Shown here piece after piece: positions 1 to 64,000 of a stretch of DNA of 64,000 nt. This stretch comes from an uncultured Eubacteriaceae bacterium (GTDB lineage: Bacteria; Bacillota; Clostridia; Eubacteriales; Garciellaceae), in the NCBI GenBank assembly GCA_964533275.1, contig CAZHJK010000011.1, positions 5,572-69,571 on the forward strand. The letters are read 5' to 3'. How positions within the stretch are numbered: position 1 is the stretch's first letter; every line of letters begins with the position of its first letter. The translations under genes were made by a program, and so were the position numbers. Below the pieces are notes generated by a model. It was given only the letters and a program-made list of their open reading frames with translations. It was not told the DNA's origin and did not search any database.

Positions 1-930
1 TTAAATTTAGCTAAACAAATGGAGGATATGGGCGCTGACTCAATCTGTGTAAAGGATATGTCAGGAATTTTAACTCCTTATTATGCCTTTGAATTAGTAT
101 CTAAGCTTAAAGAAACAGTAAAAGTTCCAATACAAATTCATACCCATTCCACCAGCGGAGTTGGATCTATGACCTATCTAAAATCTATAGAGGCAGGAGC
201 GGATGTTGTTGACTGTGCTATTTCACCAATGGCATTAGGAACATCTCAACCACCTACTGAGCCTTTAGTTGCTACATTAGAAGGTACAGGATATGATACA
301 GGATTAGATATTGCATTATTAAATGAAGTTGCAGAACACTTTAAACCATTACGACAAAGTTATCTTGAAAGTAATTTATTAGATCCTAAGGTATTAGGGG
401 TAGATGTAAACGCTTTAATCTATCAAGTGCCAGGAGGCATGTTATCAAACTTAGTATCCCAGCTTAAAACTCAAAATGCAGAGGATAAATTTGAGGAAGT
501 GCTTAGGGAAGTACCTAAGGTTCGAGAAGATCTTGGATACCCACCTTTAGTAACTCCAATGAGTCAGATTGTAGGAACTCAAGCGGTATTTAATGTAGTT
601 CTAGGAGAAAGATACAAGATGATTCCTAAGGAAGTTAAGGCATATGTAAAGGGAGAGTATGGAAAACCTACTGTACCAATTTCTGATGAGATTAAGAAAA
701 AAATTATTGGGGATGAAGAGGTAATCACCTGTAGACCGGCAGATTTAATTCAACCTCAACTGAAAATTCTTCAAAGTGAAATGAGTGAATACCAAGAGCA
801 GGATGAGGATATTCTAAGCTATGGTTTATTCCCACAAGTTGCTATCGAGTTCTTTAAATATCGACAAGCACAAATGTATAAAATAGATAGTACATTATTA
901 GATAAGAAAAATAATATTCATCCAGTATAA
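1..930 (+). CDS. Carboxyltransferase subunit (oxaloacetate decarboxylase alpha / pyruvate carboxylase B / transcarboxylase 5S-like), C-terminal part. The 5' end lies outside the window.
   Basis: The frame is open from nt 1 (LNLAKQ precedes the listed Met). Motifs KDMSGILTP, HTHSTSG and PGGMLSN fit this TIM-barrel carboxyltransferase family. The protein ends without a biotinyl (AMKM) domain. Confidence 0.8.
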   Translation, partial: LNLAKQMEDMGADSICVKDMSGILTPYYAFELVSKLKETVKVPIQIHTHSTSGVGSMTYLKSIEAGADVVDCAISPMALGTSQPPTEPLVATLEGTGYDTGLDIALLNEVAEHFKPLRQSYLESNLLDPKVLGVDVNALIYQVPGGMLSNLVSQLKTQNAEDKFEEVLREVPKVREDLGYPPLVTPMSQIVGTQAVFNVVLGERYKMIPKEVKAYVKGEYGKPTVPISDEIKKKIIGDEEVITCRPADLIQPQLKILQSEMSEYQEQDEDILSYGLFPQVAIEFFKYRQAQMYKIDSTLLDKKNNIHPV

Positions 931-940
931 GTCTAATTAT

Positions 941-987
941 AAAGCAGCAATCAAGTTCATAACTACTTGATAGCTGCTTTTGTTTTG
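941..987 (+). terminator. Rho-independent terminator
   Basis: Stem aaagcagcaatcaag / cttgatagctgcttt (1 mismatch), followed by tgttttg. Confidence 0.75.
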
Positions 988-1277
988 CCTCTTTTCATAT
1001 TATTGACACATTATTAATAGCACAATATAATATTTTATGAGAATAAATAGTATATTTCTAAACATTTCGACAGTATTGTTTCATAGTAAATTATTCAGGG
1101 TAATAATTAGTTAATTATACTGTTCTATTCATAGCAAATAATATGACGGCTAATTATATTGGCAAGTATAGCAATGAACTATAGAAAATTTGGCTGATAC
1201 TTGTCCCATAAGCGTGGATATAGAGTGGTACTTAAACACACATAAATAAATTCCAAGAATGGATAGAGGAAAAAAAT

Positions 1278-3572
1278 ATGAGTAGAAATAACATATCAGT
1301 CAGGAGTATAACGATAATTTTATTCGTATTATCTATATTGATTACAGTGGGTTTGATTGGATATATAGTGTTTTCCAATTGGCTTTCATCAACAGATGAA
1401 ATAATTACAAAAATGGCAAAGGATATGAATACAGAAATACAAAACCAGATTGATAGATTTATACATGTACCCGAGCATATAAATGAGGTTAATAGAGGAT
1501 TAATAGAACAGGGAATTGTTGATATAAATGATGAGAAGGATCGGGAAAGATATTTTGTAGGAGTGCTAAAGGCACATAGCGATGTAAATGTTTACAGCTA
1601 TAGCTACGGAACTGAAACAGGAGAATATTATGGTGCTCGGAGAAATAAAAATAATGAAATAGAGATTATGAAAAACAATAAGGAAACTAATGGAAATTCA
1701 TGGTATTATTCTCTAACTGAGGAGGATACGGCAAAGGATTTAGTGGTAAAGGCTGGAGAGTTTGACCCACGAACAAGGGATTGGTATATTTCTGCAAAGG
1801 AAACAAAAAAACCAATTTTTTCACCAATATATAAACACTTTGTTATGGATGATTTAACGGTATCTGCAGCCTATCCTATTTATAATCGAGAAAACCTACT
1901 GGAGGGTGTACTTGGGACGCATATTACCCTTTCAAGGGTAGATAGCTTTTTAAAAGAAACAGTAGAGGATAAGAATGCCTTTGCAGTGATTGTGGAAAAG
2001 GACTCAAGGGAATTGGTGGCTAACTCCCTGGGAGTGAATAATTATAAAAGAATTGATGATGGAGAATATGAAAGACTAACCATTGATGACATAGATAATA
2101 AAGCAATAGAACAAGCATATGAAGAATATAAAACTACGCAGGATAGTAATTTTAAGTTAAACAGTGAAGATGATAAACAGTATATAAATTTAATAGAATA
2201 CAATAAAGAAGGGTTGAGCTGGCTAATTATTACAGCTATACCTGAAAGTTTGTTTTTAGCAGACATTATAGACAATATGAAATTGACATTATTAATGACT
2301 ATAATAGCAATTATATTATCTATAGGTATTTATTTGATGATTACCAAAAAACTCTTAGACCCTATAGATAATTTAATAGATACCACAGAAAGATTCTCCA
2401 AGGGTGATTTTTCTCGTAGGGCAACTATTTCTAGGAATGATGAAATTGGTAGGATAACAAAATCATTCAATAAAATGGCTGACACCATACATATGCTAGT
2501 CAATAACCTTGAAACAAAGGTGAAAGAGAGAACTATGGAGTTAGAGGAAACTAATAATTCATTAAAATACTTAATTTATCATGATTCGCTAACTGGTTTA
2601 TTTAATAGAAAGTTTTTCGACGAGAAATTAAAAGAATATGATATAGAGGAAAAGTTACCCTTATCTATCATATTCGGAGATATAAATGGTCTAAAGCTTA
2701 CAAATGATATATTTGGGCACAAGGCTGGGGATGAACTTTTAATAAAATCAGCAGAAATATTGAAAAATATCTGTAGAGACAAAGATATCATTTCCAGGGT
2801 TGGGGGAGATGAATTTGCTATTCTCTTACCAAATACAGAGGACTTTGAAGCAGAAAAAATCATAGATAGGGTAAATAATATACTTTCAAGGAAGAAAATT
2901 AATGGGATAAACTGCAGCATGTCAATGGGATATGGAACAAAGAAAAATTTATACCAGGATATAATGAGAACAATGGAAATTGCAGAGGATGAGATGTATA
3001 AAGAAAAAACACTAAATCAGAAAAAAATAAATTCTGATATAGTAGTGTCAATTATCAAAAACCTCCATGACAAGAATTCAATGGAAAAGAGTCATTCCAT
3101 AAATGTAAGTGAAATATGCAAAAATATAGGACAAGAAATGCAATTATCAGAAACCCAAGTAAGAAAATTAAAGGAAGCAGGATTTCTTCATGATATAGGA
3201 AAGATCGCATTAGATGATAATATTATAAAGGATAAATCTAATCTAACTGAAGAAGAGAAAAAAGAAATGCAGCAACACACCGTGATAGGATATAGAATTT
3301 TAAATCTATTTGAAGATACCTTAGAATTGGCAGAAGGAGTTTTTAACCACCATGAAAACTGGGATGGCTCAGGATATCCCAAGGGTATAAAGGGTGAAGA
3401 AATACCTATTATATCCAGGATTATAGCTATAGCAGAAAATTATGATGAGATGACAAATGAACTAAACAAGAATGCTATGAGCAAGGATGAAGCGCTACAG
3501 GAAATTATAAAACAATCAGGAATTAAATTTGATCCAGAGATTGTAGAAATATTCGTTAGAATGTCATCCTAA
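1278..3572 (+). CDS. Membrane sensor with Cache-like extracytoplasmic region, HAMP, GGDEF diguanylate cyclase and HD-GYP phosphodiesterase domains
   Basis: GAGGA RBS. Two TM segments flank a ~300-aa loop. GGDEF is intact (RVGGDEFAILL) with an RxxD I-site (RDKD) 5 aa upstream. HD-GYP motifs HDIGK and HHENWDGSGYP are present. Confidence 0.9.
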   Translation: MSRNNISVRSITIILFVLSILITVGLIGYIVFSNWLSSTDEIITKMAKDMNTEIQNQIDRFIHVPEHINEVNRGLIEQGIVDINDEKDRERYFVGVLKAHSDVNVYSYSYGTETGEYYGARRNKNNEIEIMKNNKETNGNSWYYSLTEEDTAKDLVVKAGEFDPRTRDWYISAKETKKPIFSPIYKHFVMDDLTVSAAYPIYNRENLLEGVLGTHITLSRVDSFLKETVEDKNAFAVIVEKDSRELVANSLGVNNYKRIDDGEYERLTIDDIDNKAIEQAYEEYKTTQDSNFKLNSEDDKQYINLIEYNKEGLSWLIITAIPESLFLADIIDNMKLTLLMTIIAIILSIGIYLMITKKLLDPIDNLIDTTERFSKGDFSRRATISRNDEIGRITKSFNKMADTIHMLVNNLETKVKERTMELEETNNSLKYLIYHDSLTGLFNRKFFDEKLKEYDIEEKLPLSIIFGDINGLKLTNDIFGHKAGDELLIKSAEILKNICRDKDIISRVGGDEFAILLPNTEDFEAEKIIDRVNNILSRKKINGINCSMSMGYGTKKNLYQDIMRTMEIAEDEMYKEKTLNQKKINSDIVVSIIKNLHDKNSMEKSHSINVSEICKNIGQEMQLSETQVRKLKEAGFLHDIGKIALDDNIIKDKSNLTEEEKKEMQQHTVIGYRILNLFEDTLELAEGVFNHHENWDGSGYPKGIKGEEIPIISRIIAIAENYDEMTNELNKNAMSKDEALQEIIKQSGIKFDPEIVEIFVRMSS

Positions 3573-3833
3573 TCGTTAGTGAAGAATCTTTCTGAATGAC
3601 ACATAAAATACTTCTTCAACAACCAATGGGCAGGATTCCCTGCACTTTATTTTAGCAGAATATTACTTGGAAATACAAAAGAAAAGTACCCAAATCCAGA
3701 ATAGAGCTATTAATGAGGTCTACCACTGAATTGATAATAAAACTTGCTTTTTCCAGTTTTAAATAATAGTATTAATATTAAATAAAAGTAATAGATGATG
3801 AAATGTAAATGTGCTTGATAAGGGGTTGAGTTT

Positions 3834-4988
3834 ATGATTAATAATCATGTGGCTGTAAGTAAACTGATTGACTTCTTTCAATATGTGTCAGTTGACTATG
3901 ATGATTTGCCAAAAAGAATAGTTGATGGCATCCGGTTGTATTTTGGGTACAATGCTGTTTATACTATTTATCAGAAATTAAATGAAAAAGATTACGCAAT
4001 AACTGAGTTGTACGGAGAGGATACATATTCACGGGATCATGTATTGTATAAGGAGATATGGGCGAAGAATGATATTTTTTTTAATAAATTGGATGTAATA
4101 GTTAACGGTAGCAAGACGTTGAAAAAGTATGCGTGGCGATGCCAGGATTTGGGATGTTCCATAGAAGAATTTTGGAATTTGGATCTGGGTAAGGCAATAC
4201 GTAAGGGAGGGTTTGGGTACAAAGCCCTAATTACCTGCGGTCAGCCGTGGTATAATATGCAGCATACCATCAGTTTGTATAAACCGGAAAAGCAGGGGGA
4301 TTTTTCCGATGAAGAGATGGAGAAATTTAACTATATTGGGACATTGTTTTCTATTATGCAAAATAATTATAGGGATAAAATAGAAAATGAACAGCTAAAG
4401 AGTGTATTAAATAAACATATAACCGATATGGATGGATGCTTTTGTGTCTTAAACTGTCAGCTTAATGTTATTTTTCAGACAAACGCATTTAGTGAAATTG
4501 CTGACAAAATTTTCAATGGAGAGCTTTTCAGACATACATTAATGCCGCTTGTTGCCCGAATGGGTGAGGTAGAACATTCAAACGAAAGTGAAATTAGCAA
4601 AGAGTACAATACGGAAAATGGAAACTATGTGATGAACATCTCAATTTTCAGCAAGGACAAAAATGAGAGTTATAAGACACAGTATTTATATATGATAAAG
4701 ATACAAGCGAAAAAGGATGATACTCCAAGCATGTTCAATGAAATTGATGCTATCAGAGAAGGGGCGTTCTATCTGAAGACTTCAGAGACTTATTGTCTCA
4801 CTAGGCGCGAAACAGAGGTTCTGAAGCTTATGATGAACGGTTTGAAAGTAGCGGAAATAGCTGAAAAAATTTGTGTAGCTAAAAGCACAGCCAGAACGCA
4901 CATAAACAATATATACAGGAAATTAGGTGTTAATAACCGTTCGGAGACCATGGCAAAGATTATGATGATAAAAGACACGAAAATCTAA
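3834..4988 (+). CDS. LuxR-family transcriptional regulator with an uncharacterised N-terminal sensor region
   Basis: C-terminal LuxR/GerE HTH (LTRRETEVLKLMMNGLKVAEIAEKICVAKSTARTHINNIYRKLGV). AAGGGG RBS. Confidence 0.85.
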   Translation: MINNHVAVSKLIDFFQYVSVDYDDLPKRIVDGIRLYFGYNAVYTIYQKLNEKDYAITELYGEDTYSRDHVLYKEIWAKNDIFFNKLDVIVNGSKTLKKYAWRCQDLGCSIEEFWNLDLGKAIRKGGFGYKALITCGQPWYNMQHTISLYKPEKQGDFSDEEMEKFNYIGTLFSIMQNNYRDKIENEQLKSVLNKHITDMDGCFCVLNCQLNVIFQTNAFSEIADKIFNGELFRHTLMPLVARMGEVEHSNESEISKEYNTENGNYVMNISIFSKDKNESYKTQYLYMIKIQAKKDDTPSMFNEIDAIREGAFYLKTSETYCLTRRETEVLKLMMNGLKVAEIAEKICVAKSTARTHINNIYRKLGVNNRSETMAKIMMIKDTKI

Positions 4989-5049
4989 TTTTCTCATATA
5001 AAGTATGGAGATTAATAATCAAACTCATATAATTTAATGAATTTTAACT

Positions 5050-5088
5050 AAACCGCAGGATGATAAATATCCTGCGGTTTAGTTTTTG
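5050..5088 (+). terminator. Rho-independent terminator after the LuxR gene
   Basis: Stem aaaccgcagga / tcctgcggttt, then a T-run. Confidence 0.8.
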
Positions 5089-5249
5089 TCAATATATATG
5101 TGGAGAAAACAAATAGTTGCAATTAGATAAATGATAGTATATGTGGATTGTACTAAAAAAGCAAGACTGTTAATATGTTGTCAAGGATGCTGTAGCATAA
5201 ACTCAATTAATTTGCGCAGTATCACATAATCTATGAAAGGAGAAAAACA

Positions 5250-7205
5250 ATGATATCCAATGACATGAAGTACACGAAAATGTTTGAACCCGGAAAAATA
5301 GGAAGAGTGACGGTTAAAAACCGAGTGGTCTTGCCCCCAATGGGGACTGGTCTTGCTTCTTTTTCGGGAGAGGCAAGCCCCGATATTATCCGTTACTATG
5401 AGGAAAGAGCCAAGGGTGGATGTGGTCTAATCATCACAGAAATCACCCGAGTCGATGAAGAGCATGGCTGGGGACTTGCAAGACAGCTTGCAGTAACAAA
5501 AGGAGGATTTATTAGTGGCTTGCAGAGGCTTGTTAACACAGTGCATAAATACGGCACAAAAGTTTTCGTTCAGCTACACCATCCCGGCAGGGAGGGTCAC
5601 GCCAGGATTAATCCTAACAAAAATCAAATAGTTGCACCTACTGCAATGGTGACTGAGCGTTGTAACGAAATGCCACACGAGTTAACGACAGAAGAAGTAG
5701 AGGCAATGGTGTCAAAGTATGTTATTGGTGCCACAATTGCAAAGTTTTCAGGTGCGGACGGCATTGAGCTTCATGCTGCCCATGGATACTTTATTAATCA
5801 GTTTCTTTCCCCATTCTCTAACAAACGAACAGATAAATATGGCGGTAGCTTTGAGAAGCGTATGCGCTTTATAAAAGAAGTTATTTTAGGTATCCATAAA
5901 ATGTGCGGTCCTGATTTTCCAATAGGGGTCAGACTATCTGTAGATGAATTTATGGGTGATAAGGGAATCACTCTTGAAATGGGCGTAGAGATAGTGAAGT
6001 ACTTGGAGAAGCTTAATATAAATCATATCCATGTCAGTTGCGGAATTTATGAGTCGGGACATAACATTATCCCTATACACATTTATCCCCAGGCCTGCAG
6101 AAGAAATCTTTCGCAGGCTATAAAGGATGCGGTGAGCATACCGGTTATCTCAATCAATAACATTAAAGAGCCCAAGATAGCTGAGCAGCTTCTTGAGGAA
6201 GGTGTCTGCGATTTTGTAGCAGTTGGACGCGGACAGCTAGCCGATCCCGAGTGGGTGAATAAGGCACGCAAGGGAGAGGATATTTCTATTAGAAAATGCA
6301 TTGGCTGTTGCCGTTGTATAGAAGCAATTTCCTATGGAAGGCACTTTGAATGCTCGGTTAACCCCCGTCTGGGAAGAGAACTTGAATTTTTACAGCTTGA
6401 GAAGAACGGCGAGGGAAAGAAAATTGTTGTTGTTGGCGGTGGACCGGCAGGTATGCAGGCAGCAAAGGTGTTGGCTCAGAGAAACTTTAAGGTAACATTG
6501 TTTGAGGCCCAGGAAAAACTTGGCGGGGCGCTGGATCTTGCGGGCAAAAATATCGGTAAGGAAAAGCTGGTTTGGTTAATAGATACAATGAACTATGAGC
6601 TGGAGCAGCTTGGGGTCGATGTGCGCCTTAATACAAGAGCTACCGAGGAGAGTATAAAAGAACTAAACCCCTATGGAGTTTTTGTATGCTGCGGTGGAAA
6701 ACATATTGAACCTAAAATTCCAGGAATCGAATCCGAGAAGACAATTCGTGTCAAAGACTATTTGGAAGGCAAAGCTCAGCCCGGGAAAAAAGTTGCTGTT
6801 ATCGGTTCGGGCGCGACAGGAATTGAAACGGCTGCAACATTAGCTTCACGCGGACATGAAGTTACAGTTATAGAGATGATGCCAAAAATCGGATCGGGCA
6901 TTATTAACAGGGTTCTGGGTGTACTTATTGCACGCTTAACAAAAAGTGGCGTAAGTCTTTTGCCGGGGCATAAACTGACTGCTATAAACGATACCGGAGT
7001 AAAGCTTGAGAAAATGGAGGACGGCTCCGAAGTTGAAATGGAATTTGACTCTGTTATTTTAGCACTTGGCATTGGTTCACAACAAAAATACGCAAATGAA
7101 TTGGCATCTGCTTCCGATAATTCGGTTGTTTTGGGAGATGCATTGTTGAGCTCCACCGTGCTGGAAGCGATAAGAGATGCAAACGGTTCAGCATGGGTAT
7201 TTTAA
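5250..7205 (+). CDS. Enoate reductase / 2,4-dienoyl-CoA reductase-like flavoprotein (OYE TIM barrel + 4Fe-4S + FAD/NAD(P) domain)
   Basis: OYE-type N-terminal half (HHPGR, ELHAAHGYFINQFLSP). Cys cluster CIGCCRCIEA...ECSVNP. Rossmann motifs VVGGGPAG and VIGSGATG. AAAGGAG RBS. Confidence 0.85.
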   Translation: MISNDMKYTKMFEPGKIGRVTVKNRVVLPPMGTGLASFSGEASPDIIRYYEERAKGGCGLIITEITRVDEEHGWGLARQLAVTKGGFISGLQRLVNTVHKYGTKVFVQLHHPGREGHARINPNKNQIVAPTAMVTERCNEMPHELTTEEVEAMVSKYVIGATIAKFSGADGIELHAAHGYFINQFLSPFSNKRTDKYGGSFEKRMRFIKEVILGIHKMCGPDFPIGVRLSVDEFMGDKGITLEMGVEIVKYLEKLNINHIHVSCGIYESGHNIIPIHIYPQACRRNLSQAIKDAVSIPVISINNIKEPKIAEQLLEEGVCDFVAVGRGQLADPEWVNKARKGEDISIRKCIGCCRCIEAISYGRHFECSVNPRLGRELEFLQLEKNGEGKKIVVVGGGPAGMQAAKVLAQRNFKVTLFEAQEKLGGALDLAGKNIGKEKLVWLIDTMNYELEQLGVDVRLNTRATEESIKELNPYGVFVCCGGKHIEPKIPGIESEKTIRVKDYLEGKAQPGKKVAVIGSGATGIETAATLASRGHEVTVIEMMPKIGSGIINRVLGVLIARLTKSGVSLLPGHKLTAINDTGVKLEKMEDGSEVEMEFDSVILALGIGSQQKYANELASASDNSVVLGDALLSSTVLEAIRDANGSAWVF

Positions 7206-7243
7206 GCTTTAATTAATTTTATAAAAGAGAGGAGAAAAAAATT

Positions 7244-8947
7244 ATGAGAGAATTTAAAGATAAAGTAGCGTTAATTACAGGCGGAGCAAATGGTTTTGGA
7301 AAGGCTTTTGCAATTGAGGCAGCTGAACGAGGAATGAAATTAGCATTAGTTGATATTGATGAAGCTGATCTTACCGGTACTGTCGCTGTTCTTAAGAACC
7401 AAGGGGCAGAAGTGCTTCCTATAGTTGCGGATGTTACTCTGTATGATAATGTAAAAATGACCGTAGATAAAACAATGAAAGCCTTTGGTCAGATAGACCT
7501 TCTGTTTTGTAACGCAGGTGTGGTTCCCTGTGGGGATATTTTAAATCTTCCGGCACGGGACTGGGAATGGACGGCGGCCGCAAACCTAACCAGCCATAGT
7601 CATTTCTATCATGAGGTTGTGCCGATAATGGTAAAGCAAGGTACACCAGCCCACATTATGGGTGTTTCTTCCATCGCAGGAATACTGCATGGAATAGGTA
7701 ACAATGCGACATATTCAGCGACCAAGCATGGTGCAGTTGCACTTATTGAGGATCTCCGCAATTACTTCAGGTGGAATGAAATAGATAATATAGGCGTTTC
7801 AGTGTATTGTCCTGGCTATGTGCAGACCGATCTGCATCATTGCGAGCGACATAGACCGGACAGGTTCAAGGCCCAGGAGGATCCCTACTATCAGTCTGAG
7901 TATTATAAAGGTTGTCTTGGCCGCGTAAATGTTAGTATCTCCACTGGCATCCCTATTGATAGTGTCGGACCCCGTCTGTTTAAGGCAATTGAAGACAAGC
8001 AGATGTATATCCTCACACACCCACAATATCTGCCTTATATTGAGTCACGCCACAGAGCAATAGAAAAAGATGCGGAATTGCCCGAAGGTGGATCCGGCAA
8101 TAGTGAACGTAATTTTAAGGATCAGGTAGCATTGATTACAGGTGCGGCACATGGTTTTGGATTTGAGTTTGCCAAAGAAGCTGCATCTAGGGGAATGAAA
8201 CTTGCTTTGATTGATATTGTCGGTGAGAAGCTTAAGGAAGTTAAGGCTTATTTCGATAGTAAGAATGTGGAGTGCATGATCTACGAAGGGGACACTTCGA
8301 TCTATGAAGATGTCAAGGCGAGCGTAGATGCAACTATGAAGACCTACGGACAGATTGATGTATTGTTTAACAATGCGGGAGTTGCGCCTGTTGGCAATGC
8401 TACTGCTGTGCACCCACGAGATTTTGAATGGGTAGCTGGTGTAAACATGCTTGGTCAGGCTTACTATTACCATGAGGTCCTGCCCATTATGATAAAACAG
8501 GGTACACCCGCAAACGTCATTACAACCGCTTCCATTGCGGGACTTCTTCCCGGCTTAGGAAAGAACCCGGCATACTCGGCGACAAAGCACGCTGCTGTAG
8601 CCCTTTCGGAATCTGTATTGGCGAAGCTGAAGGAATTAGAAGCCAATGTTAAAGTCTCAATCTATTGTCCCGGCTTTGTACAAACAAACCTTCACAAGTC
8701 TGATGACTACCGTCCGGATCGCTTTGCAAAGGGTGAGGATCCACACTTCCAGACTGAGACCTATTTAAAAGAGCTAGAAAGACTCGAAAACAACATAGTT
8801 ACTGGTACACCCATTGACCCCGTAGGAGCGCGTTTGTTTAAGGCCATGGAAGAGGGACAGAAGTATATAATCACTCATACTAAGCACATGGATGCTGTCA
8901 AGGCACGCCATGCAGAGATTGAAGCAGATGCTAAGAGGGAGCTGTAG
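7244..8947 (+). CDS. Tandem-fused double short-chain dehydrogenase/reductase (two complete SDR modules in one 567-aa chain)
   Basis: Both halves carry TGxxxGxG (ITGGANGFG / ITGAAHGFG), NAG (CNAGV / NNAGV), Ser (SSIAG / ASIAG) and YxxxK (YSATKHG / YSATKHA). The halves are clearly homologous along their full length. Confidence 0.85.
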   Translation: MREFKDKVALITGGANGFGKAFAIEAAERGMKLALVDIDEADLTGTVAVLKNQGAEVLPIVADVTLYDNVKMTVDKTMKAFGQIDLLFCNAGVVPCGDILNLPARDWEWTAAANLTSHSHFYHEVVPIMVKQGTPAHIMGVSSIAGILHGIGNNATYSATKHGAVALIEDLRNYFRWNEIDNIGVSVYCPGYVQTDLHHCERHRPDRFKAQEDPYYQSEYYKGCLGRVNVSISTGIPIDSVGPRLFKAIEDKQMYILTHPQYLPYIESRHRAIEKDAELPEGGSGNSERNFKDQVALITGAAHGFGFEFAKEAASRGMKLALIDIVGEKLKEVKAYFDSKNVECMIYEGDTSIYEDVKASVDATMKTYGQIDVLFNNAGVAPVGNATAVHPRDFEWVAGVNMLGQAYYYHEVLPIMIKQGTPANVITTASIAGLLPGLGKNPAYSATKHAAVALSESVLAKLKELEANVKVSIYCPGFVQTNLHKSDDYRPDRFAKGEDPHFQTETYLKELERLENNIVTGTPIDPVGARLFKAMEEGQKYIITHTKHMDAVKARHAEIEADAKREL

Positions 8948-8951
8948 ATCT

Positions 8952-10379
8952 ATGGATGCTATGGATAGAAAAAGAAAAAATATTATGACTGATAAGTCAA
9001 AAAAGACATTGTTTCAGCTTTGTATTGTTACAATAATTGCTATAGGGATAGCTTTCATACCTGCTCCAAAAGGGCTGGAGCAGGTGGCAATGAGGTATGT
9101 TGGTATATTCGCCTGGTTGATACTCCTAATGTCTTTTCGGGTTTTTCCGGAATATCTCTCAGTTTTGTTTACCCTTTCAGCGCTACTGGTTTTCGGGGTT
9201 GGGACAGCATCTGAAGTTTTTTCACAATTCGCCAGTCCCACACTCTGGCAGATTATCACAATACTCGCCCTGGCTTCTGCCATTCAGAAGACAACGGTGC
9301 TGACTCGTGTGACCATGCGAATATTGAAGCCCTTTCCGTCTACATATTCCGGTCAGGTGGCGGCTCTGATGCTAAGTGCGCTGGTAATGAGCCTGATGAT
9401 ACCAAGTGTATACGCTAAGATTATGATACTTGCTCCTCTTGCAATTAATGTGTGTGATTCAGCTAATTTTGAGAAGTCAAGTAAACCTGCGGCAGGATTG
9501 TTTTGTGCAATATTCGTTACATCATTCATTCTGAGTAACGGTTTTACAACTGGCAACAGCAATGTTCAGGTTATGATGGCATTTGCTGACACAACTTTTA
9601 GCTTTGTAGAATGGCTTAAGGCAACCTGGCTTTGGACGCTTATTATGACAGTTGGTACATTCTTTTTCATAATCACATTCTACCGTCCTAAAGTTTCGAT
9701 GTCACTGGGCGCAAATTACATTCAAGAGCAGATTGATAATCTTCCTCCTATGAGTGCGAATGACAAGAAAGCAGCTGTAATAATTGCAATTAGCCTGGTG
9801 TTCTGGATGACTGAGTCCTTTCATGGAATAAGTGCACTTGCGGTAACATTAGTTGCATACTGTGCATTTGCTGCACTAGGTGTGGTTACTCCTGAGGAGT
9901 TCTGCACCAAGATTGATTGGAAGTTAATAGTGCTTATTGGTGGAATACTGAGTGTTGCAGGATTTATTTCGTCACTTGGAATATCGACCTATCTGGCAAA
10001 TATTATCGGACCGTATGCAGCACCTTTGGTTAATAATGTATGGATATTCATACCGGTGCTTACCATACTTGTATTCTTGACACGCTTTGCAATTGTGTCC
10101 CAGATTGGAACTCTAACCATATTTATTGCAATCTTTCAAGGGCTTGTTATCCAAATTGGATACCATCCATTCATAGTTGTATTCTGTGCAAATATGATTA
10201 TCCAGCTTTGGGCAACTAACTACAACAGTGTTCTGATAAAACCGGCTTATGCTATAACCAAAAACAGAATGGTAGAGCATCGAGATGTTGCTCCGATGGC
10301 TTATGCTCTGCTTGGGCTTAATATCATAGCATACATTGCGAGCATACCCCTGTGGAATATAATGGGTTTCTTGGGCTAA
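8952..10379 (+). CDS. Polytopic anion/carboxylate permease, DASS (SLC13)-like
   Basis: More than 12 hydrophobic segments. The start is moved to the first ATG after the SDR stop codon (MDAMDRK...), with AGAGGGAG about 12 nt upstream. ATG 8985 is an alternative start. Confidence 0.65.
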   Translation: MDAMDRKRKNIMTDKSKKTLFQLCIVTIIAIGIAFIPAPKGLEQVAMRYVGIFAWLILLMSFRVFPEYLSVLFTLSALLVFGVGTASEVFSQFASPTLWQIITILALASAIQKTTVLTRVTMRILKPFPSTYSGQVAALMLSALVMSLMIPSVYAKIMILAPLAINVCDSANFEKSSKPAAGLFCAIFVTSFILSNGFTTGNSNVQVMMAFADTTFSFVEWLKATWLWTLIMTVGTFFFIITFYRPKVSMSLGANYIQEQIDNLPPMSANDKKAAVIIAISLVFWMTESFHGISALAVTLVAYCAFAALGVVTPEEFCTKIDWKLIVLIGGILSVAGFISSLGISTYLANIIGPYAAPLVNNVWIFIPVLTILVFLTRFAIVSQIGTLTIFIAIFQGLVIQIGYHPFIVVFCANMIIQLWATNYNSVLIKPAYAITKNRMVEHRDVAPMAYALLGLNIIAYIASIPLWNIMGFLG

Positions 10380-10414
10380 GGTTTATTTAGTTATACAATC
10401 CACATGTATATATA

Positions 10415-10450
10415 GATAATGGCGGTCAAATAGACGCCATTATCTTTTAT
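10415..10450 (+). terminator. Rho-independent terminator closing the GC-rich operon
   Basis: Stem gataatggcg / cgccattatc, followed by ttttat. Confidence 0.8.
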
Positions 10451-10592
10451 TTCGTGTAACATACTATTAATTTAGCTACAAAAATATATGCATTTTTTAT
10501 ATTATAAAATAAAAGAGAAAATGCTTATGAATTTAAATTTCAATATCACTAAAGCTACAGCATTTAGAGACTACTTAATATAATAGGTCAAT

Positions 10593-11906
10593 CTATTTTT
10601 CAGCCCTTTGAATTTTTTCTAAATCCTCCTCTGAAAGGTCATAAAGTCTTAAAAATGCAACACCAATCAATACAACAAATCCAGAAATAGGTCCAATTAA
10701 CTTTAATCCTAGGGGATTTTCAAGACTACTTCCAAATATATTAAATATCATAGGTGTTAGAAGGGAAGAAAAGCCAATTACAATTTTTATAATAAGTCCC
10801 TGGGCTCCAAAGTACATTCCCTCCCGCCGTTCACCATTAGTAAGACTAACCAATTCTGCAATATCTGCTACCATGGCATTAGGTATTATAAATGCTGTAG
10901 ATAGAGGAACGCCTGCTAGAAATACGATAAAAGTAGGTGCAAATCCAGTTAAATAAGAGCCGAAGAAAAACATACTCATAAGAATTAAAGCGAAAAAGAT
11001 GGAGGAAAACATCATAACAGTCTTCTTCCCATATCGCAATGTAATTTTAGGGACAATAGGACTTACAGCCACTGCAATAATAAAGGCTCCTGCTATTAAA
11101 AATCCTGAGGCTTCAGCACTTTGTTGTAATAATATTTCTGTTATATAGGGCATAGCAATAGTCAAGGTGTTAATGCCAAACCACATCATCAAATAAGAAC
11201 CTAAATAATACATGAAGTTCTTGTCCGATAGTGTTTTTCCAATAGAAGAAAACATATTACCTTGATTTTTTGTAACTTCAACCTTTTCTTCCTTTACAAA
11301 TAAGGGTGTTAACATAAGAGTTGTCAGGGCAATTAGACCTAGGGTAATTCCCATAACCTTATAATTGCTATTTTGTATAATAATGCCGGAACCTGCTTCT
11401 GCAACCATTACACCTAAAACTTGAGTAATACCCTGTAGTGTAGTTAGCTTTATTCTTTCCTCCTTAGTTTTAGATACTTCCCCAATTAAAGCAAGATATG
11501 GACCTACCACAATGGTAAAGAAAATAAAAAATAATATTAACATTGTGGTTAGATATACAAAATTCCAAATGGATTCTCCGGCAATGGGAGGAAACCATAT
11601 TAAGATAAAGGTAATAGTTAAGGGGATGGTTCCATAGAGTATAAAGGGTATTCTTCTACCTCTTTTATTCTTTGAATTATCCGATAGATATGCAACCAAA
11701 GGATCTGCAATACCATCAAATACCCTTGCAATAATCATTGAAATACCTATTATAGTTAAGGGAACTAAAACCCTTAATCCCCCTGTATTATCTGATGGTG
11801 GACTATAAAAATATTGATACCATTTAACAGTGGTTTGGGTAAATATTGATATTCCAAAATAGCCTAGGGAATACATCCAAAGCATTAAATTTCTACTTTT
11901 TCTCAT
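10593..11906 (-). CDS. Glycoside-pentoside-hexuronide (GPH):cation symporter family transporter
   Basis: 12-TM MFS-like protein with the GPH signature DGIADPLVAYLSDNSKNKRGRRIPF. The start is set at the second ATG (MRKSRN), which has GGAGGT 8 nt upstream. Confidence 0.8.
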   Translation of the reverse strand: MRKSRNLMLWMYSLGYFGISIFTQTTVKWYQYFYSPPSDNTGGLRVLVPLTIIGISMIIARVFDGIADPLVAYLSDNSKNKRGRRIPFILYGTIPLTITFILIWFPPIAGESIWNFVYLTTMLILFFIFFTIVVGPYLALIGEVSKTKEERIKLTTLQGITQVLGVMVAEAGSGIIIQNSNYKVMGITLGLIALTTLMLTPLFVKEEKVEVTKNQGNMFSSIGKTLSDKNFMYYLGSYLMMWFGINTLTIAMPYITEILLQQSAEASGFLIAGAFIIAVAVSPIVPKITLRYGKKTVMMFSSIFFALILMSMFFFGSYLTGFAPTFIVFLAGVPLSTAFIIPNAMVADIAELVSLTNGERREGMYFGAQGLIIKIVIGFSSLLTPMIFNIFGSSLENPLGLKLIGPISGFVVLIGVAFLRLYDLSEEDLEKIQRAEK

Positions 11907-12966
11907 TTCTCTTACCTCCATTATAGTATGTTTTATTTATAAAGTTTTTTTCAAAATCTGTGTTTATGTCTCCGAAGTATTGGGCATTTAATCTTTCATT
12001 TTTAAGTTTATCATAATCAATGGTTGTGGTAATAAACTCATTTCCTTCATAATGGGAGGATATTGCTAATATGCCATCCTTATTAGGAGTAAGGGATAGG
12101 GGTGCGAAAACACCAGCCCTTCCTGTAAAATGCATACCTGCAATCCAACCATTCAGGGATGCCTTTGCACCATATAAGAAGGATTCCTGTATTCTCGGCC
12201 ATATGCCCCTTAGTGCTCTCCACTTATTATATTCCTCCATATTAGCAATAGGTAAAATAACTAAATCAGCATCTAATTCCCTGGCACGGTAAAAGGTTTC
12301 AAAATAAGTTGCATCCATGCATATAGGTAAGGCGAGTCTTCCAATCTTTAAATCAAATACTGCTAAGTTCCTCTCCCGGGTAAGTCCTATCTGTTCTTCA
12401 AAATCAGTTAGATGGAGCTTCCCCTGGGTTCCTATAAACTCACCACTAGGACCATATAGGGAACCGGCATTATAGAGTCCTTTTTCATTGGTAAATAAAA
12501 AGCTTCCAGAGTATATATATATATTAGCTTTTTTAGCTAGTAAAGAAAATATGATTGAGACTCCTCTTTCAATTGATGGTGCAATCGCCTTAAAGAGAGG
12601 AGCAAGGGAGGAGGAATCCCCACCTTCATTATGTTTATTTATGTTTTTTTGAGCCTTATCATTTAAAAAATTATTTAATAAAGAAAAACCTGGTATTAGA
12701 CCAAATAGATCAAAGAAATTATATTCAGGAAAGATGACTAGCTGACTTCCTTCTTCTACTGCATTCTTAATAAAGGAGTAAAGCATATCGATATATCCTT
12801 CTATTGAACCTAGGGGATGGATTTCCCTTTGTACAGCACTAATTTTAATTCTGTTTAGATTATCATAAGGTGGAGCATTGAAGGTGGGAAGTTTATCAAT
12901 ATGACTTTCAATTCTTTCCCTGGTAATCTTTTTTATAAATATTTTTTCTAAAATTCCCTCAATCAT
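11893..12966 (-). CDS. Carbon-nitrogen hydrolase (nitrilase superfamily) with an intact Glu-Lys-Cys triad
   Basis: LVIFPEYNF (Glu), GKLHLTDFE (Lys), LALPICMDATYFE (Cys). AGGAGG RBS 8 nt upstream. Confidence 0.8.
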   Translation of the reverse strand: MIEGILEKIFIKKITRERIESHIDKLPTFNAPPYDNLNRIKISAVQREIHPLGSIEGYIDMLYSFIKNAVEEGSQLVIFPEYNFFDLFGLIPGFSLLNNFLNDKAQKNINKHNEGGDSSSLAPLFKAIAPSIERGVSIIFSLLAKKANIYIYSGSFLFTNEKGLYNAGSLYGPSGEFIGTQGKLHLTDFEEQIGLTRERNLAVFDLKIGRLALPICMDATYFETFYRARELDADLVILPIANMEEYNKWRALRGIWPRIQESFLYGAKASLNGWIAGMHFTGRAGVFAPLSLTPNKDGILAISSHYEGNEFITTTIDYDKLKNERLNAQYFGDINTDFEKNFINKTYYNGGKRNEKK

Positions 12967-13816
12967 CTTTATTACCTCCTAAGCCCTTTATTTCAGTATA
13001 AAACTCAGGATTTAATTGGGTTAAGGCATCGAATTCTCTTCGGGCAATTTTTCGTTTTTCCTTATCTAGTTCTATAATTATTAATTCACTCTCTCCCTTA
13101 GTTCGTGCTAATATACCATCCTCGTCAGGGGTCATGGGTAGTGGACCGTGGACAATACTTTCACCCCAAAGTATTTTATTATCCAATTTTCCATTAAAAG
13201 CACTTTCCACTGCAAAATAATGATTAAGTTGAGTTGTTTGCCAAGTTCCAGAGAGCTGAAGCCATGGATTTTTTTCACCCTCAAAGCCAATGGGGGAGAT
13301 AATAAGATCAGCCCCTAAAAGAGCCGCCCGTCTTGCTACCTGGGGATAGAATACATCGGTGGAAATAATTAATGCAATGTTCCACCCATTAAGGCTTATT
13401 AGTTCTATGTCCCTTCCCCTAGTAAGGGAGAGCTTTCTTTCCCATTTTGCCAAGTAGAGCTGGGATTGTTTTAATATGAGGCTACTCCTTTGTATAAGAC
13501 AGGAAGAATGATAGATCAAATCTCCTTTTCTTTTCCAATAGCTTCCTGGGCATAAAGTAATATTTGAACGATTAGAAAGCTGTATCATTTCCTCTAAAAA
13601 CTTATTATGGGATACTTTAGGCAATAGATCTTTAAGGGGAGGCTTTCCATATTGTAACCATTGATAAAAGCAGCCGGAAAAGCCCGGAAGAATTAAAATA
13701 TCCGCTGCATTTTTTTCAGCTTTCCTAAAATTTAACTCTATTATTTCTACAAATTCCTTAGTATCCTTAATGGCATTAATTTTATGACTGGGGAATTCAA
13801 CAGCTGCTATCTTCAT
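12959..13816 (-). CDS. Carbon-nitrogen hydrolase-like paralogue lacking the catalytic Glu and Cys (probable pseudoenzyme or altered chemistry)
   Basis: Homologous to the downstream gene, but ILILPGFSG replaces the PE motif and IALIISTDVFYPQ replaces the C-x-D motif. ATG 13816 is preferred; GTG 13825 is possible. Confidence 0.7.
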   Translation of the reverse strand: MKIAAVEFPSHKINAIKDTKEFVEIIELNFRKAEKNAADILILPGFSGCFYQWLQYGKPPLKDLLPKVSHNKFLEEMIQLSNRSNITLCPGSYWKRKGDLIYHSSCLIQRSSLILKQSQLYLAKWERKLSLTRGRDIELISLNGWNIALIISTDVFYPQVARRAALLGADLIISPIGFEGEKNPWLQLSGTWQTTQLNHYFAVESAFNGKLDNKILWGESIVHGPLPMTPDEDGILARTKGESELIIIELDKEKRKIARREFDALTQLNPEFYTEIKGLGGNKDD

Positions 13817-15608
13817 GGAAATCACCGCCTAATAAAACATGATTAAGCACAGAAGCAAGATAACCGGCTCCTGTAGCAAATCCAACACCGGTTTTTCCTT
13901 CTCCGGTATTTGGATCAAAGCTTTCAGCCAATAGTCCAAAGTCCATATTTGCTTGGAGGAGCCATCCTAGAGCCATTTTTCTTTTTAATGGGTTGAGAAT
14001 ACTGCCGCATAGCCCTAGACCAGATGGGGTATTAGGATGATGGTCACAGGCTAATTCTTGAATAGAGACATCTTGGAAAAAATAATTATATTGTGGTGAA
14101 TAATAATATTCAATGGTATTTTGAAATATTTCATCCTGCTCATGGACAAAGTCATAGAAATGAAGTAACCCTAGATTTCCGGGAGGATCATTATACAGTC
14201 TAAAATTACCATTTTTATCGCCAGACCATACAAACATTTTCTTTCCATTGACTTCCTTAACTAGGTATTTATATATTCCCTCTTTAATTCCACCTATTCG
14301 CTCAATAATAATTCTTGATTTTTCTTTCAACCCTAATTTTTCATAAAGGTCTCTTAAATAATGTAGTCCTCGCCATAAAATGACATTATCAATAGTAACC
14401 AGGGGATATAATGCGGGATCATCAGAGGGCAGTAAAAATGTTTTATATAGTTTTGTATCCCTATCATACTCTTGTTCAATTCTATCCCATACATTTTCCA
14501 ATGCCCAAATAAGGCTTTGGTCTACTTTATCTTGTTTCAAATCCCTAAGAAGTATAAAATAACTAGCTGCTTCATCTAATTCAAAGCCAGGATAAAGGGT
14601 TGTTCCATCGATATAGTGGGCATGATCTCCTGGATTTTTGCTATGCAATAGAATCATTTCCCGTATTAATAATTGATGAAGACTTGGGTTAACAAGCTTT
14701 ATGGCAGGAAAGGACCATAAAAAACTATCTCTTTCCCAAAAGGCACCAGAGACATAATAACGGGGGCTTCTAGAGGTTAAGGCAAAATATCGATCACTTT
14801 CCCAGTCCTTTCCTATGGAAAAGAAATAATTAAAGAATAGATTTTCATTCATGATTCTTTCCAGGGAGAAATCTTGGGCATAGGATAATTTTTTATCCTG
14901 CAGCCAATCCTCCCATTGTTTATATATTACTTTATAACCCTTTCTTTTTAAATGAATAAGAGTAGTGGAAGCACCATCGGCATCATAGTTTAGGGCTATA
15001 TATAGGGCGTTTCTTTTTTTGCATTCAAGCTCCATAGTTTCTTTTTCTTCATTAAATTTGTATTTAAAAGACTCTTCACCACCAAAGGCTATAGCGAGGG
15101 AAGACTTTGGGCTCTCTAATTCAATGATTGGATTATACAACCATGTATCTACTTGATAATTCTTTTGGAAATCAAAATCATGGGAATTAAAGCGCAGGAA
15201 GGACATAGAAGATATATCACACAGGATTTGAATATCTACAGGTTTATTACTTTGGAAATCATAAATCAAGCCCTTTTCATAAAGGTCCGTATAAATTCTT
15301 ACTTTAACCTGAACTTCACCTTCTAGATCAAATGTTATCAATGGATTATAAAAGTATTCTTTACTATAGGAAGCATGTTTTATAGCTAGTTTTTTTCCAC
15401 CTATATAAAAGGAGGGGATGAATAAACCCTTTTTACCCTTTAACTCTAATAGTGCTTTATTAGATATGGTACCGATATTTAAGCTTCTAACTATAGCTGT
15501 TGTAGGATCTATTTCAGGTAGACTTATGTAATGATTACCTGCATATAAAACCTCTTCATTATTTAAAATCTCCTTAGGCTTTGTATATATTTTACTCAAA
15601 TTATTCAC
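13797..15608 (-). CDS. (alpha/alpha)6-barrel glycoside hydrolase-like protein, GH125/DUF1237-like, with a ~260-aa N-terminal extension
   Basis: GAFWERDSF, GFELDEAASY, LPSDDP and GLLAESFD resemble the GH125 motif set. The start may instead be the TTG at 15599, which has GAGGAG 7 nt upstream. Confidence 0.5.
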   Translation of the reverse strand: MNNLSKIYTKPKEILNNEEVLYAGNHYISLPEIDPTTAIVRSLNIGTISNKALLELKGKKGLFIPSFYIGGKKLAIKHASYSKEYFYNPLITFDLEGEVQVKVRIYTDLYEKGLIYDFQSNKPVDIQILCDISSMSFLRFNSHDFDFQKNYQVDTWLYNPIIELESPKSSLAIAFGGEESFKYKFNEEKETMELECKKRNALYIALNYDADGASTTLIHLKRKGYKVIYKQWEDWLQDKKLSYAQDFSLERIMNENLFFNYFFSIGKDWESDRYFALTSRSPRYYVSGAFWERDSFLWSFPAIKLVNPSLHQLLIREMILLHSKNPGDHAHYIDGTTLYPGFELDEAASYFILLRDLKQDKVDQSLIWALENVWDRIEQEYDRDTKLYKTFLLPSDDPALYPLVTIDNVILWRGLHYLRDLYEKLGLKEKSRIIIERIGGIKEGIYKYLVKEVNGKKMFVWSGDKNGNFRLYNDPPGNLGLLHFYDFVHEQDEIFQNTIEYYYSPQYNYFFQDVSIQELACDHHPNTPSGLGLCGSILNPLKRKMALGWLLQANMDFGLLAESFDPNTGEGKTGVGFATGAGYLASVLNHVLLGGDFHEDSSC

Positions 15609-15699
15609 TCCTCTAAGTAGAAGATTAACTATAGCATAATTATATATTAAAGATTCGCCATAATTCTTGTCTTTCCTTTAAAGTTCAAAAAAAGAAAAT

Positions 15700-15715
15700 G
15701 GGGACGGTGACTTTT
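15700..15715 (+). repeat. Copy of the dispersed GGGGACGGTGACTTT (REP-like) element
   Basis: ggggacggtgactttt, in the divergent intergenic region between the GH operon and the response regulator gene. Confidence 0.8.
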
Positions 15716-15831
15716 GTATACAAATTTTACCAGTTGGATACTATGATTTCGGTATTTATATTTGAGTAGTAGTATATATTTGTTAATTTTTCATTTTATG
15801 ACATAATGTCTTATAAAGAGGAGGCAGAAAA

Positions 15832-16539
15832 ATGGAAAAGATTATGATTATAGAGGATGATCCTAAAATTGCAAAACATTTGGAAACCTATATTAATAAA
15901 TATGGATATCAAGTAAGTAAAGTAACTGATTTTGAAAATGTAATGGAAGAGTTTCATAAAAATAAACCTAATATTGTATTACTAGATATAAATCTGCCCA
16001 GCTATGATGGATTTTATTGGTGTAGACAAATTCGAAAGCAATCTACTTGTCCAGTTATATTTATCTCTGCCCGAATCGGTGAAATGGACCAGGTAAGAGC
16101 ATTAGAAAATGGGGGAGATGACTTTATTACAAAACCTTTTAATACTGAGATCGTAATGGCAAAAATACGCAGTCAGCTTCGGCGTGCTTATGGTGAATAT
16201 GCCCAGGAACACAAAGAGCGAGTATTGGATATAGAGGGACTTAAGCTTTTCCCAGAAAGATTGGAGTTAATCTTTGAGGGGGGCGAGGTATCCCTATCAA
16301 AAAAGGAAGCAGATATTATTGAAAGCTTAATGAATCGGTATCCCCGTGTTGCGGGCAGGGAAGACTTATTGGAAAAACTATGGGATGATCAAGCATATGT
16401 AGATGAAAATACACTTAATGTGAATATAACAAGGGTAAGAAAAAAGCTTCAGGCAGTGGGGATTAAAGATGCCATAGAAACTGTAAGGGGCGCTGGTTAT
16501 CGTTTGAATATCTCATGGTCAAAGGTGGAAGATAGATGA
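15832..16539 (+). CDS. OmpR-family response regulator (BceR-type)
   Basis: Receiver domain (LLDINLP) plus winged-helix output (VRGAGYRL). First gene of an RR-HK-ABC module. Confidence 0.9.
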   Translation: MEKIMIIEDDPKIAKHLETYINKYGYQVSKVTDFENVMEEFHKNKPNIVLLDINLPSYDGFYWCRQIRKQSTCPVIFISARIGEMDQVRALENGGDDFITKPFNTEIVMAKIRSQLRRAYGEYAQEHKERVLDIEGLKLFPERLELIFEGGEVSLSKKEADIIESLMNRYPRVAGREDLLEKLWDDQAYVDENTLNVNITRVRKKLQAVGIKDAIETVRGAGYRLNISWSKVEDR

Positions 16540-17537
16540 AGTTATTTATAAAGGAGCATTTATTATTAGTTGGAGTACAGATACTACAATTTTTAGTGGT
16601 TCTTTCTATTTACTGGCTTGATGGCTATCGTAATATTAAACCTGCATTCTATAGTGTTTTTCTTGGTCTCTTTTTTCTAAGTTGTTATCTTTTCTATCAA
16701 TATTATAGTCATCGTAAGTTTTATAAACGACTTAGCAATCCCCTTGAGTCCCTTGATGAATCCATCTCAAAGACTGAAAAAACAGCTATATCTGAAGCTC
16801 TTGATCTATTATTGAGAGATCAGTACAAATATTATCAAAATCAAATTAAAACATTAGAGAATACACAGGAGAAACATCTTAAGTTTATGAATCAATGGGT
16901 ACATCAGATGAAAACACCCCTATCTGTTATTGAGCTAACAGCACAAAACCTGGATGAACCGGATTCCTCTGATATACGGGAAGAAACTGAAGGAATAAAA
17001 ACTGGATTAAATACCATTCTTTATATGGCACGTCTTCAAACCTTTGAGCAGGATTTCTATGTACAACCAGTAGTTTTATCTGAGATTATAAATGAAGTAA
17101 ATAAAGAAAATAAACGCTTCTATATTCGTAACAAGGTTTATCCAAAGCTACAGGAGGAAAGGTCCAAAATCACTGTTGAGACAGATGAAAAATGGATATT
17201 TTTTATACTTTCACAATTGATTCATAATGGAGTTAAGTATTCTACTGGAAAAAGTAATAGTATCATTATTTCAATCTATGAAAAAGATGGGGAAGCTGTT
17301 TTGGAAGTGACTGATTTTGGCGTTGGAATTCCAGATTCCGATAAAAGAAGGGTGTTCAATGCTTTTTATACAGGAGAAAATGGTCGAAAGTTCAGGGAAT
17401 CAACAGGGATGGGTCTTTATTTAGCCAAAGAGGTTGTGGATCATCTTGGACATCGAATAGAATTTGATTCAGAGGTTGGGAAAGGGACAAGCTTCCGTAT
17501 TATATTTTCCTCCACCCAAAACCTTACAAGGATGTAA
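16536..17537 (+). CDS. Intramembrane-sensing histidine kinase (BceS-type)
   Basis: Two N-terminal TM helices with almost no loop, an H-box (VHQMKTPLSVI) and an HATPase (GVGIP...GMGLYLAKE). ATGA overlap with the RR gene. Confidence 0.9.
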   Translation: MKLFIKEHLLLVGVQILQFLVVLSIYWLDGYRNIKPAFYSVFLGLFFLSCYLFYQYYSHRKFYKRLSNPLESLDESISKTEKTAISEALDLLLRDQYKYYQNQIKTLENTQEKHLKFMNQWVHQMKTPLSVIELTAQNLDEPDSSDIREETEGIKTGLNTILYMARLQTFEQDFYVQPVVLSEIINEVNKENKRFYIRNKVYPKLQEERSKITVETDEKWIFFILSQLIHNGVKYSTGKSNSIIISIYEKDGEAVLEVTDFGVGIPDSDKRRVFNAFYTGENGRKFRESTGMGLYLAKEVVDHLGHRIEFDSEVGKGTSFRIIFSSTQNLTRM

Positions 17538-17626
17538 GGAAAATGAAAGAATAATCGATAGTTAAGATAGGTCGGTCAGCGGTATACTAATTACAGAGTA
17601 AAGAATAGAGAAAAGGAGATTTTATC

Positions 17627-18379
17627 ATGCTGAATGTAAAAAAAGTGAGTAAAATTTATGAAGGAAAAATGGCATACCGCGCTTTAACAGATATAGATTT
17701 AACCATTGAAACAGGAGAATTTGTAGGAATTATGGGCCCATCAGGAAGTGGGAAAACAACATTATTAAATATCATTGCAACCATTGATCAACCAACAACA
17801 GGGGAAATTTCAATCAGCGGGAATAATCCACATAGACTAAAAAGTGAAGGGTTGGCTAAATTCCGTCGCAGGGAGCTAGGCTTCGTATTTCAGGAATATA
17901 ATTTACTTCACACATTAACGGTTGAAGAGAATATCGTTCTTCCTTTGACATTAGATGGAGAAAATGTGAATGATATGAAGGAGAAAGCAAGGCAAATAGC
18001 TGAAAAACTTGGTATTACAGATATTATGAAGAAGCGCACCTTCGAAATATCCGGTGGGCAAGCACAAAGAGCAGCGATTGGAAGGGCGATGATTCATAGT
18101 CCTAAACTTTTGCTTGCTGATGAACCAACGGGAAATCTGGACTCTAAGGCATCAAAGGATGTTATGACCATGCTTGAATCCATCAATAAAAAAGAGGGTA
18201 CAACCATGATGCTAGTTACCCATGATCCCCAAGCAGCCAGCTATTGCAATAGAGTAGTCTTTATTCGTGATGGAAGGTTTTATTCAGAAATTCATAGGGG
18301 AGATAATCGTCAAGCCTTTTTCCAAAAGATTATTGATACACTTTCTTTAATGGGAGGGGATGCAAATGACCTTTCGTGA
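17627..18379 (+). CDS. ABC transporter ATP-binding protein (BceA/MacB-type)
   Basis: Walker A GPSGSGKTT, signature SGGQAQR, Walker B LLLADEPT. Confidence 0.9.
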   Translation: MLNVKKVSKIYEGKMAYRALTDIDLTIETGEFVGIMGPSGSGKTTLLNIIATIDQPTTGEISISGNNPHRLKSEGLAKFRRRELGFVFQEYNLLHTLTVEENIVLPLTLDGENVNDMKEKARQIAEKLGITDIMKKRTFEISGGQAQRAAIGRAMIHSPKLLLADEPTGNLDSKASKDVMTMLESINKKEGTTMMLVTHDPQAASYCNRVVFIRDGRFYSEIHRGDNRQAFFQKIIDTLSLMGGDANDLS

Positions 18380-20243
18380 GTTCGCCTTCCATAATGTAAC
18401 ACGAAACAAGAGATTGTATATGGCATATTTTCTAAGCAGTATGTTTACCGTATTGGTGTTTTTTACCTTTTCTATCTTTGCATTTCACCCTACATTGTCA
18501 GCGGGTTCTGATATGCATAGTAGTGTTACCCAGGGTATGAGCATTGCTGCTGGAATTATCTATGTCTTTTCCTTTTTCTTCATCCTATACTCCATGAGTT
18601 CCTTTCTGCAATCCCGCAAGAGAGAATTTGGGCTATTGATGATGCAAGGAATGTCTACCAAACAAATTCGTTCTATGATTTTTTTGGAAAATATGATTAT
18701 AGGATTTTTTGCTACAATAGGTGGTATTGGATTAGGATTGGTTTTTGCAAAGGCTATTTTGATGATTGCTGAAAATGTTTTAATTATTGAACAACAATTA
18801 AATTTTTATTTTCCTATAATAGCAATAGCATTAACTTTTGCCTCCTTTATCTTTTTATTTCTATTTATTTCAATCTTCGTTTCTTGGTTCGTACGTAGCA
18901 GTAAGCTCATTGACCTAATAAAAGCAAATAAAAAGTCCAAGGGCGAACCAAAGGCAAATATATTGTTAACCATAATTGCTACTGTTTTACTGGGGGCAGG
19001 GTATTTGGTGGCGTTAATTGTTAAGGGAATGGCTGTATTAGGAGTTATGTTACCAGTTATTATTGTTGTAACCATAGGCACCTATCTATTTTTTACTCAA
19101 TTAAGCGTATATGTAATTCACAGACTGAAGAAGAAAGAGAGTCTCTTTTGGCATAATACAAATATGATTTTGTTTTCAGATCTTTCCTTTCGCATGAAGG
19201 ATAATGCGCGAACCTTCTTCATGGTAGCCATGATTTCTACAGTGGCATTTAGTGCAATAGGAAGTCTGTTTGGATTTGGAACCTTGATCACAAAAGAAAC
19301 AAAGATAATGAACCCTAATAGCCTTACCTATAGAGCCTATGACGCTGAAGAAGTTAATGAAGAGCAAGATGTTGCGTTGATTAATGAAATGTTACGCCAG
19401 GAAAACATTGAAGCAGATACAGCACAAACTATACTCCGTTACTATCAGGTAGGAGAGGGCCCAAGTACATTAATCGCTAGTCAATCAGACTTTAATGCTT
19501 TTGCAGATCTTCTTGGAGAAGAGAACATTAGTATTAAAGAGGGAGAATTGATTGTGGTAGGATTAGAAGGATCTTCCTACGGGCAGACCGAAGAATTAAT
19601 GAACAAAGAGGTAGAGTTGAATTCAGGAGTGATATTGAAGCCAGATAAAGACATCTATTCTAGAGCCTTACCTGGAGATTCTTATTATCTTGTCTCAGAT
19701 GAGGATTATTCAAAACTTCCTGCTCCCAATTTTGAAGAAGGCTTTTATGCATGGCAGGCAACAGCAGGAGAAGAAAATGTATTTAAGGCAGTGGAGAGGT
19801 TGTATCAAGAGAACCCTATCTATGGACTTACTTCAGGTGTATATAGTCTTTATCAGACAAATAAAGGATATGGACCTACCTTGTTTGTAGGGCTATTTAT
19901 CGGAATTGTGTTTTTCGTATCTGCTGGAAGCTTCCTTTATTTCCGCCTTTATACTGATTTAGAGGAAGATAAGAGAAAATTTAAATCTATTGCAAAAATG
20001 GGTTTAACGGAAAAAGAGTTAAAGAAGGTACTAAGCAGACAAACGATCATTTTGTTCTTCGCACCCATTATTGTAGCATTGATTCATGGGGCTGTGGCAC
20101 TTACAGCATTATCCCATATGTTCAATTTTAATATGTTTAAGGAAGCAGTATTAGTTCTAAGTGTTTTCTTAGCCATACAAGTGATATATTTTTTCATAGT
20201 TAGATTTTTTTATACAAAACAGATTAGAACAGCAATAGAATAA
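18366..20243 (+). CDS. FtsX-family ABC permease with a large extracellular domain (BceB-type)
   Basis: About 620 aa and 10 TM, with a ~220-aa loop after TM7, as in peptide-antibiotic sensing/detoxification permeases. The second ATG is preferred (6 nt after GGGAGGGG). Confidence 0.85.
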   Translation: MTFREFAFHNVTRNKRLYMAYFLSSMFTVLVFFTFSIFAFHPTLSAGSDMHSSVTQGMSIAAGIIYVFSFFFILYSMSSFLQSRKREFGLLMMQGMSTKQIRSMIFLENMIIGFFATIGGIGLGLVFAKAILMIAENVLIIEQQLNFYFPIIAIALTFASFIFLFLFISIFVSWFVRSSKLIDLIKANKKSKGEPKANILLTIIATVLLGAGYLVALIVKGMAVLGVMLPVIIVVTIGTYLFFTQLSVYVIHRLKKKESLFWHNTNMILFSDLSFRMKDNARTFFMVAMISTVAFSAIGSLFGFGTLITKETKIMNPNSLTYRAYDAEEVNEEQDVALINEMLRQENIEADTAQTILRYYQVGEGPSTLIASQSDFNAFADLLGEENISIKEGELIVVGLEGSSYGQTEELMNKEVELNSGVILKPDKDIYSRALPGDSYYLVSDEDYSKLPAPNFEEGFYAWQATAGEENVFKAVERLYQENPIYGLTSGVYSLYQTNKGYGPTLFVGLFIGIVFFVSAGSFLYFRLYTDLEEDKRKFKSIAKMGLTEKELKKVLSRQTIILFFAPIIVALIHGAVALTALSHMFNFNMFKEAVLVLSVFLAIQVIYFFIVRFFYTKQIRTAIE

Positions 20244-20259
20244 ATGGTGAGAATAAAAA

Positions 20260-20297
20260 GGGATGGTGACTATTATATACCAATAGGTCACCGTCCC
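20260..20297. repeat. Inverted doublet of the REP-like element forming a hairpin between convergent genes (likely bidirectional terminator)
   Basis: gggatggtgac - 15 nt - gtcaccgtccc. Immediately followed by a perfect 14-nt tandem duplication, ccctatttgtttat x2 (20295-20322). Confidence 0.75.
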
Positions 20298-20318
20298 TAT
20301 TTGTTTATCCCTATTTGT

Positions 20319-21038
20319 TTATCTTTGCTTTTTCTTAAGAGTAATTCCTGCTGTTACAATAGCTGCGCCAGCTAGGAAGAATAATGCAGCTGGGGTTCCA
20401 CCAGTTTGTGGTAGTTTGGCACCACCTAATGGTACATCTTCATCTTCAATGATTACTACATCCTCGTCAGGATCTTCAGCAGGTCCTAGGGGTGGATCCT
20501 CATCTTCAATAAGTAATATTTCTTCACCTGAAATTGTGAAAATCCACCTATTACTATGGCTTAATCCCATAAATTCATTTCCAGTTTCTAGTCCTGGCAA
20601 AGATGCTTCAACATTCAATTCTTGGACATCCCCTGGTTGGAATAGGCCAAGAAAAATACCATCTTCTGAGGCAAAATCTATCATTTTACCTTCATGTATA
20701 ACATCCTCTTCTAAAGTAACTTTCATTTGAATTTGCTTATATAAATCAGGTTCTTCCTCAAGTGGTTCTTCATCTAATCTTTCTGCTCTTAAATATATCT
20801 CTACTTCATTAACATAATTATTTGCAATAGTTAAATTACTGGTTATTGAATCTCCAGGTGTCATATTTAATATATTTATAAGATTTTGATCTTGGGGTAT
20901 TATTTCAAATTCTAAATCCTTACTCTCTACACTTAAATCATTTGCAAATACAGAAGTAGTAAATACCATTGAAAGAACTGCTATTAACACAAATAAGCTT
21001 AAAAATATATTTTTCTTTTTCTTTATTTTTATTATCAT
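20319..21038 (-). CDS. LPXTG (LPQTG) cell-wall-anchored protein with a TasA-like beta-sandwich-type N-domain and an acidic repeat
   Basis: Signal peptide. C-terminal LPQTGG plus a hydrophobic stretch plus KKKQR. Internal repeat IEDEDxPLGxA x2. AAGGAGGG RBS. Confidence 0.85.
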   Translation of the reverse strand: MIIKIKKKKNIFLSLFVLIAVLSMVFTTSVFANDLSVESKDLEFEIIPQDQNLINILNMTPGDSITSNLTIANNYVNEVEIYLRAERLDEEPLEEEPDLYKQIQMKVTLEEDVIHEGKMIDFASEDGIFLGLFQPGDVQELNVEASLPGLETGNEFMGLSHSNRWIFTISGEEILLIEDEDPPLGPAEDPDEDVVIIEDEDVPLGGAKLPQTGGTPAALFFLAGAAIVTAGITLKKKQR

Positions 21039-21087
21039 TTACAACCCTCCTTTATAAGGCTAAGACCTTAAGGTATTTTTTAGGGCT

Positions 21088-21660
21088 TTACCAATCTGAT
21101 GTATCTACTCCCCATTGAGTTTCTGCTGCATCATTTGTAGCTTGTATACCTTCAGCAATTACTTCAATAGAAAAGCTAGCATTTGCATAATTATTATCTA
21201 TTTCTGTACTAAAGATTAATCCATCAAGCAGTTTTGAAGTTTCCTCACCTTCTTCAAGAATTTCCTTGTAGTAATACCATCCATCTATTAATATCCAATT
21301 ATCCAAATCAAGGTCTAGCTCAACTAAATTTATGTCTAGGGGTACAAGATTTTGTCCTTCTTCTACTTCTTCTGGATCCCAGCTTGGAATTAGCTGTACT
21401 CTTACATAAGTATCTATTGAACCCTGGCTAGAAACGAAAACATTTTTATCAAATTCATCACCAGGAGTTATATTTTCGATACCTTCCTCAACAGGGAAGT
21501 CTTCTTCTCCTAATAAATCATGTAGAGTAATGGCAACATCGCCAGTTACAAAGGTATTGGTAACCTCGCCTTCATCTGTAAAGAATGCTAGAGTGGCTCC
21601 TATAATGGTAAGAGCAAATACTAAAGTTGTTGCAATTAATATCATAATATTTTTTTTCAT
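21088..21660 (-). CDS. TasA/camelysin-family protein with a SipW-dependent-type signal peptide (paralogue 3)
   Basis: N-terminus MKKN...IGATLAFFTDEGEVTNTFVTGDV matches the SipW-cognate signal class. C-terminal GIQA motif. AGGAGG RBS. Confidence 0.8.
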   Translation of the reverse strand: MKKNIMILIATTLVFALTIIGATLAFFTDEGEVTNTFVTGDVAITLHDLLGEEDFPVEEGIENITPGDEFDKNVFVSSQGSIDTYVRVQLIPSWDPEEVEEGQNLVPLDINLVELDLDLDNWILIDGWYYYKEILEEGEETSKLLDGLIFSTEIDNNYANASFSIEVIAEGIQATNDAAETQWGVDTSDW

Positions 21661-21693
21661 ATAGTTTTCTCCTCCTTTTTCTAAGTTTTTAAA

Positions 21694-21731
21694 AGCTAGG
21701 GTAGGGCGTTTAAGCCCTACACCTATGCTAG
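21694..21731 (-). terminator. Intra-operon hairpin (possible partial terminator/attenuator) after TasA-like paralogue 2
   Basis: On the minus strand: tagcataggtgtagggc ttaaac gccctaccctagc, followed by only a weak UUU tract. Confidence 0.4.
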
Positions 21732-21765
21732 AATTTTAAGACAAATGCTATTATACTTGAGACTA

Positions 21766-22365
21766 TTATGGTGCCATTAAATCATCTAATTCTGACTTAG
21801 CATCGGTAAAATCAACACCTTCTGCTTGAACTGCATATGCCATGATTTCGATATCAAATTCTTTTAAATCTTCATAGCTTACATTATCAATAGTTACATT
21901 ATCAAATAAGCTGGATGTTTCATCGCCAGCTCCTACTTCAGTTTTAAAGTAGAATACTGTATTTGAACCATCCTTTTCTTCCCAATTGCTATCAAAGATG
22001 ATACTAGCAAAGGCATCTAATTCAGCAAAGGAAGAAATATCTTTTCCATAATCTAGCTTAATAGCTACCCAAACATTATCATTACTGGTGTTTTTAACCA
22101 TTGGATCCTTTGGTATCTCACGACCTGGGAGGATATTTAATGCTAAATCCTCACCAAGAGCAACATCCTCTTCGGATACATCTTCACCATCATAATCTAA
22201 ACCATCAAATAGTGGTTCTGCAAGTGCTATAGAAATGTTATCGCCTACAGTAAAGGTATTTACTTTTTCCTCTGAAGTTGCTGTAAAGTAAGCAAAGGTA
22301 ACTCCTGCTATTAAAACTGTACTTAATATTAAAGATATCATTATCATAGTTGTTCTTTTTTTCAT
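21766..22365 (-). CDS. TasA/camelysin-family protein with a SipW-dependent-type signal peptide (paralogue 2)
   Basis: MKKRT...AGVTFAYFTATSEEKVNTFTVGD. C-terminal AVQAEG. AGGAGG RBS. Confidence 0.8.
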   Translation of the reverse strand: MKKRTTMIMISLILSTVLIAGVTFAYFTATSEEKVNTFTVGDNISIALAEPLFDGLDYDGEDVSEEDVALGEDLALNILPGREIPKDPMVKNTSNDNVWVAIKLDYGKDISSFAELDAFASIIFDSNWEEKDGSNTVFYFKTEVGAGDETSSLFDNVTIDNVSYEDLKEFDIEIMAYAVQAEGVDFTDAKSELDDLMAP

Positions 22366-22394
22366 TTTTAAAGCCTCCTAGTTTTTTATTTTGC

Positions 22395-22898
22395 CTAATG
22401 TTTAGGCTGTTTTTTTACTTTGATTTTAATTAATTCTGGAATAATGGTGATAAAAACCATTATTATTAAAATACTTCCTACTACTATGATGCCTTGTGTG
22501 GTTTTAATATAGGCTATAGCATATCCTAGGTAGGGAATACTAAATACTGCTTTTCCAACCAATCTTTCAAAGGCTACAGGACCATCCACTGCATTATTGG
22601 CATCACCCTTTGTTATAAATTGCTTTTTTGTATTATCGATACTAACTACACGATGGGTTATTAGTTTTGTGCTATTTCCTGTCATTGTGTAGGTTATAAT
22701 ATCTCCAGTGGAAATATTCTCAGGGATAGATGGTTTAACATATGTCATGCTTCCCACCTGGAGACTTGGTTCCATACTGCCACTTAGTACAACAAATGGC
22801 TTATATCCTAATAGAGAAGGACCAATCAAGGCTAGGGATACTAATATCATTAAAGTTAGAATAATTATAGTTATCTTGTTATAGAGTTTTTTAATCAT
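22395..22898 (-). CDS. sipW: Signal peptidase I, SipW (ER/archaeal) type
   Basis: SGSMEPSL (Ser), THRVV (His), plus a C-terminal TM anchor as in SipW. AAGGAGGGGG RBS. Confidence 0.85.
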   Translation of the reverse strand: MIKKLYNKITIIILTLMILVSLALIGPSLLGYKPFVVLSGSMEPSLQVGSMTYVKPSIPENISTGDIITYTMTGNSTKLITHRVVSIDNTKKQFITKGDANNAVDGPVAFERLVGKAVFSIPYLGYAIAYIKTTQGIIVVGSILIIMVFITIIPELIKIKVKKQPKH

Positions 22899-22918
22899 TT
22901 ATGTCCCCCTCCTTAGGT

Positions 22919-23533
22919 TTAAGGTTGTTCTAATTGATTTGCCAAAGCTTGTCCCCATGCATCTTCTGCTGCTCCACCTTCAGCTTGTATTGCATCTGAT
23001 AGTACTTCAAGCTGGAAGCTAGACCATAGGTCAATATCTGAAACCTCTACACTTTCAAGGAGTATAGCTGTCTTAATACCTGGCTGCACGATGTCTATGT
23101 GGTAGAAGTATCCATTGTCGAAAATCCAGTTGCTATCCCATCCGTCTATAAGATGTAATGTTATAGTGCCGTCGTCTGGAGATGTTATGGTTACTATATT
23201 GCTACTTGGGTCTAGGGACATATTACCAGCTAATGTTCCTTCATTTGTTCTAAAGGTAGGTACTAGCATAACTCGGATGTAGGCGTCTACCTCATGGGGA
23301 TTATTTACATTTAGTACTTCAACTATTTTACTTGTAACATCTTCATCAGGTGTAAGTATTTCCGTGTTATCTGAATCCTCATTATTTTCAATGATTGTTG
23401 TGGTGAGGACTCCAGGTACAAAGGAATTTACTTTCGCTTGGCTTTCAGTAGAAAGTAAGGCATAGGTTGCACCTGTCATAGCTAGGATAACAACTAATAC
23501 ATATGAAATGATTATAATAGTTTTTTTATTCAT
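22919..23533 (-). CDS. TasA/camelysin-family protein with a SipW-dependent-type signal peptide (paralogue 1)
   Basis: MNKKT...TGATYALLSTESQAKVNSF. C-terminal AIQAEG. TAATG overlap with the upstream vWA gene. Confidence 0.8.
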   Translation of the reverse strand: MNKKTIIIISYVLVVILAMTGATYALLSTESQAKVNSFVPGVLTTTIIENNEDSDNTEILTPDEDVTSKIVEVLNVNNPHEVDAYIRVMLVPTFRTNEGTLAGNMSLDPSSNIVTITSPDDGTITLHLIDGWDSNWIFDNGYFYHIDIVQPGIKTAILLESVEVSDIDLWSSFQLEVLSDAIQAEGGAAEDAWGQALANQLEQP

Positions 23534-25800
23534 TAGTTGTCACCTCCTATAAATTTGTTTATTACCCAATCAATGCTGGTAAGCCATTTTATGGGTTTTG
23601 ATTTATTTTCAAAGCTAGTCACTGCAAGATCTTTATTGATATCATGGTCACCATTTTCATCCATTCCAAGAGTATCACTAATTAGTACGGCTCCCACTGG
23701 ATCGTATTGCCATGACCAGTCTGTTTTTTCTTCTACCTCATAATATCCCTTTGGTAGATTAATAATTTCTCTAGTTTCAGTTGAACCATTAATTACTCTT
23801 ATGGTTTCGTAGAAGGTCTTTACTAGAGTTGTCTTTCCCATATCTTCGAATTGCTTAATCTCAAAGACAAAGGTCTGATTAGGATCATGCTGCCCCTCAC
23901 CATCATCAATTGTCTTTTTAATGGTCAGAGTACCTGGGATTACAATTACAGTATAGGTGCCTTCAACTATTTTTTCTGTTGCTAATGTTCCAACTGCTGG
24001 ATGATAGGTATCATCGGGATTAACTATATAATCTATTGGTGTTGCTGTGATAGTAAGATCATAATCTGTAGTATTTTCTGGTTTATCATTATCTGCGTAA
24101 TCTGGATCCCAAGTGTAATCTAGCATTCCGTTTGGATAGTCGTAGTTGACTAATTCCTCCTCTATCATTTCGCCTTGTGCTGTTGACTTACTACGAGGGA
24201 TACCTTCTCCTAGGAATATGGTATCTTCTATATCTGTAATGTTCAGCTTAAAGGGCACATTTACCAATGGATTTGGGAAGCTACCAACTTTAATTTCATC
24301 ATCTTCTTGATTTATTACATATACAGCTGAAATATTTTTAATATTAGTTGGGATATTATTGCCTCCAATAAAGTCTGGTTTAGGTTTTATATAAAGACTA
24401 CCTTGAAAAACTACTTCATCTCCTGCTCCTTCAGAAGTTTCTGGAGCAATCATCTGTGGGGGCCACTCCATATACACCCCATTAGTATCAGTTTTTAAGG
24501 TCCCGGTGTTATTACCAATAGTAAGTGTATCTCCAATATCTAACACATTTCCTTCATCATCTACAACATCAAATCTTTGATCAATATAATCTCTTACAAC
24601 TGCATTTTCTAGTGTTTCACCTAATTGCTCTGAGATTTCTCCAAAGATGTCACTTAAGCCTTGGAAGGTATCTGTAGTTTTATAATGATTTTCGCTTCCG
24701 TTTGGAAGTGGATCATTTGGTACGGGACTAAAGCCACCTGGCAACGTTCCAGGATATGGATTATTACTAGATACATTCCACATATGTGGATCTAAAGCAT
24801 TAGCCTTATCATATATTCCTATAGTATAAATGATTGTGCCATGTATACCTTTAAGGCTATCAGCAAAACCATATTCACTACTCCCATTACCCCAATTAGA
24901 ATGACCAGCTATTAGTAAGACATAGCGTGGGCGAGTGGGTGAACCTAGGGAATTGAATTTACTTAAGGCTACAGATAAACCATTATCTACAGCAACTCGA
25001 CTGCTAGGGTTAAAAGCATCTATTTCATTTTCTAAATCTGTTTTTTGAGTACCTACGGTTAACCAATCTGTAGAGGTTGTCCCACTGGGTTTAGAGTTTA
25101 TGACTACCATTTTGCTGGTAGGAGCGATTTGTGCTAAGTTATCCACAAAATCTTTAGCTGCTGTCTTTAAACCATTTTCTACAGTATTATCGCCTGAAGA
25201 CATATCCATATTGCCATTTAAACTACTAGAATTATCTAAGATTAGAACTATGTCTCCAGCTCCATCACTTGTTACAATATTAGAAGTTGCTTCTGCAGTT
25301 AGATCAATTTTAAATATTTGTCTTCCATCAGCATCTGAAGCACCAAATACACTAGCTGTTTTACTTAGTATTAAGCCGTTTTCTTCCGGGTCAACATATT
25401 CTAATGGTTCAGATGAATTAATTTGCATTATAGATTGTAAAATGGGAAAACCAAATGTTGAGTATGGTTTCCAAACCTCTTGTTCTTCTTTCTTTATTTC
25501 TTCTTCTTGAGTTTGCATGTCGGAATTTTCAATAGGAATTTCTTCATTATCTTCCTCTGGATCTTCAACAATTTCTTCTTCTGGGAGATTCTCTATAGGA
25601 GATGAATTTTCAGGTTCTTCTTCTAGATTTTCTTCCTCAGGTTCAGTTAATTGTGATGATATTTCATTTAATGGACTATCTGTTTCCTGTGCTATAGCTA
25701 CTAATGAAGAGGTTCCCAATGATATAAGTAGTAACAATGTTGTAACTATGCTAGTAATTTTTTTGTAATTTACTAATTTCTTGAACTTTCTAAATTTCAT
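23533..25800 (-). CDS. Secreted von Willebrand factor A (vWA) domain protein with an acidic linker and a C-terminal Cna-B/prealbumin-like domain (candidate tip adhesin)
   Basis: Signal/TM at the N-terminus and a Glu-rich region. MIDAS DxSxS (ILDNSSS). C-terminal GYYEVEEKTDWSWQY-type fold motif. No LPXTG. AGGAAGGTGG RBS. Confidence 0.75.
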   Translation of the reverse strand: MKFRKFKKLVNYKKITSIVTTLLLLISLGTSSLVAIAQETDSPLNEISSQLTEPEEENLEEEPENSSPIENLPEEEIVEDPEEDNEEIPIENSDMQTQEEEIKKEEQEVWKPYSTFGFPILQSIMQINSSEPLEYVDPEENGLILSKTASVFGASDADGRQIFKIDLTAEATSNIVTSDGAGDIVLILDNSSSLNGNMDMSSGDNTVENGLKTAAKDFVDNLAQIAPTSKMVVINSKPSGTTSTDWLTVGTQKTDLENEIDAFNPSSRVAVDNGLSVALSKFNSLGSPTRPRYVLLIAGHSNWGNGSSEYGFADSLKGIHGTIIYTIGIYDKANALDPHMWNVSSNNPYPGTLPGGFSPVPNDPLPNGSENHYKTTDTFQGLSDIFGEISEQLGETLENAVVRDYIDQRFDVVDDEGNVLDIGDTLTIGNNTGTLKTDTNGVYMEWPPQMIAPETSEGAGDEVVFQGSLYIKPKPDFIGGNNIPTNIKNISAVYVINQEDDEIKVGSFPNPLVNVPFKLNITDIEDTIFLGEGIPRSKSTAQGEMIEEELVNYDYPNGMLDYTWDPDYADNDKPENTTDYDLTITATPIDYIVNPDDTYHPAVGTLATEKIVEGTYTVIVIPGTLTIKKTIDDGEGQHDPNQTFVFEIKQFEDMGKTTLVKTFYETIRVINGSTETREIINLPKGYYEVEEKTDWSWQYDPVGAVLISDTLGMDENGDHDINKDLAVTSFENKSKPIKWLTSIDWVINKFIGGDN

Positions 25801-25895
25801 TGGTTTTTCACCACCTTCCTAATTTTTTAATTCTTTGCTGTAGAAACTTAAACTTTTCATGGGCATTCATCCTTTTTTATTTTTAATTAAGTAAA

Positions 25896-26000
25896 TAAAA
25901 AAGCTGCCAAATATATTTGGCAGCTGAACCGTCGTAGTATAAATACCTTAGACTTCAAACTTTGCGTCCTTATCTTTCGATAAGTTTGCCTTTATCAAAT
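25896..26000 (-). promoter_or_regulatory. c-di-GMP-I (GEMM-I) riboswitch, operon-proximal copy, with its own intrinsic terminator
   Basis: The minus strand reads AAAGGCAAACUUAUCGAAAGAUAAGGACGCAAAGUUUGAAGUCUAAGG...ACGACGGUUCAGCUGCCAAAUAUAUUUGGCAGCUUUUUU. GGCAAAC, the GAAA tetraloop hairpin, GGACGCAAAG and UCUAA match the Vc2-type consensus. Confidence 0.8.
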
Positions 26001-26088
26001 TTAGATTTATTATATTATTTTAGAATTTAATATTTTATACTAATTCCTCCTTTCATACACTATTAACACTTAGTTAAAGTGCTTAATA

Positions 26089-26197
26089 AAAAACCAAAAG
26101 CTGCCAAAATTAATTTGGCAGCTGAACCGTCATAGTACAAGACTTTAGACTTCGAGCTTTGCGCCCTTATCTTTCGATAAGTTTGCCTTTGTCAAAT
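26089..26197 (-). promoter_or_regulatory. c-di-GMP-I (GEMM-I) riboswitch, distal copy, with its own intrinsic terminator
   Basis: Second ~100-nt copy (GGCAAACUUAUCGAAAGAUAAGGGCGCAAAGCUCGAAGUCUAAAG...CAGCUGCCAAAUUAAUUUUGGCAGCUUUUGGUUUUUU). Differences from the proximal copy fall mostly in loops or stem positions. Confidence 0.8.
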
Positions 26198-26387
26198 AAG
26201 TAGTATTTAATTCTTACTAAATATATCTATTTACTATGCTTAGGAATATATATACACTGGAAATTTTTGTTTAAACACAATTTTTATTAGTTATTAAGTT
26301 AACAAGTTTTATTTTGGACTGACACAAATGTATGTATGTGGTAATATAATATAAATAACTCTTTGTTTCTTTATGAAAATAAAAACA

Positions 26388-26505
26388 AACTGAACAGGCG
26401 ATGGACGCTTTTGCGTTTCATAGTGGCCGGGCTATCATATGATAGCAGCAGATGATATTTACATCTGTGGGACAGAATTAATATTGTTCCATAGATGTTT
26501 TTTAT
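26388..26505 (+). promoter_or_regulatory. NiCo (czcD-motif) riboswitch with an overlapping terminator
   Basis: CUGAACAGGCGAUGGACGC...CAUAGUGGCCGGGC...GCAGCAGAUGAUAUUUACAUCUGUGGGACAG matches my recollection of the czcD motif. The terminator acatctgtgggaca / tgttccatagatgt + TTTTTT shares its 5' arm with the aptamer's 3' end. A CDF gene lies downstream. Confidence 0.7.
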
Positions 26506-26574
26506 TTAATATGAAAAGTTACTTTCGTATTAAATAAAAAACTTCTTATAGAATCATTTGGAGGTATATTATTT

Positions 26575-27477
26575 ATGAAAAAAGAAAATCAACAATTTAA
26601 TAATCAGCAAATTGCAATGAGGATATCAACAGCCACTATTATTGTTAATCTAGTGCTATCAATATTAAAGTTTTTTGCGGGAATATTAGCTAATTCAGGA
26701 GCAATGATATCAGATGCAGTTCATTCAGCATCAGATGTATTCAGTACATTTATTGTAATTATAGGAGTAAATATTTCTAATAAAAAGTCAGATGAGAAGC
26801 ATCAATATGGGCATGAACGGTTAGAATGTGTTGCAGCTATTATATTAGCAATTATTTTATTAGCTACTGGAATAGGCATAGGGCTTAACGGACTGAATAA
26901 AATTTTTAATAAAAATTATGGAAAGCTTCTGATTCCAGGGCTTTTAGCATTAATTACGGCAATAGTATCTATTATTATAAAAGAATGGATGTATTGGTAT
27001 ACAAGGGCAGCTGCTAAAAGGATTAATTCTGGTGCTCTTATGGCAGATGCTTGGCACCACCGTTCTGATGCACTGTCATCAGTAGGTAGTTTTATTGGTA
27101 TTTTTGGTGCTAGACTTGGGTTTCCTATTCTTGATCCAATCGCCAGTGTTATTATATGTTTATTTATTGGTAAAGCAGCATTTGATATTTTTAAGGATTC
27201 TATAGAAAAATTAGTAGATAAATCCTGTAATGAAGAAGTTGTTAAGTTAATGAGGAAGGTAATTTTAGAGCAAGAGGGAGTACTTGGTATTGATGAAATA
27301 AAAACCAGAATGTTTGGTTCAAAAGTATATGTTGATATTGAAATTGCTGCTGATGGAAGCAAATCACTAAATGATACCCATGACATTGCAGAAGCAGTTC
27401 ATAACTCCATTGAAAAGGAGTTTTCAATGGTTAAACATTGTATGGTACATGTAAACCCTAGAGATTACAGGAAATAA
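26575..27477 (+). CDS. Cation diffusion facilitator (CDF) family divalent-metal efflux transporter
   Basis: 6 TM with metal-site motifs (SDAVHSASD, HHRSDALSS) and a C-terminal cytoplasmic domain. GGAGG RBS. Confidence 0.9.
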   Translation: MKKENQQFNNQQIAMRISTATIIVNLVLSILKFFAGILANSGAMISDAVHSASDVFSTFIVIIGVNISNKKSDEKHQYGHERLECVAAIILAIILLATGIGIGLNGLNKIFNKNYGKLLIPGLLALITAIVSIIIKEWMYWYTRAAAKRINSGALMADAWHHRSDALSSVGSFIGIFGARLGFPILDPIASVIICLFIGKAAFDIFKDSIEKLVDKSCNEEVVKLMRKVILEQEGVLGIDEIKTRMFGSKVYVDIEIAADGSKSLNDTHDIAEAVHNSIEKEFSMVKHCMVHVNPRDYRK

Positions 27478-27649
27478 TATTAAAATTTTTATTATATTCC
27501 CTATGCTAGTGAGATAGGGGATTTTTTTAGGATAAAGAAGGAATAACTTCTAAAATATAGAAGATTATTAACATAACAATAAAAATAAATATTTATAATT
27601 ATTCTGGTGTTAAAAATAATAAATTAATTAAATTAATGGGGGCTAAGAT

Positions 27650-28753
27650 ATGGGAAAATCAAAGGTATATTTTACTACTATGCACGCAACATTAAAAGAA
27701 AATTTGCAACAAAAGCTATATCGTCTAATAAAAACAGCAGGAGTAGAACAAATAGATTTTAAAAACAAATATACTGCAATAAAAATTCATTTTGGTGAGC
27801 CGGGTAATTTAGCATATTTACGTCCTAATTATGCAAGAACCGTTGTGGATATTGTAAAAGAGCTAAATGGAAAACCTTTTTTGACTGATTGTAATACTCT
27901 ATATGTTGGGGGTAGAAAAAATGCACTTGATCATATAGAGTCTGCTTATATGAATGGATTTTCCCCCTTCTCTACGGGATGTCATATATTGATCGGAGAT
28001 GGGTTGAAGGGTACCGATGAAGCTCTGGTTCCAGTTGATGGTGGAACATATGTAAAAGAGGCTAAAATCGGGCGTGCAATCATGGATGCAGATATAATTA
28101 TTTCCTTAAGTCATTTTAAGTGTCACGAGGCAACTGGAATTGGTGGTGCTTTGAAAAATATAGGCATGGGTTGTGGTTCACGGGCTGGAAAGATGGAGAT
28201 GCATAGTAGTGGGAAACCATATATAAAGGAAGAAAAATGTATAAGCTGTGGTATGTGTGTTAAAAACTGTGCACATGATGCAATTAGTATTACTTCTAGT
28301 GCTGTTATTGACCAGAACATTTGTGTAGGATGCGGTCGTTGTATAGGTATCTGTCCACAGGATGCTGTTCGTGCAGCACATGATGAAGCTTTCAATATTT
28401 TAAATAAAAAAATTGTAGAATATTCATGTGCAGTGCTCAAAGGTCGTCCGCATTTTCATGTGAGTCTAGTTATTGATGTATCTCCCTTCTGTGACTGTCA
28501 TCGGGAAAATGATATTCCTATTGTTCCAGATGTAGGAATGTTTGCTTCTTTTGATCCTGTTGCATTAGATATTGCATGTTCGGATGCAGTAAATAGACAA
28601 CCTGCTATAAAGGGCAGTCTTCTCGATAAAAATGGACATAAACATAAAGATCACTTTACAGATGTAAGTCCGGAAACAGACTGGAAGGTTGCAATTGATT
28701 ATGCAGTAGAGATGAACTTAGGCAGAAAGGAATATGAATTAATCACTATATAA
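27650..28753 (+). CDS. DUF362-family protein with an inserted 2x[4Fe-4S] ferredoxin domain
   Basis: CISCGMCVKNCAHDAI and CVGCGRCIGICPQDAV. The flanking sequence is typical of DUF362 proteins. Confidence 0.7.
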   Translation: MGKSKVYFTTMHATLKENLQQKLYRLIKTAGVEQIDFKNKYTAIKIHFGEPGNLAYLRPNYARTVVDIVKELNGKPFLTDCNTLYVGGRKNALDHIESAYMNGFSPFSTGCHILIGDGLKGTDEALVPVDGGTYVKEAKIGRAIMDADIIISLSHFKCHEATGIGGALKNIGMGCGSRAGKMEMHSSGKPYIKEEKCISCGMCVKNCAHDAISITSSAVIDQNICVGCGRCIGICPQDAVRAAHDEAFNILNKKIVEYSCAVLKGRPHFHVSLVIDVSPFCDCHRENDIPIVPDVGMFASFDPVALDIACSDAVNRQPAIKGSLLDKNGHKHKDHFTDVSPETDWKVAIDYAVEMNLGRKEYELITI

Positions 28754-28870
28754 TAATACAGAGGATAAATTTAAATATTGATCTCACAAATATTAGTTTG
28801 AGGGATCAATATTTATGAAAACATTATTTAAAGACATATAAGATAAAGAAAGCGTCGTGGTGGATAGAGT

Positions 28871-29062
28871 AATAAATAAAGTTACACATTCCTCCGGTGG
28901 CATTGATGGATAATACCGACAATTCATTCCAATGTAAATTCTAAAGCTTGAAGAACTCGCTACGCTCAAACAATTCAAGCTTTTTAACGAATTTACATCT
29001 CCATTCATTGGGTATTATGACCATCAGCTGCCAAGTCGTCTTTTTGTAAGTTTATTTATTAT
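28871..29062. other. ~190-nt extended imperfect hairpin in a 650-bp ORF-free gap (candidate 6S-like RNA or MITE-like element)
   Basis: Five helices traced by hand: 28871-86/29047-62 (15 of 16 bp), 28899-910/29022-34, 28911-18/29012-19, 28933-42/28990-99 (10 bp), 28944-53/28975-84 (10 bp). A 13x12-nt internal bubble sits at 28919-31/29000-11. Confidence 0.35.
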
Positions 29063-29410
29063 TATTAGTCAGGTTCTCATGTCACCCTAGGGCATTGTTA
29101 TTACGAGCAAGTTTGGTATTTTGGGTTTTGACTTTTGTATTTCTCATGGGTCTAGGTCTAAGATCCTTCATTATATTCAGTATGACTGCCTAACGGGATA
29201 AAATATTTCATAAAGCGACGACTTAATGGAGCCCTTTTTATCCTTATCAGGTTTACCTATATAAAATAGGGCGACATTTGCGGAGGAGTATATGAAGATA
29301 TTTTATCTCTATAATGTAAATTCAACAATGAATAATTTATCCTATACGACAATGACGCCTTTTTTTAATTTTATTCATAATAAAGAAATTCCAAGAAAGG
29401 GGTATTGTTC

Positions 29411-29674
29411 ATGATTACTATATTTAACAGAAAAGAATTAATTGTAACTTTTTCTATGAAGCAGCAAGCAAAAGTGAGGGATATGCTAAATACCAATAAA
29501 ATTGAGTACATATTAAAAACAATTAACAGAAATGGTCCTTCTTTATTTAGTAATTCAAGAGCTAGATTTGGAACATTTGGTCAAAATATGGATTTAGCAT
29601 ATGAATATATCTTTTATGTTCATAAGGATGATTATTCCAAAGCTCAAGCTATCATGTCAGGAAAAATTAAATGA
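29411..29674 (+). CDS. Small hypothetical protein (87 aa)
   Basis: ORF with AAGGGG 8 nt upstream of ATG 29411. No confident family assignment. Confidence 0.5.
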   Translation: MITIFNRKELIVTFSMKQQAKVRDMLNTNKIEYILKTINRNGPSLFSNSRARFGTFGQNMDLAYEYIFYVHKDDYSKAQAIMSGKIK

Positions 29675-29710
29675 TAATTACTTGTATTAAACTTTTCATA
29701 ATAAAAAATA

Positions 29711-29752
29711 AGTAGCCGATTGTTTGTATAATCAACAAACCAATCGGCTACT
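29711..29752. terminator. Strong hairpin. The U-tract lies only on the minus-strand side.
   Basis: agtagccgattgtttgt / acaaaccaatcggctact. The A-run upstream gives a T-run on the minus strand. Confidence 0.5.
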
Positions 29753-30171
29753 CACCATACCCTATTTGATACAATAACATACATAATCTAATACTCATTC
29801 AATCCTCTCAATCGTAAACATAACGCTTTTATACCTAAATAATAATAAACGAAATTTACAAACATTTAATTTTTATTACTGATTCTAGAAGGTTTAGTAA
29901 TGTTTAAAAAGATAATGCTAACTTTCAGCTGTAAAATGGTAATGATTTAATTTAACGCAGAAAACTAAATCATGTTGAAAATAACTTAACAACTAATTAA
30001 TATCAGGTAATAAAAAAACCCAACTTCATAACGAACTACTGAATACCAAATACTTGATAAATCTGTAATTAATGAATAGGGTATGTGGGAAGATATGTCT
30101 ATTGCTTTCTTCCGTAGTTCTATTATAGCACATATATTTAAAAATAGAAATAGAATTTTATGGAAACCTAA

Positions 30172-30858
30172 TTATTCTTTATATATGATTTGGTTCTCTT
30201 CCCTAATGTTTATAAGAGTTGTATTTTGCAAATCAATATGTTGCTCTAAATCCTTATAAAAATCATATTGTCCAAAGGAGTGCATAGGCATGACAAACTT
30301 AGGCTGCACGGTCTTAATAAAATAATTAATGGCTAAGTAAGCATATTCCTCTAATCTTGGATCTACGGGAACAAATGCAAAGTCAATAGACTTATCCTTA
30401 AATAAATCAACTTCTTTTTTAAAATCAACTTCTTCAACCTTTCGTTCTTCAGGGGTCATCCGCTTCCAATGCCACCAATTCAAATCTCCACTATGAAAGT
30501 AGTTTTTATTATTTAGGGTTACCATATAGGAATTACCTAAGTCGGTAGTTCCATAGGTAGAAATATTAACATCATTAATGATGTTGCTTTCATAGTTATC
30601 TATTAATGATAAATTCTTTATATTGGTATCTGCAATCTTAGGAGCAATATCCTTGCTAAAAATAAAATAGGCATTTTCTTGTGGGTAAAGATTTTTCATG
30701 GAATCTAGCACAAAATGATCTCCATGGGAATGGCTAGCAAATACATAGATATTTTTCATTTCCTTATTTAGATCCATTGGCAAAATAGAATCAAAAACCA
30801 ATATGTCATTTTTGTCCTCTACAATAAATCCACTATGGGATAAATGTTTTATCAGCAT
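30172..30858 (-). CDS. MBL-fold metallo-hydrolase
   Basis: HSHGDH motif. The start is moved to the ATG (MLIKHL) 6 nt after GAGGTG. Confidence 0.8.
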   Translation of the reverse strand: MLIKHLSHSGFIVEDKNDILVFDSILPMDLNKEMKNIYVFASHSHGDHFVLDSMKNLYPQENAYFIFSKDIAPKIADTNIKNLSLIDNYESNIINDVNISTYGTTDLGNSYMVTLNNKNYFHSGDLNWWHWKRMTPEERKVEEVDFKKEVDLFKDKSIDFAFVPVDPRLEEYAYLAINYFIKTVQPKFVMPMHSFGQYDFYKDLEQHIDLQNTTLINIREENQIIYKE

Positions 30859-31059
30859 CTCAATCACCTCATATTTTAATGTTACTATAAACTTACCCCA
30901 AAATAAAGAAAGATAAGCATATGAGAGATGGAAAAGTAATAATTTGAAAAAAATAAAGGTGATTGGATTATTAAATAGAATATATATGGGATATAATTTT
31001 ATGGATTATTTAAATAGAATTATTGTAAAAACAAAGAAAATAAAATAATGGAGGATATC

Positions 31060-32142
31060 ATGAAAATACATAAGGGGAAAAAAAAGTCAACAATTAAACT
31101 TGTCGGTATGAGTATTGTGGGATTCATTTTGCTTTTTTCGATCATTTCCATGATTATTGTTATGTTTATCTATAATGGACAATTTCCTAGATATGACAGA
31201 CATGATACGACGGTTACAGCAGGTTTGAGATATGAAGATCTAAAAGCGCAGTATCCAAGAAGTTTGGTAAATTTCAAATCAGGGGACAATAGATTGCAAG
31301 GATATGTTTATGGTCAAGATCAAGAGCAGGGACTTGTGGTAGTAGCTCATGGAATTGGAGGAGGAGCAGACAGCTACCTGTCTCAAATTACTTATTTTGT
31401 TGATGAGGGGTGGCGGGTTTTTGCCTATGATGCAACGGGTAGCTTCGATAGTGAAGGCAAGACGACAAAGGGATTCCCCCAAGCGTTGATTGATTTAGAT
31501 GCAGCATTGACATATATAAATACACAGGAGGAATTTGCAGGTCTGCCAATTTTATTATTTGGTCATAGCTGGGGTGGTTATGCAGTAGCTAATGTATTGC
31601 ACTATGATTATGATATTGCAGGTGTTGCTACAATAGCCGGTGCAAATAGTCCTATGGAAATGATTATAGAAGAAGGTCGGAATATGATGGGTGGTTTTAT
31701 TAATATAGAATATCCATATTTATGGTTATATCAAAGACTTTTATTTGGAGAAACAGCTTCTTTAAATGCGGTGGATGCAATCAATCGAGGAGATGTTCCG
31801 GTTCTAATTGTCCACGGCACAGAAGATGAATTTGTAGCCTATGAGGGTAGCTCCATTATTTCAAAAATAGATGCTATTACCAATCCTAATGTTAAAACCT
31901 TATCATTAAATAAGCCTGGCCACAGTGGACATAACAATCTATTCCGTAGCAATGCCGCCATGGATTATATTGATGAAATTAATATTAAATATCGTAAACT
32001 TTATGATCAATATGAACAAAACATTCCTTATGAAGTCAATCAAGATTTTTACTCAGAGGTAGATCGAGATTTAGCCCAGGACATAAATAGAGGATTGATG
32101 GATGAAATTCAAGCATTTTTCTTAGGGAGCATAGAGAAATAA
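31060..32142 (+). CDS. Membrane-anchored alpha/beta hydrolase
   Basis: N-terminal TM and nucleophile elbow GHSWGG. The start is set at the second ATG (MKIHKG) after GGAGGA. Confidence 0.8.
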   Translation: MKIHKGKKKSTIKLVGMSIVGFILLFSIISMIIVMFIYNGQFPRYDRHDTTVTAGLRYEDLKAQYPRSLVNFKSGDNRLQGYVYGQDQEQGLVVVAHGIGGGADSYLSQITYFVDEGWRVFAYDATGSFDSEGKTTKGFPQALIDLDAALTYINTQEEFAGLPILLFGHSWGGYAVANVLHYDYDIAGVATIAGANSPMEMIIEEGRNMMGGFINIEYPYLWLYQRLLFGETASLNAVDAINRGDVPVLIVHGTEDEFVAYEGSSIISKIDAITNPNVKTLSLNKPGHSGHNNLFRSNAAMDYIDEINIKYRKLYDQYEQNIPYEVNQDFYSEVDRDLAQDINRGLMDEIQAFFLGSIEK

Positions 32143-32406
32143 AATACTTTTGCTGATACATGTGAATCTTTGTATCATAGCAATGGATTAATTTACAATT
32201 GTATTGTTTGTTTTTACTATGGTTTATCTTATTATCCACAGAATTAATCTGTGGATATATTTGATTCCAAAAGCCATATATTTCATCCCATCATTCTTCA
32301 GATTAAAAGGAAAATCAATAAAACTTGACCTATATCTGTTGGCTTTTTAATAAAAAATAAGTTACAATATAGATATTGTTAACAAAATAACAAACGGGGT
32401 GAATTT

Positions 32407-34104
32407 ATGCAGTTTATTAATTATTCAAGAGAGAATTGCAATAATTGTTATAAATGTATAAGGGTGTGCTCTCCTAAGGCTATATCTATCTATGAGGATA
32501 GAGCAGAGATACTGGAAGATCATTGTATTTCCTGTGGAGAATGTTATGTTATCTGTGAGCAAAATGCTCTTTCTATAAAGAATAAGGTACATGAGGTGAA
32601 AAAGGTCATTGATTCTAGTAAAAGGGTAGCGGTGAGCCTATCCCCATCTTTCCCTGGGGGTTTTTCAGTTAAGGCAGGAAAAATTGTAAAGGCATTAAAG
32701 GTATTGGGATTTGATATTATTGAAGAAACAGCTATTGGGGGAGATATGGTTGTAGAGGCATATGAAGAATACATACAACACTCTGATAAGGATAATTTAA
32801 TTACAACTAGTTGTCCATCAACTAATTATTTAATAGAAAAATACTATCCAGAATTACTTAAATATATGATTCCAATCGTATCTCCAATGATTGCTCACGG
32901 TAAATACTTAAAGAGTAAGTATGGACATGATACTCATGTAGTTTTTATTGGTCCCTGTATTGCAAAAAAAGTTGAGGCAAACGAAAGACAACATCAAGGG
33001 GTTGTGGATTCTGTATTAACATTCGTTGAATTAGAACAGTGGTTCCAAGATGCAGGAATAAATCTAAATGAACTTTCAACCGAAGAATTTGATGGGAAAG
33101 GAAGTTTATTAGGTAAACAAATACCTTTTAGAACAAAGGTTTTAAACAAATATGAAAGGATAATAGTAACAGGAATTTCAAGGGTAAGAGAAATTTTAGA
33201 TAGTTTATCCAAGGAAGAATTAAACCATGTTTTTTTAGAGATTGCTTCCTGTGAAGGTGGATGTATTGATGGGACGGGAATGCCTAAGGATGCTACTAAC
33301 TACTATGTAAAAAGAAAACGTGTAAAAGACTATATTAATGAAACATACTTTACTTTAAAAACTGAAGATTCGGTATTAAAAGAGCCCATAAATCTTTCCA
33401 AGATTATATTTGATCAACGGGTGAAGCAACCAAAGCATTCTAAAGTGGAAATTGAAAGTATACTAAGGAGCATGGGTAAAACTAAAAAAGAGGATGAATT
33501 AAATTGTGATGCCTGTGGCTATCAGACCTGCAGAAAAAAGGCAGAATCTGTTTTAGAGGGACGATCCCAAATAAATATGTGCCTACCTTTTATGAGGGCA
33601 AAGGCGGAAAGCGTGAAGAATGTTATTTTTGACCATAGTCCAAACGCTATTTTTATGGTAGGATGTAATGATTTAAAGGTTAAGGAATTTAATCCTTCCT
33701 CTGAACGGGTCTTTCAGATTAAAGCAAGCCAGATTAGGGGGCAACGAGTTCATAATATAATACCGGAAGATATTTTTGAAAAGGTTTTAGAAACCAAAGA
33801 AAATACTGTTGGAAAAAAGATTGAATATCCTCAATATGGCGTTATTTTAATTGCAAACATTATTTATGTGAAGAAGGATAATATCCTTATGGCTATTATG
33901 AACGATGTTACTTTAGCAGAAAAAAATAAAGAGGAATTAGAACATGTAAAGAAAAATACAATAAATGCTGCTCAAGAGGTTATCAATAAACAGATGCGAG
34001 TGGCTCAAGAAATTGCCAGCCTATTAGGGGAAACCACCGCGGAGACAAAGGTTACTTTAACAAAATTAAAGGATATCGTCATTGGTGAGCGGGGTGAAGT
34101 ATAG
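32407..34104 (+). CDS. Sensory-type [FeFe]-hydrogenase-like protein (2x[4Fe-4S] + H-cluster domain + extra Cys4 motif + PAS)
   Basis: H-cluster motifs are TSCPS (second Cys of TSCCP missing), GPCIAKKVE (Met to Gly) and EIASCEGGCIDGTG (Met to Ser). Also CDACGYQTC...C, and a PAS region near aa 400-500. Confidence 0.75.
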   Translation: MQFINYSRENCNNCYKCIRVCSPKAISIYEDRAEILEDHCISCGECYVICEQNALSIKNKVHEVKKVIDSSKRVAVSLSPSFPGGFSVKAGKIVKALKVLGFDIIEETAIGGDMVVEAYEEYIQHSDKDNLITTSCPSTNYLIEKYYPELLKYMIPIVSPMIAHGKYLKSKYGHDTHVVFIGPCIAKKVEANERQHQGVVDSVLTFVELEQWFQDAGINLNELSTEEFDGKGSLLGKQIPFRTKVLNKYERIIVTGISRVREILDSLSKEELNHVFLEIASCEGGCIDGTGMPKDATNYYVKRKRVKDYINETYFTLKTEDSVLKEPINLSKIIFDQRVKQPKHSKVEIESILRSMGKTKKEDELNCDACGYQTCRKKAESVLEGRSQINMCLPFMRAKAESVKNVIFDHSPNAIFMVGCNDLKVKEFNPSSERVFQIKASQIRGQRVHNIIPEDIFEKVLETKENTVGKKIEYPQYGVILIANIIYVKKDNILMAIMNDVTLAEKNKEELEHVKKNTINAAQEVINKQMRVAQEIASLLGETTAETKVTLTKLKDIVIGERGEV

Positions 34105-35276
34105 TGAAGCTCTTTTGTGATATAGCCTATGATAGCATCAACAAACAAAATGAGGAGCTATGTGGAGATAAAGTAGAAATAGTGCATACAGAGAATAGTA
34201 CAATTATCATATTAGCAGATGGGTTAGGCAGTGGTGTAAAAGCAAATATCTTAGCTACCATGACATCTAAAATTGCAGGAACAATGTTACGAGAGGGTGC
34301 CAGTATCTCTGAAACCATAGAAACCATCATAAGTACTTTACCAGTCTGTAATGAGAGGAAGCTAGCTTACTCTACCTTTGTTATACTTAAAATTCAAAAG
34401 GATGGTAAGGCATATATGGTGGAATATGATAATCCGCCTATCTTTTTTGTAAGAAATGAAAAAAAGTTAATATTAGAAAAAAAAGTACGAATGATTCATG
34501 GGAAAAGAATATTGGAAAGTCAAATACAACTTAATAATAGGGACACTATTATCCTTGTAAGTGATGGAGTAATTCATGCAGGCGTAGGTGGAATCTTGAA
34601 TTTAGGCTGGCAATGGGAGAATGTATCGGATTATTTAATTAAACAAACTAAAATAGAAAAATGCGCCAAAAATATATCTAAGAAGCTCATTGATACCTGT
34701 ACATTTCTATATGATGAAAGACCAGGAGATGACACATCGGTGGTTGCGGTTAAATATAGAGAACAAGAAGTAATACAATTATTTGCTGGCCCACCAGAAA
34801 ATATGGATCAGGATCAAGAAATGGTAAAAAACTTCTTAGGGGCTGAAGGGAAAAAGATTATCTGTGGAGGAACAGCGGCAAATATTGTAAGTCGTGAAAC
34901 AGAAAATGAAATTGTTGTGGACTTTGAAACTGGGAATGAAGAAATTCCTCCTATGGCAAAAATGAAGGGAATACACTTGGTCACAGAGGGAGTTATTACC
35001 TTAAGTAAAGTTCTAGAGAATATAGATAATTATATTAGAAACAACCATATAAAACAAATTCCTTGGAAAAGAGATTCTAAAGATGGTGCTACTAAACTGA
35101 CAAATGTTTTAATTGAAGATTGTACTCACTTAAAGTTTTGGGTCGGTAAGGCGATTAACCCTGCCCATCAAAACCCTGATTTACCCAGGGATTTAAGTAT
35201 TAAGATACAGGTTATTGTAAAGTTGACGGAGCTTTTAAAGGGATTAGGGAAAAAGGTGGAAATCGAATATTTTTAA
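34104..35276 (+). CDS. PP2C/SpoIIE-family serine phosphatase with a C-terminal extension
   Basis: ILADGLGSG, VSDGVIHAG and DDTSVVAV motifs. GTG start overlaps the upstream stop by 1 nt. Confidence 0.75.
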   Translation: MKLFCDIAYDSINKQNEELCGDKVEIVHTENSTIIILADGLGSGVKANILATMTSKIAGTMLREGASISETIETIISTLPVCNERKLAYSTFVILKIQKDGKAYMVEYDNPPIFFVRNEKKLILEKKVRMIHGKRILESQIQLNNRDTIILVSDGVIHAGVGGILNLGWQWENVSDYLIKQTKIEKCAKNISKKLIDTCTFLYDERPGDDTSVVAVKYREQEVIQLFAGPPENMDQDQEMVKNFLGAEGKKIICGGTAANIVSRETENEIVVDFETGNEEIPPMAKMKGIHLVTEGVITLSKVLENIDNYIRNNHIKQIPWKRDSKDGATKLTNVLIEDCTHLKFWVGKAINPAHQNPDLPRDLSIKIQVIVKLTELLKGLGKKVEIEYF

Positions 35277-35309
35277 GATGAGATGAAATTAATTATCAGG
35301 AGGTACCCT

Positions 35310-35546
35310 ATGAAAACAATCAATGTATGTATTGGGAGTGCTTGTCATATAAAAGGGGCATATAAAGTAATAAATAAGTTTTTAAAAATAGTAGAAGAAA
35401 GAAAATTAGAAGATCTAGTGGTAGTAAAGGCAGCGTTTTGTCTAGGAGAATGTACCAAAGCAGTTTCAGTAAAAATCGATGAAGGGAAGATTCACTCTTT
35501 AAAAGAACAGGATGTAGAAGCTTTTATTGATAAATATATATTATAA
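35310..35546 (+). CDS. Thioredoxin-like [2Fe-2S] ferredoxin (NuoE/HydC-like)
   Basis: CIGSAC...CLGEC cysteine pattern. The start is set at MKTINV after AGGAGG. Confidence 0.7.
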   Translation: MKTINVCIGSACHIKGAYKVINKFLKIVEERKLEDLVVVKAAFCLGECTKAVSVKIDEGKIHSLKEQDVEAFIDKYIL

Positions 35547-35638
35547 TAGTAGTATAATCATATTAGGTGGGAACTCTTAACTGAAAATCCTAAAAAACTA
35601 GAGTATGAAATAGAGGATTGATAAACTGCTTCACTAGT

Positions 35639-35668
35639 GCGTGCGCTTTCTGCACGCTTTCTTTTTAT
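35639..35668 (+). terminator. Rho-independent terminator
   Basis: gcgtgc gctttct gcacgc, followed by tttcttttt. Confidence 0.6.
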
Positions 35669-35739
35669 TTATGTAGAAAATTATTTGGTTTTATATTATG
35701 ATATAAGATATTATCTAGGAAAAAGAATGGAGAAATGAA

Positions 35740-36681
35740 ATGTTAAAAAGAAAAGATATATTAGCTTATATAGCTTCTTTTATATATGCATCTATTTTTG
35801 GATTAAGTTTTTTATTTTCAAAGAAGGCTTTAGATATTACAACCCCCTTTAAGCTTATTTCCTTTAGATTTTTATTGGCATTTATAGTGTTATCCCTACT
35901 TATTCTATTTAGGATTATTAAGGTGAATTATAGGGGTAAAAATTTAAAGGGTTTATTTATACTAAGCATGACTCAGCCTGTAATCTATTTTATCTTTGAG
36001 ACCTATGGAATAAAATATAGCTCCTCATCCTATGCTGGATTAATGGTGGCTTTAATACCGATAATAGTAACCATAATGGGGATTTTTCTATTAAAAGAAA
36101 TCCCAAGTAAGATACAATGGATGTTTATATTATTATCTGTATCAGGAGTAGTCTATATTGTTTTAATGGATAGCAGTCCAGGAAGTCAAAACACCTTTCT
36201 TGGGACTGTATTCTTACTTATTGCGGTCTTTGTAGGCTCTCTATACAATATTTTATCAAGGAAAAGCTCTGTTCACTTTTCTTCCATCGAAATAACCTAT
36301 TTTATGATGGGAGCAGGAGCTATTGTTTTTAATATTATTTCATTTATTATAGACTTTATTAATGGGAACCTAGAAAATTTCTTTCAGCCATTATTAAATA
36401 AAGACTTTTTAATATCTATTTTATATTTAGGGATTTTGTCATCCATAACAGCATTCTTTTTAATTAACTTTGCCCTTTCAGCCTTGCCTGCATCAAAGGC
36501 AGTTATTTTTGGTAACCTTGCCACTGTGATTTCTATAATTGCCGGAGTTGTTTTCCTAAGGGAAGCCTTTTACTATTATCATATAATCGGATCTATTATT
36601 ATTATTTTTGGAATAATCGGGACAAACTATTTTAACGCTAGAAAGGTAAAAAGACTTAAGAGGGAAAATCAAAGTAGTTAA
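35740..36681 (+). CDS. DMT-superfamily (EamA-type) transporter
   Basis: 10 TM, two EamA-like halves. Confidence 0.8.
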   Translation: MLKRKDILAYIASFIYASIFGLSFLFSKKALDITTPFKLISFRFLLAFIVLSLLILFRIIKVNYRGKNLKGLFILSMTQPVIYFIFETYGIKYSSSSYAGLMVALIPIIVTIMGIFLLKEIPSKIQWMFILLSVSGVVYIVLMDSSPGSQNTFLGTVFLLIAVFVGSLYNILSRKSSVHFSSIEITYFMMGAGAIVFNIISFIIDFINGNLENFFQPLLNKDFLISILYLGILSSITAFFLINFALSALPASKAVIFGNLATVISIIAGVVFLREAFYYYHIIGSIIIIFGIIGTNYFNARKVKRLKRENQSS

Positions 36682-36799
36682 TCCACTAAGAAGGATTTCA
36701 CATAGAAGTAAAGAATAGATGTATTATAATATCTATATTTTATTAATGTGATACAAAATAAATTTACTTATCTAGTATAGGTTTATTAATTATGAGAGG

Positions 36800-37726
36800 A
36801 TGTTGGAATTGAAATCATTATCAAAGGGTTATTTGCTTATGATAATTTCAGGTACTTTTTATGGATTTATCGGAATTTTTGTTAGTAATTTATCTAATTA
36901 TAACATTCCTACTAGTGTTATCGCCTTTTTTCGTCCTTTAGTCGCATTTATAGTTATTTTTACATATTTACTTATTTTTAAAAGGGAGTATCTAAAGGTG
37001 GATAGAAAAAACCTTATCTATATAATCCTTATAGCAATCTCTTCCCAAACTATATTTAACCGGCTTTATTTTGCCGCTATTGAAAAAACAACAATTACAA
37101 CTGCAGCAGTAATGATCTTCACTTCTCCGATTTTCGTTGTTATTTTGGCTCGATTTATATATAAAGAATTATTTACCCTTCCTAAGATGATTGCCCTTGT
37201 GGTTGCAGTGACAGGATGTTTTTTAACATCAACAGGAGGTTCTATAGAGGAACTAAAGCTCAATGCTGTAGGCTTAGCATTAGGGCTAGGTGCTGGATTT
37301 ACCTTTGCATTTCTTCCTATTTTTAATAAAAAGCTTGTGGGGAAATGTCATTATTTAACCATTGCTTGCTATACTATGGGCTTTGGTGCACTTTTTACAT
37401 TTTTGTTAGCTGGACCACAGGCAGTAGCTTCTATCGATTATAATCTAAATTTATGGGTTAATATTATTGGACTTGGTATTATAGGCAATGCTCTTGGATA
37501 TCTTTTTTATACGGCAGCCATGTCCTACAATATACAATCATCTATGGCAAGCATAATAGTTACTATCGAAGTTCCTATAGCTGCACTAACATCTTTTATC
37601 TTTTTTCAGGAAGATATCTTTGGCATAAAACTATTGGGAATTATATTAGTTATACTTTCTGTTGCAATTATTGAATATGGTGATAGATGGTTCCTTAAGC
37701 GAAAAGAAAAAGCTCAGAGTTTATAA
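36800..37726 (+). CDS. DMT-superfamily (EamA-type) transporter, tandem paralogue A
   Basis: 10 TM. Clearly homologous to the next gene along its whole length. The start is uncertain (ATG 36800 abuts the RBS; TTG 36809 is possible). Confidence 0.8.
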   Translation: MLELKSLSKGYLLMIISGTFYGFIGIFVSNLSNYNIPTSVIAFFRPLVAFIVIFTYLLIFKREYLKVDRKNLIYIILIAISSQTIFNRLYFAAIEKTTITTAAVMIFTSPIFVVILARFIYKELFTLPKMIALVVAVTGCFLTSTGGSIEELKLNAVGLALGLGAGFTFAFLPIFNKKLVGKCHYLTIACYTMGFGALFTFLLAGPQAVASIDYNLNLWVNIIGLGIIGNALGYLFYTAAMSYNIQSSMASIIVTIEVPIAALTSFIFFQEDIFGIKLLGIILVILSVAIIEYGDRWFLKRKEKAQSL

Positions 37727-37765
37727 GTATAAGCATTCACTATCTCCTATAAGGGCAATGAAAGG

Positions 37766-38701
37766 ATGTTTAAATTGAAGCTATTACCGACCTCAAAGGG
37801 TTATTTGCTGGTAGCTATCTCAGGGGGATTTTTTGGACTCAGTGGGATGTTTGTTGAAATATTATCTGCATATAATATTCCTATCAATTTATTGGGGTTC
37901 TACCGCCCTTTAATTGCATTTATAATGATTTTTATTTATTTGCTTATAAGAAAAAGAGAATATTTAAAGGTGGATGGTAGAGGATTACTTTATATCGCTC
38001 TTTTAGGATTTGTATCTCAGACACTTTTTAATCAACTTTACTTCGCTACTATGGAAAAAACAACAATTGCAACTGCTGTTGTTTTGCTCTATACTGCTCC
38101 GATTTTTGTTGTAATTATGGCTAGATTTTTATATAAAGAATTATTTAACCTTCCTAAGCTTATTGCCCTTGTTGTTTCGGTGACAGGATGTTTTTTAGCT
38201 GCAACTGGAGGATCCTTCGAGCTACTAAAGCTAAATAGTACCGGGTTATTATTAGGAGTAGGAACTGGATTTACCTTTGCGCTTCTTCCCATAATTAGCA
38301 AAGATCTGGTGAAAAAATACCATTATTTTACTATAGCATTATATTCCATGGGTTTTGGAGCTCTTTTTAGCCTTGCTTTTATAGATATCCGTACAATAAT
38401 TCTTATTGATTACAATATAAAGATTTGGGCTAATCTCATCGCCCTTGGTTTTTTTGCCAATGCCTTCGCCTATCTATTATATATGGCTGGCATGTCCTAT
38501 AATATACAGTCATCTAAAGTAAGCATCATTAATACTGTAGAAGTTCCTGTGGCAGTGCTAACATCTTTTATTTTTTTTCAAGAATATATATTTGGCTTAA
38601 AGCTTCTGGGAATTTTGCTAGTTATACTTTCTGTTGTAATTATTGAATATGGAGAACAATTATTCCTTGTTGGCAGTGAGCGGGGTCAAGACCAGGTTTG
38701 A
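37766..38701 (+). CDS. DMT-superfamily (EamA-type) transporter, tandem paralogue B
   Basis: Shared blocks with paralogue A include REYLKVD, MEKTTI, APIFVVIMARFLYKELF and MSYNIQSS. Confidence 0.8.
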   Translation: MFKLKLLPTSKGYLLVAISGGFFGLSGMFVEILSAYNIPINLLGFYRPLIAFIMIFIYLLIRKREYLKVDGRGLLYIALLGFVSQTLFNQLYFATMEKTTIATAVVLLYTAPIFVVIMARFLYKELFNLPKLIALVVSVTGCFLAATGGSFELLKLNSTGLLLGVGTGFTFALLPIISKDLVKKYHYFTIALYSMGFGALFSLAFIDIRTIILIDYNIKIWANLIALGFFANAFAYLLYMAGMSYNIQSSKVSIINTVEVPVAVLTSFIFFQEYIFGLKLLGILLVILSVVIIEYGEQLFLVGSERGQDQV

Positions 38702-38724
38702 AAGCATGAGCTTAATGAATAATA

Positions 38725-39648
38725 TTATAGTATTATCCTTAATAATACTATAGAAGTAATTAAAGAAAGTAATGTAGTGACAGAAACAATAATAGCAGCA
38801 TACTCTTTTTCCCTATCAAAGGTTTCTGCCAGTATGGATGTCATAGCTGAAGCTGGCATGGCAGACATAATAATAATAGTATTTAAAACTTTAGAGGGAC
38901 CTTGGATTAATAAAGAAATTAAGTATATAAACCCGGGTATGATGACTAATTTAATAGTTACTCCATAGTATATTGTCCAGTCTTTTAAGTAATTTTTTAT
39001 TTTAACCTTTGATAGTATAACCCCAATAATAATCATGGATAGGGGAATTGTAGTATCACCAATAGTATTTATACTAGACAAGAGGGCACCGGGTAATTGG
39101 ATATTAAATAGCATTATTATAATGCCTAAGCAAACCGCTATAATAGAAGGATTAAGTAGAATCTTTTTTAGTTCCGCCCTTAGTTCTTTCTTATTAAAAT
39201 TACCTTTAAAAAGTATCAGTCCATAGGTCCATACTAATATTACGAAAAACATGTTAAAAATAGAACCATAGGCAATACCTTCAGCCCCGTATATAGAATT
39301 TAGTATTGGGAATCCCACATAACCTGTATTTGTAAAAACATTAGCAAAATGTAATATTGTTTTTTTATTATTTTTTATTGGTAATAAAAGTATATAAGAG
39401 AGTAGGATTATAATTATATAAGCTCCAATGGAGTATTGAAATGTTTTTATTACATTAGATTTAATTGAATCGTCAAAGGAATAGTTAAAAGATGAAAGAA
39501 TCATAAAGGGCAAAGCGATTTGAATTAGAATATCCACTAATCCTTTATTCATTTTATCTGTTATGATTTTTTTCTTACTGCCATAAACACCTACTAATAT
39601 TATAATAAATAAAGAAGCAACACTTTCTATAATAACTGACATCTCCAA
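38725..39648 (-). CDS. AEC (auxin efflux carrier) family permease
   Basis: 10-TM protein with typical AEC termini. TTG start 6 nt after GGGGGT. Confidence 0.7.
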   Translation of the reverse strand: MEMSVIIESVASLFIIILVGVYGSKKKIITDKMNKGLVDILIQIALPFMILSSFNYSFDDSIKSNVIKTFQYSIGAYIIIILLSYILLLPIKNNKKTILHFANVFTNTGYVGFPILNSIYGAEGIAYGSIFNMFFVILVWTYGLILFKGNFNKKELRAELKKILLNPSIIAVCLGIIIMLFNIQLPGALLSSINTIGDTTIPLSMIIIGVILSKVKIKNYLKDWTIYYGVTIKLVIIPGFIYLISLLIQGPSKVLNTIIIMSAMPASAMTSILAETFDREKEYAAIIVSVTTLLSLITSIVLLRIIL

Positions 39649-39766
39649 GGGAATACCCCCTATTATTCAGATACTTAACATTTTATGCTAAAAGATTGTT
39701 AATGTTACATAAAGCTTTCTAAAATAGTAGGGCAGTTTATAATCCTAATATAGGAGATATGAAATT

Positions 39767-40738
39767 TCAGTCACCGTCCCCTTGAGGAAACTTTTCAAGA
39801 AACCTTATTTTTATATCTATTAGTTCTTCTAAGGAGTATAGATACCTATTAAGGGCAATTCTGTTTTTTAATTGCTTATGGGATGTTGGTAATGGAGCTT
39901 CATTAAAGTGATTTTTTATTTCTTCTAAACGATTTACGCGTGTAGAGCAGTCTATAATGGTATTATCTTCTAGAAAACTATAGGTAAAGGATTTTAATAG
40001 TTGCACTTCCCTTTGATTTAAAAATTTAATCTTTAAAAACTCTTGCATGGATTTAATGATATAATACTGTTGTTTTCTCATTACAAAATATTCTACATAA
40101 TAATCATTATTTTGAAGGTAATAGCTATTTAAATATTTATAGGATCTATTCTTTGCAATCGATAGTATTTGGTTTACTTTTTTTAGTTGGGCTTTAAGAT
40201 CTTTGATATTACATTCATTAATTAGGCATAATCCCATATTTTTAAAGATTGTAGAAAAGGCACTTTCCACTTGTTTTTGATAACCTATAAGTTCTTTTTC
40301 AATATCCAAAACAAAATAATTAAATACTAGTGCAACTAAAATCCCTAAAAACATAAGTAAAAATTCGTTTAATAATATGGGGAAGGTTATTTCTCTCAAA
40401 GAATAAATATGCATAACTAATACCACATTTAGAACAATAGCAATCTTCATATCAAATCTATACATTAAGAAGGTAAATATAAAGACATATATCGTAAAGA
40501 CCCATAGATAAAAACCAAAGGATAAAAACAAGACACTGGCAAGTGTAAAGGAAACAATAGCAGCTAATAACCTGATTCCGGCTAGCTTAAAGGATTGTTT
40601 TTTAGCAGACAACATACTAACAATTACGATGGTTCCAGCTGATTCATAAAAGTTAATATTTAAAGCTTGTGTTAATAATATTGCTACAAAGACCCCCGCA
40701 GCCATTTTCAAACTGATGATAAACTCTTCTTTAACCAC
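39767..40738 (-). CDS. Aromatic-acid-exporter/FUSC-like membrane protein
   Basis: Five N-terminal TM helices plus a helical cytoplasmic C-domain. GTG start with an AAGGGGA RBS. The last four codons plus the stop (GDGD*) are supplied by a REP-like copy. Confidence 0.6.
   Translation of the reverse strand: MVKEEFIISLKMAAGVFVAILLTQALNINFYESAGTIVIVSMLSAKKQSFKLAGIRLLAAIVSFTLASVLFLSFGFYLWVFTIYVFIFTFLMYRFDMKIAIVLNVVLVMHIYSLREITFPILLNEFLLMFLGILVALVFNYFVLDIEKELIGYQKQVESAFSTIFKNMGLCLINECNIKDLKAQLKKVNQILSIAKNRSYKYLNSYYLQNNDYYVEYFVMRKQQYYIIKSMQEFLKIKFLNQREVQLLKSFTYSFLEDNTIIDCSTRVNRLEEIKNHFNEAPLPTSHKQLKNRIALNRYLYSLEELIDIKIRFLEKFPQGDGD
39770..39781 (-). repeat. REP-like element copy (minus orientation)
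   Basis: gtcaccgtcccc. Confidence 0.75.
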
Positions 40739-40813
40739 CTAAAAAATCCCCTTTCAATGACACTTTAAAGATTAATAAATCTTATTTTACCCAATTAATA
40801 GGTTAAAAATGAA

Positions 40814-40910
40814 ATCAACATTTAGGGACGGTGACTTTATTCTCCAAGAAATCAACATTTAGGGACGGTGACTTTCAACATTTAGGGACGGTGACTTTAT
40901 TCTCCAATAT
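40814..40910 (+). repeat. Three tandem REP-like copies
   Basis: caacatttagggacggtgacttt occurs three times (cores at 40825, 40862 and 40885). The first and third copies extend with attctccaa. Confidence 0.9.
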
Positions 40911-41082
40911 TTACCAAAAAGGTTATAAATTTTATTCTAATGCAATAAAATAATACTTGATTCCACTTATTCATTTAATAAATGTTCTAATCGGAATTGT
41001 TGGTTGTTACCTTTTAATAATATTAAATTTTCTGTACAATAAAAGAAGCACACAAAATGGGATAAGTAGGAGGGGATATGAA

Positions 41083-42330
41083 ATGATTGAAATAATTAAA
41101 AATATACTATTGAACAATGATATAAATGAAAATGTAGCATTTTATTTATCTAATGCAATAGCAGTAATACTAATAATTATAATTAGTTTAATAGTTAATT
41201 ATATAGTTAAGAAAGTTCTTCTAAAATACTTAAATGCCTATGCCGTAAAAACTAAAAACAAGTGGGATAATATTCTAATGGAGAAAAAGGTGTTTGATAG
41301 ACTGGCTAGTATTGTACCTGCAGGTATTATACATGCTTTTGCACCAGCTTTTCCTACATATCAATTATGGATCCAAAGAATTGCCTTTTCATATATAGTT
41401 TTAATTATATTATTATCAATAAACAGGTTATTAGATGCTATAAACCACATATATACAAGGCATGAGGTTTCAAAATCTAGACCTATTAAAGGATATCTTC
41501 AGGTTATAGAAATCGTTGTATATACTATTGGAATTGTTTTTATAATAAGTGTTTTAATAGATCGTTCTCCTTGGCTTTTATTAAGTGGGATAGGCGCTGC
41601 TACTGCTGTACTTATGCTTATTTTTCAAAATTCAATACTGGGACTTGTCGCCAGCATTCAGATTTCATCTAATAATTTGCTACGGATTGGGGATTGGATA
41701 GAGATGTCTAAATTTGGTGCAGATGGTGATGTTTTAGAAATATCCTTACATACGGTAAAGGTGCAAAACTGGAATAAAACAATTGTTACGATACCAACCC
41801 ATTTACTTTTATCAGAATCCTTTATAAATTGGAGGGGAATGCTAGAATCAGGTGGTAGGAGAATAATGAGATCTATATACATTGATATTAATAGTATTAA
41901 ATTCTGTGATGAAATAATGCTAAAGCGATTTGAAGAAATAGATTATATCAGAGAAGATATCCAAAATAAGAAGAAAGAAATAGAAGCATATAACAAAAAA
42001 CAAGATGTAAGTAATTCACAAGTTAATGGAAGAAACCTAACTAATATTGGGGTTTTTAGAATTTATATAGAGAATTATTTAAGAAATCATCCTGGTGTAA
42101 ATCAAGATTTACTTAAGATGGTAAGGCAGCTTGAACCTACTGAAAAGGGTCTGCCCATACAAATATATGTTTTTACAAATGTAGTACAATGGGATAAGTA
42201 TGAAGCTATACAATCGGATATATTTGAACATTTATTAGCTGTTGCACCAGAATTTGGTCTTAGGATTTATCAAGGACCTTCAGGTTATGATTTTAATAAA
42301 ATAGAAGTAATGTCAAACAATAATAAATAA
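41083..42330 (+). CDS. MscS-family mechanosensitive channel
   Basis: TM3-beta domain signature IGDWIEM...GDVLEISLHTVKVQNWNKTIVTIP. The start is moved to ATG 41083 after AGGAGGGG. Confidence 0.85.
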   Translation: MIEIIKNILLNNDINENVAFYLSNAIAVILIIIISLIVNYIVKKVLLKYLNAYAVKTKNKWDNILMEKKVFDRLASIVPAGIIHAFAPAFPTYQLWIQRIAFSYIVLIILLSINRLLDAINHIYTRHEVSKSRPIKGYLQVIEIVVYTIGIVFIISVLIDRSPWLLLSGIGAATAVLMLIFQNSILGLVASIQISSNNLLRIGDWIEMSKFGADGDVLEISLHTVKVQNWNKTIVTIPTHLLLSESFINWRGMLESGGRRIMRSIYIDINSIKFCDEIMLKRFEEIDYIREDIQNKKKEIEAYNKKQDVSNSQVNGRNLTNIGVFRIYIENYLRNHPGVNQDLLKMVRQLEPTEKGLPIQIYVFTNVVQWDKYEAIQSDIFEHLLAVAPEFGLRIYQGPSGYDFNKIEVMSNNNK

Positions 42331-42339
42331 TAGTCATCT

Positions 42340-42371
42340 GGGGACGGTGACTTTATTCTCCAATATATTCC
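42340..42371 (+). repeat. REP-like element copy, long form
   Basis: ggggacggtgactttattctccaatatattcc. Confidence 0.9.
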
Positions 42372-42499
42372 AGCTGATAGATTTATTTAATTAATAAAAT
42401 TCTCTAGTTGACTTATAAGGTGGGAAAATGACAAATCATCTTTACAATATAAGTAAATAGTGATAAATACTTTTCATATTATTGTTAGGAGGGTTTTAT

Positions 42500-42793
42500 G
42501 TGAGAAAACAGGATGAAATGGAAAATATGAATATGCTTTTATCTGCTCGAAATGCATTTATTATTTCTATTATACTAATTTTTTCATATATGATTTATTC
42601 AATGATAAAGGGCGAATATAAGAGAGAAATTGTAATTATGTTTAACATTATGTTTTTTAGCTTTACGGGGTCTTCAACCTACTATGCCAATAAATGGCAG
42701 GGAAAAGGTTTCTTTCGTGCTATTTTACCTGTGGCTCTTATTGTGCTTATAACAGCACTTGTCATTTTATTTGTTATGTGGATGTTGAGATGA
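42500..42793 (+). CDS. Small 3-TM membrane protein
   Basis: GTG start 6 nt after AGGAGGG. Its stop overlaps (ATGA) the start of the XRE gene. Confidence 0.6.
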   Translation: MRKQDEMENMNMLLSARNAFIISIILIFSYMIYSMIKGEYKREIVIMFNIMFFSFTGSSTYYANKWQGKGFFRAILPVALIVLITALVILFVMWMLR

Positions 42794-42987
42794 AAAATAA
42801 TATAAAAATTCAACGAACAATAAAGAATCTAACACAGACAGATTTGGCAAAAATGTGTGATGTTTCTAGACAGACTATAAATGCTATTGAAAATGATCGC
42901 TATGACCCCACCATATCTCTTGCTTTTAAATTATCTAAGGTTTTAGATGTTACAGTAGACCAATTGTTTGATCCTATTGAATGTTGA
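42790..42987 (+). CDS. XRE-family HTH transcriptional regulator (65 aa)
   Basis: LTQTDLAKMCDVSRQTINAIENDRYDPT HTH. The listed ORF is trimmed to the ATG that overlaps the upstream stop. Confidence 0.85.
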   Translation: MKNNIKIQRTIKNLTQTDLAKMCDVSRQTINAIENDRYDPTISLAFKLSKVLDVTVDQLFDPIEC

Positions 42988-43011
42988 ATGCAAAATTAGT
43001 AGATATATAAG

Positions 43012-43113
43012 GCCAGGGACACAGTATACCCATAAAAGATCTTGTTAAGCAGTACGATTTTACTGAAAATAGCATTAGAAGAATTATTAAGGCACACAAA
43101 ACACAAGACAAAT
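43012..43113 (+). pseudogene. Remnant 3' end of an HTH-containing gene
   Basis: Only ...IPIKDLVKQYDFTENSIRRIIKAHKTQDK* remains open. A stop codon lies directly upstream and there is no start or RBS. Confidence 0.35.
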
Positions 43114-43121
43114 AAAAATTA

Positions 43122-43158
43122 AAGATACTTGATTCTAAAAATGATCAAGTATTTTTAT
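43122..43158 (+). terminator. Rho-independent terminator
   Basis: atacttgat / atcaagtat, followed by ttttatt. Confidence 0.6.
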
Positions 43159-43277
43159 TAGTAAAAAATCAATAATACAGAAATGATTCTGTTTACCAGA
43201 GAATTTGCGTTAATGGTATTATTATTATAAATGGATAAGTGAGTATGCAATAGTAGGAAAGAGTAGGAGGTAGTTAA

Positions 43278-43886
43278 TTGAATAAAGTCAGTACTCTAAA
43301 AGTCAGGTTTAAATGATGATAAAAATACGATTTATCCTGTAATAAAATAATTATAACTCACCACGATTTCGATCATATGGGATCTTTGGCAGCATTTAAA
43401 AGAAAGTACCCTTCTATAAAAGTAGTAGCATCCATAGATGATAAAGAATATATCAATGGAAGTAAAAAATCACTAAGACTACAACAAGCAGAGTCTATAT
43501 ATGACTCTTTACCAGAAGGAGAAAAAGAAAGTGCAAAAACTTTTCATAGAATACTTAAATCAATAGAGCCCTGTAATGTAGATATATGCGTGAAAGACAA
43601 GGATTTTTTTGATTACTGTGGAGGTATAGAAATAATTTCTACTCCAGGACATATGCCAGGACATATTTCAATTTACATTAAATCTACATTAATTGCTGGA
43701 GATGCATTAGTTTTTGAAAATGATGAAACTTACTATTCCAAATCCACAGTATACATTAGATATGAATGAGGTAAAAAATCAATTGTAAAATTATTAGATT
43801 ATGAAATAGATAGTGTTATTTGCTATCATGGTGGCATTTGTAATAAGGGTATTAAAAATTCACTAAGAGAAATTGTTTCAAGTTGA
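43278..43886 (+). pseudogene. Decayed MBL-fold hydrolase gene (frameshifts plus N-terminal deletion)
   Basis: AGGAGG-TTG start (LNKVSTLKVRFK*) runs into stops. THHDFDH is in a second frame. The C-terminus (KLLDYEIDSVICYHGG...) is in yet another frame after the listed ORF stops at 43769. Confidence 0.75.
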
Positions 43887-44000
43887 TATGGGACAATTGG
43901 GAAGTATGAAGTCGAGGTAGCAAGTTATGAACTCAGGACGCTATATGAATGGCACGCAAGCCTATGGATGGCCTTTTTAATAATCTTCAACTTTATTTTG

Positions 44001-44029
44001 TTGACTTATTGTATTCATTATTGTATAAT
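44001..44029 (+). promoter_or_regulatory. Near-consensus sigma-A promoter of the C-M-DUF262-HEPN operon
   Basis: TTGACT (44001-06), 17 nt, TATAAT (44024-29). A 9-nt direct repeat ttattgtat lies at 44006-14 and 44018-26. Confidence 0.7.
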
Positions 44030-44034
44030 TTAAA

Positions 44035-44283
44035 ATGGGTGATAGTATGGATGCATTACAGATATTTTCACATAATTTGAAGAAGTTAAGAATCCAAAAA
44101 GGATTTTCCCAAAAAGAAATTGCTGAAATTTCGGGGTTACATCGCACTTATATTAGTGCAATTGAATGTGGCAAACGTAGTATTGCTCTAGATAATGTGC
44201 AAAAAATAGCAGATGCTTTAGGTGTACAGCCTTATCAACTGTTTTTGATAAATAATAATAACACCAAAACTAAGGAGGTGTAG
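44035..44283 (+). CDS. Controller (C) protein-type XRE HTH regulator of a restriction-modification-like operon
   Basis: KLRIQKGFSQKEIAEISGLHRTYISAIECGKRSIALDNVQKIADALG resembles C-protein HTHs. ATG 44035 lies 6 nt after the -10 (possibly leaderless). ATG 44047 is the alternative. Confidence 0.7.
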   Translation: MGDSMDALQIFSHNLKKLRIQKGFSQKEIAEISGLHRTYISAIECGKRSIALDNVQKIADALGVQPYQLFLINNNNTKTKEV

Positions 44284-44285
44284 CT

Positions 44286-45347
44286 GTGCCCTGTTCAATA
44301 GTTGATTTATTCTGTGGTGTCGGAGGTTTAACCAAAGGGCTTGAGCTTGCTGGCTTAAATGTTGTTGCAGGTATAGACATTGACGATAGTTGCAGTTTTG
44401 CTTATGAGCAAAATAACAATGCAAGATTTGTTCAGGGTGACATTACCGATATTGATATACAATCTGTTTTAGAATTGTTTCCAGAGGGTGATATGCGGAT
44501 ATTAGTAGGATGTGCTCCGTGTCAGCCATTCTCAAAATATACTCAACGCTATCGTAAAGATGGACAAAAGGATGATAAATGGAAATTATTATACTCCTTT
44601 TCCAATATTGTAAATGAGTTAAGACCTACCGTAGTTTCAATGGAAAATGTTCCAGAATTGGCAAAGGAGTCTGTTTTTAATGATTTTGTTAAGAGTTTAG
44701 AAAAATTGGGTTATTATTGTTCTTGGTCAATAGCATATTGTCCAGACTATGGTGTACCACAAAAACGCAAACGTCTTGTACTATTAGCGTCACTTTTGGG
44801 CGAGATAACTCTTATTCCTGCATTATATAATTCGGAAAATTATCAAACAGTACGAGATGCTATTGGAATGTTACCAGCTTTGAGAAGTGGGGAGATAAAT
44901 GATAATGACCCTATTCACTGTTCAACTAAGATGTCTTCTATAAATATAGAAAGAATACAACAATCTGTACCAAATGGTACATGGAGAGACTGGGAAGAAC
45001 ATTTAAAATTACCTTGTCATAAGAAAAAAACGGGTAAAAGCTATGGTGCTGTGTATGGTCGTATGGGATGGGATGAACCATCACCGACTATAACAACTCA
45101 ATTTTATGGATACGGAAATGGACGTTTCGGTCATCCTGAACAAGATAGAGCTCTTTCTTATAGAGAGGGTGCTCTTTTACAATCATTCCCGCCGGGATAT
45201 ATATTCATAAATAGAGATGAACCTTTTAACAGGCGTCAATTAGGAATCCACATTGGTAACGCTGTTCCTGTAGAATTAGGGCGTGCTATTGGTTTAAGCA
45301 TTACTCAGCATTTACAAGAAATGGGGGTGGAAATTCATGGCGAATGA
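44286..45347 (+). CDS. DNA (cytosine-5)-methyltransferase
   Basis: Motif I DLFCGVGG, IV GCAPCQPFS, VI MENVP, VIII QKRKR, X GNAVPV. GTG start after AAGGAGGTG. Confidence 0.9.
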   Translation: MPCSIVDLFCGVGGLTKGLELAGLNVVAGIDIDDSCSFAYEQNNNARFVQGDITDIDIQSVLELFPEGDMRILVGCAPCQPFSKYTQRYRKDGQKDDKWKLLYSFSNIVNELRPTVVSMENVPELAKESVFNDFVKSLEKLGYYCSWSIAYCPDYGVPQKRKRLVLLASLLGEITLIPALYNSENYQTVRDAIGMLPALRSGEINDNDPIHCSTKMSSINIERIQQSVPNGTWRDWEEHLKLPCHKKKTGKSYGAVYGRMGWDEPSPTITTQFYGYGNGRFGHPEQDRALSYREGALLQSFPPGYIFINRDEPFNRRQLGIHIGNAVPVELGRAIGLSITQHLQEMGVEIHGE

Positions 45348-46392
45348 TATAACAGATGTTAAACGAAAAGAAGGGGAGGAACAAATTAAAGAATTGAGAA
45401 AAGAGATAGACTATGATACTCGTGATTATTCTATTGATTTTCTTGTTCAGCAGTATAGAGAAGATGAATTCTATATACCAGATGAATATCAAAGAAAATA
45501 TATTTGGGAAGATGCTAATAAGACCAGATTTATTGAATCTATATTATTGGGACTCCCCATCCCTTTTATGTTTTTCTCTGATACAGATGATGGTCGTTGT
45601 GAAATCATTGATGGAGCACAAAGAACACAAACCTTGGTTGAATTTATGGATAATGAATTAAAACTGGTTAACCTGAAAAAGCTTTCTGCACTTAATAATT
45701 TTACCTATTCAGATTTACCTGAGTATTTCAAGAGAAAATTCAATAAGACGACTATGAGAATAATCGTTCTTTCTGATGAAACTACTATAGAAATTCGTCA
45801 AGAAATATTTAACAGAATTAACACTACTGGGGTTCCGGCTCGTCCTAGTGAAATTCGTAGGGGTAGTTATGCAGGATCTTTTATGAATTTTCTTAAAGAA
45901 TGCACAGAGAATCCTGTGTTTATGCGTGTTTGTCCTGTAAGCAAAATATCTAAAAAAAGATACGAAGACTTAGAGTTAGTATTGAGGTTCTTTGCGTTTA
46001 TAAATAATTATAAATCTTTTGTACACAGAGTTGATGAGTTTTTGGATAGCTATGTTGAAAGTATTCAAGATGATTTTGATAAAACCGCATTTCAGCAAGA
46101 ATTTGAAAACATGCTAAACTTTGTAGATAAACACTTTGACTACGGATTTAGAAAAACAAAAAATGCAAAATCCACTCCTAGAGTTCGGTTTGAAGCTATT
46201 GCTGTGGGGGTTGGTTTAGCGTTAAGAGAAAAACCAAACTTAGTTCCAGCATCTATGGATTGGCTTGAAAGTAAAGAATTCAAAATCCACACAACGACTC
46301 ATGCCAGTAACTCTCAAGCACGAGTATCTGGGCGTATCGAATATGTGAGGGATGCTCTGTTGGCAGGTGATGAAAATGCAAGCAACGATTGA
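45337..46392 (+). CDS. DUF262 (ParB/Srx-fold, GmrSD-N-like) protein without a fused nuclease domain
   Basis: IPDEYQRKYIW ... CEIIDGAQRTQTL (DGQQR-type motif). 11-nt overlap with the methyltransferase gene. Confidence 0.75.
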   Translation: MANDITDVKRKEGEEQIKELRKEIDYDTRDYSIDFLVQQYREDEFYIPDEYQRKYIWEDANKTRFIESILLGLPIPFMFFSDTDDGRCEIIDGAQRTQTLVEFMDNELKLVNLKKLSALNNFTYSDLPEYFKRKFNKTTMRIIVLSDETTIEIRQEIFNRINTTGVPARPSEIRRGSYAGSFMNFLKECTENPVFMRVCPVSKISKKRYEDLELVLRFFAFINNYKSFVHRVDEFLDSYVESIQDDFDKTAFQQEFENMLNFVDKHFDYGFRKTKNAKSTPRVRFEAIAVGVGLALREKPNLVPASMDWLESKEFKIHTTTHASNSQARVSGRIEYVRDALLAGDENASND

Positions 46393-47068
46393 CACCTTTA
46401 ATGAACGTATAGCCGAATTAGATTTATACTATTCTGCATTAGATCAGCTATATCTATCAAAGATAACTCCTAATAGCGGTGAAAGATATTTAGAAGATGA
46501 CTTTTTAAAGATATTAAAATCTAATGCCTTACTTATGAATTATAACCTTGTAGAATCCACAATTATGGGTGGTATTCTAGAAATATATGCTGAATTAGGC
46601 CAGCATGGGATAACATATAAAATGGTTCGCCGAGAAATACAAGATATTTGGTTTTCTTTCAAATTCAATCAAGTCTATGATAAAAATGCGCATTATCACT
46701 CATATCGGGACAAGGCATCCGAGATTATAACTTCCATTTTATCTGATGATACATTAGCTTTAGATAGAAAGACAACCGATTTTAGCGGAAATTTAGACGC
46801 TGATAAAATCCGAATTATTTGTCAAGACCACGGAATCCACTTTAATTTAGACAGAAAATGCCGAGGGGGTATAGTTTTATCGGATGTCAAAGACAAAAGG
46901 AATAACCTTGCTCATGGCACTATTTCATTTGTAGAATGTGGTCGTGACTATTCAATTGAAGATCTTACTAAAATAAAAAATGAAACTGTATTTTTTCTTA
47001 AAGATATTCTCAATGGGATGAAAGAATATTATGACGACAAGCTTTATCTATCTGCATCAAATCAATAG
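46370..47068 (+). CDS. HEPN-like protein (Rx4H motif), MAE_28990-like by recollection
   Basis: KDKRNNLAHGTISF near the C-terminus, in an all-helical-looking sequence. Start is ATG 46370 or 46376, inside the 3' end of the DUF262 gene. Confidence 0.6.
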   Translation: MKMQATIDTFNERIAELDLYYSALDQLYLSKITPNSGERYLEDDFLKILKSNALLMNYNLVESTIMGGILEIYAELGQHGITYKMVRREIQDIWFSFKFNQVYDKNAHYHSYRDKASEIITSILSDDTLALDRKTTDFSGNLDADKIRIICQDHGIHFNLDRKCRGGIVLSDVKDKRNNLAHGTISFVECGRDYSIEDLTKIKNETVFFLKDILNGMKEYYDDKLYLSASNQ

Positions 47069-47223
47069 AAAAAAGTATAGAATATGGGGTCAGAGAATAT
47101 GGGATCTTGAATTATTTTTAGAATTAGAAGTAGGAGCAGAATATATATCCCTACTCTCTTCTTATCTAAAACTTAAAGATAATAGTAAGAAGTAAATATG
47201 TTATAGAATTATTTCCAAAGAAA

Positions 47224-47318
47224 TGAAAGGAACTTACATTGACTATTCTACTGAAAGAGCTTAATCCTCAACAGGCCGGGGTACAGCATACAGAAGGATA
47301 ATTACTTATTTTAGCTGG
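47224..47318 (+). pseudogene. Diverged duplicate of the pcrA RBS and first ~26 codons
   Basis: gaaaggaacttaca-TTG ACT ATT CTA CTG AAA GAG CTT AAT CCT ... GGG GTA CAG CAT ACA GAA GGA TAA TTA CTT ATT TTA GCT GGG, compared with pcrA 50098-50197 (MSNLLKGLNPEQAQGVQHTEGPLLILAG). One codon is deleted and there is an in-frame stop. Confidence 0.8.
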
Positions 47319-47647
47319 GTGATATTCTTGTATAAAAAGATATTACGAATTGTAAGGTAGATAAATGAATAGTTAAAGAAGGTGAACATATAGGGAGGGA
47401 GTCCTTATATGTATGTTAAAGGTTGAAAGTAAGAGGTTGCATGTAATTATTATATATAGGGAAGATACTTGTAATAATATAATAGAAAATATGGTACAAA
47501 TGAAGGTAAATGGAAAATTATGTAAAAATTTAAATTGATATGAGAAACTACAACAGTAACTTATAGGCAAGTAGTTGCGATTAGTACAACATAAAATTAG
47601 TTTAATATGTATAACGACTACATGTTCATTATGCAAGGAGACCAACT

Positions 47648-49093
47648 ATGAGGATACAAGATATACTTAGAACTATACAAAATAATTTCTATATAGCATT
47701 CATATTGATTGTTATATTAGCAGTACTTTTAGGATTTGGATATTTTATAATATACAAGAAGTTTTTAAAGGGAAATAAAAAGTTTAGTAAGCGAAAGGTT
47801 TTTATTTTGTTTTGCCTTATTGGATATATAATTATGGTTATAGGAGTTACATTTCTAAATAGAGGTGTTAGAATATATGGTGATACAAATCTTCATTTGT
47901 TTAGTTCATATAAAGAAGCTTGGAACTCTTTTAATTCTACAACTTGGAGATTTATTATATTAAATATATTTATGTTGGTTCCTCTTGGGATACTACTTCC
48001 ACTGCTAAATAAGAGGTTTTGTAAATTCCGCTGGATATTTGGGGCGACATTTCTAATGACATTGATAATAGAAACAATTCAACTTATAACAGGATACGGG
48101 ATATTTGAATTAGATGATATATTTAATAATGTACTAGGAGCTATAATTGGATATGGAATTATTATGACGATTATAACTTTTATGGAAAATAGAAAAAGCA
48201 AGTTTAAAAAATCAATAATCTACCTTATTCCGTTGATATTAGTTATAGTTTCGTCTTTTGCAATAGTTGGAGTATATAATTCAAAAGAATTTGGTAATCT
48301 CTACATAGCGTATAATTATAAAATAAATATGAAAAATATAGAATTGAGTTTAAATACAGAAATAGACGAAACCCAAGAAGTATTTTTAAACAATGGTAAA
48401 TACAGTATAACAAAAATTCCAATATATAAGGCACCGATTTATGAAAAAGATAGCGGAAAAGAAGTCTTTATAAATTTCCTAAAGGATAAAGATATTAGTA
48501 AGGAGATAGAAGTGGATCCATACAATGATATGGCTATATATTGGTCAAGGGGAGAAATATCTTATAATATGTGGTTTGACTATAATGGTGGAACCTATAA
48601 CTATAGGGAATTTTCTTCTTTTGATGGTGATATAGAAAGGGCTAATACCGATGAAGGGAATTTATTAAAGGAATTAGAAAAGTTCAATATTATTATCCCA
48701 AAAGCAGCAGTTTTCAGTAAGGTAGATGATAGAAATGAAGATGGGATATATCAATGGTCAGTAGAAAACAATGTAGCTGGGGAATATATAACTAATGGAA
48801 ATTTAACTGTTGAATTCTATAGTGATGAAAGTATAAAGGATATAAGTAATAATATAATAAGATATAAAAAGGTAAAAGATGTATCCATTAAAAGTAAAGA
48901 GGAGGCATATAAAGAATTAAAACAAGGAAAATTTAATCTGTATAAGTCCGAAGATGTAAAAGCCATAGAAGTAGACAATATAAACCTTTCGTATATGCTG
49001 GACACTAAGGGCTTTTATCAGCCAGTATATAGTTTTGAATCAAGGATAGATGGAAGGGATGTAATCATATCAATTCCAGCACTACAGTTCTAG
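47648..49093 (+). CDS. VanZ-family membrane protein with a ~280-aa extracytoplasmic C-terminal domain
   Basis: VanZ-like core (NIFMLVPLGILLP...IETIQLITGYGIFELDDIFNNVLGAIIGY), a further TM, then a soluble domain. AAGGAG RBS. Confidence 0.7.
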   Translation: MRIQDILRTIQNNFYIAFILIVILAVLLGFGYFIIYKKFLKGNKKFSKRKVFILFCLIGYIIMVIGVTFLNRGVRIYGDTNLHLFSSYKEAWNSFNSTTWRFIILNIFMLVPLGILLPLLNKRFCKFRWIFGATFLMTLIIETIQLITGYGIFELDDIFNNVLGAIIGYGIIMTIITFMENRKSKFKKSIIYLIPLILVIVSSFAIVGVYNSKEFGNLYIAYNYKINMKNIELSLNTEIDETQEVFLNNGKYSITKIPIYKAPIYEKDSGKEVFINFLKDKDISKEIEVDPYNDMAIYWSRGEISYNMWFDYNGGTYNYREFSSFDGDIERANTDEGNLLKELEKFNIIIPKAAVFSKVDDRNEDGIYQWSVENNVAGEYITNGNLTVEFYSDESIKDISNNIIRYKKVKDVSIKSKEEAYKELKQGKFNLYKSEDVKAIEVDNINLSYMLDTKGFYQPVYSFESRIDGRDVIISIPALQF

Positions 49094-49138
49094 GGTATAC
49101 CTGTTATAAAATACACTTTAGTGGGTTAATGGTCATTT

Positions 49139-50004
49139 GGGGACGGTGACTTTATTATCCATTATATTCCAATTACTTTAGATTTACTTAAACCTGTGGA
49201 CTTGATTATCTGATTATTAGTTAATCCTTTTGATTTTAGTGTTTTTATAAGGAGAATTCTTTTTTCTACGCTAATTTCTCCTATAGCCTTGATGCCTTGT
49301 ATTCTCATTTCTGTATTGATTATTTCTTCAGCTTCTATATCCGTTCTTTTCACATTATCAATGTTAAGACAAATGGGTTCTAGTTCTTCCTTATTTAGTT
49401 CCTTTACAAACAGATCCACCGCTTTGATCTTATCATTATGTAACATATCTAAGAAAAATCTTGTATCGGTTAGGAAGCTCTTGTTAATATATTCGTGATA
49501 GCTAGACCACCTGTAATCTCTAGGATTCTCCACCACTTTTCCTTTAACTGGGTTATTTAAAATATATTTTAGTACCATAAAGAAATAAGAGTTTGTTTCT
49601 ACGCATTCACTTTTAAAGCGATCCTGAAAGAGATGTCCTACTCGATGATGCTGGTAGTTGTACCAAGCGGCATATTTTCCACAAATTTTCTTCATAATAA
49701 AACTGATTGATATTTCATTCTCTTTTATTAGAAAGTGTGCGTGATTATCCATTAAACAATAAGCATATAGTTCGAAGTTCGTTTCTTCTTTTGTATCTAG
49801 CATTATTTCTAAGAATTTATTTTTATCATTTTTGTCATCAAAAATAACTGCTCGATTAATTCCTCTTATCATAATATGATATGTCTCAGTTGTGCTTATC
49901 TTCCTGGCTGCTCTTGGCAATATCATCACTCCCCCTTTTAATAACAATAATAGCATTTATTACATAAAATTGCTATATATTAGGAGAAAAAAGTCACCGT
50001 CCCC
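49139..50004 (-). mobile_element. RAYT-like unit: Y1 transposase gene bracketed by inverted REP-like repeats
   Basis: ggggacggtgactttattatccattatattcc (49139-70) and its inverted counterpart atatattaggagaaaaaagtcaccgtcccc (49975-50004) flank the gene. Confidence 0.75.
49162..49926 (-). CDS. IS200/IS605-type Y1 (HUH) transposase, REP-associated (RAYT)-like, with a C-terminal HTH extension
   Basis: YHIMIRGINR, HUH motif DNHAHFLI, GHLFQDRF, YILNNP (catalytic Tyr region). The start is set at MILPRAAR after AAGGGGGAG. The stop codon lies inside the REP copy. Confidence 0.8.
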   Translation of the reverse strand: MILPRAARKISTTETYHIMIRGINRAVIFDDKNDKNKFLEIMLDTKEETNFELYAYCLMDNHAHFLIKENEISISFIMKKICGKYAAWYNYQHHRVGHLFQDRFKSECVETNSYFFMVLKYILNNPVKGKVVENPRDYRWSSYHEYINKSFLTDTRFFLDMLHNDKIKAVDLFVKELNKEELEPICLNIDNVKRTDIEAEEIINTEMRIQGIKAIGEISVEKRILLIKTLKSKGLTNNQIIKSTGLSKSKVIGI

Positions 50005-50112
50005 ATATGCCCTTTTAAAAATCTGTCCTTTTAATCCCCCTTAAATTTCTATATAATAAAGTAAGTAAATCGAACATATTGTTTGTTTTGTATTTTAGAA
50101 AGGGGTTACAAA

Positions 50113-52329
50113 ATGTCTAATCTTTTAAAGGGGCTTAATCCTGAGCAAGCCCAGGGGGTACAGCATACAGAAGGACCATTACTTATTTTAGCTGGAGCAG
50201 GTTCAGGTAAGACTAGGGTTTTAACCCATAGGATTGCCTATATCATAGATCAGGGGAAGGCATATCCTTCCCAAATATTAGCCATTACCTTTACTAATAA
50301 GGCGGCAAAGGAAATGAAGGAAAGGGTTTCGAAATTGGTAGGACCAGAGAGTGGGTCCATGTGGGTTAGCACTTTTCACTCTATGTGTGTAAGGATTTTG
50401 CGCAGGGATATTGAAAAGATAGGGTATGATAGAAACTTTGTTATTTATGATACCATTGACCAAAAAAGTGTTTTAAATGAATGTTTAAAGGAGCTTAATA
50501 TTACAGATAAACAATTTCCTATTCCGGGAGTATCCAAAGCTATTTCTGAAGCAAAGGATAAGTTACTGTCTGCTGAGGAATATATAAATCAAAATCAAGG
50601 TGATTATCGCTTAGAAAAAATAGGTTCTATATATCAGCTATATCAGAAGAAATTAAAAAAGAATAATGCCATGGATTTTGATGATTTAATTGTTAATACC
50701 ATTGTACTTTTTAGAGATAATCCAGAGGTATTAGATTTCTATCAGCGTAAGTTTAAATATATATTAGTTGACGAATATCAGGATACTAATTATGCCCAAT
50801 ATAAGTTAGTAAATATGATGGCTCAAGGATATAAAAACCTATGCGTAGTGGGGGATGACGACCAATCAATTTATAGATTTAGAGGGGCAGATGTTCGTAA
50901 TATCCTAGATTTTGAAAAGGATTTTCCTGACGCAAAGGTAATTAAGCTTGAGCAAAATTATCGTTCCTCCCAAAGTATCCTAGATGCAGCTAATCATGTT
51001 ATTAAAAATAATTATGGAAGAAAAGACAAGCGTTTATGGACTGATAAAGGGGAAGGAGATTCTATATATGTTCGCGGGAATATTAATGAAAAAGAAGAGG
51101 GGGATTTCATTGCCCAGGAAATAGAAAAATGTCGAATAGAAGAGAATAGAAGCTATAGGGATTTTGCTATTTTATATCGTACCAATGCTCAATCAAGAGT
51201 ATTAGAGGAATCTCTAATGCGAGCAGGTATTCCCTATCAGATCTTTGGGGGATTAAAATTCTATTCACGATTAGAGATTAAGGACATTGTTGCTTATCTC
51301 ACTTTATTGCTAAATCCCCAGGATGATGTTGCTTTAAAACGAATTATTAATATGCCTAAAAGAGGAATTGGCAAAACAACCTTAGAGAAAATTGAGGCCT
51401 ATGCTGAATTCAAGGATAAAGGAATGTATAGCGTTATTTTAGATATTGATGATGTACCTGGTCTTTCTGAAAGGGTAAAGACAAAGATAAGAAGTTTTGC
51501 TACTATGATGGCTACCTTTATGAGTTTAAAGGAATATGTGGGGATTACAGACTTGATTACGAAGGTTTTAGAGGATACTGGTTATTTAAGTATGCTAAAG
51601 GAAGGCAAGGTTGATAAAGCTGAAATTCGACTTGAGAATTTAGAGGAATTTGTATCCGGAGCCATTGAGTTTGAAGAAAATAGTGAAGATACTAGTTTGC
51701 AGGCATTTCTAGAAAACATTTCCTTAGTTGCCGATATTGATAAATTAGATCATGAGGAAGGTGCAACAGTTCTTATGACCCTTCATAATGCAAAGGGCTT
51801 GGAATTCCCAGTGGTTTATTTAGCTGGTATGGAGGAAGGTATGTTTCCTCATTTTAGATCCCTTACGGATTCTGAAGAGATGGAAGAGGAAAGAAGATTA
51901 TGCTATGTAGGTATTACCCGTGCCATGGAAAAGCTATATATGACCTATGCTAAACAAAGAACTATCTATGGACAGACCACCTTTTATTCTAAATCTAGTT
52001 TTTTAGAGGAAATTCCCTCGGAGTTACTAATTGAAGAAAATAATAGACCTCAGATAAAAGAGAAACATGCTTTTAAAAATAATTATGGAATTAAAAGAGG
52101 TATGAATACAGGTCTTACCCAAACTCCAACTATATCTAATCAGGATATGGAGAATTCTTCTGCTCAAGATATAAGGGCGGGGGTAAAGGTGAAACATGGG
52201 AAATGGGGTATTGGAACAGTGGTTGAAAGAAAGGAACAGGATGGGGATGTAATGGTATCTATTGCCTTTCCCGGAATAGGTATTAAGAAGCTTTCACTTT
52301 CCTTTGCACCATTAACTATAGTGGAGTAG
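50113..52329 (+). CDS. pcrA: ATP-dependent DNA helicase PcrA (UvrD family)
   Basis: AGAGSGKT Walker A, DEYQDTN, VGDDDQSIYRFRGA, TLHNAKGLEF, YVGITRA. Start at MSNLLKG after GAAAGGGG. Followed by ligA, as in other Firmicutes. Confidence 0.95.
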   Translation: MSNLLKGLNPEQAQGVQHTEGPLLILAGAGSGKTRVLTHRIAYIIDQGKAYPSQILAITFTNKAAKEMKERVSKLVGPESGSMWVSTFHSMCVRILRRDIEKIGYDRNFVIYDTIDQKSVLNECLKELNITDKQFPIPGVSKAISEAKDKLLSAEEYINQNQGDYRLEKIGSIYQLYQKKLKKNNAMDFDDLIVNTIVLFRDNPEVLDFYQRKFKYILVDEYQDTNYAQYKLVNMMAQGYKNLCVVGDDDQSIYRFRGADVRNILDFEKDFPDAKVIKLEQNYRSSQSILDAANHVIKNNYGRKDKRLWTDKGEGDSIYVRGNINEKEEGDFIAQEIEKCRIEENRSYRDFAILYRTNAQSRVLEESLMRAGIPYQIFGGLKFYSRLEIKDIVAYLTLLLNPQDDVALKRIINMPKRGIGKTTLEKIEAYAEFKDKGMYSVILDIDDVPGLSERVKTKIRSFATMMATFMSLKEYVGITDLITKVLEDTGYLSMLKEGKVDKAEIRLENLEEFVSGAIEFEENSEDTSLQAFLENISLVADIDKLDHEEGATVLMTLHNAKGLEFPVVYLAGMEEGMFPHFRSLTDSEEMEEERRLCYVGITRAMEKLYMTYAKQRTIYGQTTFYSKSSFLEEIPSELLIEENNRPQIKEKHAFKNNYGIKRGMNTGLTQTPTISNQDMENSSAQDIRAGVKVKHGKWGIGTVVERKEQDGDVMVSIAFPGIGIKKLSLSFAPLTIVE

Positions 52330-52370
52330 GGTACAGTTCCCTTACAACTGTTCCCTGATACCTGGTTTTA

Positions 52371-52408
52371 CTGATAATTGATAACCGATAACTAGTAACT
52401 TGTATAAG
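52371..52408. repeat. Heptad-periodic CTGATAA-like tract
   Basis: ctgataa ttgataa ccgataa ctagtaa cttgtat. Shares ttactgataa...ccgataact with 56727-56746. Confidence 0.6.
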
Positions 52409-52432
52409 GTAGATGTTAGAAAGCAAGAATAA

Positions 52433-54502
<2,070 letters not shown>

Positions 54503-54725
54503 TTATTGAAAGTGTATAAATAAGTATATTTCGAACTAGTCTATTTAAACAATATATTGTCTTATATATATATCCAATTATAGATATAGATGCTTTGTTT
54601 TATGATAATCAAGTATGCAATTTCTTTGATTCACAAAAAATGATACAAGATATATAAAAGTATGTAACAAATTTGTGAAATTAATAGTATCTAATAGAAT
54701 AAGAAGATAATGGGAGGGAATTTCA

Positions 54726-55019
54726 ATGCCCAAAAGTAATATTTCAAACATATTAACTAAAAGTCTTGGGTTTCTTTTAATAATAATGGGTACAACCCTT
54801 CTATTTATTAAGATAATAAGAGATTACATAATATTCTTAGTTCCATATTCCTTTGAATTATTCTTATTGAGTCCAATACTAATAATATTAGGTTTAAATA
54901 TTATATGTAAAAATATAAAGGTAAAGTTTATTAAAATAGGTACTAGACTATTATTTGGAATGGCAATGATTTATTTAATCATTCTTTCAGCAAGCTGGTT
55001 TAGTATTCATAAATTGTAA
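54726..55019 (+). CDS. Small 3-TM membrane protein, hypothetical
   Basis: GGGAGGG RBS, hydrophobic. Confidence 0.55.
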   Translation: MPKSNISNILTKSLGFLLIIMGTTLLFIKIIRDYIIFLVPYSFELFLLSPILIILGLNIICKNIKVKFIKIGTRLLFGMAMIYLIILSASWFSIHKL

Positions 55020-55048
55020 AAAATACTTGACAGCAAGGGGGGTCCAAA

Positions 55049-55609
55049 GTGATAAAGTATAAAAACTTATTTATTATAATCTTAATAACTCTTAGTAGTT
55101 TTTCATTATTAGGCTGTGCACCTACATCGGAATCCATTAAGATTTTAGAGGAGGAACAAGTGAATAATGAAGTTGAGTATGAATCACTCAATCCTTCCTT
55201 AACAAGTAACCAACTTGAAGAATTCCAGGAATATGCTGAAACAGAAAATGAGCAATTACTAATAGATTTATCTCCCATGGATATTTTTAAATACTATTAT
55301 CATGCCTTTAAAATAAATGATTATAAAGTCCTATATGGACTATATATCAAAGGTGAAGCTTATGGGACACCTAGTGAAAGAGAATTTCTAGAAAACTTGA
55401 AGAATAAAGATATTTTACAAATGGTGTTACTTAAAAGATTAGAATATAATATTAAAAGTCTTGCACAAATAAAGTATGATGAGAAAACCTCCTATATACA
55501 GGTAAAATTTAAAGAAGATAATGAACTAACAAAAAGTGAACAATGGAACTTTAAACTAATAAAAAATAATAATAATATATGGAAGTTGGAATGGTTACCC
55601 CTTAAATGA
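55049..55609 (+). CDS. Lipoprotein, hypothetical
   Basis: Lipobox LLGC at aa 20-23. GTG start after AAGGGGGG. Confidence 0.65.
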   Translation: MIKYKNLFIIILITLSSFSLLGCAPTSESIKILEEEQVNNEVEYESLNPSLTSNQLEEFQEYAETENEQLLIDLSPMDIFKYYYHAFKINDYKVLYGLYIKGEAYGTPSEREFLENLKNKDILQMVLLKRLEYNIKSLAQIKYDEKTSYIQVKFKEDNELTKSEQWNFKLIKNNNNIWKLEWLPLK

Positions 55610-55662
55610 GAATAAATAATTGTCCCATCACATAAGAAATAAAAAGGATGTGTAAGGGGGCA

Positions 55663-55821
55663 ATGGATGTGATTTTTACAGATAGTTCTGCTATCATTTT
55701 ATTATCCTTTGTCGTACTATGCTTATATGGTTACTATTATTATAGACAATGCATTAAAAGAGCAAGGGAGCTAATTAAAATATATCTAGGTGAAGTAAAA
55801 TATCAAAGGTTAAGAAAATAA
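55663..55821 (+). CDS. Unlisted 52-aa single-TM protein
   Basis: AAGGGGG RBS 5 nt upstream of the ATG. MDVIFTDSSAIILLSFVVLCLYGYYYYRQC... A strong terminator follows. Confidence 0.45.
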   Translation: MDVIFTDSSAIILLSFVVLCLYGYYYYRQCIKRARELIKIYLGEVKYQRLRK

Positions 55822-55836
55822 TATAACTAAGTATAA

Positions 55837-55868
55837 AAATAATCAGGATTTCTCCTGATTATTTTTTG
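55837..55868. terminator. Bidirectional rho-independent terminator between convergent genes
   Basis: aaataatcagga tttc tcctgattattt, with an A-run before and a T-run after. Confidence 0.75.
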
Positions 55869-55910
55869 ATTATTATAAATAAAACAGACACGCTCCTCCG
55901 GTAGCAGTAT

Positions 55911-56633
55911 CTACATATTTAATTTTTGTCCATCGATTGTAATCTTCACTTTATTTACTGGGACTTGTTTATCTGCCTTATCCATGGCGATTTCCAATGC
56001 TCTTATAATGCCACCACAGCAGGGCACTTCCATAAATGCTATGGTTATGCTGTTAAAATCGTTGTATTCAATCATTTCTGTAAGTCTTTCTACATAGGAT
56101 TGAACATCATCTAATTTTGGACAACCCATTACAACGCTTTTTCCCTTTAATAAATCCTGATGGTAATTACCATAGGCTAAAGGCACACAATCTGCTGTAA
56201 TCAGTAAATCTGAATTTTTTAGATAGGGAGCATTTGGAGGTACAAGATGAAGCTGTACTGGCCATTGTCTTAGCTGGGAACTTATTTTTACATTCTCCTG
56301 CTCATCTTCATTTATATCCATTGTTACCATTCTACTTCCAGGACAACCTCCCATAGGCTGGTGTATAGATCTAGTTGAGTCAGTTTTAGTTTCTAGTTTT
56401 TCAAGGTGTTTGTCTACTGCTTCCTCATCAAATTCATCTGCTTCTCTTTCTATTACATGAATAGCATCTTGAGGACAATGTCCTAGGCAAGCTCCTAAAC
56501 CATCACATAGATTGTCTGATATTAATTTTGCCTTTCCGTCTATTATCTCTATTGCACCCTCTGCACAATTTGGGATACAAAGTCCGCAACCATCACATTT
56601 TTCTTCATCTATAAAGACTATTTTTCTTAGCAT
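55911..56633 (-). CDS. 2x[4Fe-4S] ferredoxin-domain protein with a Cys-rich C-terminal domain
   Basis: CDGCGLCIPNCAEGAI and CDGLGACLGHCPQDAI. C-terminal ...MGCPKLDD...VPCCGG. Confidence 0.7.
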   Translation of the reverse strand: MLRKIVFIDEEKCDGCGLCIPNCAEGAIEIIDGKAKLISDNLCDGLGACLGHCPQDAIHVIEREADEFDEEAVDKHLEKLETKTDSTRSIHQPMGGCPGSRMVTMDINEDEQENVKISSQLRQWPVQLHLVPPNAPYLKNSDLLITADCVPLAYGNYHQDLLKGKSVVMGCPKLDDVQSYVERLTEMIEYNDFNSITIAFMEVPCCGGIIRALEIAMDKADKQVPVNKVKITIDGQKLNM

Positions 56634-56729
56634 ATCTTTTCCTCCTTTTAATATTGGTTAAATAAATTTAATATAGTTAATGAAAAGTTATTTTATAATC
56701 CTGAGTCTTGCGAAGGATCTAAGGTCTTA

Positions 56730-56758
56730 CTGATAACCGATAACTGATATCTGATAAC
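56730..56758. repeat. Heptad-periodic CTGATAA-like tract
   Basis: ctgataa ccgataa ctgatat ctgataa c, in the divergent promoter region. Confidence 0.6.
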
Positions 56759-56881
56759 TACTTTTATTAATTATACTAAATTTTGTGCTAAATATATGTG
56801 ATTAAAGTTACGATTTGATATAATAGAGGAAGTATTAGAATTTCAACTGATTATCAACTTATAGGATAGAGAGGTAAGGAC

Positions 56882-57268
56882 ATGGAAAATACTAAGGGGT
56901 TATTAGAAACCTGCGCTGAATTAACAATGGAAGAATTAGAGGGCTTATCCTTTACAAAGATTTTAGATGGAAAGGAAGAAAATTCTAGATTTATTGGTTT
57001 GGGCATTTTGGATGAAGATGGATATTTATTGGACTATGATGAATTAAAAAAGATATATGCAGGATTAAATTATTTTATTAGAAATGTAAATCCAGGGCTA
57101 ATAGAGAAAATGAATACTCAAAAAGAGCATGAGGACAAAATTCAAAGGGAAAAGGATGAGTTGATAGAATTGGTTAGTAAGAATATAGTGGATAAAGAAG
57201 ATATAGAGGATGAATTTGAAGAAGGAGGATTTTTACATTCTATAAAAAAATTATTTAGAAAAAACTAA
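56882..57268 (+). CDS. Acidic hypothetical protein (128 aa)
   Basis: ORF with a GAGAGGTAAGGA RBS. No family recognised. Confidence 0.55.
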   Translation: MENTKGLLETCAELTMEELEGLSFTKILDGKEENSRFIGLGILDEDGYLLDYDELKKIYAGLNYFIRNVNPGLIEKMNTQKEHEDKIQREKDELIELVSKNIVDKEDIEDEFEEGGFLHSIKKLFRKN

Positions 57269-57304
57269 TATACGAAGTAATAGTGTTGATTAGGAGATGA
57301 TAAT

Positions 57305-57952
57305 TTGAAAAATTCAACTTTATTTTCAGTTTTAACCATAGATGATAAAAAATATCTACAGGAAAATATGGAGGTCAAAAGCTTTAATAAGGGAGATATT
57401 ATATTTACACCCTTGGATAAATGTGAGCATTTAAATATAATAATGGAAGGTCAGATTAAGCTATGCAAATATTCAGCCGATGGGCAGGAGCAAATTCTTT
57501 CTTTTCTTTCGACTGATGATGTTTTTGGGGAGGCTATTGTATTTGAAGGGGGCAATTATGTAGTTACAGTAATTGCAGAAAAAAAGACTATTATAGGTAT
57601 GGTCCATAGGGATATTTTATTGACTTTAACCCAAAGAAACAGAGATTTCACCCAAGAATTTTTTAAAGAGCTTACTAGAAAAATAAAGATTCTTAATAGT
57701 AAGGTAGAAATGCTTTCTCTTAAGACTATGAAACAAAAGATAGCAAGATATCTATTAGACCTTTCGGAGGAACAAAATAAAACAAATATAAAGCTTCCCT
57801 ATACAAAACAAAAAATTGCATTTTTATTGGGAACTTCCCGGGAAGTAATATCAAGAAATTTTAGTGAACTAGAGAATGAAGGCTATATTACCCAAAGGGG
57901 TAAAAATATAATAGTAATCCATAAGAATATGTTGGAGGAATTGTTAATTTAA
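57305..57952 (+). CDS. Crp/Fnr-family transcriptional regulator
   Basis: cNMP-binding-like beta-barrel plus C-terminal HTH (IAFLLGTSREVISRNFSELENEGYI). TTG start after AGGAGA. Confidence 0.85.
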   Translation: MKNSTLFSVLTIDDKKYLQENMEVKSFNKGDIIFTPLDKCEHLNIIMEGQIKLCKYSADGQEQILSFLSTDDVFGEAIVFEGGNYVVTVIAEKKTIIGMVHRDILLTLTQRNRDFTQEFFKELTRKIKILNSKVEMLSLKTMKQKIARYLLDLSEEQNKTNIKLPYTKQKIAFLLGTSREVISRNFSELENEGYITQRGKNIIVIHKNMLEELLI

Positions 57953-58143
57953 AAATGTAGCTATTAAATTTATTTATTAAGATTTCTTTGATTAATTGTG
58001 TATAAATATACACATCAAATTAAAGTTTTAGCAGGATTTTTTTAAAACTTGTAGAATTATACATATTATTATACTAAGATATCTAATTATAAAATTTATT
58101 GTAGAAATTTATCGCAATTTATGATCAATGAGGGGGAAGGATT

Positions 58144-59772
58144 ATGTATAGAAAGTTATTAACTTTTACTATGATTTTTATTATGATTATAGTTTTATTT
58201 GCTGGTTGTACTAGTGAAAGTGGAGGTCAATTAGAGGAAGCTGAGAAGGTATTAAAAATAGCACAAGGAAGTGAACCGCCAGCCGTAGACCCTGCAAGGG
58301 CAAATGACAATATTTCCTTACAAATAGGACAGGCACTTTTTGAAGGACTTTATAGATATCATAATGGCGAATTTATAGAGGGAATGGCTGAGGGAGAGCC
58401 TGAGATTAGCGAAGATGGACTAGTATGGACCTTCCACCTTAGGGATGCTAAGTGGAGTGACGGAGAACCCGTAACCGCCCATGATTTTGAATATGCATGG
58501 AAAAGGTTAGCTGATCCTGAAACGGCATCGGGTTCTGCTTATAAAATAACCGATTTTGTAAAGGGAGCTATGGAATTTAATCAGGGAAGTGGCTCTAGTG
58601 AGGATGTAGGAGTAAGGGCTGTTAACGATAAGACCTTAGAAGTTACCCTTGTATCAAGTACACCTTATTTTAAAGAGATAATAAGCTTTGGCGCTTTTTC
58701 CCCCGTAAGAGAAGATATTGTTAAAGAATATGGAGAAGCCTTTGCTGCAAATCCAGAAAACATGGTATATAATGGCCCTTGGGCATTAACTAAATGGGAG
58801 CATGATGTTGAATTAGAATTTGAACCAAATGAGAATTATTGGAATAGGGAAGCAGTTAAATTAGACAGAGTTATTAGTCCTATAATCAGTGATTATGCAA
58901 CCCAGGTAAATATGTTTGAAACCGGAGATTTACATATGACTATTCTAATGGGTGAGTTTGCTGCTCAATATGATGAAGAGGGAAAGGCAGAATTCTTTGA
59001 GGATGGATTATCCATAAATCTACTTTTAAATAGGGAGACCTATGAACCCTTTGCCAATGAAAACATAAGAAAGGCCTTTGCCTTGGCGATTGACAGGGAA
59101 AGCTTTATTACTAATATATATAAGCTTCCAGCAATACCTGCAACTAACCTTATTAACCCTGCCATAAAGGGAGTTGAGAAAACCTTTAGGGATGAATTTC
59201 CTGGGGACTACTTCCCAGCATTTGACTCGGAAAAGGCTAAAGAATTACTACAAAAGGGATTGGATGAATTGGGCATAGATAGTCTGCCAGATCTTGAGCT
59301 GATGTTTTTAGATGGTGGAGCTTCTCCAATATTTGCAGAATTCCTACAGGAGAATTTCAGAAAAACACTAGAGGTCGAAGCGGTTTTAACCCCTATTTCC
59401 TTAGAAAAAAGAATAGAGATCAGCATGAATGGGGATTATCAAACCCTAATAAATCCTACTGGTCCGGATTTTAATGATCCAATGAGTACTATGGAGACTT
59501 GGATAACAGGTAATCCCTATAATGAGGTTAAATATGAAAATGAGGATTATGATACATTAGTAAAAGAAGCTAAGGGTATTGATGACACCAAAAAACGTAT
59601 GGAGTTAATGGCACAGGCTGAGGAGTTAATAATGGAGGATATGTATGTAGTGCCAATTATGCATAATGTTTCAGGATATGCTATCTCCGATAATGTAAGC
59701 AATTTATATCCAACAGCATGGTGCCCAGATATAGATTGGATGTTTGCGGATATGGAAGAAGCAGAACAGTAG
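58144..59772 (+). CDS. Peptide/nickel ABC transporter substrate-binding lipoprotein (family 5, OppA/DppA-like)
   Basis: Lipobox FAGC, family-5 SBP length and motifs. First gene of a five-gene operon. Confidence 0.85.
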   Translation: MYRKLLTFTMIFIMIIVLFAGCTSESGGQLEEAEKVLKIAQGSEPPAVDPARANDNISLQIGQALFEGLYRYHNGEFIEGMAEGEPEISEDGLVWTFHLRDAKWSDGEPVTAHDFEYAWKRLADPETASGSAYKITDFVKGAMEFNQGSGSSEDVGVRAVNDKTLEVTLVSSTPYFKEIISFGAFSPVREDIVKEYGEAFAANPENMVYNGPWALTKWEHDVELEFEPNENYWNREAVKLDRVISPIISDYATQVNMFETGDLHMTILMGEFAAQYDEEGKAEFFEDGLSINLLLNRETYEPFANENIRKAFALAIDRESFITNIYKLPAIPATNLINPAIKGVEKTFRDEFPGDYFPAFDSEKAKELLQKGLDELGIDSLPDLELMFLDGGASPIFAEFLQENFRKTLEVEAVLTPISLEKRIEISMNGDYQTLINPTGPDFNDPMSTMETWITGNPYNEVKYENEDYDTLVKEAKGIDDTKKRMELMAQAEELIMEDMYVVPIMHNVSGYAISDNVSNLYPTAWCPDIDWMFADMEEAEQ

Positions 59773-59856
59773 AGAAATTTATTCAGATAAAGGTATGTGG
59801 AGATTATCTACATACCTTTTAATTAATGGCATTAATATTGAAAAGGGGACTCAATA

Positions 59857-60795
59857 ATGTATAAATATATATTAAAGAGAATAGGGACCTCTATTATAAC
59901 CATTTGGGTACTTATAACTATTACATTTCTTTTAATGAATGCTATCCCAGGTGAGCCCTTTAGTGATCAAAGGAAATTACCACCACAGGTTCTAGAAAAC
60001 TTAAATGAATATTATGGCTTGGACAAGCCTTTAATCATACAATATTTTAAGCATATGGGAAATATTTTAAAAGGAGATTTGGGATACTCCCTAACCTATA
60101 AAACCCGTACTGTCAATGATATCATAGCCCAGGCATTTCCCTATTCAGCACAATTAGGGATTCAATCATTGATTTTTGGATTAACATTAGGTTTAGCCTT
60201 AGGGATATTAGCAGCACTCCATCATAATAGGGCATTGGATTATATCACAATGATTATTGCTGTAATAGGGGTATCGGTACCAAACTTTATTATAGGAGGG
60301 TTTTTACAATACTTTTTAGGGGTTAAGTATCAGCTTTTTCCTGTAGCCCAGTGGAAGGGTTTTATATATACAATATTGCCAACCATAGCACTGGGATCAA
60401 GAATTTTGGCAACCCAGGCAAGGATGATGAGATCCTCAACCCTGGAGGTTCTAAATCAGGATTATATAAAAGCTGCTAAGGCAAAGGGGTTGAGTAAGAC
60501 TGTTATTATAGGGAATCATATTATTCGCAACTCTATTTTACCTATTATAACAACTCTAGGGCCATTATCGGCAACTATATTAACAGGTACCTTTGTAATC
60601 GAAAATATTTTCGCTATTCCAGGATTAGGAAGATATTTTGTACAAGGAATTCAAGATTTAGACTATCCGGTTATCTTGGGAACTACATTATTTTATGGTG
60701 TATTTTTGGTAGTTTTAAATCTATTAGTGGATATAATATATGGTTTTATTGATCCTAGAATCAAGATTGTTGATTTGGCAGGTGATAGACTATGA
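59857..60795 (+). CDS. Oligopeptide/dipeptide ABC permease (OppB/DppB-like)
   Basis: 6 TM. EAA-type loop YIKAAKAKGLS. Confidence 0.9.
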   Translation: MYKYILKRIGTSIITIWVLITITFLLMNAIPGEPFSDQRKLPPQVLENLNEYYGLDKPLIIQYFKHMGNILKGDLGYSLTYKTRTVNDIIAQAFPYSAQLGIQSLIFGLTLGLALGILAALHHNRALDYITMIIAVIGVSVPNFIIGGFLQYFLGVKYQLFPVAQWKGFIYTILPTIALGSRILATQARMMRSSTLEVLNQDYIKAAKAKGLSKTVIIGNHIIRNSILPIITTLGPLSATILTGTFVIENIFAIPGLGRYFVQGIQDLDYPVILGTTLFYGVFLVVLNLLVDIIYGFIDPRIKIVDLAGDRL

Positions 60796-61715
60796 AGGGG
60801 GAAATGACAAAACAAGATTTTCAACCTATAGGGAAAGATAAAAGGGTAAATCAAGATATTTTCAGACCAACAATATCCTATTGGGCGGATGCTTGGATAA
60901 AAATTAAAAATAATAAAATGGCACTAATATCCTTGATTATATTAACATTGATAATCATAATGATAATTTTTGGTCCCTATATAGTTCCCTATAAATATTA
61001 TGAACAGGATTATGATAATACAAACATATCTCCAGGGGAGCAGGGACATATTTTTGGTACAGATTCCTTGGGAAGAGACCTGTTCTCTAGGTTATGGATT
61101 GGTGGAAGAGTATCTATTATTATTGGAATAATTGTTGCCCTCTTATCCATGGCCATTGGAGTTATTTATGGGGGTGTAGCTGGGTATTTTGGAGGCAGGA
61201 TTGATAATATAATGATGAGATTTGTAGATGTTATGCTTACTATACCAGGCTTATTAATAAATATTATGCTTCTAATAGTACTTGAACCTGGAATTACTAC
61301 CATAATTATTGCCTTTGGTATAACAGGATGGTTAAGTATGGCGCGTTTAGTAAGGGGACAGGTACTTCAGCTGAAGGAACAGGAATATGTATTGGCAGCC
61401 CGTATACTAGGAGCAAGTAATAGGAGAATAATTATAAAACACCTTATTCCAAATACAATGGGTCCTATAATCGTGGAAATGACCCTTGTTATCCCCTCGG
61501 CTATTTTCGGTGAGGCTTTTCTTAGCTATATAGGTTTGGGAGTAAGACCACCTATGGCAAGCTGGGGAATTTTAGCAAGTGAAGGTATTAAGGTAATGAG
61601 ATTTTTCCCATATCAATTAATAATACCTGGGATTATAATTAGTCTTACCATTCTATCTTTTAACTTACTTGGGGATGGTCTTAGGGACGCCTTAGACCCT
61701 CGTCATAGAATATAA
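60792..61715 (+). CDS. Oligopeptide/dipeptide ABC permease (OppC/DppC-like)
   Basis: 6 TM. YVLAARILGAS loop. ATGA overlap with the upstream gene. Confidence 0.9.
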   Translation: MKGEMTKQDFQPIGKDKRVNQDIFRPTISYWADAWIKIKNNKMALISLIILTLIIIMIIFGPYIVPYKYYEQDYDNTNISPGEQGHIFGTDSLGRDLFSRLWIGGRVSIIIGIIVALLSMAIGVIYGGVAGYFGGRIDNIMMRFVDVMLTIPGLLINIMLLIVLEPGITTIIIAFGITGWLSMARLVRGQVLQLKEQEYVLAARILGASNRRIIIKHLIPNTMGPIIVEMTLVIPSAIFGEAFLSYIGLGVRPPMASWGILASEGIKVMRFFPYQLIIPGIIISLTILSFNLLGDGLRDALDPRHRI

Positions 61716-61726
61716 AGGAGATTCAG

Positions 61727-62761
61727 ATGGAGATAAATGAAAAATTGCTGGAAGTTAAAAACTTAAAAGTATCCTTTGATACCCATGACTATGAAGTGCA
61801 GGCTGTCCGAGGTATTTCTTTTCATTTGGATAAAGGTGAGGCAATAGCAATAGTAGGGGAATCGGGTTGTGGTAAAAGTGTTACAGCCCAATCTATTATG
61901 GGACTTATTGATATGCCACCAGGTAGAATAAAGGAAGGACGGATATTATTTAATGGTCAAGATTTACTAAGGCTGACAGAAAAACAAATGCAATCAATTA
62001 GAGGCTCTAAAATATCTATGGTATTTCAAGAACCTATGACTTCCTTAAATCCTACAATGAAGGTAGGAAAACAGATAAGTGAGGGGTTGGTAAAGTATCA
62101 ACACCTAAATAAAAGGGCAGCAAAGGAAAGAGCAATTGAGATGCTTAGAATTGCCGGGATTCAAAATCCAGAGGATGGGTTTAACCAATATCCCCATCAA
62201 TTAAGTGGGGGCATGTGTCAGAGAGTTATGATTGCAATAGCACTTTCATGTAATCCTAAAATTTTGATTGCAGATGAACCTACAACGGCATTGGATTTGA
62301 TAAATAAAAAGCATATCTTAGATTTGCTCAAGGATATTCAAAAAAATTTTGGTACGTCGATCATTTTAATTACCCATGACTTAGAAATTGTTGCTAATAC
62401 TGCACAAAAAGTATTTGTTATGTATGCAGGTTTAATAGTGGAAAGCGGTCCTGTACATAAAATATTTTATAATTCAAAACACCCCTATACCTGGGCTTTG
62501 ATGAATTCAATCCCTAACATAAAGTTAGATTATAAAGAGCAATTAGAAACTATTGAGGGAAGCCCTCCTGATTTATTTTCTCCTCCAAAGGGATGCCCCT
62601 TCGCACCCCGGTGTAAATATGCAATGAAGATATGCGCCGATACTATGCCAAAGAATATCCAAGTAGAAGATGGTCATAGTGTATCCTGCTGGTTGCAACA
62701 TCATCTTGCACCAAGGGTGGAAGGTCCTGGGTGGAAGGGGGGCAAAATCTATGCACCTTAA
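61727..62761 (+). CDS. Oligopeptide/dipeptide ABC ATPase (OppD-like)
   Basis: GESGCGKS, LSGGMCQR, ILIADEPT. C-terminal Cys-rich oligopeptide extension. Confidence 0.9.
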   Translation: MEINEKLLEVKNLKVSFDTHDYEVQAVRGISFHLDKGEAIAIVGESGCGKSVTAQSIMGLIDMPPGRIKEGRILFNGQDLLRLTEKQMQSIRGSKISMVFQEPMTSLNPTMKVGKQISEGLVKYQHLNKRAAKERAIEMLRIAGIQNPEDGFNQYPHQLSGGMCQRVMIAIALSCNPKILIADEPTTALDLINKKHILDLLKDIQKNFGTSIILITHDLEIVANTAQKVFVMYAGLIVESGPVHKIFYNSKHPYTWALMNSIPNIKLDYKEQLETIEGSPPDLFSPPKGCPFAPRCKYAMKICADTMPKNIQVEDGHSVSCWLQHHLAPRVEGPGWKGGKIYAP

Positions 62762-63677
62762 TAATAAATTAGTGGAGATAAAGAATTTAAAAAAATATTT
62801 TAAAATAGATAAGCAAAGAGAATTGTGGGCTGTTGATGGAATAAGCTTTGATATTTATAGGGGTGAGACATTAGGACTTATTGGGGAGTCAGGTTGTGGG
62901 AAAACCACATTAGGACGAATTATTATCAGACTTTATGGTGCTAATGAGGGTCAAGTTATATATAATGGTAAGGCCATTCATTCTATGAATAATGATGAAT
63001 TAAAGGACTTTACAAAGGATGCACAGATGATTTTTCAAAATCCCTATTCCTCCTTAAATCCTCGCATGACCATTGGAGATATTGTGGGTGAGGGAATAGA
63101 CATTCACAAATTATATAAGGGGGATGCAAGAACTAAAAAAATTTATGAGCTTCTTGAAATAGTAGGCTTAAGTAGTGAGTATGCCAATAGGTTTCCCCAT
63201 GAATTTAGTGGGGGACAAAGACAGCGTATAGGAATTGCTAGGGCCTTAGCAATTAAACCTAAATTTATTATTTGTGATGAGCCTATTTCTGCTTTGGATG
63301 TTTCCATTCAAGCCCAAATAATAAATCTTCTTATAAAGCTTCAAAGGGAAATGGGGCTAACCTATTTATTTATTGCCCATGACTTAAGCATGATAAAGCA
63401 TATTTCTGACCGTATAGCAGTAATGTATTCTGGAAGGGTTGTAGAATTGACTAATAGTAAAGAGCTCTATAAAAATCCTATACATCCCTATACACAAATG
63501 CTACTTTCATCACTACCATATTCCAATAATATTGGGAAAGAAAAGGATGAAACTTCCTTGGGCTGTAATTTTAAAGAAAGATGCAGATATGCTATGGATA
63601 TATGCTATAAAAATCCGGAATTTAAAGAGTATAAGCCTGGTCATTTTGTGGCTTGTCATCTAATAGAACAAAAATAA
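62751..63677 (+). CDS. Oligopeptide/dipeptide ABC ATPase (OppF-like)
   Basis: GESGCGKTT, FSGGQRQR, FIICDEPI. The start is trimmed to ATG 62751 (MHLNNK) after GGAAGGGGGG, giving an 11-nt overlap with oppD-like. Confidence 0.9.
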   Translation: MHLNNKLVEIKNLKKYFKIDKQRELWAVDGISFDIYRGETLGLIGESGCGKTTLGRIIIRLYGANEGQVIYNGKAIHSMNNDELKDFTKDAQMIFQNPYSSLNPRMTIGDIVGEGIDIHKLYKGDARTKKIYELLEIVGLSSEYANRFPHEFSGGQRQRIGIARALAIKPKFIICDEPISALDVSIQAQIINLLIKLQREMGLTYLFIAHDLSMIKHISDRIAVMYSGRVVELTNSKELYKNPIHPYTQMLLSSLPYSNNIGKEKDETSLGCNFKERCRYAMDICYKNPEFKEYKPGHFVACHLIEQK

Positions 63678-63682
63678 TTTTT

Positions 63683-63712
63683 AAAGTCCAGATTATAAAA
63701 TCTGGACTTTGT
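63683..63712 (+). terminator. Probable terminator of the opp-like operon
   Basis: aaagtccaga / tctggacttt. Weak T-run. Confidence 0.55.
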
Positions 63713-63854
63713 AGATGATTACTGCCATCATAATTTGTACTTATTTTCCTAAACAAAAGGATAATCATTAGTTTAAATTATATTAGAACACCATTGAACT
63801 TTATATGTTGATTAGGTGTTTAAGAAAATAGCAAATTCCTCAAATAAGTAGAAC

Positions 63855-63998
63855 ATTATTTTGGGGGAACTATATCAGAGGATTTTTGGTTCTTTTTTTT
63901 TTCTTTTCTTGAAAAAAACCACAGTCCTGATTGCTAGTACATGAAACAATATTTACATGATCCAAGGTACATTTTCCATTATCTTCATAGATGCAATT
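63855..63998 (-). CDS. 3' end of a small Cys-rich protein (DUF1540-like?). The start lies beyond the window.
   Basis: The open minus-strand frame reads ...NCIYEDNGKCTLDHVNIVSCTSNQDCGFFQEKKKKKNQKSSDIVPPK*. Confidence 0.3.
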
Positions 63999-64000
63999 TA

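Follow-up and report, generated by a model that had tools for sequence, protein, structure and literature searches.

The locus lies on the minus strand of the window (the whole stretch of DNA analysed, 64 kb, from an uncultured member of the Clostridia) and comprises six genes with two c-di-GMP-I riboswitches on their 5' side and a terminator-like hairpin on their 3' side. In the direction of transcription, the features are:

26114-26197, minus strand: c-di-GMP-I riboswitch aptamer 1 (distal); full-length RF01051 match, 75.0 bits (GA 35)
26099-26123, minus strand: intrinsic terminator of riboswitch 1; terminator scan, folds at -15.4 kcal/mol
25916-26000, minus strand: c-di-GMP-I riboswitch aptamer 2 (proximal); RF01051 match, 79.8 bits (GA 35)
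25902-25925, minus strand: intrinsic terminator of riboswitch 2; terminator scan and folding, same overlap with the aptamer as in unit 1
23533-25800, minus strand: adhesin with a vWA and a plausible CnaB domain, 755 aa, first of the six genes
22919-23533, minus strand: T1, TasA/BsaA-like subunit of class 1, 204 aa; hhalign to the T3 family
22395-22898, minus strand: SipW-type (archaeal/ER-type) signal peptidase I, 167 aa; TIGR02228
21766-22365, minus strand: T2, TasA/BsaA-like subunit of class 2, 199 aa; TIGR04088 and hhalign
21701-21720, minus strand: GC-rich stem-loop in the 105-nt spacer between T2 and T3; terminator scan
21088-21660, minus strand: T3, BsaA-family subunit, 190 aa; TIGR04090 and PF12389
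20319-21038, minus strand: LPQTG anchor, last gene, 239 aa; TIGR01167, AF2, Foldseek and hhalign
20255-20297, minus strand: terminator-like hairpin GGGACGGTGAC...GTCACCATCCC followed by TTTTT; read from the sequence

The open reading frames occupy exactly the positions at which the first-pass annotation had placed six packed genes. The stop codon of the vWA gene overlaps the start codon of T1 (TAATG), and the remaining intergenic spacers measure 20, 29, 105 and 49 nt in the order from the vWA gene to the anchor gene. Family scans, hhalign and Foldseek likewise agree with the parts list given there, that is a vWA/CnaB adhesin, three TasA-like subunits, SipW and an LPQTG protein. The locus is identical on 16 contigs from several samples, and all six reading frames are intact. 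The hairpin at 20255-20297, placed between the anchor gene and a convergent ABC-permease gene, is absent from the output of the terminator scan because its loop is larger than the limit of the scan. In the related loci L015/L019, L007 and L008, hairpins of differing sequence occupy the same position in the T2-T3 spacer, and the stem-loop found here may represent a partial terminator or an element stabilising the mRNA 3' end. Together, the layout supports a single unit that extends from the riboswitches to the terminator.

Control by c-di-GMP had been proposed from the first inspection, and the two RF01051 matches 5' of the operon bear this out. Aptamer 2 is a near-duplicate of aptamer 1. The 5' arm of the riboswitch 1 terminator, AGCUGCCAAAU, constitutes the 3' end of aptamer 1, and folding indicates that the terminator hairpin competes with the aptamer-closing pairs. 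The terminator stem of riboswitch 2 carries a compensatory A-U to G-C change in L015/L019. As the 3' strand of the aptamer doubles as the 5' arm of the terminator, ligand binding should permit read-through, and both elements read as ON switches from their sequences. That is, bound c-di-GMP would hold the aptamer 3' strand, sequester the terminator arm and allow transcription to proceed; both units would need ligand, which may sharpen the response. Indeed, tandem c-di-GMP-I units in B. thuringiensis generate a more stringent, digital response (PMC4759541). The arrangement resembles B. thuringiensis Bc3-5, where complete serial riboswitch units precede the operon cspABCDE; the paper presents the products as proteins of the cell surface that bear wall-anchoring motifs, and its text does not contain the terms camelysin, LPXTG, sortase or signal peptidase (PMC4759541). 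In a full-text literature search, no publication was found that connects SipW with a c-di-GMP riboswitch. Related cassettes are preceded by three riboswitches in L010 and by one each in L015, L019 and L018, and the cassette of L021 follows a class II and a class I c-di-GMP riboswitch.

A survey of the six-gene arrangement across genomes, which the first-pass annotation had suggested, shows that the order recurs in Eubacteriaceae MAGs, in Alkalibaculum sporogenes and in metagenome contigs. In five loci (L005-L008 and L010) a sortase is added, yielding the order vWA-T1-SipW-T2-T3-anchor-sortase. Chance can be discounted as the origin of the arrangement, given that independent genomes share it. 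The notion that the operon merges two normally separate assembly systems did not withstand this comparison: the anchor family comprises 510 cluster representatives at E<=1e-10, sorting signals are present in 127 of the 150 best of them, and the genes usually adjoin SipW. The anchors of distant cassettes bear sorting signals as well.

The signal peptidase scores 106.5 bits with TIGR02228 (cutoff 51.85) and stays below the Bacillus SipW equivalog model (95 bits vs a cutoff of 190). Among its presumptive substrates, T3 passes the BsaA-family model TIGR04090 (63.2 bits, cutoff 60) and PF12389 (31.6 bits, cutoff 22.5), and the SipW-type signal peptide model TIGR04088 recognises T2 and T3 with 33.1 and 25.7 bits, respectively (cutoff 19). 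T1 and T2 score under the TIGR04090 cutoff; both are homologous to the T3 family according to hhalign, with probabilities of 99.8% and 99.9%, respectively. Compared with the PDB, the T3 family profile matches the TasA structures 8aur and 5of1 best, and the similarity falls in the donor-strand, PGD and C-terminal regions. Alignments confirm the [IV]QA motifs noted earlier in all three paralogues, and in T3 they reveal the donor-strand motif V33-x-N35-x-F37 together with an invariant K72. The invariant residues are N36, E49 and K69 in T1, and N36, E50 and K86 in T2. Thus, the Asn and the Lys are invariant across the three classes, whereas TasA carries Ala at the Asn position; for the catalytic acidic residue of the isopeptide triad, T3 offers two candidates, D48 or E59. 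In BsaA, mutagenesis identified V33, N35, F37 and K74 as the residues behind insertion of the donor strand and its locking by an isopeptide (PMC11580942). Across genomes, T1, T2 and T3 persist as three classes with 1:1 orthologues, a pattern suggestive of separate structural roles.

The PF12389 matches, and the historical name of the family, camelysin, could also be taken to mean that T1, T2 and T3 are metalloproteases of the camelysin type (peptidase M73) rather than structural subunits, and a true metalloprotease fold was what the first-pass annotation had named as fatal to its fibre proposal. However, none of the six cassette proteins contains an HExxH motif, the M73 label is held to be a misidentification (PMC11580942), and TasA and AbpA, relatives of known structure, serve as subunits of fibres. 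We therefore regard a protease function as very improbable.

The anchor protein consists of a Sec signal peptide, a jellyroll body (residues 34-171), an acidic linker with a doubled IIEDEDxPLG motif, and a C-terminal end composed of LPQTG, a TM segment and KKKQR (TIGR01167, 22.7 bits, cutoff 15.9). Structure prediction corroborates the earlier impression of a TasA-like body: the core of the AF2 model reaches a pLDDT of ~90, Foldseek ranks TasA 5of1 first (E 1.2e-3, prob 1.00) and AbpA 7ueg fourth, and hhalign relates the protein to the T3 family with 83%. Despite its TasA-like fold, the anchor has no donor-strand motif.

As noted at the outset, no sortase is encoded nearby: the 64-kb window contains neither a TLxTC motif nor a phmmer match to the cassette sortase of the relatives, and none was found in the 10 kb past its high-coordinate end, ~74 kb being covered in total. 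In the five relatives, a dedicated sortase gene follows the anchor gene directly, and this synteny strongly links the cassette to sortase anchoring. A housekeeping sortase had been envisaged as the tether; the default in the family is rather a cassette-encoded sortase, and the clade of the window has lost this gene but keeps an intact sorting signal. It is unlikely, but conceivable, that wall anchoring has been given up in the sortase-less cassette, with the LPQTG protein held in the membrane by its C-terminal helix and the fibre tethered there, or that the cassette is decaying. Such a loss would fit the missing sortase gene and its presence in five relatives, and polymers of C. perfringens strain 13 are indeed membrane-anchored (PMC11580942). 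However, decay is at odds with six intact frames that are identical on 16 contigs. Moreover, within the sortase-less clade (the window, L015/L020 and L021), anchor identity falls to 51-54%, yet P210, T212 and G213 of the P-x-T-G core are invariant and the TM segment and the basic tail are also kept. Retention of the signal in the face of this divergence speaks for a sortase gene at another locus whose product still processes the anchor.

The vWA protein starts with a Sec signal peptide and an acidic disordered spacer (~40-130), followed by an Ig-flanked vWA domain (~133-510), a middle region, a CnaB-like domain (~623-735) and a conserved W-L...V-x-N-x-F tail; it has no LPXTG. The MIDAS-containing vWA domain of the first-pass annotation holds in part. 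The DxSxS residues D189, S191 and S193 are invariant, and Foldseek places three tip adhesins of pili, SpaC (E 2e-16), PitA and Mfa5, at the head of its matches to the AF2 model. However, conservation does not extend to the distal MIDAS Asp: where the Alkalibaculum orthologue reads TDG, the window protein reads AGH. With the Pfam VWA model the window protein scores 18 bits, which is under the threshold, and its orthologues score above it. In the C-terminal domain, 10 diverged homologues all share a CnaB-typical Lys/Glu/Asn pattern without change, and a profile comparison with the PDB ranks the CnaB-type region of PitA first (E 0.013). A CnaB fold is plausible, albeit weakly supported because AF2 confidence is poor in this region.

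Our preferred reading, at a probability of roughly 0.55, is that the locus encodes an adhesive TasA/BsaA-type fibre on the cell surface, which depends on SipW, assembles by donor-strand exchange, is tied to the wall and is made only at high c-di-GMP. Once cleaved by SipW, T1, T2 and T3 would each present a V-x-N-x-F donor strand at the N terminus, and each strand would enter the beta-sandwich of the next subunit, as in TasA and BsaA; an Asn-Lys isopeptide like that of BsaA may then lock the strand in place. The LPQTG protein would take the last donor strand so that the fibre ends at the cell, and a putative sortase encoded elsewhere in the genome would join it to peptidoglycan. The vWA adhesin would occupy the distal end, possibly via its V-x-N-x-F tail, and T1, being translationally coupled to the vWA gene, may serve as adaptor. 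The vWA tip, the LPQTG base, the isopeptide locking and the wall linkage are what we infer within this scheme, and the stoichiometry put forward in the first-pass annotation is likewise hypothetical.

Alternatively, the genes may form one regulon without building one polar fibre, which we consider possible but rather doubtful. The T subunits would then make a BsaA-like matrix polymer, the vWA protein would be a separately secreted adhesin for matrix or host like BsaC, and the LPQTG protein, bound to the wall, would nucleate or tether polymers close to the cell in analogy to TapA, with no defined base. The BsaC protein of C. perfringens is secreted and occurs as a free monomer, and BsaB, which is monomeric or at most dimeric, is not joined to BsaA polymers (PMC11580942). 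In keeping with this, the signal peptide of the vWA protein is of the ordinary Sec type, the protein has no detectable TasA-like domain (hhalign 8%), and an 11-residue PSSM built from the T donor strands ranks the tail first in L015/L019 alone and picks another site in the window protein. However, an N-x-F tail is conserved in nine of the 12 tip-position proteins vs 8.4% of control ORFs, and the vWA gene, joined to T1 by the TAATG overlap, has a T1 orthologue as neighbour in all related cassettes. The 1:1 conservation of three paralogue classes and AF3-predicted donor-strand complexes between an LPXTG anchor and an AbpX subunit of Clostridium amylolyticum (10.64898/2026.01.04.697558) also favour the polar fibre.

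The first-pass annotation knew of no characterised TasA-type fibre with a vWA tip and an LPXTG base. At the gene level, however, the C. perfringens bsa operon (PMC11580942) and the AbpX preprint (10.64898/2026.01.04.697558) precede it, and this set of parts had earlier been remarked on, though unproven, in C. perfringens and related loci. The preprint describes a tip, minor subunits, LPXTG anchors and sortases around TasA-superfamily genes, and c-di-GMP enzymes are also reported near AbpX/Tafi-type loci. Conceptually, the window cassette agrees with archaeal Tafi/ABP and bacterial AbpX: in each, the donor-strand fibre is conceived as polar, with minor subunits and a tip, and is served by a surface anchor and a dedicated signal peptidase I. 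AbpX and Tafi belong to other subfamilies, however, with 10-TM or Tat-linked signal peptidases, tips that are not of the vWA/CnaB type and no reported riboswitch control.

SipW-processed TasA-fold subunits also connect the cassette to B. subtilis tapA-sipW-tasA and B. cereus calY/tasA, in which N-terminal donor-strand exchange operates, and the tethering or nucleation of the Bacillus fibre by an accessory protein has its likeness here. In contrast, the Bacillus systems lack a vWA protein, LPXTG and sortase, and the window cassette lacks a TapA homologue. With SpaCBA of L. rhamnosus GG, PitA of S. oralis PI-2, RrgA and GBS104, the adhesin shares a vWA domain set in Ig-like domains and a CnaB-type domain with a K/E/N triad, SpaC and PitA being structurally nearest to it; an LPXTG subunit as the route to the wall is common to both as well. 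[quoted passage not shown]

The closest parallel is the bsa operon (sipW-bsaA-bsaB-bsaC, with srtB adjacent and BsaC as vWA protein; PMC11580942). Both loci combine SipW, TasA-like paralogues including one with LPXTG, and a vWA protein; most C. perfringens strains have an LPXTG-bearing bsaB-like gene (PMC11580942), and T3 resembles BsaA in its family-model score, donor motif and Lys. The vWA gene, the two proteins being matched by description, comes first in the window cassette and last in bsa. Unlike bsa, the window cassette has three conserved paralogue classes plus a separate anchor, no adjacent sortase, and tandem c-di-GMP riboswitches in place of the BsaRS two-component system.

The order vWA-T1-SipW-T2-T3-anchor is that of a conserved gene cassette. 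All six minus-strand reading frames that the first-pass annotation had placed at 20319-25800 were found at exactly those coordinates, encoding a 755-aa vWA/CnaB adhesin, the TasA/BsaA-like subunit T1, the signal peptidase SipW, the paralogous subunits T2 and T3, and a sortase substrate carrying LPQTG, here called the anchor. The vWA stop and the T1 start overlap as TAATG, and the other spacers measure 20, 29, 105 and 49 nt.

Features in and around the operon
26114-26197, upstream of the operon: distal c-di-GMP-I aptamer (RF01051, 75.0 bits, GA 35)
25916-26000, upstream of the operon: proximal c-di-GMP-I aptamer (RF01051, 79.8 bits, GA 35)
21701-21720, minus strand: stem-loop in the T2-T3 spacer, a stable predicted hairpin
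21088-21660, minus strand: T3 gene (190 aa)
20319-21038, minus strand: anchor gene
20255-20297, 3' of the last gene: terminator-like hairpin with a T-run

With riboswitches upstream and a terminator-like hairpin downstream, the operon unit spans riboswitch to terminator. Sixteen contigs, which stem from several metagenome samples, carry the locus in identical form, and it is therefore no assembly artefact. The stem-loop between T2 and T3 recurs at the same place, in unrelated sequences, in three related loci (L015, 9885-10000; L007, 14077-14211; L008, 14064-14190), and the z-scores of these spacer stem-loops range from -1.6 to -6.4. By analogy with Clostridium perfringens, where a terminator 3' of bsaA sets transcript ratios (PMC7395162), the element may act as a partial terminator or stabilise the 3' end of the mRNA, and so set subunit or transcript ratios. 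Divergent from the operon, a NiCo (nickel/cobalt) riboswitch (26380-26477, plus strand; 58.3 bits, GA 37) precedes a cation-diffusion-facilitator gene (26575-27477, plus strand), and this unit has its intergenic region in common with the c-di-GMP leader. Convergent with the operon, genes for a response regulator, a histidine kinase, an ABC ATPase and an FtsX-type permease occupy 15832-20243 (plus strand); this module is Bce-like by gene content and sits at the position of the relatives' sortase gene.

Profiling of the six-gene arrangement, as had been suggested, recovered the same order in independent genomes and contigs, namely JGI contig L005, the Eubacteriaceae MAGs L006-L008, Alkalibaculum sporogenes (L010) and the contigs L015/L020 and L019, and across the related cassettes each paralogue class is kept as 1:1 orthologues. 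In more distant cassettes (Christensenellales, Senegalia and others), SipW and T-type genes likewise occur together with a homologue of the anchor that has a sorting signal. Directly behind the anchor gene of L005-L008 and L010 lies a sortase gene; its product passes the general model TIGR01076 (52-58 bits, cutoff 39.35) and is nearest to class C, although its score with the class C model, 56-63 bits, stays far below the cutoff of 160. The annotation was right that no sortase is encoded nearby: the window holds none, no TLxTC motif and no phmmer match to the relatives' cassette sortase, and none was found in the 10 kb past its high-coordinate end. The gene is likewise absent from the closest-relative cassettes, L015/L020 and L021. 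The clade of the window has lost its dedicated sortase. In the sortase-less lineages, anchors down to 51-54% identity still have an invariant P-x-T-G core, hydrophobic span and basic tail; this conservation of the sorting signal speaks against decay and for processing of these anchors by a sortase whose gene lies elsewhere. The signal reads LPKTG where a sortase adjoins and [LI]PQTGG in the sortase-less cassettes (window, L015/L020, L021), which, in this small sample, may reflect a switch of sortase specificity.

Control by c-di-GMP had also been proposed for the operon, and the presence of two full-length RF01051 aptamers (model positions 1-87) agrees with this proposal, the ON direction being deduced from the sequence. 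Each aptamer is followed by an intrinsic terminator, the 5' arm of which (AGCUGCCAAAU) is in both units the aptamer 3' end. In the absence of ligand, the terminator is the most stable predicted fold (about -15 kcal/mol), and the aptamer-only fold closes the aptamer with the same bases. As terminator and aptamer compete for these bases, ligand binding should prevent termination, that is, the leader should operate as an ON switch. The overlap of aptamer and terminator is kept in L015 and L019, with a compensatory A-U to G-C change in the terminator stem. Three c-di-GMP-I riboswitches precede the A. sporogenes cassette in tandem, a c-di-GMP-II and a c-di-GMP-I riboswitch lie in tandem upstream of the L021 cassette (4569-4653 and 4882-4970), and L015, L019 and L018 have a single c-di-GMP riboswitch each. 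In L018 (Senegalia massiliensis) this riboswitch, of class I, is located inside the cassette (9894-9971), between SipW and the sole T3-like gene. An Rfam scan of L005-L008 gave no riboswitch match; riboswitch control is therefore not universal in the cassette family. Judged from sequence matches, SipW/TasA-type operons repeatedly have c-di-GMP riboswitches as an input, and a full-text literature search returned no paper tying a c-di-GMP riboswitch to SipW. In Bacillus thuringiensis, tandem c-di-GMP-I units upstream of a surface-protein operon give a more stringent, digital response (PMC4759541).

The SipW gene product passes TIGR02228, the model for archaeal/ER-type signal peptidase I (106.5 bits, cutoff 51.85), and stays below the cutoff of the Bacillus SipW equivalog NF046067 (95.3 bits, cutoff 190); its profile scores therefore mark it as a SipW-type enzyme that is no Bacillus orthologue. 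The SipW-type signal peptide model TIGR04088 (cutoff 19) detects T2 (33.1 bits) and T3 (25.7 bits), with the SipW gene in the same operon. T3 passes the BsaA-family model TIGR04090 (63.2 bits, cutoff 60). T1 (25.5) and T2 (25.6) individually remain under this cutoff and are homologous to the T3 family according to hhalign (99.8% and 99.9% probability, respectively). PF12389 (Peptidase_M73, TasA/camelysin; threshold 22.5) is passed by T3 (31.6 bits), matched below threshold by T2 (20.4 bits) and the anchor (16.0) and not matched by T1. Against the PDB, the T3 family profile found TasA (8aur and 5of1) as best matches with weak E-values of 0.02-0.03. A role of the T paralogues as metalloproteases was rejected, HExxH occurring in none of the proteins. 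JGI lists T3 as a 'predicted ribosomally synthesized peptide with SipW-like signal peptide', a label that was apparently assigned automatically and misleads, given a BsaA-family subunit of 190 aa.

BsaA of C. perfringens polymerises by insertion of residues 28-38 into the next monomer, whereby V33 and F37 enter the core of the neighbour, and an isopeptide forms between N35 and K74 with E56 as catalyst, all three residues being backed by mutagenesis (PMC11580942). When compared by means of TIGR04090 and the residue numbers published in that study, V33, N35 and F37 of T3 fall on the BsaA positions of the donor strand V-x-N-x-F, K72 is invariant, and D48 or E59 are candidates for the catalytic acidic residue of the N-E-K triad. 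The Asn and the Lys are invariant in T1, T2 and T3 alike; TasA has an Ala at the Asn position. From this agreement with BsaA we infer that the T subunits, once cleaved by SipW, would polymerise through donor strands and possibly be locked by isopeptides.

A TasA-like body had been ascribed to the LPQTG protein, and structure prediction corroborates this view. The AF2 model of the anchor core (residues 34-171, pLDDT about 90) retrieved TasA 5of1 as best Foldseek match (E 1.2e-3, probability 1.00) and archaeal AbpA in fourth place, and hhalign connects the anchor to the T3 family at 83%. The fold assignment rests on Foldseek and hhalign, as the search of the anchor profile against PDB sequences gave no meaningful match; among the Pfam/NCBIfam matches obtained in this analysis, no model covers the anchor body. 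The sorting signal, consisting of LPQTG, a 20-residue hydrophobic span and KKKQR, is recognised by the LPXTG model TIGR01167 (22.7 bits, cutoff 15.9). The anchor has the TasA fold and no donor motif, so it could accept a donor strand and form the wall-side end of the fibre. Residues 173-213 comprise a doubled acidic motif that is conserved family-wide, that is IIEDEDPPLGP and, after ~10 residues, IIEDEDVPLGGAKLPQTGG; the NCBIfam model NF033073, 'doubled motif LPXTG anchor', matches below its threshold (36.4 versus 48). In an exhaustive profile search, the anchor family comprised 2,235 cluster representatives at an E-value limit of 1e-3 and 510 at a limit of 1e-10. With the latter number, and with clear sorting signals in 127 of the 150 best representatives, predicted sortase-anchored TasA-like proteins are a common, large family.

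For the first gene product, a MIDAS-containing vWA domain and a Cna-B-like C-terminal domain had been suggested. With PF00092 and PF13519 (thresholds 23.8 and 27), the window protein remains below threshold at 17.7 and 18.2 bits, and its orthologues pass Pfam vWA models at 44-70 bits. DxSxS is invariant and the fold match is strong, but the distal Asp of the MIDAS is replaced in the window protein. Foldseek of the AF2 model, which is usable at residues 133-510, gave the pilus tip adhesins SpaC (E 2e-16), PitA and Mfa5 as closest structures, and the Senegalia homologue passes a GBS104-like tip-pilin Ig model (51.8 bits, cutoff 26). The predicted make-up of the protein is that of a sortase-pilus-type tip adhesin, with a vWA domain in Ig/CnaB scaffolds. 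Word-indexed protein searches yielded 5, 8 and 11 relatives, and because the vWA alignment comprised only 5 sequences, the model of residues 512-755 was unusable. In this C-terminal domain, Lys, Glu and Asn are invariant in 10 diverged homologues, in positions typical of CnaB isopeptide domains, and the best PDB match of its profile is the CnaB-type region of PitA; both make the Cna-B assignment plausible, although the PitA E-value is weak (0.013). In the L021 cassette, the first gene (656 aa) has a Cna_B match and no vWA domain. A TasA-like pilin domain inside the vWA protein was considered and rejected (hhalign 8%).

The tail of the vWA protein is conserved and consists of W-L followed after 6-9 residues by V-x-N-x-F, the donor-strand core. 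Among 12 tip-position proteins, 9 have N-x-F within their 30 C-terminal residues, as compared to 8.4% of 287 control ORFs. An 11-mer PSSM derived from 30 T donor strands ranked the vWA tail first only in L015/L019, not in the window protein, and control ORFs score similarly to vWA tails. Attachment of the adhesin at the tip through its donor-like tail is thus a lead only. The vWA protein of S. massiliensis contains an internal donor-strand-like sequence, VKVNTFIVSTK, at residue 175, with a PSSM score (14.7) above those of all 150 control ORFs. The vWA and T1 genes are tightly coupled in every cassette, which suggests that T1 could be the adaptor.

In sortase-assembled LPXTG pili, shaft and tip each carry LPXTG; here only the anchor does, and not the vWA protein, T1, T2 or T3. 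Since, in addition, the window is devoid of a pilus-specific class C sortase, its gene content identifies the locus as no sortase pilus. The C. perfringens bsa operon consists of the same kinds of genes, namely those for SipW, BsaA, BsaB and BsaC, the last being a vWA protein. An LPXTG-bearing BsaB-like gene is present in most strains of this species, srtB lies next to the operon, and wall anchoring is termed 'speculative' by the authors themselves (PMC11580942). A 2026 preprint on AbpX describes loci of the TasA superfamily in which tip and minor subunits are predicted and LPXTG or SLH anchors, sortases and c-di-GMP enzymes occur, and it presents AF3 models in which an LPXTG anchor and a fibre subunit form donor-strand complexes (10.64898/2026.01.04.697558). 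Tip and membrane-anchor proteins have also been proposed for archaeal Tafi loci. The statement that none of the characterised TasA-type fibres combines a vWA tip with an LPXTG base still holds in the literal sense, but the combination is known at the gene level. Accordingly, the observation made in the first-pass annotation is confirmed and its interpretation partly supported, and the locus belongs to a kind that is known already and only partly characterised. New are a conserved cassette of Eubacteriaceae type that consists of seven genes and includes three specialised classes of paralogues, a clade without the dedicated sortase it once had, the recurrent, often tandem, control of such cassettes by c-di-GMP riboswitches, and the donor-like tail on the adhesin.

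We give a chance of roughly one in four to the reading that the locus encodes a third kind of Gram-positive pilus, riboswitch-controlled, with a TasA-fold shaft, a donor-tailed vWA/CnaB cap and a sortase-linked, donor-less base. The shaft would be composed of SipW-processed TasA-fold subunits, joined through exchanged donor strands and locked by Asn-Lys isopeptides. The cap would be a sortase-pilus-type vWA/CnaB adhesin, plugged in via its own C-terminal V-x-N-x-F donor strand, and the base a donor-less TasA-fold subunit linked to peptidoglycan by sortase, with c-di-GMP control at the riboswitch level on top. A serious rival to any single-fibre model is a looser arrangement, composed of a matrix polymer, an independent adhesin and a tether in the wall; it is favoured by the findings in C. 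perfringens that BsaC is recovered as a free monomer, that BsaB is not joined to BsaA polymers and that the polymers of strain 13 are membrane-anchored rather than wall-anchored (PMC11580942). A tip-shaft-anchor architecture with a C-terminal donor strand would, if shown, raise the importance of the locus.

How TasA-type fibres stay on cells, and whether dedicated adhesins ride on them, is still an open question, and the role of TapA in Bacillus is debated. The cassette family, in which three conserved subunit classes come with an adhesin, an anchor and in most cases a dedicated sortase, offers a compact natural test case, and the complete version of seven genes, preceded by three riboswitches, is available in a cultured organism, A. 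sporogenes. Its cassette additionally includes a further T-type gene and a second SipW gene; the riboswitches and these extra genes map to 9288-9865 and 14827-15993 of L010.

Follow-up and report, generated by a model that had tools for sequence, protein, structure and literature searches.

Tandem arrangements of c-di-GMP-I riboswitches are known both from experiment and from genome surveys. The triple array Bc3-5 of B. thuringiensis CT-43 is experimentally established as an ON switch, whose response becomes more stringent and digital with each added unit (Zhou et al. 2016, PMC4759541). For c-di-GMP-I riboswitches, 347 doublets and 12 triplets, more than for any other class, were counted by Sherlock et al. 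(2022, PMC9481103), who assign them to the 'pseudo-cooperative' type of tandem with an identical ligand and multiple expression platforms. A survey from 2025 again reports c-di-GMP riboswitches to be enriched in tandem arrangements (PMC12452182). The sequence-only reading had called the class not new, and this is fully in line with both Zhou et al. and Sherlock et al.; tandem c-di-GMP-I riboswitches are well documented, and our locus adds another case.

The window analyzed in this study is a 64-kb stretch of DNA from an uncultured Clostridia-like bacterium. Its whole length was scanned by cmscan against Rfam 15 at the gathering thresholds, which resulted in three matches: two to RF01051 (c-di-GMP-I) on the minus strand, and one to the NiCo riboswitch on the plus strand. 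The upstream aptamer, referred to as unit 1, maps to 26197-26114 (75.0 bits, E 6.6e-13), and the downstream aptamer, unit 2, to 26000-25916 (79.8 bits, E 4.7e-14). Each spans the full model (positions 1-87 of 87) and passes the RF01051 gathering score of 35 bits. The sequence-only reading had rested on the GEMM-I hallmarks GGCAAAC, a GAAA-capped hairpin, GG(A/G)CGCAAAG and UCUAA; these are all present, and the two full-length covariance model matches are in good agreement with it. Unit 2 matches the consensus in every conserved block. In both copies, P2 reads CUUAUC-GAAA-GAUAAG and is capped by a GNRA (GAAA) tetraloop, while P3 contains tetraloop-receptor-like halves (UCUAAA/CUAUGA in unit 1, UCUAAG/CUACGA in unit 2). 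Both also carry the ligand-contact positions, namely the G before GCAAAC, the first A of CGCAAAG, and the C in GCUGCC, which we take to be G20, A47 and C92 in the Vc2 numbering. We consider it probable that this leader contains two c-di-GMP-I riboswitches, both complete and acting independently one after the other, each composed of an aptamer and its own terminator, and both of ON polarity.

Each aptamer is followed by an intrinsic terminator on the same strand. That of unit 1 (26088..26123, minus) reads AGCUGCCAAA-UUAAU-UUUGGCAGCU and continues with UUUUGGUUUUUU; that of unit 2 (25893..25925, minus) reads AGCUGCCAAA-UAUA-UUUGGCAGCU and continues with UUUUUUAUUU. The strong hairpin with a U-run noted earlier for each copy was recovered by the terminator scan as 10-bp, G+C-containing hairpins plus U-runs at 26123-26099 and 25925-25902 (minus). 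Four terminator-like sites were found in the region, compared to 0.4 expected from shuffles. On the level of sequence, both units are therefore supported as bona fide c-di-GMP-I aptamers, each with its own predicted terminator.

Aptamer and terminator physically overlap in both units. The 5' arm of terminator 1 covers the last 10 nt of aptamer 1, and the 5' arm of terminator 2 covers the 3' end of aptamer 2. Within the AGCUGCCAAA of each unit, AGCU forms the 3' strand of the P3 base, and the adjacent GCC holds the conserved C of the ligand pocket. Since the terminator 5' arm is at the same time the aptamer 3' end, the two structures exclude each other, and ligand should give read-through. When the 108-nt units were folded, the terminator was part of the minimum free energy structure in either case, with -28.9 kcal/mol for unit 1 versus -23.5 kcal/mol with the Rfam aptamer pairs enforced, and -27.1 kcal/mol versus -21.3 kcal/mol for unit 2. 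Without ligand, the terminator fold thus beats the aptamer fold by 5.4-5.8 kcal/mol, and once the aptamer pairs are enforced, just a 6-bp remnant hairpin can form. As the terminator is predicted to be more stable by default and would be removed by the ligand-stabilised aptamer, these folding energies point to an ON (anti-termination) switch.

Conservation of both structures was assessed on 8 units from four loci: the two units of the window, two of a homologous doublet on the metagenome contig FZPS01000215.1 (FZPS in the following), one on another contig of the same genome, and three in the relative G032. In the aptamer helices, 93.4% of the alignment cells are paired and 5 pairs have changed on both sides. 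For the terminator helix, the corresponding values are 96.3% and 4 pairs, e.g., GCUGCC/GGCAGC, GCCACC/GGUGGC, and GCCGCC/GGCGG. Register-shifted controls, in comparison, are 25-54% paired (25-49% for the aptamer helices). As the 8 units are few and related, the covariation supports the two structures, but is no independent proof. Four alignment columns (129-132) belong to the aptamer helix and the terminator helix alike; on the level of sequence, these shared columns are a signature of mutual exclusion. A conserved P1 helix was also sought: AUUUG/CAAAU (5 bp) is possible in both window copies and is not kept in the units of FZPS, G032 and contig C3 of the same genome.

According to the mechanism that we propose, about 10 nt per unit would serve a double use: the base of P3 contributes its 3' strand, followed by the C paired with one of the ligand guanines and then by CAAA. 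When c-di-GMP is absent, the 10-bp terminator would fold and transcription would halt. When c-di-GMP is bound, the shared nucleotides would be kept in the aptamer, the terminator would be blocked, and RNA polymerase would read through. Presumably, both units act in series on one transcript, which would then get to the VWA/TasA-like/SipW/LPXTG genes just when both checkpoints have been passed.

If both checkpoints are needed, expression should approximate the product of two occupancy curves, with a very low leak and a somewhat sharper ON response. We explored this with an equilibrium model of two independent units of equal affinity. The modelled EC10-EC90 span is 40-49-fold for two units versus 81-fold, and the apparent Hill coefficient for two units is about 1.13-1.19. 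Basal read-through is squared by the second unit, e.g., from 10% to 1%. The expectation of the sequence-only reading, that two attenuators in series make expression a steep function of c-di-GMP, holds as far as a somewhat sharper ON response is concerned; with a modelled apparent Hill coefficient of about 1.2, however, 'steep' is overstated. The model suggests that what the tandem mainly gains would be a tight OFF state, not steepness. As real switches are under kinetic control, the equilibrium model is just a guide.

The regulated operon comprises six genes on the minus strand (20319..25800), delimited from the ORF list and from Pfam and NCBIfam matches. In order, they encode a 755-aa VWA protein, a BsaA-like protein (204 aa), a signal peptidase of the SipW type (167 aa), two proteins of 199 and 190 aa that are TasA/BsaA-like and carry SipW-type signal peptides, and finally a protein of 239 aa with a doubled-LPXTG anchor. 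The VWA matches of the 755-aa protein fall under the Pfam cut-off (E about 0.004). The earlier assignment of the two riboswitches to the leader of a fibre operon is supported by these VWA/TasA-like/SipW/LPXTG genes, which follow on the same strand.

The genome (2.70 Mb, 99.99% complete) reveals 11 GGDEF and 4 EAL domain matches as well as eight RF01051 riboswitches. Six of the latter lie beyond this leader, ahead of a type IV pilin, a Flp/Tad cluster, two flagellum-related-looking loci, a second fibre operon, and one gene cut by a contig end. From the GGDEF/EAL domains and the eight RF01051 riboswitches we conclude that a c-di-GMP regulon is clearly in place.

The second fibre operon is headed by a mixed tandem on contig C3:116184-116700 (L004 1188-1700) of the same genome. 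Here, a c-di-GMP-II riboswitch (RF01786, 67.1 bits), which is overlapped by a terminator of its own, is followed 228 nt downstream by a c-di-GMP-I riboswitch (79.5 bits) that likewise has its own terminator. The operon is again of the SipW/BsaA/LPXTG type, and its 656-aa first gene product is unrelated to the VWA protein. In relatives from the same family, the class II switch stands ahead of EPS-type genes instead. The combination of class II followed by class I does not appear in Table 1 of Sherlock et al. (PMC9481103), and we found no listing of it in the literature.

Upstream of unit 1, a sigma-70-type promoter is predicted at 26245..26273 (minus), with the -35 element TAAACA at 26273-26268, a 17-nt spacer, and the -10 element TATATT at 26250-26245. 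It is the best candidate for the leader promoter, matching 9/12 positions in a consensus scan only; the block AGTGTATA...AT around its -10 element is kept in the homologous FZPS leader. Neither between the units nor ahead of the VWA gene does the ORF list contain an ORF of at least 60 aa. A putative upstream ORF of 13 codons, read from the sequence at 25819..25860 (minus), encodes MKSLSFYSKELKN, and its stop codon lies immediately next to the Shine-Dalgarno sequence of the VWA gene. In the alignment with the FZPS leader, its ATG falls on the main ORF's start codon. This small ORF may be the remnant of a first gene that was exchanged, or may serve for coupling. Divergent from the fibre leader, the NiCo riboswitch (RF02683, 58.3 bits) is located at 26380-26477 (plus), together with a terminator-like hairpin at 26461-26498 (plus), ahead of the gene for a CDF cation exporter (26575-27477).

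The two units form a direct repeat with a period of 197-198 nt. The near-repeats were earlier placed about 95 nt apart, close to the 98 nt that separate the end of the terminator 1 stem from aptamer 2. Over the aptamer and terminator core, the copies are 88% identical, while their flanks have largely diverged. A search with the exact P3-plus-terminator DNA pattern returned nothing from the genome contigs or from a first metagenome scan. With a looser terminator pattern a single contig was found, FZPS01000215.1; the homologous doublet on it has a period of 191 nt and terminators of the same motif (CAGCUGCCAAA...UUUGGCAGC). The FZPS copies are 91% identical to each other, whereas window and FZPS copies share 78-81% identity. 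The spacers of the two loci have diverged apart from the exact 11-mer ATGAAAGGAGG, which in the window occupies the position equivalent to the unit 1 -10 element. The higher identity within than between genomes, together with the shared 11-mer, favours one old duplication of promoter plus riboswitch, with subsequent homogenisation of the riboswitch parts, over independent duplications, which seem less likely.

Two further observations concern the FZPS locus. Its second aptamer (L019 3163-3248) has its best match not in RF01051, but in the variant family c-di-GMP-I-GGC (RF03167, 66.1 bits). Its downstream gene was considered as a homologue of the VWA protein and rejected, as no homology was detectable. 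With the first gene (656 aa) of the second fibre operon it gives a weak match (E 0.003) in a single comparison, which is only suggestive.

The conserved 11-mer ATGAAAGGAGG forms an island in the inter-unit spacer at 26046..26056 (minus). It resembles a full-length Shine-Dalgarno sequence and is identical at 11/11 positions in the FZPS spacer (L019 3111-3121). Within the 64-kb window, GAAAGGAGG occurs once, in this island. No usable start codon is present 3-12 nt downstream. Orphan copies of such motifs are not rare, given that 7/12 AAGGAGG motifs in the window lack an ORF. Among 19 arrays in relatives, not in a single case was an SD-like spacer motif found outside the terminator stem, and thus, it is no general feature of tandems. 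From the sequences compared, the conservation in FZPS appears to be the only property by which the motif stands out. The 16S 3' end, the source of the organism's own anti-SD, is absent from the assembly. STAB-SD elements are a type of 5' mRNA stabiliser (PMC4113751), and by analogy we speculate that ATGAAAGGAGG might act as a stabiliser of this type.

These observations can be combined into a joint reading, which we regard as unlikely in its entirety: an old 197-bp duplication of promoter and riboswitch, copies kept alike by gene conversion, a second promoter that turned into the SD-like ATGAAAGGAGG protecting the mRNA, and two fibres set to two c-di-GMP thresholds. If ATGAAAGGAGG binds 30S in the manner of the B. 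thuringiensis cry3A STAB-SD, transcripts past the first checkpoint would be spared 5'-to-3' decay. The tandem riboswitch would then have gained a layer of mRNA stability, and each of the organism's two different fibres would appear at a c-di-GMP threshold of its own, the two thresholds being built differently.

The spacer also bears on the question whether both units indeed work in series. Alternatively, a second promoter in the spacer could let some transcripts pass unit 2 only, such that the units would operate in parallel and not strictly serially, with unit 1 gating an extra, more tightly controlled source. The inter-unit spacer (26001..26087, minus) is unrelated to the flanks of unit 1 save for GTGTAT (26060-26055), which in an alignment of the 200-nt units sits at the same offset as the -10 region of the unit 1 promoter and indicates that the original repeat unit included this region. 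Moreover, a TATAAT occurs in this AT-rich spacer some 16 nt ahead of aptamer 2, and the 197-nt period exceeds that of most arrays in relatives, whose spacers mostly measure 32-112 nt. However, a consensus scan of the spacer minus strand found no promoter-like site of at least 9/12. The homologous -10 element now reads TATGAA, and in the FZPS leader ATGAAAGGAGG stands at this position. The TATAAT, in turn, has no convincing -35 element, and its FZPS counterpart is TTTAAT. We therefore hold parallel units to be improbable, and two checkpoints in series remain our preferred interpretation.

The two copies differ in a few positions: opposite a G in P3 there is either U or C, resulting in a G-U or a G-C pair, and further changes affect one bulge base and the loop of distal P3. 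The differences thus fall in loops and stems, as described before from the sequence; the alignments add one change that had gone unflagged, an A to G exchange in the conserved GAC of GGACGCAAAG in unit 1. Related aptamers have A at this position in 41/45 cases and G in 3/45 (in another count, G in 4 of about 47). Furthermore, the distal P3 stem of unit 1 is short, with 2-3 bp and one mismatch. On these grounds, the affinity of unit 1 may differ from that of unit 2.

Taken further, unit 1 could be a duplicate in decay, with a terminator that attenuates constitutively or under poor regulation, leaving only one working sensor. Its lower score (75.0 versus 79.8 bits), the rare G in GAC, and the mismatched and shortened distal P3 would fit this picture. 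Yet unit 1 still scores 40 bits over the gathering threshold with all ligand-contact positions intact, and the same G variant occurs outside the window in both FZPS aptamers and in one aptamer of the relative G030, all of them high-scoring. The 88% identity of the riboswitch parts next to flanks that have diverged beyond recognition argues for selection on both copies, and a ligand-blind upstream terminator would simply silence the operon. We rate a single working sensor as quite improbable; nothing suggests that the upstream aptamer is dead.

According to the legend of Fig. 3 in Sherlock et al. (PMC9481103), G rather than A at the ligand-selectivity position marks c-di-GMP as opposed to cGAMP aptamers. 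It is very improbable that the units have OFF polarity, or that they sense a different cyclic dinucleotide, e.g., 3'3'-cGAMP: c-di-GMP-I riboswitches of either polarity do exist, and 7/45 of the relatives' aptamers carry A at the selectivity position, but with the terminator 5' arm inside the aptamer, ligand-stabilised folding can only prevent termination, and both copies have G (in unit 1 in the context AAAGGCAAAC), not A. Some of the A-type aptamers in relatives are located inside tandem arrays, and one further case was identified in the same genome on contig C1:221686-221794 (L007), where an RF01051 match of 66.4 bits with A at this position (AAAAGCAAAC) lies upstream of Flp/Tad genes. Judged from their sequences, these may be cGAMP-type or promiscuous variants in Clostridia-like genomes.

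Turning to the distribution in relatives, RF01051 riboswitches are present in 38/60 genomes (39/61 when G000 is counted). At least 21 arrays of 2-4 units, verified by their coordinates, were found in 14 of the 60 relatives. Their cargo is diverse and includes secreted proteins, prepilin peptidase and Flp pili, flagellar rod genes, and repeat proteins. The largest array among the individual loci is given by G048 (C28:1312-1853, L031), in which four c-di-GMP-I units with approximately 155-nt spacing, each with a terminator, precede a gene for a 348-aa secreted protein. Sherlock et al. (PMC9481103), in the sections drawn on here, report doublets and triplets only and no quadruplet.

In doublets of the genera g10 and g16 (L021-L025, L027), whose cargo is a secreted protein of about 310 aa, the first unit is followed by a G-rich arm and a U-run, while the last aptamer runs into AGGAGAGUUUU...AUG, with the Shine-Dalgarno sequence inside the expression platform. 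Going by this layout, they may constitute a 'bi-mechanism' c-di-GMP-I tandem, acting first on transcription and then on translation.

Homologues of the 755-aa protein were identified in 12 relatives; a protein search of the genome contigs with the 755-aa protein gave no confirmed close relative. On contig C33 of G032 (L014 863-1440), three RF01051 units, each with a terminator overlapping the aptamer 3' end, head a syntenic operon composed of a VWA-protein homologue, BsaA-like proteins, two SipW, and an LPXTG-double anchor protein. On the other hand, an Rfam scan of the upstream DNA retrieved for the VWA-gene orthologues or homologues in G003, G007, G011, G023, G043, G050, G052, and G058, a set that includes four g22 genomes, revealed no c-di-GMP riboswitch. 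Across relatives, the riboswitch copy number on this operon type is hence 0, 2 or 3. The riboswitch-free orthologues indicate that riboswitch control is lineage-specific and not essential to this operon type. With regard to the claim that the cargo differs from that of known tandems, the difference to cspABCDE of B. thuringiensis was confirmed, but the cargo is not unique, given the orthologous G032 operon with its triple array, and tandems are commonplace in the order.

A literature search found no paper tying c-di-GMP riboswitches to SipW/TasA-type operons. The association with this cargo may therefore be unpublished, which would be a modest extension of what is known. Knowledge of the riboswitch mechanism itself is unchanged by this locus. 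Its significance lies in a SipW/TasA-BsaA-type fibre operon of an uncultured Clostridia-like bacterium that appears to be wired directly to c-di-GMP by two RNA checkpoints. This can be used for the annotation of biofilm and adhesion regulons, and the units could provide natural parts for tight c-di-GMP reporters. The side observations, namely the SD-like element in the spacer, the indications of concerted evolution, and the tandem of class II followed by class I, may be worth more attention than the two c-di-GMP-I units themselves.

Among described systems, the sipW-bsaA biofilm-matrix operon of Clostridium perfringens (PMC7395162) has the cargo type in common with our locus, i.e., SipW and polymerising subunits of the BsaA/TasA family. 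It is temperature-regulated according to Obana et al. (2020), and riboswitches or c-di-GMP appear just in the reference list of that paper. Vc2 of Vibrio cholerae, the structural reference for RF01051, shares the GAAA tetraloop and its receptor as well as the G, A, and C ligand contacts; unlike the window units, it is a single aptamer without a directly overlapping terminator. The tandems described by Sherlock et al. (2022) agree with our locus in riboswitch class, architecture, multiple expression platforms, and identical ligand, and the leader, with two complete riboswitches, each with its own platform, upstream of one operon, would probably belong to their pseudo-cooperative type. The closest counterpart is Bc3-5, which likewise consists of near-identical complete units with terminators overlapping the aptamer 3' ends in the 5' UTR of a cell-surface protein operon. 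Bc3-5 comprises three units, precedes the genes of the five surface proteins cspABCDE, and was characterized by experiment, whereas the window contains two units in a Clostridia-like genome, predicted from sequence, which precede a fibre operon of the SipW/TasA-BsaA type that includes a VWA protein and a single LPXTG anchor protein.

Follow-up and report, generated by a model that had tools for sequence, protein, structure and literature searches.

Organisation of the locus

Four co-directional genes on the + strand, occupying positions 43999-47071 of the window (the whole 64,000-nucleotide stretch that was analysed), form one translationally coupled operon (Table 1). They encode a controller protein (C), a C5 cytosine DNA methyltransferase (M), a DUF262/ParB-fold protein (D) and a HEPN protein (H). 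An initial annotation of this DNA had described four same-strand genes behind one near-consensus promoter, and that observation is confirmed, as all four frames are present and every motif it quoted is found in the translations of C, M, D and H; its interpretation is partly supported.

Table 1. Features of the C-M-D-H cassette (window coordinates).
Feature	Position	Strand	Basis
Promoter and controller operator	43988..44029	+	-35 TTGACT 44001-44006, -10 TATAAT 44024-44029
C, controller, XRE-type HTH with HRTY recognition helix	44047..44283	+	HTH_3, Control_protein, conserved SD/start
M, C5 cytosine DNA methyltransferase	44286..45347	+	DNA_methylase, TIGR00675; GTG start 2 nt after C stop
D, NsnA-like DUF262/ParB-fold NTPase, C-terminal all-helical ParBDB-like domain	45337..46392	+	GmrSD_N, NsnA
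H, MAE_28990-family HEPN protein, predicted RNase effector	46376..47068	+	PF18737, Rx4H, all-alpha model

The promoter (TTGACT-17-TATAAT, 44001-44029) is the sole 11/12 match within 43300-47700, and a single sigma-70-type promoter is predicted to drive the coupled C-M-D-H transcript. M and D overlap by 11 nt, as annotated. D and H also overlap, by 17 nt rather than the roughly 20 nt first given (or 41), and H is 230 aa long rather than about 233. The most likely start of H is ATG 46376, because an AGGTGA Shine-Dalgarno sequence lies 6 nt upstream, homologues have 226-232 aa and the public gene call gives 230 aa.

Homology to relatives with unrelated flanks places the cassette edges at 43999 and 47071, enclosing precisely all four genes, so that the interval originally singled out (44001-47068) matches the mobile cassette almost exactly. 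In the closest relative homology starts already at 43938. The 580 nt 3' of H hold no conserved open reading frame, and homology to relatives stops at the HEPN stop codon. The intact cassette recurs in many unrelated contexts, beside integrases, Mob/ICE genes, prophages and plasmids.

The controller and its operator

C matches HTH_3 in Pfam (E 6e-17) and the restriction-modification (R-M) Control_protein model in PADLOC (E 1.1e-22), and its translation contains the C-protein motif LHRTYISAIECGKRSI. The Control_protein match upholds the earlier identification of a controller, but the length of 82 aa given for it does not stand: the most likely start is ATG 44047, giving 78 aa, since relatives have GAGGTG-N7-ATGGAYGC at this point. 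The positions of the Shine-Dalgarno sequence and start are conserved among relatives. An alternative start for C is found further upstream, at 44035.

The HRTY helix is typical of the C.PvuII class, whose operators have the layout GACT-nnn-AGTC-TGTA-GACT-nnn-AGTC (PMC2647307). In the window, a proximal C-box, GACTTATTGTAT, lies at 44003-14, overlapping the -35 element, and occurs exactly once in the 64 kb; the distal box, at about 43988-44000, is degenerate, leaving only the proximal box intact. All nine of the diverse C-bearing relatives carry two tandem copies of GACTTATTGTAT, spaced 15 bp, just 5' of C, and the box is absent from C-less loci. From these features the controller is assigned to the C.PvuII class, with an operator overlapping the -35 element. 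The cassette shares with PvuII-class C-controlled Type II R-M systems the HRTY helix, a double C-box (GACT-TAT-xxxx, 15-bp period) overlapping the promoter of the operon that encodes the controller, a C5 methyltransferase and the form of a compact mobile cassette. It differs in having no recognisable restriction-endonuclease fold, and in the right half-site of the C-box, which is TGTA here and AGTC in the PvuII class. The gene order differs as well: PvuII-class systems have a C-R operon with M expressed independently, whereas in the cassette C precedes both M and the putative effector in one operon.

This arrangement bears on how the operon may be controlled. It had been described as C-protein-gated, and although a C protein with a C-box is indeed present, the term overstates the case, as C occurs in just 12 of 56 non-redundant lineages and is therefore optional, and it also lies upstream of M. 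Being upstream of both M and D-H in one transcript, C alone cannot delay the effector relative to M. The controller here is probably mainly an autorepressor, capping expression of the entire operon, given a near-consensus promoter and the degeneration of the distal, activating copy of the operator. The presence of C with a conserved C-box in some lineages points to expression that needs control of the type used for toxic R-M genes.

The methyltransferase, DUF262 and HEPN proteins

M matches Pfam DNA_methylase over residues 4-339 (E 1e-62) and NCBIfam TIGR00675 dcm (E 1e-40), and contains the motifs FCGVGG, PCQPFS, ENV, QKRKR and GNAVPV; by sequence it is an intact C5 methyltransferase. Some relatives have a gene for a Vsr mismatch endonuclease immediately 5' of M, which suggests that M is active in vivo.

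D matches GmrSD_N/DUF262 in Pfam (E 6.5e-27). In PADLOC it matches NsnA over nearly its full length (E 2.5e-67, residues 15-339 aligned to profile positions 33-377 of 385), with a far weaker match to PD-T4-2_A (E 1.5e-40, residues 36-336) and another, over the DUF262 domain, to the Type II REase model PDLC03418 (E 1e-15). The translation contains EYQRKYIW and IIDGAQRTQTL. In the structural model the N-terminal domain is alpha/beta, the DUF262 domain being of low confidence, and residues 181-342 are all-alpha (pLDDT about 90). The only histidine-rich patch in the C-terminal domain, HTTTH, is not conserved in distant clades.

H aligns over its full length with Pfam HEPN_MAE_28990 (PF18737; residues 13-232 to profile positions 6-211 of 211; E 4.3e-17, 63.4 bits against a 26.8-bit cutoff), whereas PF18735 gave no match in the Pfam search. 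It contains the motif KRNNLAHG. The AF2 model has seven helices and no sheet (pLDDT 79), and the best BFVD structure match is a MAE_28990-like HEPN protein (TM 0.73-0.80); the structure search returned no PDB match. No PADLOC model matched H or five distant H homologues (E <= 1 or 0.001).

The catalytic motifs of all three proteins are invariant in 56/56 non-redundant M-D-H triads. These are the PCQ motif of M, the YQRxxxW, DG[AS]QR and FxRxN motifs of D (YQRKYIW, DGAQR and FNRIN in the window copy) and the Rx4H motif RNxL[AS]HG of H (R175 and H180), which persists in clades that are only about 25% identical.

No PD-(D/E)XK, HNH, GIY-YIG, PLD or half-pipe fold was found in the four proteins by Pfam, PADLOC, NCBIfam, PDB sequence search or Foldseek, the N-terminal part of the D model used in the last of these being of low confidence. 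This agrees with the absence of a restriction-endonuclease signature reported initially and with the further search, by profiles and by Foldseek on the models, for a hidden fold of this kind: H is all-alpha, D is fully covered by the NsnA profile, and no nuclease fold emerged. Nor did Pfam or PADLOC match a DUF1524 His-Me (HNH-type) domain in the cassette, fused or as a partner, and the C-terminus of D is all-alpha. A DUF262 protein free of a fused nuclease had been considered unusual, but Menshen, Dazbog and PD-T4-2 are all validated DUF262 systems that lack DUF1524.

Linkage of M, D and H

Gene neighbourhoods were surveyed at about 150 loci related to D or H, from which 56 non-redundant M-D-H triads were used for motifs and distances. 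A C5 methyltransferase of the same subfamily adjoins D-H in 137 of the roughly 150 loci, in three gene orders: M-D-H (112), D-H with a convergent M (21) and D-H-M (4). Most of the loci that have no adjacent M are interrupted by contig ends. The cassette is found widely among bacteria from the gut and the environment and among the phages and plasmids of these bacteria, and the linkage to M spans several phyla as well as these elements. It is kept at H identities as low as 23-29%, in Rhodococcus, Roseomonas, Klebsiella, Polaromonas, Moraxella phages and a P2-like phage. M in these distant clades still shares 48-55% identity with the window M, compared with about 25-29% for neighbouring but unrelated C5 methyltransferases. 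Sequence comparison thus marks the M linked to D-H as a dedicated subfamily.

The linkage is reciprocal. Four M homologues were picked blind to their neighbours, and all four proved to be followed by GmrSD_N and HEPN_MAE_28990 genes; the surveyed members of the window M's subfamily are always adjacent to D-H. Across the 56 triads the pairwise distances of the three proteins are correlated (Spearman 0.77-0.83). M, D and H are therefore co-inherited as a unit with their catalytic motifs intact. Linkage, co-diversification, blind sampling and invariant motifs together argue that M-D-H is one integrated system, not an abortive-infection (Abi) module on an orphan methyltransferase. Of the two readings first offered, a split sensor-effector tied to a host methyltransferase fits this strong, reciprocal and deep linkage, whereas the same linkage tells against the other, an Abi HEPN module carried along with an orphan C-M cassette; a lack of conserved methyltransferase linkage among homologues, which would have spoken against the whole proposal, is clearly not what the survey found.

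Exceptions exist. Methyltransferase-less D-H pairs occur on IncF plasmids of E. coli and Salmonella, and such pairs, together with PD-T4-2, indicate that D-H is not intrinsically lethal without M, although the trigger could differ there. At four loci (L039, L046, L051 and L066) the M gene is split while D and H are apparently intact; assembly errors could account for this, and if the splits are real they are evidence against strict addiction.

Relationship to known systems

In Table 1 of Anantharaman et al. (2013, Biol Direct 8:15) the combination of M, ParB and HEPN genes is already listed for the MAE_28990 family. Family and neighbourhood are those of the cassette, whose operon has a ParB-like protein and a DNA methylase, but the entry is a single table line and does not cover how the genes are arranged, regulated or distributed, or how they work. 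The present analysis adds to it the three gene orders, the controller with its C-box, the dedicated M subfamily, and the co-diversification of M, D and H. A literature search found no mechanistic study of the M-D-H architecture, in keeping with the earlier statement that the adjacency had been noted in surveys but not described mechanistically.

PD-T4-2 of E. coli ECOR65 is a validated two-gene DUF262+HEPN anti-T4 defence (Vassallo et al., 2022; PMC9519451), and its deletion in the native strain restores T4 plaquing (PMC9519451). Like the cassette it encodes a small HEPN protein after a DUF262 protein, and D matches its component A. However, it consists of two open reading frames in a 1.8 kb cloned region with no methyltransferase, while the cassette has a dedicated C5 methyltransferase; its HEPN protein is assigned to PF18735, while H belongs to PF18737 and has no PADLOC component-B match. 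PD-T4-2 is a distant relative of the D-H pair. Menshen (NsnABC; Millman 2022; Li et al., 2025) is similar in that D is an NsnA-type ParB-DUF262 protein with a helical ParBDB domain, but the cassette lacks the NsnB ABC ATPase and the NsnC inPIN-nuclease and has a HEPN protein as partner instead. Methylases are occasional in Menshen, whereas the C5 methyltransferase is an obligate, specific neighbour in the cassette. Methylase-linked Menshen loci that lack a nuclease have been described, with the suggestion that their DUF262 proteins might target unmodified DNA (Li et al., 2025, NAR).

GmrSD, BrxU and SspE share with the cassette the DUF262 motifs QRxxxW, DGxQR and FxxxN and the logic of a sensor with a nuclease effector, and SspE also works with a cognate DNA-modification module. 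The cassette is unlike them in lacking DUF1524: its effector is a HEPN protein encoded by its own gene, for which RNase and not DNase or nickase activity is predicted, and its cognate modification is predicted to be 5-methylcytosine (5mC), made by one enzyme. Modified DNA is the target of GmrSD and BrxU, neither of which has a cognate methyltransferase, and the obligate, co-diversifying C5 methyltransferase likewise sets the cassette apart from Type IV (modification-dependent) restriction. PrrC-EcoprrI offers a further parallel: PrrC, an anticodon nuclease encoded within a Type I R-M locus, is a HEPN-superfamily RNase, as H is predicted to be, is coupled both genetically and functionally to the R-M system, and causes abortive infection. 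PrrC, however, stands guard over an entire Type I R-M enzyme and responds to inhibition of that enzyme by a phage, whereas the cassette has no DNA-cleaving R-M enzyme to guard.

A putative mechanism and its alternatives

We put at about even the chance that the locus is a self-contained, horizontally mobile R-M-like defence/addiction cassette in which the restriction arm is a two-protein sensor-effector and not a DNA endonuclease. We infer that M would place 5mC on a specific motif in host DNA as a self mark. D, a predicted ParB/DUF262-fold NTPase with a helical DNA-binding domain, would read DNA in an NTP-dependent manner, by analogy with GmrSD, BrxU and SspE, in which DUF262 uses NTP to sense modification and drives the nuclease linked to it (PMC10952713; PMC12065111). 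It would recognise incoming DNA lacking the 5mC mark and then activate the tightly co-expressed H, a predicted HEPN ribonuclease; characterised HEPN domains are RNases (PMC3710099; DARNA preprint). H would cleave cellular and/or phage RNA and arrest translation, leading to abortive infection or growth arrest with no cutting of DNA. Independently, Li et al. (2025, NAR) raised the possibility that ParB-DUF262 proteins linked to methylases are directed against unmodified genomes. Against this model stand the M-less D-H pairs and, if they are real, the split M genes noted above. In addition, C leads a single transcript of all four genes, and the classical order of M before toxin is therefore not built into the operon; the best-studied DUF262 enzymes, GmrSD and BrxU, attack modified rather than unmodified DNA. 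The cassette suggests, without proving, an R-M-like defence that stops infection through RNA rather than DNA cleavage; if this is true, a cytosine methyltransferase is paired with a DNA-sensing NTPase and an RNA-cutting toxin in place of the normal restriction enzyme.

D could itself be the DNA endonuclease, cutting unmethylated DNA, with H as a suicide RNase kept in reserve, an accessory like PrrC in the EcoprrI system. The PDLC03418 match to the DUF262 domain of D favours this, Anantharaman et al. is counted in its support, and the strong linkage to M would serve it equally. We consider it unlikely, as DUF262 is the NTPase/sensor in GmrSD, BrxU and SspE, where the fused DUF1524 His-Me domain, absent here, does the cutting; the invariant residues of D are NTP-pocket motifs, HTTTH is lost in distant clades, and H is co-inherited with motif conservation as strict as that of D, unlike an optional accessory. 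The conserved linkage would be explained just as well if D read host 5mC as an activating or positioning signal, with M needed for defence and not for self-protection. The precedent is the DUF262 protein SspE, in which phosphorothioate, a modification that the host makes to its own DNA, stimulates the NTPase, and a non-toxic D-H would fit both the single operon, in which M has no head start, and the tolerance of M-less D-H pairs. The canonical R-M controller and C-box of some lineages suggest control of toxicity, however, and we give such licensing only a slim chance.

That D-H is a PD-T4-2-like Abi or Type IV-like module that merely neighbours an orphan or separately working C-M pair is very improbable. 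Defence genes commonly cluster, and PD-T4-2 and the IncF-plasmid D-H pairs work or exist with no methyltransferase; against this stand an M of one subfamily at 137 of about 150 loci, whichever of the three gene orders they have, in different phyla and even where H identity falls to 23%, the co-diversification of M, D and H, the D-H genes beside 4/4 blind-sampled M homologues, the 11- and 17-nt gene overlaps and cassette edges that fall exactly around the four genes. The linkage data have already largely refuted it. Equally remote is a regulatory role in which D-H tunes or limits methylation by M rather than attacking invaders. DndB, the negative regulator of phosphorothioation, is a ParB-like and HEPN fusion (Makarova et al., 2013), and the C-terminal domain of D is of a DNA-binding type. 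Yet a dedicated transcription regulator, C, is already present in some lineages, the Rx4H dyad invariant in 56/56 argues for an active nuclease, and carriage on prophages, plasmids and ICEs resembles that of a defence or exclusion system.

Conservation and linkage of the cassette genes

The operon in the window comprises genes for a controller protein (C), a C5 DNA methyltransferase (M), an NsnA-like DUF262/ParB protein (D) and a HEPN protein of the MAE_28990 family (H), and M, D and H form one conserved, mobile system. Related loci (~150) were drawn from genomes, metagenomes, viral contigs, plasmids and phages and classed by HMMs. A C5 methyltransferase is adjacent in 137 of them, in the order M-D-H (112 loci), as D-H with a convergent M (21) or as D-H-M (4), and the other loci are mostly interrupted by contig ends. 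The only clear intact D-H pair without a methyltransferase in the set is that of E. coli and Salmonella IncF plasmids. Linkage to M persists at 23-29% H identity, in Rhodococcus, Roseomonas, Klebsiella and Polaromonas plasmids, Moraxella phages and a P2-like phage. Starting instead from the methyltransferase, four M homologues selected blind to their neighbours (54-69% identity; those of Selenomonas noxia and Dehalobacter TeCB1 plus two more) all precede GmrSD_N and HEPN_MAE_28990 genes. In the collected sequences the linkage is obligate and reciprocal. The pairing with a methyltransferase pointed out for this one operon extends to DUF262-HEPN homologues, as seen in the locus counts, the blind sample and co-diversification. 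Across 56 non-redundant M+D+H sets (triads), Spearman correlations of pairwise distances are 0.77 (M-D), 0.83 (M-H) and 0.82 (D-H).

Several motifs are invariant in all 56 triads, namely YQRxxxW, DG[AS]QR and FxRxN in D, RNxL[AS]HG in H and PCQ in M, and the D and H genes always overlap or lie at most 12 nt apart. Distant clades share 48-55% identity with the window protein for M, ~40% for D and ~25% for H, and unrelated C5 methyltransferases at the same loci show ~25-29%; M can thus be assigned to a dedicated methyltransferase subfamily. Conservation of the TRD gives no basis for inferring a fixed methylation specificity, since the best-conserved segment of M (231-295) takes in the PSPTITT/motif IX region, itself widely conserved, and the truly variable part (171-230) is conserved at just 40-52%. 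At 50% identity the HEPN family falls into ~1,000 clusters (E <= 1e-10), which consist of stand-alone proteins only; a single cluster accounts for 1,836 indexed blocks of the sequence collection. The top 150 representatives, each of 100-320 aa, include no D-H fusion (Rosetta-stone evidence).

Hosts include Bacillota, Pseudomonadota, Actinomycetota, Planctomycetota, Synergistales (Synergistota) and Vampirovibrio, as well as phages and plasmids. The neighbours of an identical cassette (the C-M-D-H operon) differ by genome, being integrases, Mob/NikA genes, ICE genes or housekeeping genes. The cassette is abundant among gut microbiome assemblies, where its carriers are ICEs, prophages and plasmids, and because it travels on these elements it may influence both gene flow and the host range of phages in the gut.

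Broken copies also occur. A broken D accompanies an intact M in 4 loci, a split M stands beside intact D and H in 4, and 1-2 loci carry a truncated H; metagenome assembly errors may contribute to these counts. No decay asymmetry between M, D and H of the kind expected from addiction logic is visible in these loci. The loci with M in two ORFs and D and H apparently intact (L039 in the P2-like phage P2_4B2, L046, L051 and L066) represent either sequencing errors or natural M-defective cassettes, and if natural they would bear on the toxicity of D-H without M.

Modules are also shuffled. In two loci of D-H-M order (L115 and L117), identity to the window is 63-65% for D, only 24-26% for H and 49-50% for M, a window-clade D having been recombined onto a distant-clade H and M. 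Other loci carry further genes. In L068 (265-3980) and many of the loci L063-L097 the gene directly 5' of M encodes a vsr-type very-short-patch repair endonuclease (138 aa, DGCFWHGH). Further 5' is a second HTH-C5-methyltransferase-317-aa gene set, apparently a Type II R-M system in its own right. In some lineages the M-D-H core directly adjoins other restriction genes: an LlaJI-type REase (L024, 1864-3855; Pfam 5.6e-52), a convergent NgoMIV-type REase with a second methyltransferase (L155, 5391-7197) and an HNH fragment (L029, 3706-3831).

Anatomy of the operon

The four ORFs, their domains and every motif quoted in the initial annotation were recovered from the window by translation and profile searches, and that description holds as a whole with small coordinate corrections.

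Features of the cassette and of the surrounding window
Feature	Position	Strand	Details
Four co-directional ORFs	44001-47068
DNA homology to relatives in unrelated contexts	43999-47071
Distal C-box	43988-44000		degenerate; activating position
Promoter	44001-44029		TTGACT-17-TATAAT
C	probable start ATG 44047		82-aa HTH ORF (78 aa from this start); Pfam HTH_3 6e-17; PADLOC Control_protein 1.1e-22
M			353 aa; Pfam DNA_methylase 1e-62; NCBIfam TIGR00675 dcm 1e-40
D			351 aa; Pfam GmrSD_N/DUF262 6.5e-27; PADLOC NsnA 2.5e-67, PD-T4-2_A 1.5e-40
H	most likely start ATG 46376		238-aa ORF; Pfam HEPN_MAE_28990 4.3e-17, full length; PADLOC no match
MBL-fold hydrolase gene (by eye)	43377-43883	+	ORF without Pfam match
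Decayed copy of pcrA 5' end	47239-47320	+	LTILLKELNPQQAGVQHTEG*LLILAG
IS200-like Y1 transposase gene	49162-49956	-
Intact pcrA	50083		SNLLKGLNPEQAQGVQHTEGPLLILAGAG
c-di-GMP-I riboswitch aptamer	25916-26000	-	79.8 bits
c-di-GMP-I riboswitch aptamer	26114-26197	-	75 bits
NiCo (nickel/cobalt) riboswitch	26380-26477	+	58 bits

The start assigned to H has an AGGTGA SD 6 nt upstream; H homologues are 226-232 aa long and the public call is 230 aa. With this start D and H overlap by 17 nt rather than the ~20 nt first reported, and the 11-nt overlap of M and D stands. The start of C is placed by alignment with the SD-ATGGAYGC of relatives; a leaderless mRNA beginning at ATG 44035, 6 nt past the -10, is less likely. 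The homology to relatives coincides with the interval initially delimited, which is therefore the mobile cassette itself. Its G+C content is 33-35%, against 26-30% in the flanks.

Promoter and controller

The promoter is the sole 11/12 match in the region, and C bears the HRTY recognition helix typical of the C.PvuII class. Nine of nine diverse C-bearing relatives have two tandem copies of GACTTATTGTAT, spaced by 15 bp, just 5' of C; the proximal copy overlaps the -35, and the motif is missing from loci without C. The PvuII-class operator has the structure GACT-nnn-AGTC-TGTA-GACT-nnn-AGTC, in which the inner spacer is preferably TAT (PMC2647307); the layout of the repeats (C-boxes) is alike, but the right half-site of the cassette box is different. 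In the window and its closest relative (L013) the distal C-box is degenerate, and other C-bearing lineages retain two good copies. With only the proximal box intact next to a near-consensus promoter, C in the window probably acts mainly as an autorepressor, and the degenerate distal box together with the consensus -10 suggests that transcription has become constitutive in this lineage, C serving as a repressor only.

Gating of the operon by a C protein had been proposed from the sequence. The controller is indeed canonical, but its role was overstated: C occurs in only 12 of the 56 non-redundant lineages, every one of M-D-H order, and as it lies 5' of M as well as of D-H it cannot alone give M a head start.

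Search for a restriction endonuclease

Searches with Pfam, PADLOC and NCBIfam found no PD-(D/E)XK, HNH, GIY-YIG or PLD domain in the four proteins. The NsnA profile spans D end to end (residues 15-339). In the D model an all-helical C-terminal domain (181-342; pLDDT ~90) follows an alpha/beta N-terminal domain that is poorly modelled (pLDDT 47-68), and the H model consists of helices only (pLDDT 79). Foldseek against the PDB returned nothing at E < 0.1 for the H and D models, the N-terminal part of the latter being poor; the non-significant matches of D were only to Noc and sulfiredoxin, both of the ParB/Srx fold. The PDB comparison exposes no hidden nuclease and does not strengthen the profile evidence. 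The H model matches a phage MAE_28990-like HEPN protein in BFVD (TM 0.73-0.80). In a PDB sequence search with family profiles BrxU was the only match, at the QRxxxW motif (E = 0.28). The HTTTHASN stretch of the D C-terminal domain was considered as a cryptic His-Me site and discarded, as its histidines are not kept in distant clades. The view that the operon lacks a restriction endonuclease, first reached by eye, agrees with these profile and Foldseek searches. For PDLC03418, a PADLOC "Type II restriction enzyme" model of 372 positions, the match to D is confined to the DUF262 domain (residues 42-187; 1e-15), and distant D homologues match it too. This indicates that one of the families filed under Type II REases is built on DUF262.

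Possible mechanism

In the best-supported model, to which we give about an even chance, M marks self, D detects unmarked DNA and D activates the H RNase. M would put 5mC on host DNA; D would be an NTP-dependent DNA reader, like its relatives GmrSD, BrxU and SspE, that detects DNA without the mark; and D would switch on H, a HEPN RNase, leading to translation arrest. Operon anatomy, domain identities, motif conservation, reciprocal linkage and mobility are shown by the sequences; from these we infer that unmethylated DNA is treated as foreign, that D and H are physically coupled and that the target is RNA. The split sensor-effector preferred in the initial annotation is thus the best fit, but besides the role of the controller it overstated the rarity of DUF262 without DUF1524, as PD-T4-2 and Menshen are both validated DUF262 systems that lack it. 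Points against the model are the single operon in which M has no head start, the toleration of D-H pairs without a methyltransferase, the four loci with split M and intact D-H (perhaps assembly errors), and the fact that modified DNA is the target of GmrSD-type enzymes.

Other readings assign the parts differently. D itself could be a DNase with H as a back-up RNase, which we consider unlikely, and SspE-like licensing through host 5mC is in our estimation quite improbable. M and D-H would merely be neighbours if they were independent modules, a reading that the linkage data largely refute and that we hold to be very improbable, as we do the proposal that D-H is a DndB-like regulator of methylation.

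Relation to known systems and significance

The gene neighbourhood (M + ParB + HEPN) was already listed in 2013 (Anantharaman et al.) and is not new; the system is nonetheless uncharacterised, and full-text literature searches found no mechanistic study of MAE_28990 HEPN, PD-T4-2 or the methyltransferase + DUF262 + HEPN combination. PD-T4-2 of E. coli ECOR65 is a validated anti-T4 system of two ORFs ("DUF262, HEPN") with no methylase. In Menshen, NsnA resembles D, but it is partnered by an ABC ATPase and a PIN-like effector. The Menshen authors reported that some loci are methylase-linked without a nuclease and speculated that unmodified DNA might be the target of DUF262. A review of host-dependent R-M from 2025 leaves HEPN unmentioned and treats DUF262 only for GmrSD, BrxU and SspE. 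The predicted mechanism is distinct from those of Type II R-M, GmrSD/SspE, Menshen and PD-T4-2. The system as such is missing from PADLOC, which has no model for H, and current tools would mis-annotate the cassette, which PADLOC would read as Menshen or PD-T4-2 with parts missing, alongside a methyltransferase.

We tentatively propose, with somewhat less than even confidence, a widespread R-M system in which epigenetic self/non-self discrimination is uncoupled from DNA cleavage, unmarked DNA causing the ParB/DUF262 NTPase to release a HEPN ribonuclease. If so, the result of "restriction" would be cleavage of RNA, with infection aborted or growth arrested, and the cassette would represent an R-M class of its own whose effector is an RNase, found across Bacillota, Pseudomonadota, Actinomycetota, Planctomycetota and Synergistota and their phages and plasmids. 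Two usually separate defence logics, methylation self-marking and RNase abortive infection, would be joined within ~3 kb and three enzymes. It would also provide a tractable system for how DUF262/ParB-fold NTPases read DNA modification state and pass the signal to a separate effector, questions which apply equally to Menshen, Dazbog and PD-T4-2.

Surroundings in the window

The cassette does not lie inside a defence island; the genes on either side are ordinary ones, an apparently frameshifted MBL-like gene and a VanZ gene. In the MBL-like gene, directly 5', a 130-aa ORF stops at 43769 and the C-terminal part (...VICYHGGICNKGIKNSLREIVSS*) appears in a different frame. On the other side, a VanZ-like gene and the Y1 transposase gene separate the two copies of pcrA, which suggests a past insertion or rearrangement here. 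Elsewhere in the window, the c-di-GMP-I aptamers stand in tandem, with the NiCo riboswitch divergent to the pair.

Follow-up and report, generated by a model that had tools for sequence, protein, structure and literature searches.

A Y1 transposase gene lies between inverted copies of a dispersed repeat

The window, i.e., the whole 64-kb stretch of DNA analyzed here, contains a gene for a Y1 (HUH) tyrosine transposase of the RAYT/TIRYT type. The gene is present in single copy within the window, its immediate neighbors are pcrA and a vanZ-like gene, and no tnpB adjoins it. Copies of a short repeat flank the gene in inverted orientation and recur elsewhere in the window. The features are as follows:

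49162..49926, minus strand: Y1 transposase gene, including the stop codon; 254 aa from ATG
49477..49926, minus strand: catalytic Y1 core, approximately residues 1–150, delimited by Pfam, invariant columns and the fold match to 4ER8
49165..49380, minus strand: predicted C-terminal four-helix HTH-like domain, approximately residues 183–254 (AF2 models, pLDDT 85–89)
49973..50010, minus strand: upstream repeat copy ("left end"), whose outermost part is the GGGGACGG tag
49134..49172, plus strand: downstream repeat copy ("right end"), in the opposite orientation to the upstream one
42335..42372, plus strand: solo right-end-type copy, 5 bp past the end of the ORF 40957..42330
40819–40854, 40856–40875 (partial) and 40879–40916, plus strand: head-to-tail trio of right-end-type copies between divergent genes
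39748..39781, minus strand: left-end-type copy overlapping the end of the ORF 39767..40738
20260–20283 (plus strand) and 20285–20303 (minus strand): palindromic, REPIN-like doublet of two inverted tags between convergent genes
15696..15732, plus strand: solo copy between divergent genes

Alternative starts for the Y1 gene are an upstream ATG at 49956, which would give 264 aa, and a TTG at 49920, which would give 252 aa; the family consensus MPRxAR suggests the latter.

The protein is a RAYT-type Y1 enzyme

The ORF matches the Pfam family Y1_Tnp (E = 4.5e-17, residues 15–125). Its HUH motif is NHAHFLI (H62-x-H64) and its catalytic tyrosine is Y121 in YILNNP (Y-xxx-NP). Residues H62, H64, Y121, and N125 are invariant in an alignment of 65 homologues, confirming the Y1 signature that a first-pass annotation of this DNA had recognized. 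The best Foldseek match of the protein is E. coli TnpAREP (4ER8; E = 2.7e-8), with IS608 and ISDra2 at approximately 1e-4. When the family sequence profile was searched against the PDB, 4ER8 was the sole match (E = 6.2e-7) and IS200-family TnpAs were unmatched. The NCBIfam model REP_Tyr_transpos (NF047646) scored 69.3 bits, under its cut-off of 80, and the IS200 model (NF033573) scored 22.6 bits, under its cut-off of 55. Together with the absence of an adjacent tnpB and the single copy in the window, these model scores and fold matches assign the protein, as the first-pass annotation had done, to the RAYT-type Y1 enzymes and not to the IS200 TnpAs.

IS200/IS605 elements encode TnpA proteins of approximately 130–150 aa, occur in multiple identical copies, often carry tnpB, and have two different hairpins, LE and RE, on the same strand. 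The window locus shares with IS608 and ISDra2 the Y1 HUH fold and catalytic residues, but it lacks tnpB and multiple identical copies and its protein has 254 aa. Both of its ends belong to a true inverted repeat whose two tags are on opposite strands; this sets it apart from the LE/RE of IS200/IS605 and from REP-versus-iREP recognition. With respect to classical REP/RAYT systems (E. coli TnpAREP with REP/BIME; groups 2 and 3), the locus resembles these in its single-copy Y1 gene with inverted dispersed-repeat flanks and in its nearest solved structure, TnpAREP 4ER8, but the window protein exceeds the classical ones by about 90 aa and contains an additional C-terminal domain.

Matches of this C-terminal domain to HTH_23 were obtained for 6 of 12 homologues, all of them weak and sub-threshold, and a Foldseek search with the domain gave nothing significant. 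We also considered whether the C-terminus is a DnaA domain IV, but found no support for this identity: hhalign with an approximate query sequence gave no match, and neither was there a significant fold match.

Sequence similarity places the system among the TIRYTs

TIRYTs are longer than classical RAYTs, carry a C-terminal HTH-type extension and are flanked by terminal inverted repeats sharing GGGGWSAS (PMC3733652); their C-terminal domains are of the Bac_DnaA_C, HTH_23, or HTH_28 type. Their counterparts in other classifications are TnpAY1 subclass 2.1 (Quentin et al., 2018, PMC6006769) and RAYT group 1 (PMC5581495). Di Nocera et al. (2013, PMC3733652) describe their repeat families as moderately abundant, with single, dimeric, and clustered copies. 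BLASTP comparison of the window protein with published TIRYTs (PMC3733652, Additional file 5) gave E-values of 1e-23 to 1e-31 at 25–34% identity; against classical RAYTs, the values were 1e-5 to 1e-9. The family profile scored TIRYTs at 103–150 bits and classical RAYTs at 33–53 bits. Judged by these BLASTP and profile scores, the window system is a Firmicute member of the already described TIRYTs (RAYT group 1) and no new kind.

Several further features are shared with the TIRYTs. The Y1 core carries the signatures MPRxAR...H(V/I)xxRGNxR...YCLMxNHxHLL...Y(I)xxNP, the gene lies within terminal inverted repeats that start with a GGGG-rich tag, and the repeat occurs in the window as singles, one dimer, and one cluster. 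The tag GGGGACGG fits seven of the eight positions of GGGGWSAS, and the GGGGACAG of relatives fits all eight. At the C-terminus, the window protein differs: its type (..LSIRQIxRxTGxS..) cannot be aligned with proteobacterial TIRYT tails (..GRPxG....KRGRPRK), since the BLASTP alignments stop at approximately residues 150–214.

One Firmicute, Desulforudis ("dau 2153"), was among the TIRYTs of 2013 (PMC3733652). The earlier description of the locus as a REP/RAYT-like system in a low-GC Firmicute is therefore right as to type, but the system is less novel than was implied, because GGGGWSAS-tagged TIRYTs, one Firmicute included, had already been described. In the published accounts of TIRYTs, subclass 2.1, and group 1 that were consulted, we found neither this Firmicute clade, nor the hairpin form in which covarying arms enclose the tag, nor regional clustering.

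Repeat copies lie between genes or on stop codons

The repeat unit is approximately 38 bp long, begins with GGGGACGGTGAC and is tagged GGGGACGG. In the two copies flanking the Y1 gene, the outer G lies at 49139 (GGGGACGGTGACTTTATTATCCATTATATTCC, plus strand) and 50004 (GGGGACGGTGACTTTTTTCTCCTAATATATAG, minus strand). Searching the window for the 15-mer core with up to two mismatches gave 8 matches against 0.04 expected, and none of 100 shuffles reached 8. A profile of the unit found ten copies at seven loci, namely the two gene flanks and five others, within approximately 35 kb; all ten are placed between long ORFs or overlap a stop codon. These findings bear out the first-pass annotation, which had reported inverted copies bracketing the ORF and at least eight further copies, intergenic or at gene ends, and show that the repeat is not confined to the Y1 locus.

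The copies have a close relationship to the ends of genes and, in particular, to the Y1 gene. The right-end copy overlaps the last codons and the stop codon of the Y1 ORF, and right-end copies elsewhere contain these last codons of the gene; the copy at 42335..42372 is identical to the 49139 copy at 34 of 42 bases, including the ATATTCCA derived from them. All solo copies are oriented like the corresponding end in the master element. At 39767–39781, the repeat encodes the final four codons and the stop codon of the ORF 39767..40738.

Single copies folded no better than shuffled sequences (z = −0.6 to +1.3). The sole stably folding copy is the doublet (20255–20300; ΔG = −12.9 kcal/mol, z = −4.5), in which inverted units are paired as in REPINs. 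This agrees, for the window, with the earlier statement that the core is not palindromic and that hairpins arise only from doublets. Classical REPs are palindromic hairpins that follow a conserved GTAG tetranucleotide, and hairpins are the usual Y1 substrate; the window unit differs in having no GTAG and in not being a palindrome. No Rfam family was found on the repeats of the window or of the related loci L122 and L123, and a full-text literature search with the tag sequences returned no relevant paper. We rejected an assignment to CGTC-tagged REPs, which was considered given that CGTC is present in the reverse complement of the tag; those REPs have stems of 8–9 bp and loops of 4–5 nt, occur chiefly in alphaproteobacteria and lack an associated transposase.

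The association of gene and repeat is conserved across Firmicutes

Outward-facing GGGGAC(G/A)G tags are present on both flanks at 38 of 54 Firmicute homologue loci, compared to 7 of 54 for the inward control orientation, and the longest inverted match between the two flanks includes GGGAC at 33 of the 54. Loci with tagged flanks occur, for example, in Alkalibacter, Proteiniborus, and Serpentinicella and at L209 and L210. The link between the gene and the repeat is thus conserved across Firmicutes. A chance adjacency, i.e., an unrelated short repeat family located by coincidence to either side of an IS200-like gene, has in its favor only that the loci of this single window are few. This explanation is refuted by the flank survey of independent homologue loci with its orientation control, as well as by the presence of the gene's own 3′ codons inside right-end copies, and we consider its probability negligible.

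In approximately half of the flank units, the tag lies between complementary arms that are specific to the lineage, whereas in the clade of the window it is a bare terminal inverted repeat. Since other parts of the family have complementary arms around the tag, the non-palindromic unit is a feature of this clade and not of the family, and the earlier statement on hairpins does not extend beyond the window in this respect. The arrangement also differs from that of classical REPs, as the conserved tag of these other clades is placed between the arms and not 5′ of the hairpin. Pairing of at least 7 bp between a unit's own 5′ and 3′ arms was observed for 10 of 42 units, compared to 1.2% with swapped arms. 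Truncated head-to-tail units end 0–6 nt after GGGAC, mostly at 0–1 nt. A scan of GTDB species genomes for RGGGACGGTGACTTT gave, among the matches listed, mostly single chance matches; it also gave multi-copy loci with complementary arms in Firmicute MAGs.

Copies turn over between close relatives and cluster around the gene

We compared the window with close relatives for variation in copies, as the first-pass annotation had proposed. The contigs L204–L207, which are from the same organism, are 100% identical to the window. The sister lineage L208, which shares 95–96% nucleotide identity and the same vanZ neighbor, has three to four copies, tandem or partial, at a site with a single copy in the window. 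Copies of the repeat thus turn over between close relatives.

Acetoanaerobium noterae, the one related complete genome sampled, carries MITEs of approximately 110 bp in which the left and right ends enclose the last ~57 bp of the gene. Alignments of these MITEs to 118-bp segments have 103–104 identical columns of 128–129, and the 110-bp MITE occurs at 12 places in the 2.63-Mb genome. All copies are co-oriented with the Y1 gene. Such deletion derivatives, co-oriented with their master, resemble those of IS200/IS605 elements and recall strand-specific single-strand transposition. Exact cores number 26 in the 90 kb beside the gene and none in 150 kb elsewhere, and copies cluster within ~70 kb of the gene; their distribution in A. 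noterae is regional rather than genome-wide.

The Y1 gene of the window behaves much like a host gene. Its context is identical in 18 metagenome contigs, its dN/dS of 0.36 is near the 0.26 of the neighboring gene, and clusters of homologues are mostly of one contig each. Matches to plasmids were found in 26 of 72,556 records, one of them with three places, and matches to phages in one record. In classical REP/RAYT systems, the gene is vertically inherited and off plasmids, and the repeat is abundant genome-wide. The window gene is like these in being present in one window copy in a constant context with a dN/dS near that of its neighbor, and in being seldom found on plasmids.

These data also bear on whether the locus is a still-autonomous low-copy insertion sequence, of which the gene and its inverted ends move together, so that the dispersed copies would be solo ends or MITE relics and neither domestication nor mobilization in trans would be involved. 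The MITEs of A. noterae, being internal-deletion derivatives of the whole unit, are in keeping with this explanation, as are the differing gene neighborhoods of homologues at 60–68% identity and the few plasmid matches. Furthermore, Bertels et al. (2017, PMC5581495) consider group 1 the most IS-like of the RAYT groups; they give 6.3% duplicates for it and mention some copies on plasmids. An autonomous element is nevertheless at odds with the one copy in 64 kb, with the one context in the 18 contigs and the 95–96% identical sister lineage, with the host-like dN/dS and the one-contig clusters, and with the fact that solo ends and partial tandem units are far commoner than full elements. We therefore regard it as unlikely.

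A second alternative is that the repeats are host sites (operators for the HTH domain, terminators, or nucleoid-structuring sites) spread by duplication and selection, with the Y1 protein acting as a non-recombining regulator. The predicted HTH-like domain, the strongly folding doublet at 20260–20303 between convergent genes and the position of several copies in divergent promoter regions fit such a role. It is, however, hard to reconcile with the invariance of the HUH and tyrosine residues in the homologues, the overlap of copies with gene ends and stop codons, the truncated head-to-tail units and MITEs as signs of recombination, and the variation in copy number between near-identical lineages. 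A promoter or terminator role of the flanking copies and the doublet was rejected, as consensus matches were not above those in shuffled sequences, and no canonical terminator was scored in the doublet (20260..20303). Overall, we consider this explanation highly improbable.

The repeats are probably end-derived units of a Y1 element

Given the identity of the protein, the anatomy of the repeat, and the conserved association between them, we conclude that the window locus is probably a "TIRtron" (REPtron-like): a single-copy chromosomal Y1 gene of the HTH-bearing RAYT branch, with intact motifs and its own inverted GGGGACGG-tagged ends, from which the other, non-autonomous copies derive. In the window, these would be solo ends together with an inverted doublet and a tandem cluster. 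E. coli TnpAREP cleaves and recombines single-stranded REPs (PMC8266576). By analogy with this enzyme and with IS200/IS605 TnpA, the protein may bind the tag on single-stranded DNA, cleave it through Tyr121 with the HUH-bound metal and rejoin the strands, such that tag-bearing units would be copied or moved in trans, mostly over short range. The predicted C-terminal HTH-like domain would add DNA binding. Speculatively, the cut site is in, or just 3′ of, GGGGAC.

Several observations count against this TIRtron interpretation. The tags of the two ends are on opposite strands, although Y1 enzymes are strand-specific; the single window units form no hairpin; searches with the C-terminal domain gave no significant match to a structure or to DnaA; and the A. 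noterae copies are regional. In addition, no REP-like sequences were reported near subclass 2.1 genes (Quentin et al., 2018, PMC6006769).

A broader reading is that Firmicutes hold a widespread REP-like form, in which a near-invariant GGGGAC(G/A)G tag is presented either in the loop of a hairpin with lineage-varying arms or as a bare terminal repeat. The HTH-bearing RAYT would recognize this tag and cut inside it or just 3′ of it, like Rep-type nickases at origin hairpin loops, and units would spread mainly by short hops around the gene. Such a cut differs from that of IS200/IS605 enzymes and E. coli TnpAREP, which cleave at the hairpin foot. The pairing of own arms, the truncations just after GGGAC and the regional, co-oriented copies of A. 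noterae hint at this reading, which we put forward tentatively and judge less probable than its negation. With respect to replication, the Y1 gene is a lagging-strand gene by GC skew in the window but a leading-strand gene in A. noterae, L122, and L123; no link between element orientation and replication direction was found.

Among domesticated bacterial transposases that sustain populations of short repeats, those of RAYT/REP systems have been studied best, and work on them has dealt almost wholly with two proteobacterial groups. For the largest RAYT group (group 1, subclass 2.1, TIRYT), we know of no biochemistry. The present analysis indicates that the Firmicute branch of group 1 is regularly bracketed by the GGGGAC(G/A)G tag (the window and 54 related loci). 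Its end-derived units multiply and turn over, as evidenced by tandem gains between 95–96% identical lineages and by MITEs in A. noterae. Cleavage and strand-transfer assays can now start from a defined protein and from the 38-nt unit as its defined candidate substrate. For annotation, the system accounts for recurrent short repeats in Clostridia and Bacilli and for unusual ORF ends, such as ...GDRSLVP, that result from a gene running into a repeat unit.

A Firmicute member of the TIRYT kind

Within region 49139-50004 lies a single long ORF (49162-49926, minus strand), which encodes 254 aa counted from the ATG. An upstream ATG at 49956 would give 264 aa and a TTG at 49920 would give 252 aa; the family consensus start MPRxAR favours the latter. 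The ORF matches Pfam Y1_Tnp over residues 15-125 (E 4.5e-17), and the HUH residues H62 and H64, the catalytic Y121 and N125 of YILNNP show no variation across 65 aligned homologues, in agreement with the first-pass annotation of a Y1 HUH transposase of this length. The NCBIfam model for REP-associated tyrosine transposases gave 69.3 bits, below its cut-off of 80, and the IS200/IS605 model merely 22.6 bits against a cut-off of 55. A confident AlphaFold model was obtained from a 65-sequence input (mean pLDDT 88.7). Its closest solved structure is E. coli TnpAREP with a REP hairpin (4ER8; E 2.7e-8; TM 0.71 on target), with the TnpAs of IS608, ISDra2 and IS200 ranking behind (about 5e-5 to 1e-3); 4ER8 was also the only Y1 protein in the PDB reached by the family sequence profile (6.2e-7).

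Firmicutes went without mention in Nunvar et al. (2010). Bertels et al. (2017; PMC5581495) defined RAYT groups 1-5, with abundant REPs in groups 2 and 3 only. RAYT-like genes with flanking terminal inverted repeats and no REPs were termed TIRYTs, located in TIRtrons; the TIRtron inverted repeats have GGGGWSAS in common and in some species make up families of moderate abundance (Di Nocera et al., 2013; PMC3733652). Quentin et al. (2018; PMC6006769) equated TIRYTs with their subclass 2.1, which carries a C-terminal Bac_DnaA_C, HTH_23 or HTH_28 domain and equals Bertels' group 1 (291/292 sequences); they reported no REP-like sequences around its genes.

We compared the window protein with the TIRYT and RAYT reference sequences in Additional file 5 of Di Nocera et al. 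(PMC3733652). It matched TIRYTs, 'dau 2153' among them, at E 1e-23 to 1e-31 and classical RAYTs at just 1e-5 to 1e-9; the family profile likewise gave 103-150 bits for TIRYTs versus 33-53 bits for RAYTs. In KEGG, 'dau' stands for Desulforudis audaxviator, a Firmicute. The window tag GGGGACGG, the G-rich start of the repeat unit, agrees with GGGGWSAS at 7/8 positions, and the relatives' GGGGACAG at 8/8. Within the TIRYT / RAYT group 1 / subclass 2.1 kind, the element is a Firmicute representative; it is neither a classical REP system nor an ordinary IS200/IS605. The initial REP/RAYT-like reading was right in kind. Two features, a tag on opposite strands at the two ends and window units without hairpins, do not fit the models of IS608 or E. 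coli TnpAREP. CGTC-tagged REPs were considered as the identity of the repeat and rejected. Rfam held no family for the repeat, and a full-text literature search for the tag sequences returned nothing relevant.

Alignments of the window protein with TIRYTs end at approximately residues 150-214; the C-terminal domain of the Firmicute clade therefore differs from the proteobacterial TIRYT tails. In the AlphaFold model, residues ~183-254 form a distinct four-helix domain. HTH_23 matches were sub-threshold (6/12 homologues), a structure search with the domain gave no significant fold match, and hhalign gave no match to a single, approximate DnaA domain IV sequence. From these results, we describe the predicted domain as HTH-like and nothing more specific.

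A first homologue search recovered 1042 clusters of ~252 aa from Clostridia, Bacilli and Negativicutes, nearly all of a single contig each, with source annotations of 'transposase' or 'REP element-mobilizing transposase RayT'. Two Bacillus homologues (P0091 and P0119) have the C-termini ...GHGDRSLVPARKV and ...DRGTGSLSQ; an ORF running into a GGGGACAGGTCCC-type unit would explain why annotated Bacillus proteins have tails of this sort.

Repeat copies in the window

The Y1 enzyme encoded here is intact, and its gene, with inverted tag-bearing ends, is single-copy in the window. Two repeat copies in inverted orientation, each starting with GGGGACGGTGAC, have their outermost G at 49139 and 50004 and thus bracket the ORF as first described. 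Allowing at most two mismatches, we counted 8 matches to the 15-mer core in the window versus 0.04 expected, a number reached in 0/100 shuffles. A profile built from the copies located ten, at seven loci.

Repeat copies located in the window by the profile
15696-15732, plus strand: repeat copy, right-end type
20260-20283, plus strand, and 20285-20303, minus strand: inverted doublet
39748-39781, minus strand: repeat copy, left-end type
40819-40854, 40856-40875 (partial) and 40879-40916, plus strand: three copies
42335-42372, plus strand: repeat copy, right-end type
49134-49172, plus strand: copy downstream of the Y1 gene (right end)
49973-50010, minus strand: copy upstream of the Y1 gene (left end)

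All ten fall either in gaps between long ORFs or on a stop codon, and both the dispersal and the intergenic or gene-end placement originally proposed hold. Solo, doublet and tandem copies derived from the ends of the Y1 unit are found near the gene. Right-end-type solo copies lie at 15700, 40824-40884 and 42340; they share the orientation of the right end of the unit and contain ATATTCCA, coding for the last codons of the Y1 gene; the copy at 39781 is of left-end type and matches the left end in orientation. At 39767-39781, this copy provides the last four codons and stop (G-D-G-D-stop) of an ArAE_1-family ORF (39767..40738, minus strand), the C-terminus of which has been rewritten by the insertion. 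Folding as ssDNA gave single copies no stability beyond that of shuffles (z -0.6 to +1.3). The doublet at 20255-20300 alone was more stable than shuffles (dG -12.9 kcal/mol, z -4.5), confirming that the core is not palindromic and that hairpins come from doublets only.

Association of gene and tag across homologues

A metagenome scan with protein alignment yielded 80 further homologue loci. We tested the flanks of the 54 homologue loci for which each side offered 150 bp or more, defining the tag as GGGAC(A/G) or GGGGAC and using the reverse orientation as internal control. Outward-facing tags were present on both flanks at 38/54 loci, compared to 7/54 in the opposite orientation; the association is therefore family-wide rather than an accident of the window, and chance adjacency of gene and repeat is excluded. 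At 33/54 loci, GGGAC forms part of the longest stretch that the two flanks share exactly in inverted orientation. The GGGGAC(G/A)G tag is conserved across Firmicutes, which goes beyond the published descriptions compared here.

Individual homologues illustrate this. That of Alkalibacter rhizosphaerae (45% identity) has a perfect palindromic doublet aaatGGGGACGGTGACTTTTTTGCAAAAAAGTCACCGTCCCCattt on either side and three further doublets within the same 20 kb. The Proteiniborus homologue (42% identity) has inverted GAGCCAA-GGGGACAGGAAC-TTTGGCTC units on both sides and more copies close by, and tag copies are likewise present at the Serpentinicella homologue (65% identity). In Serpentinicella sp. 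ANB-PHB4, an IS3-family element (L121 10847-12039; HTH_Tnp_1 and rve ORFs) lies between the Y1 gene and the downstream tag copy.

In many lineages, the conserved tag sits between complementary arms that vary from locus to locus, e.g., GGAGACA-GGGGACGGTTCTC-TGTCTCC and GTGTCAA-GGGGACGGGGTTGT-TGACAAC. The commonest tag is GGGGACGGTTCT; others are GGGGACGGGGTT, GGGGACAGGT and GGGGACGGTGAC. The last of these is the window variant, and MAGs of Syntrophomonadaceae, Syntrophaceticus, Pelotomaculum and Dethiobacter carry it flanked by arms. In 54/113 gene-flanking units, the tag is enclosed by a perfect stem 6 bp or longer, versus 3.3% with shuffled flanks; the distinct inner arms number 42. Among 42 distinct GGGACGGTTC units, 10 can form 7 bp or more between their own 5' and 3' flanks, compared to 1.2% of pairings when 3' flanks were swapped between loci. 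Covarying arms around the tag, in about half of units, are a further feature beyond the published descriptions compared here. Single units of the window clade (L208, L209, L210 and Alkalibacter) showed no stem; in this clade, the unit amounts to a bare terminal inverted repeat some 38 bp long.

Turnover of copies and MITE-like derivatives

Copies turn over between near-identical lineages. The window's Y1 protein was found on 18 metagenome contigs, always with pcrA and the vanZ-like gene as neighbours; the four contigs that were read are 100% identical to the window. A sister lineage (L208; Logan SRR11702768) shares the vanZ neighbour, with 94% protein and 95-96% DNA identity, and carries 3-4 tandem or partial tag copies downstream of the Y1 gene (865-1071; ~140 bp extra) versus one in the window. 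Upstream homology to the window begins at GACGGTGAC, within the tag, in the 24 nt of flank present in L208.

Truncated partial units also lie head-to-tail directly upstream of a full unit at many loci (e.g., L046 6643, L101 1085, L104 1607, L123 3411, L164 3696, L173 8001 and L209 9831). Each consists of the 5' arm, GGGGAC and 0-6 bases more, mostly 0 or 1. This concentration of break points at the tag suggests site-specific breakage and rejoining. A purely regulatory or structural role for repeats and protein is very improbable in the face of such recombination scars and the invariant catalytic residues, and promoter and terminator scans gave nothing above chance.

Acetoanaerobium noterae (NZ_CP154629.1) encodes a full-length Y1 homologue (267 aa, 38% identity) flanked by AATCAtTA-GGGACGGTTCTTT-TTGATT units. 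This 2.63-Mb record is chromosome-sized, yet listed as a plasmid in PLSDB. Elements of ~110 bp near the gene (350-442 kb) combine the left end with the final ~57 bp of the gene plus the right end, every one oriented as the Y1 gene. When a 126-bp composite of the gene ends was aligned with 118-bp segments holding the elements, two had 103-104 identical columns in 128-129-column alignments. They are MITE-like derivatives formed by internal deletion. The record has the 110-bp element at 12 places. In the 90 kb adjoining the gene there are 26 exact matches to GGGACGGTT, compared with none across samples at 1.0, 1.6 and 2.2 Mb totalling 150 kb; the family is regional in A. noterae, not genome-wide. 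The window distribution is similarly one-sided, with every copy at 15.7-50 kb and the stretches 0-15.6 kb and 50-64 kb free of them. The genome-wide spread first supposed for the source organism may thus be wrong, the copies here being known from the 64-kb window alone. Both the truncated tandem units and the regional clustering with MITEs go beyond the published descriptions compared here.

The MITEs favour a still-autonomous low-copy IS, as do neighbourhoods that are not conserved at 60-68% identity. We nevertheless consider this unlikely, as the Y1 gene is single-copy, synteny is conserved at short range and selection on the gene is host-gene-like (dN/dS between the window and L208 of 0.36, compared to 0.26 for the neighbouring gene).

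Proposed mechanism

The chemistry of HUH Y1 enzymes is established (PMC8266576). By analogy, the Y1 protein would bind the tag on single-stranded DNA and Tyr121 would attack, assisted by the HUH-bound metal, to form a 5'-phosphotyrosine link. The free 3'-OH would then resolve this link onto another tag-bearing strand, thereby copying or moving units in trans. The HTH-like domain may contribute binding, possibly of duplex DNA. More speculatively, the break points of truncated units would place the cut site in, or just 3' of, GGGGAC, and the regional clustering in A. noterae would make spread chiefly local.

Other features of the window

A defence-island-like block of small HTH genes and three Pfam-annotated genes occupies ~42400-47100. 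It is edged by the repeat copy at 42335-42372 and, on the other side, by the vanZ-like gene (47648-49093), followed by the Y1 locus.

Pfam-annotated genes of the defence-like block
44286-45347: DNA methylase
45337-46392: GmrSD_N/DUF262 protein
46352-47068: HEPN_MAE_28990 protein

Two tandem c-di-GMP-I riboswitch aptamers (25916-26000 and 26114-26197, minus strand; 79.8 and 75 bits) lie upstream of a 755-aa ORF (23533..25800, minus strand), and a NiCo (nickel/cobalt) riboswitch aptamer (26380-26477, plus strand; 58.3 bits) lies upstream of ORF 26575..27477.
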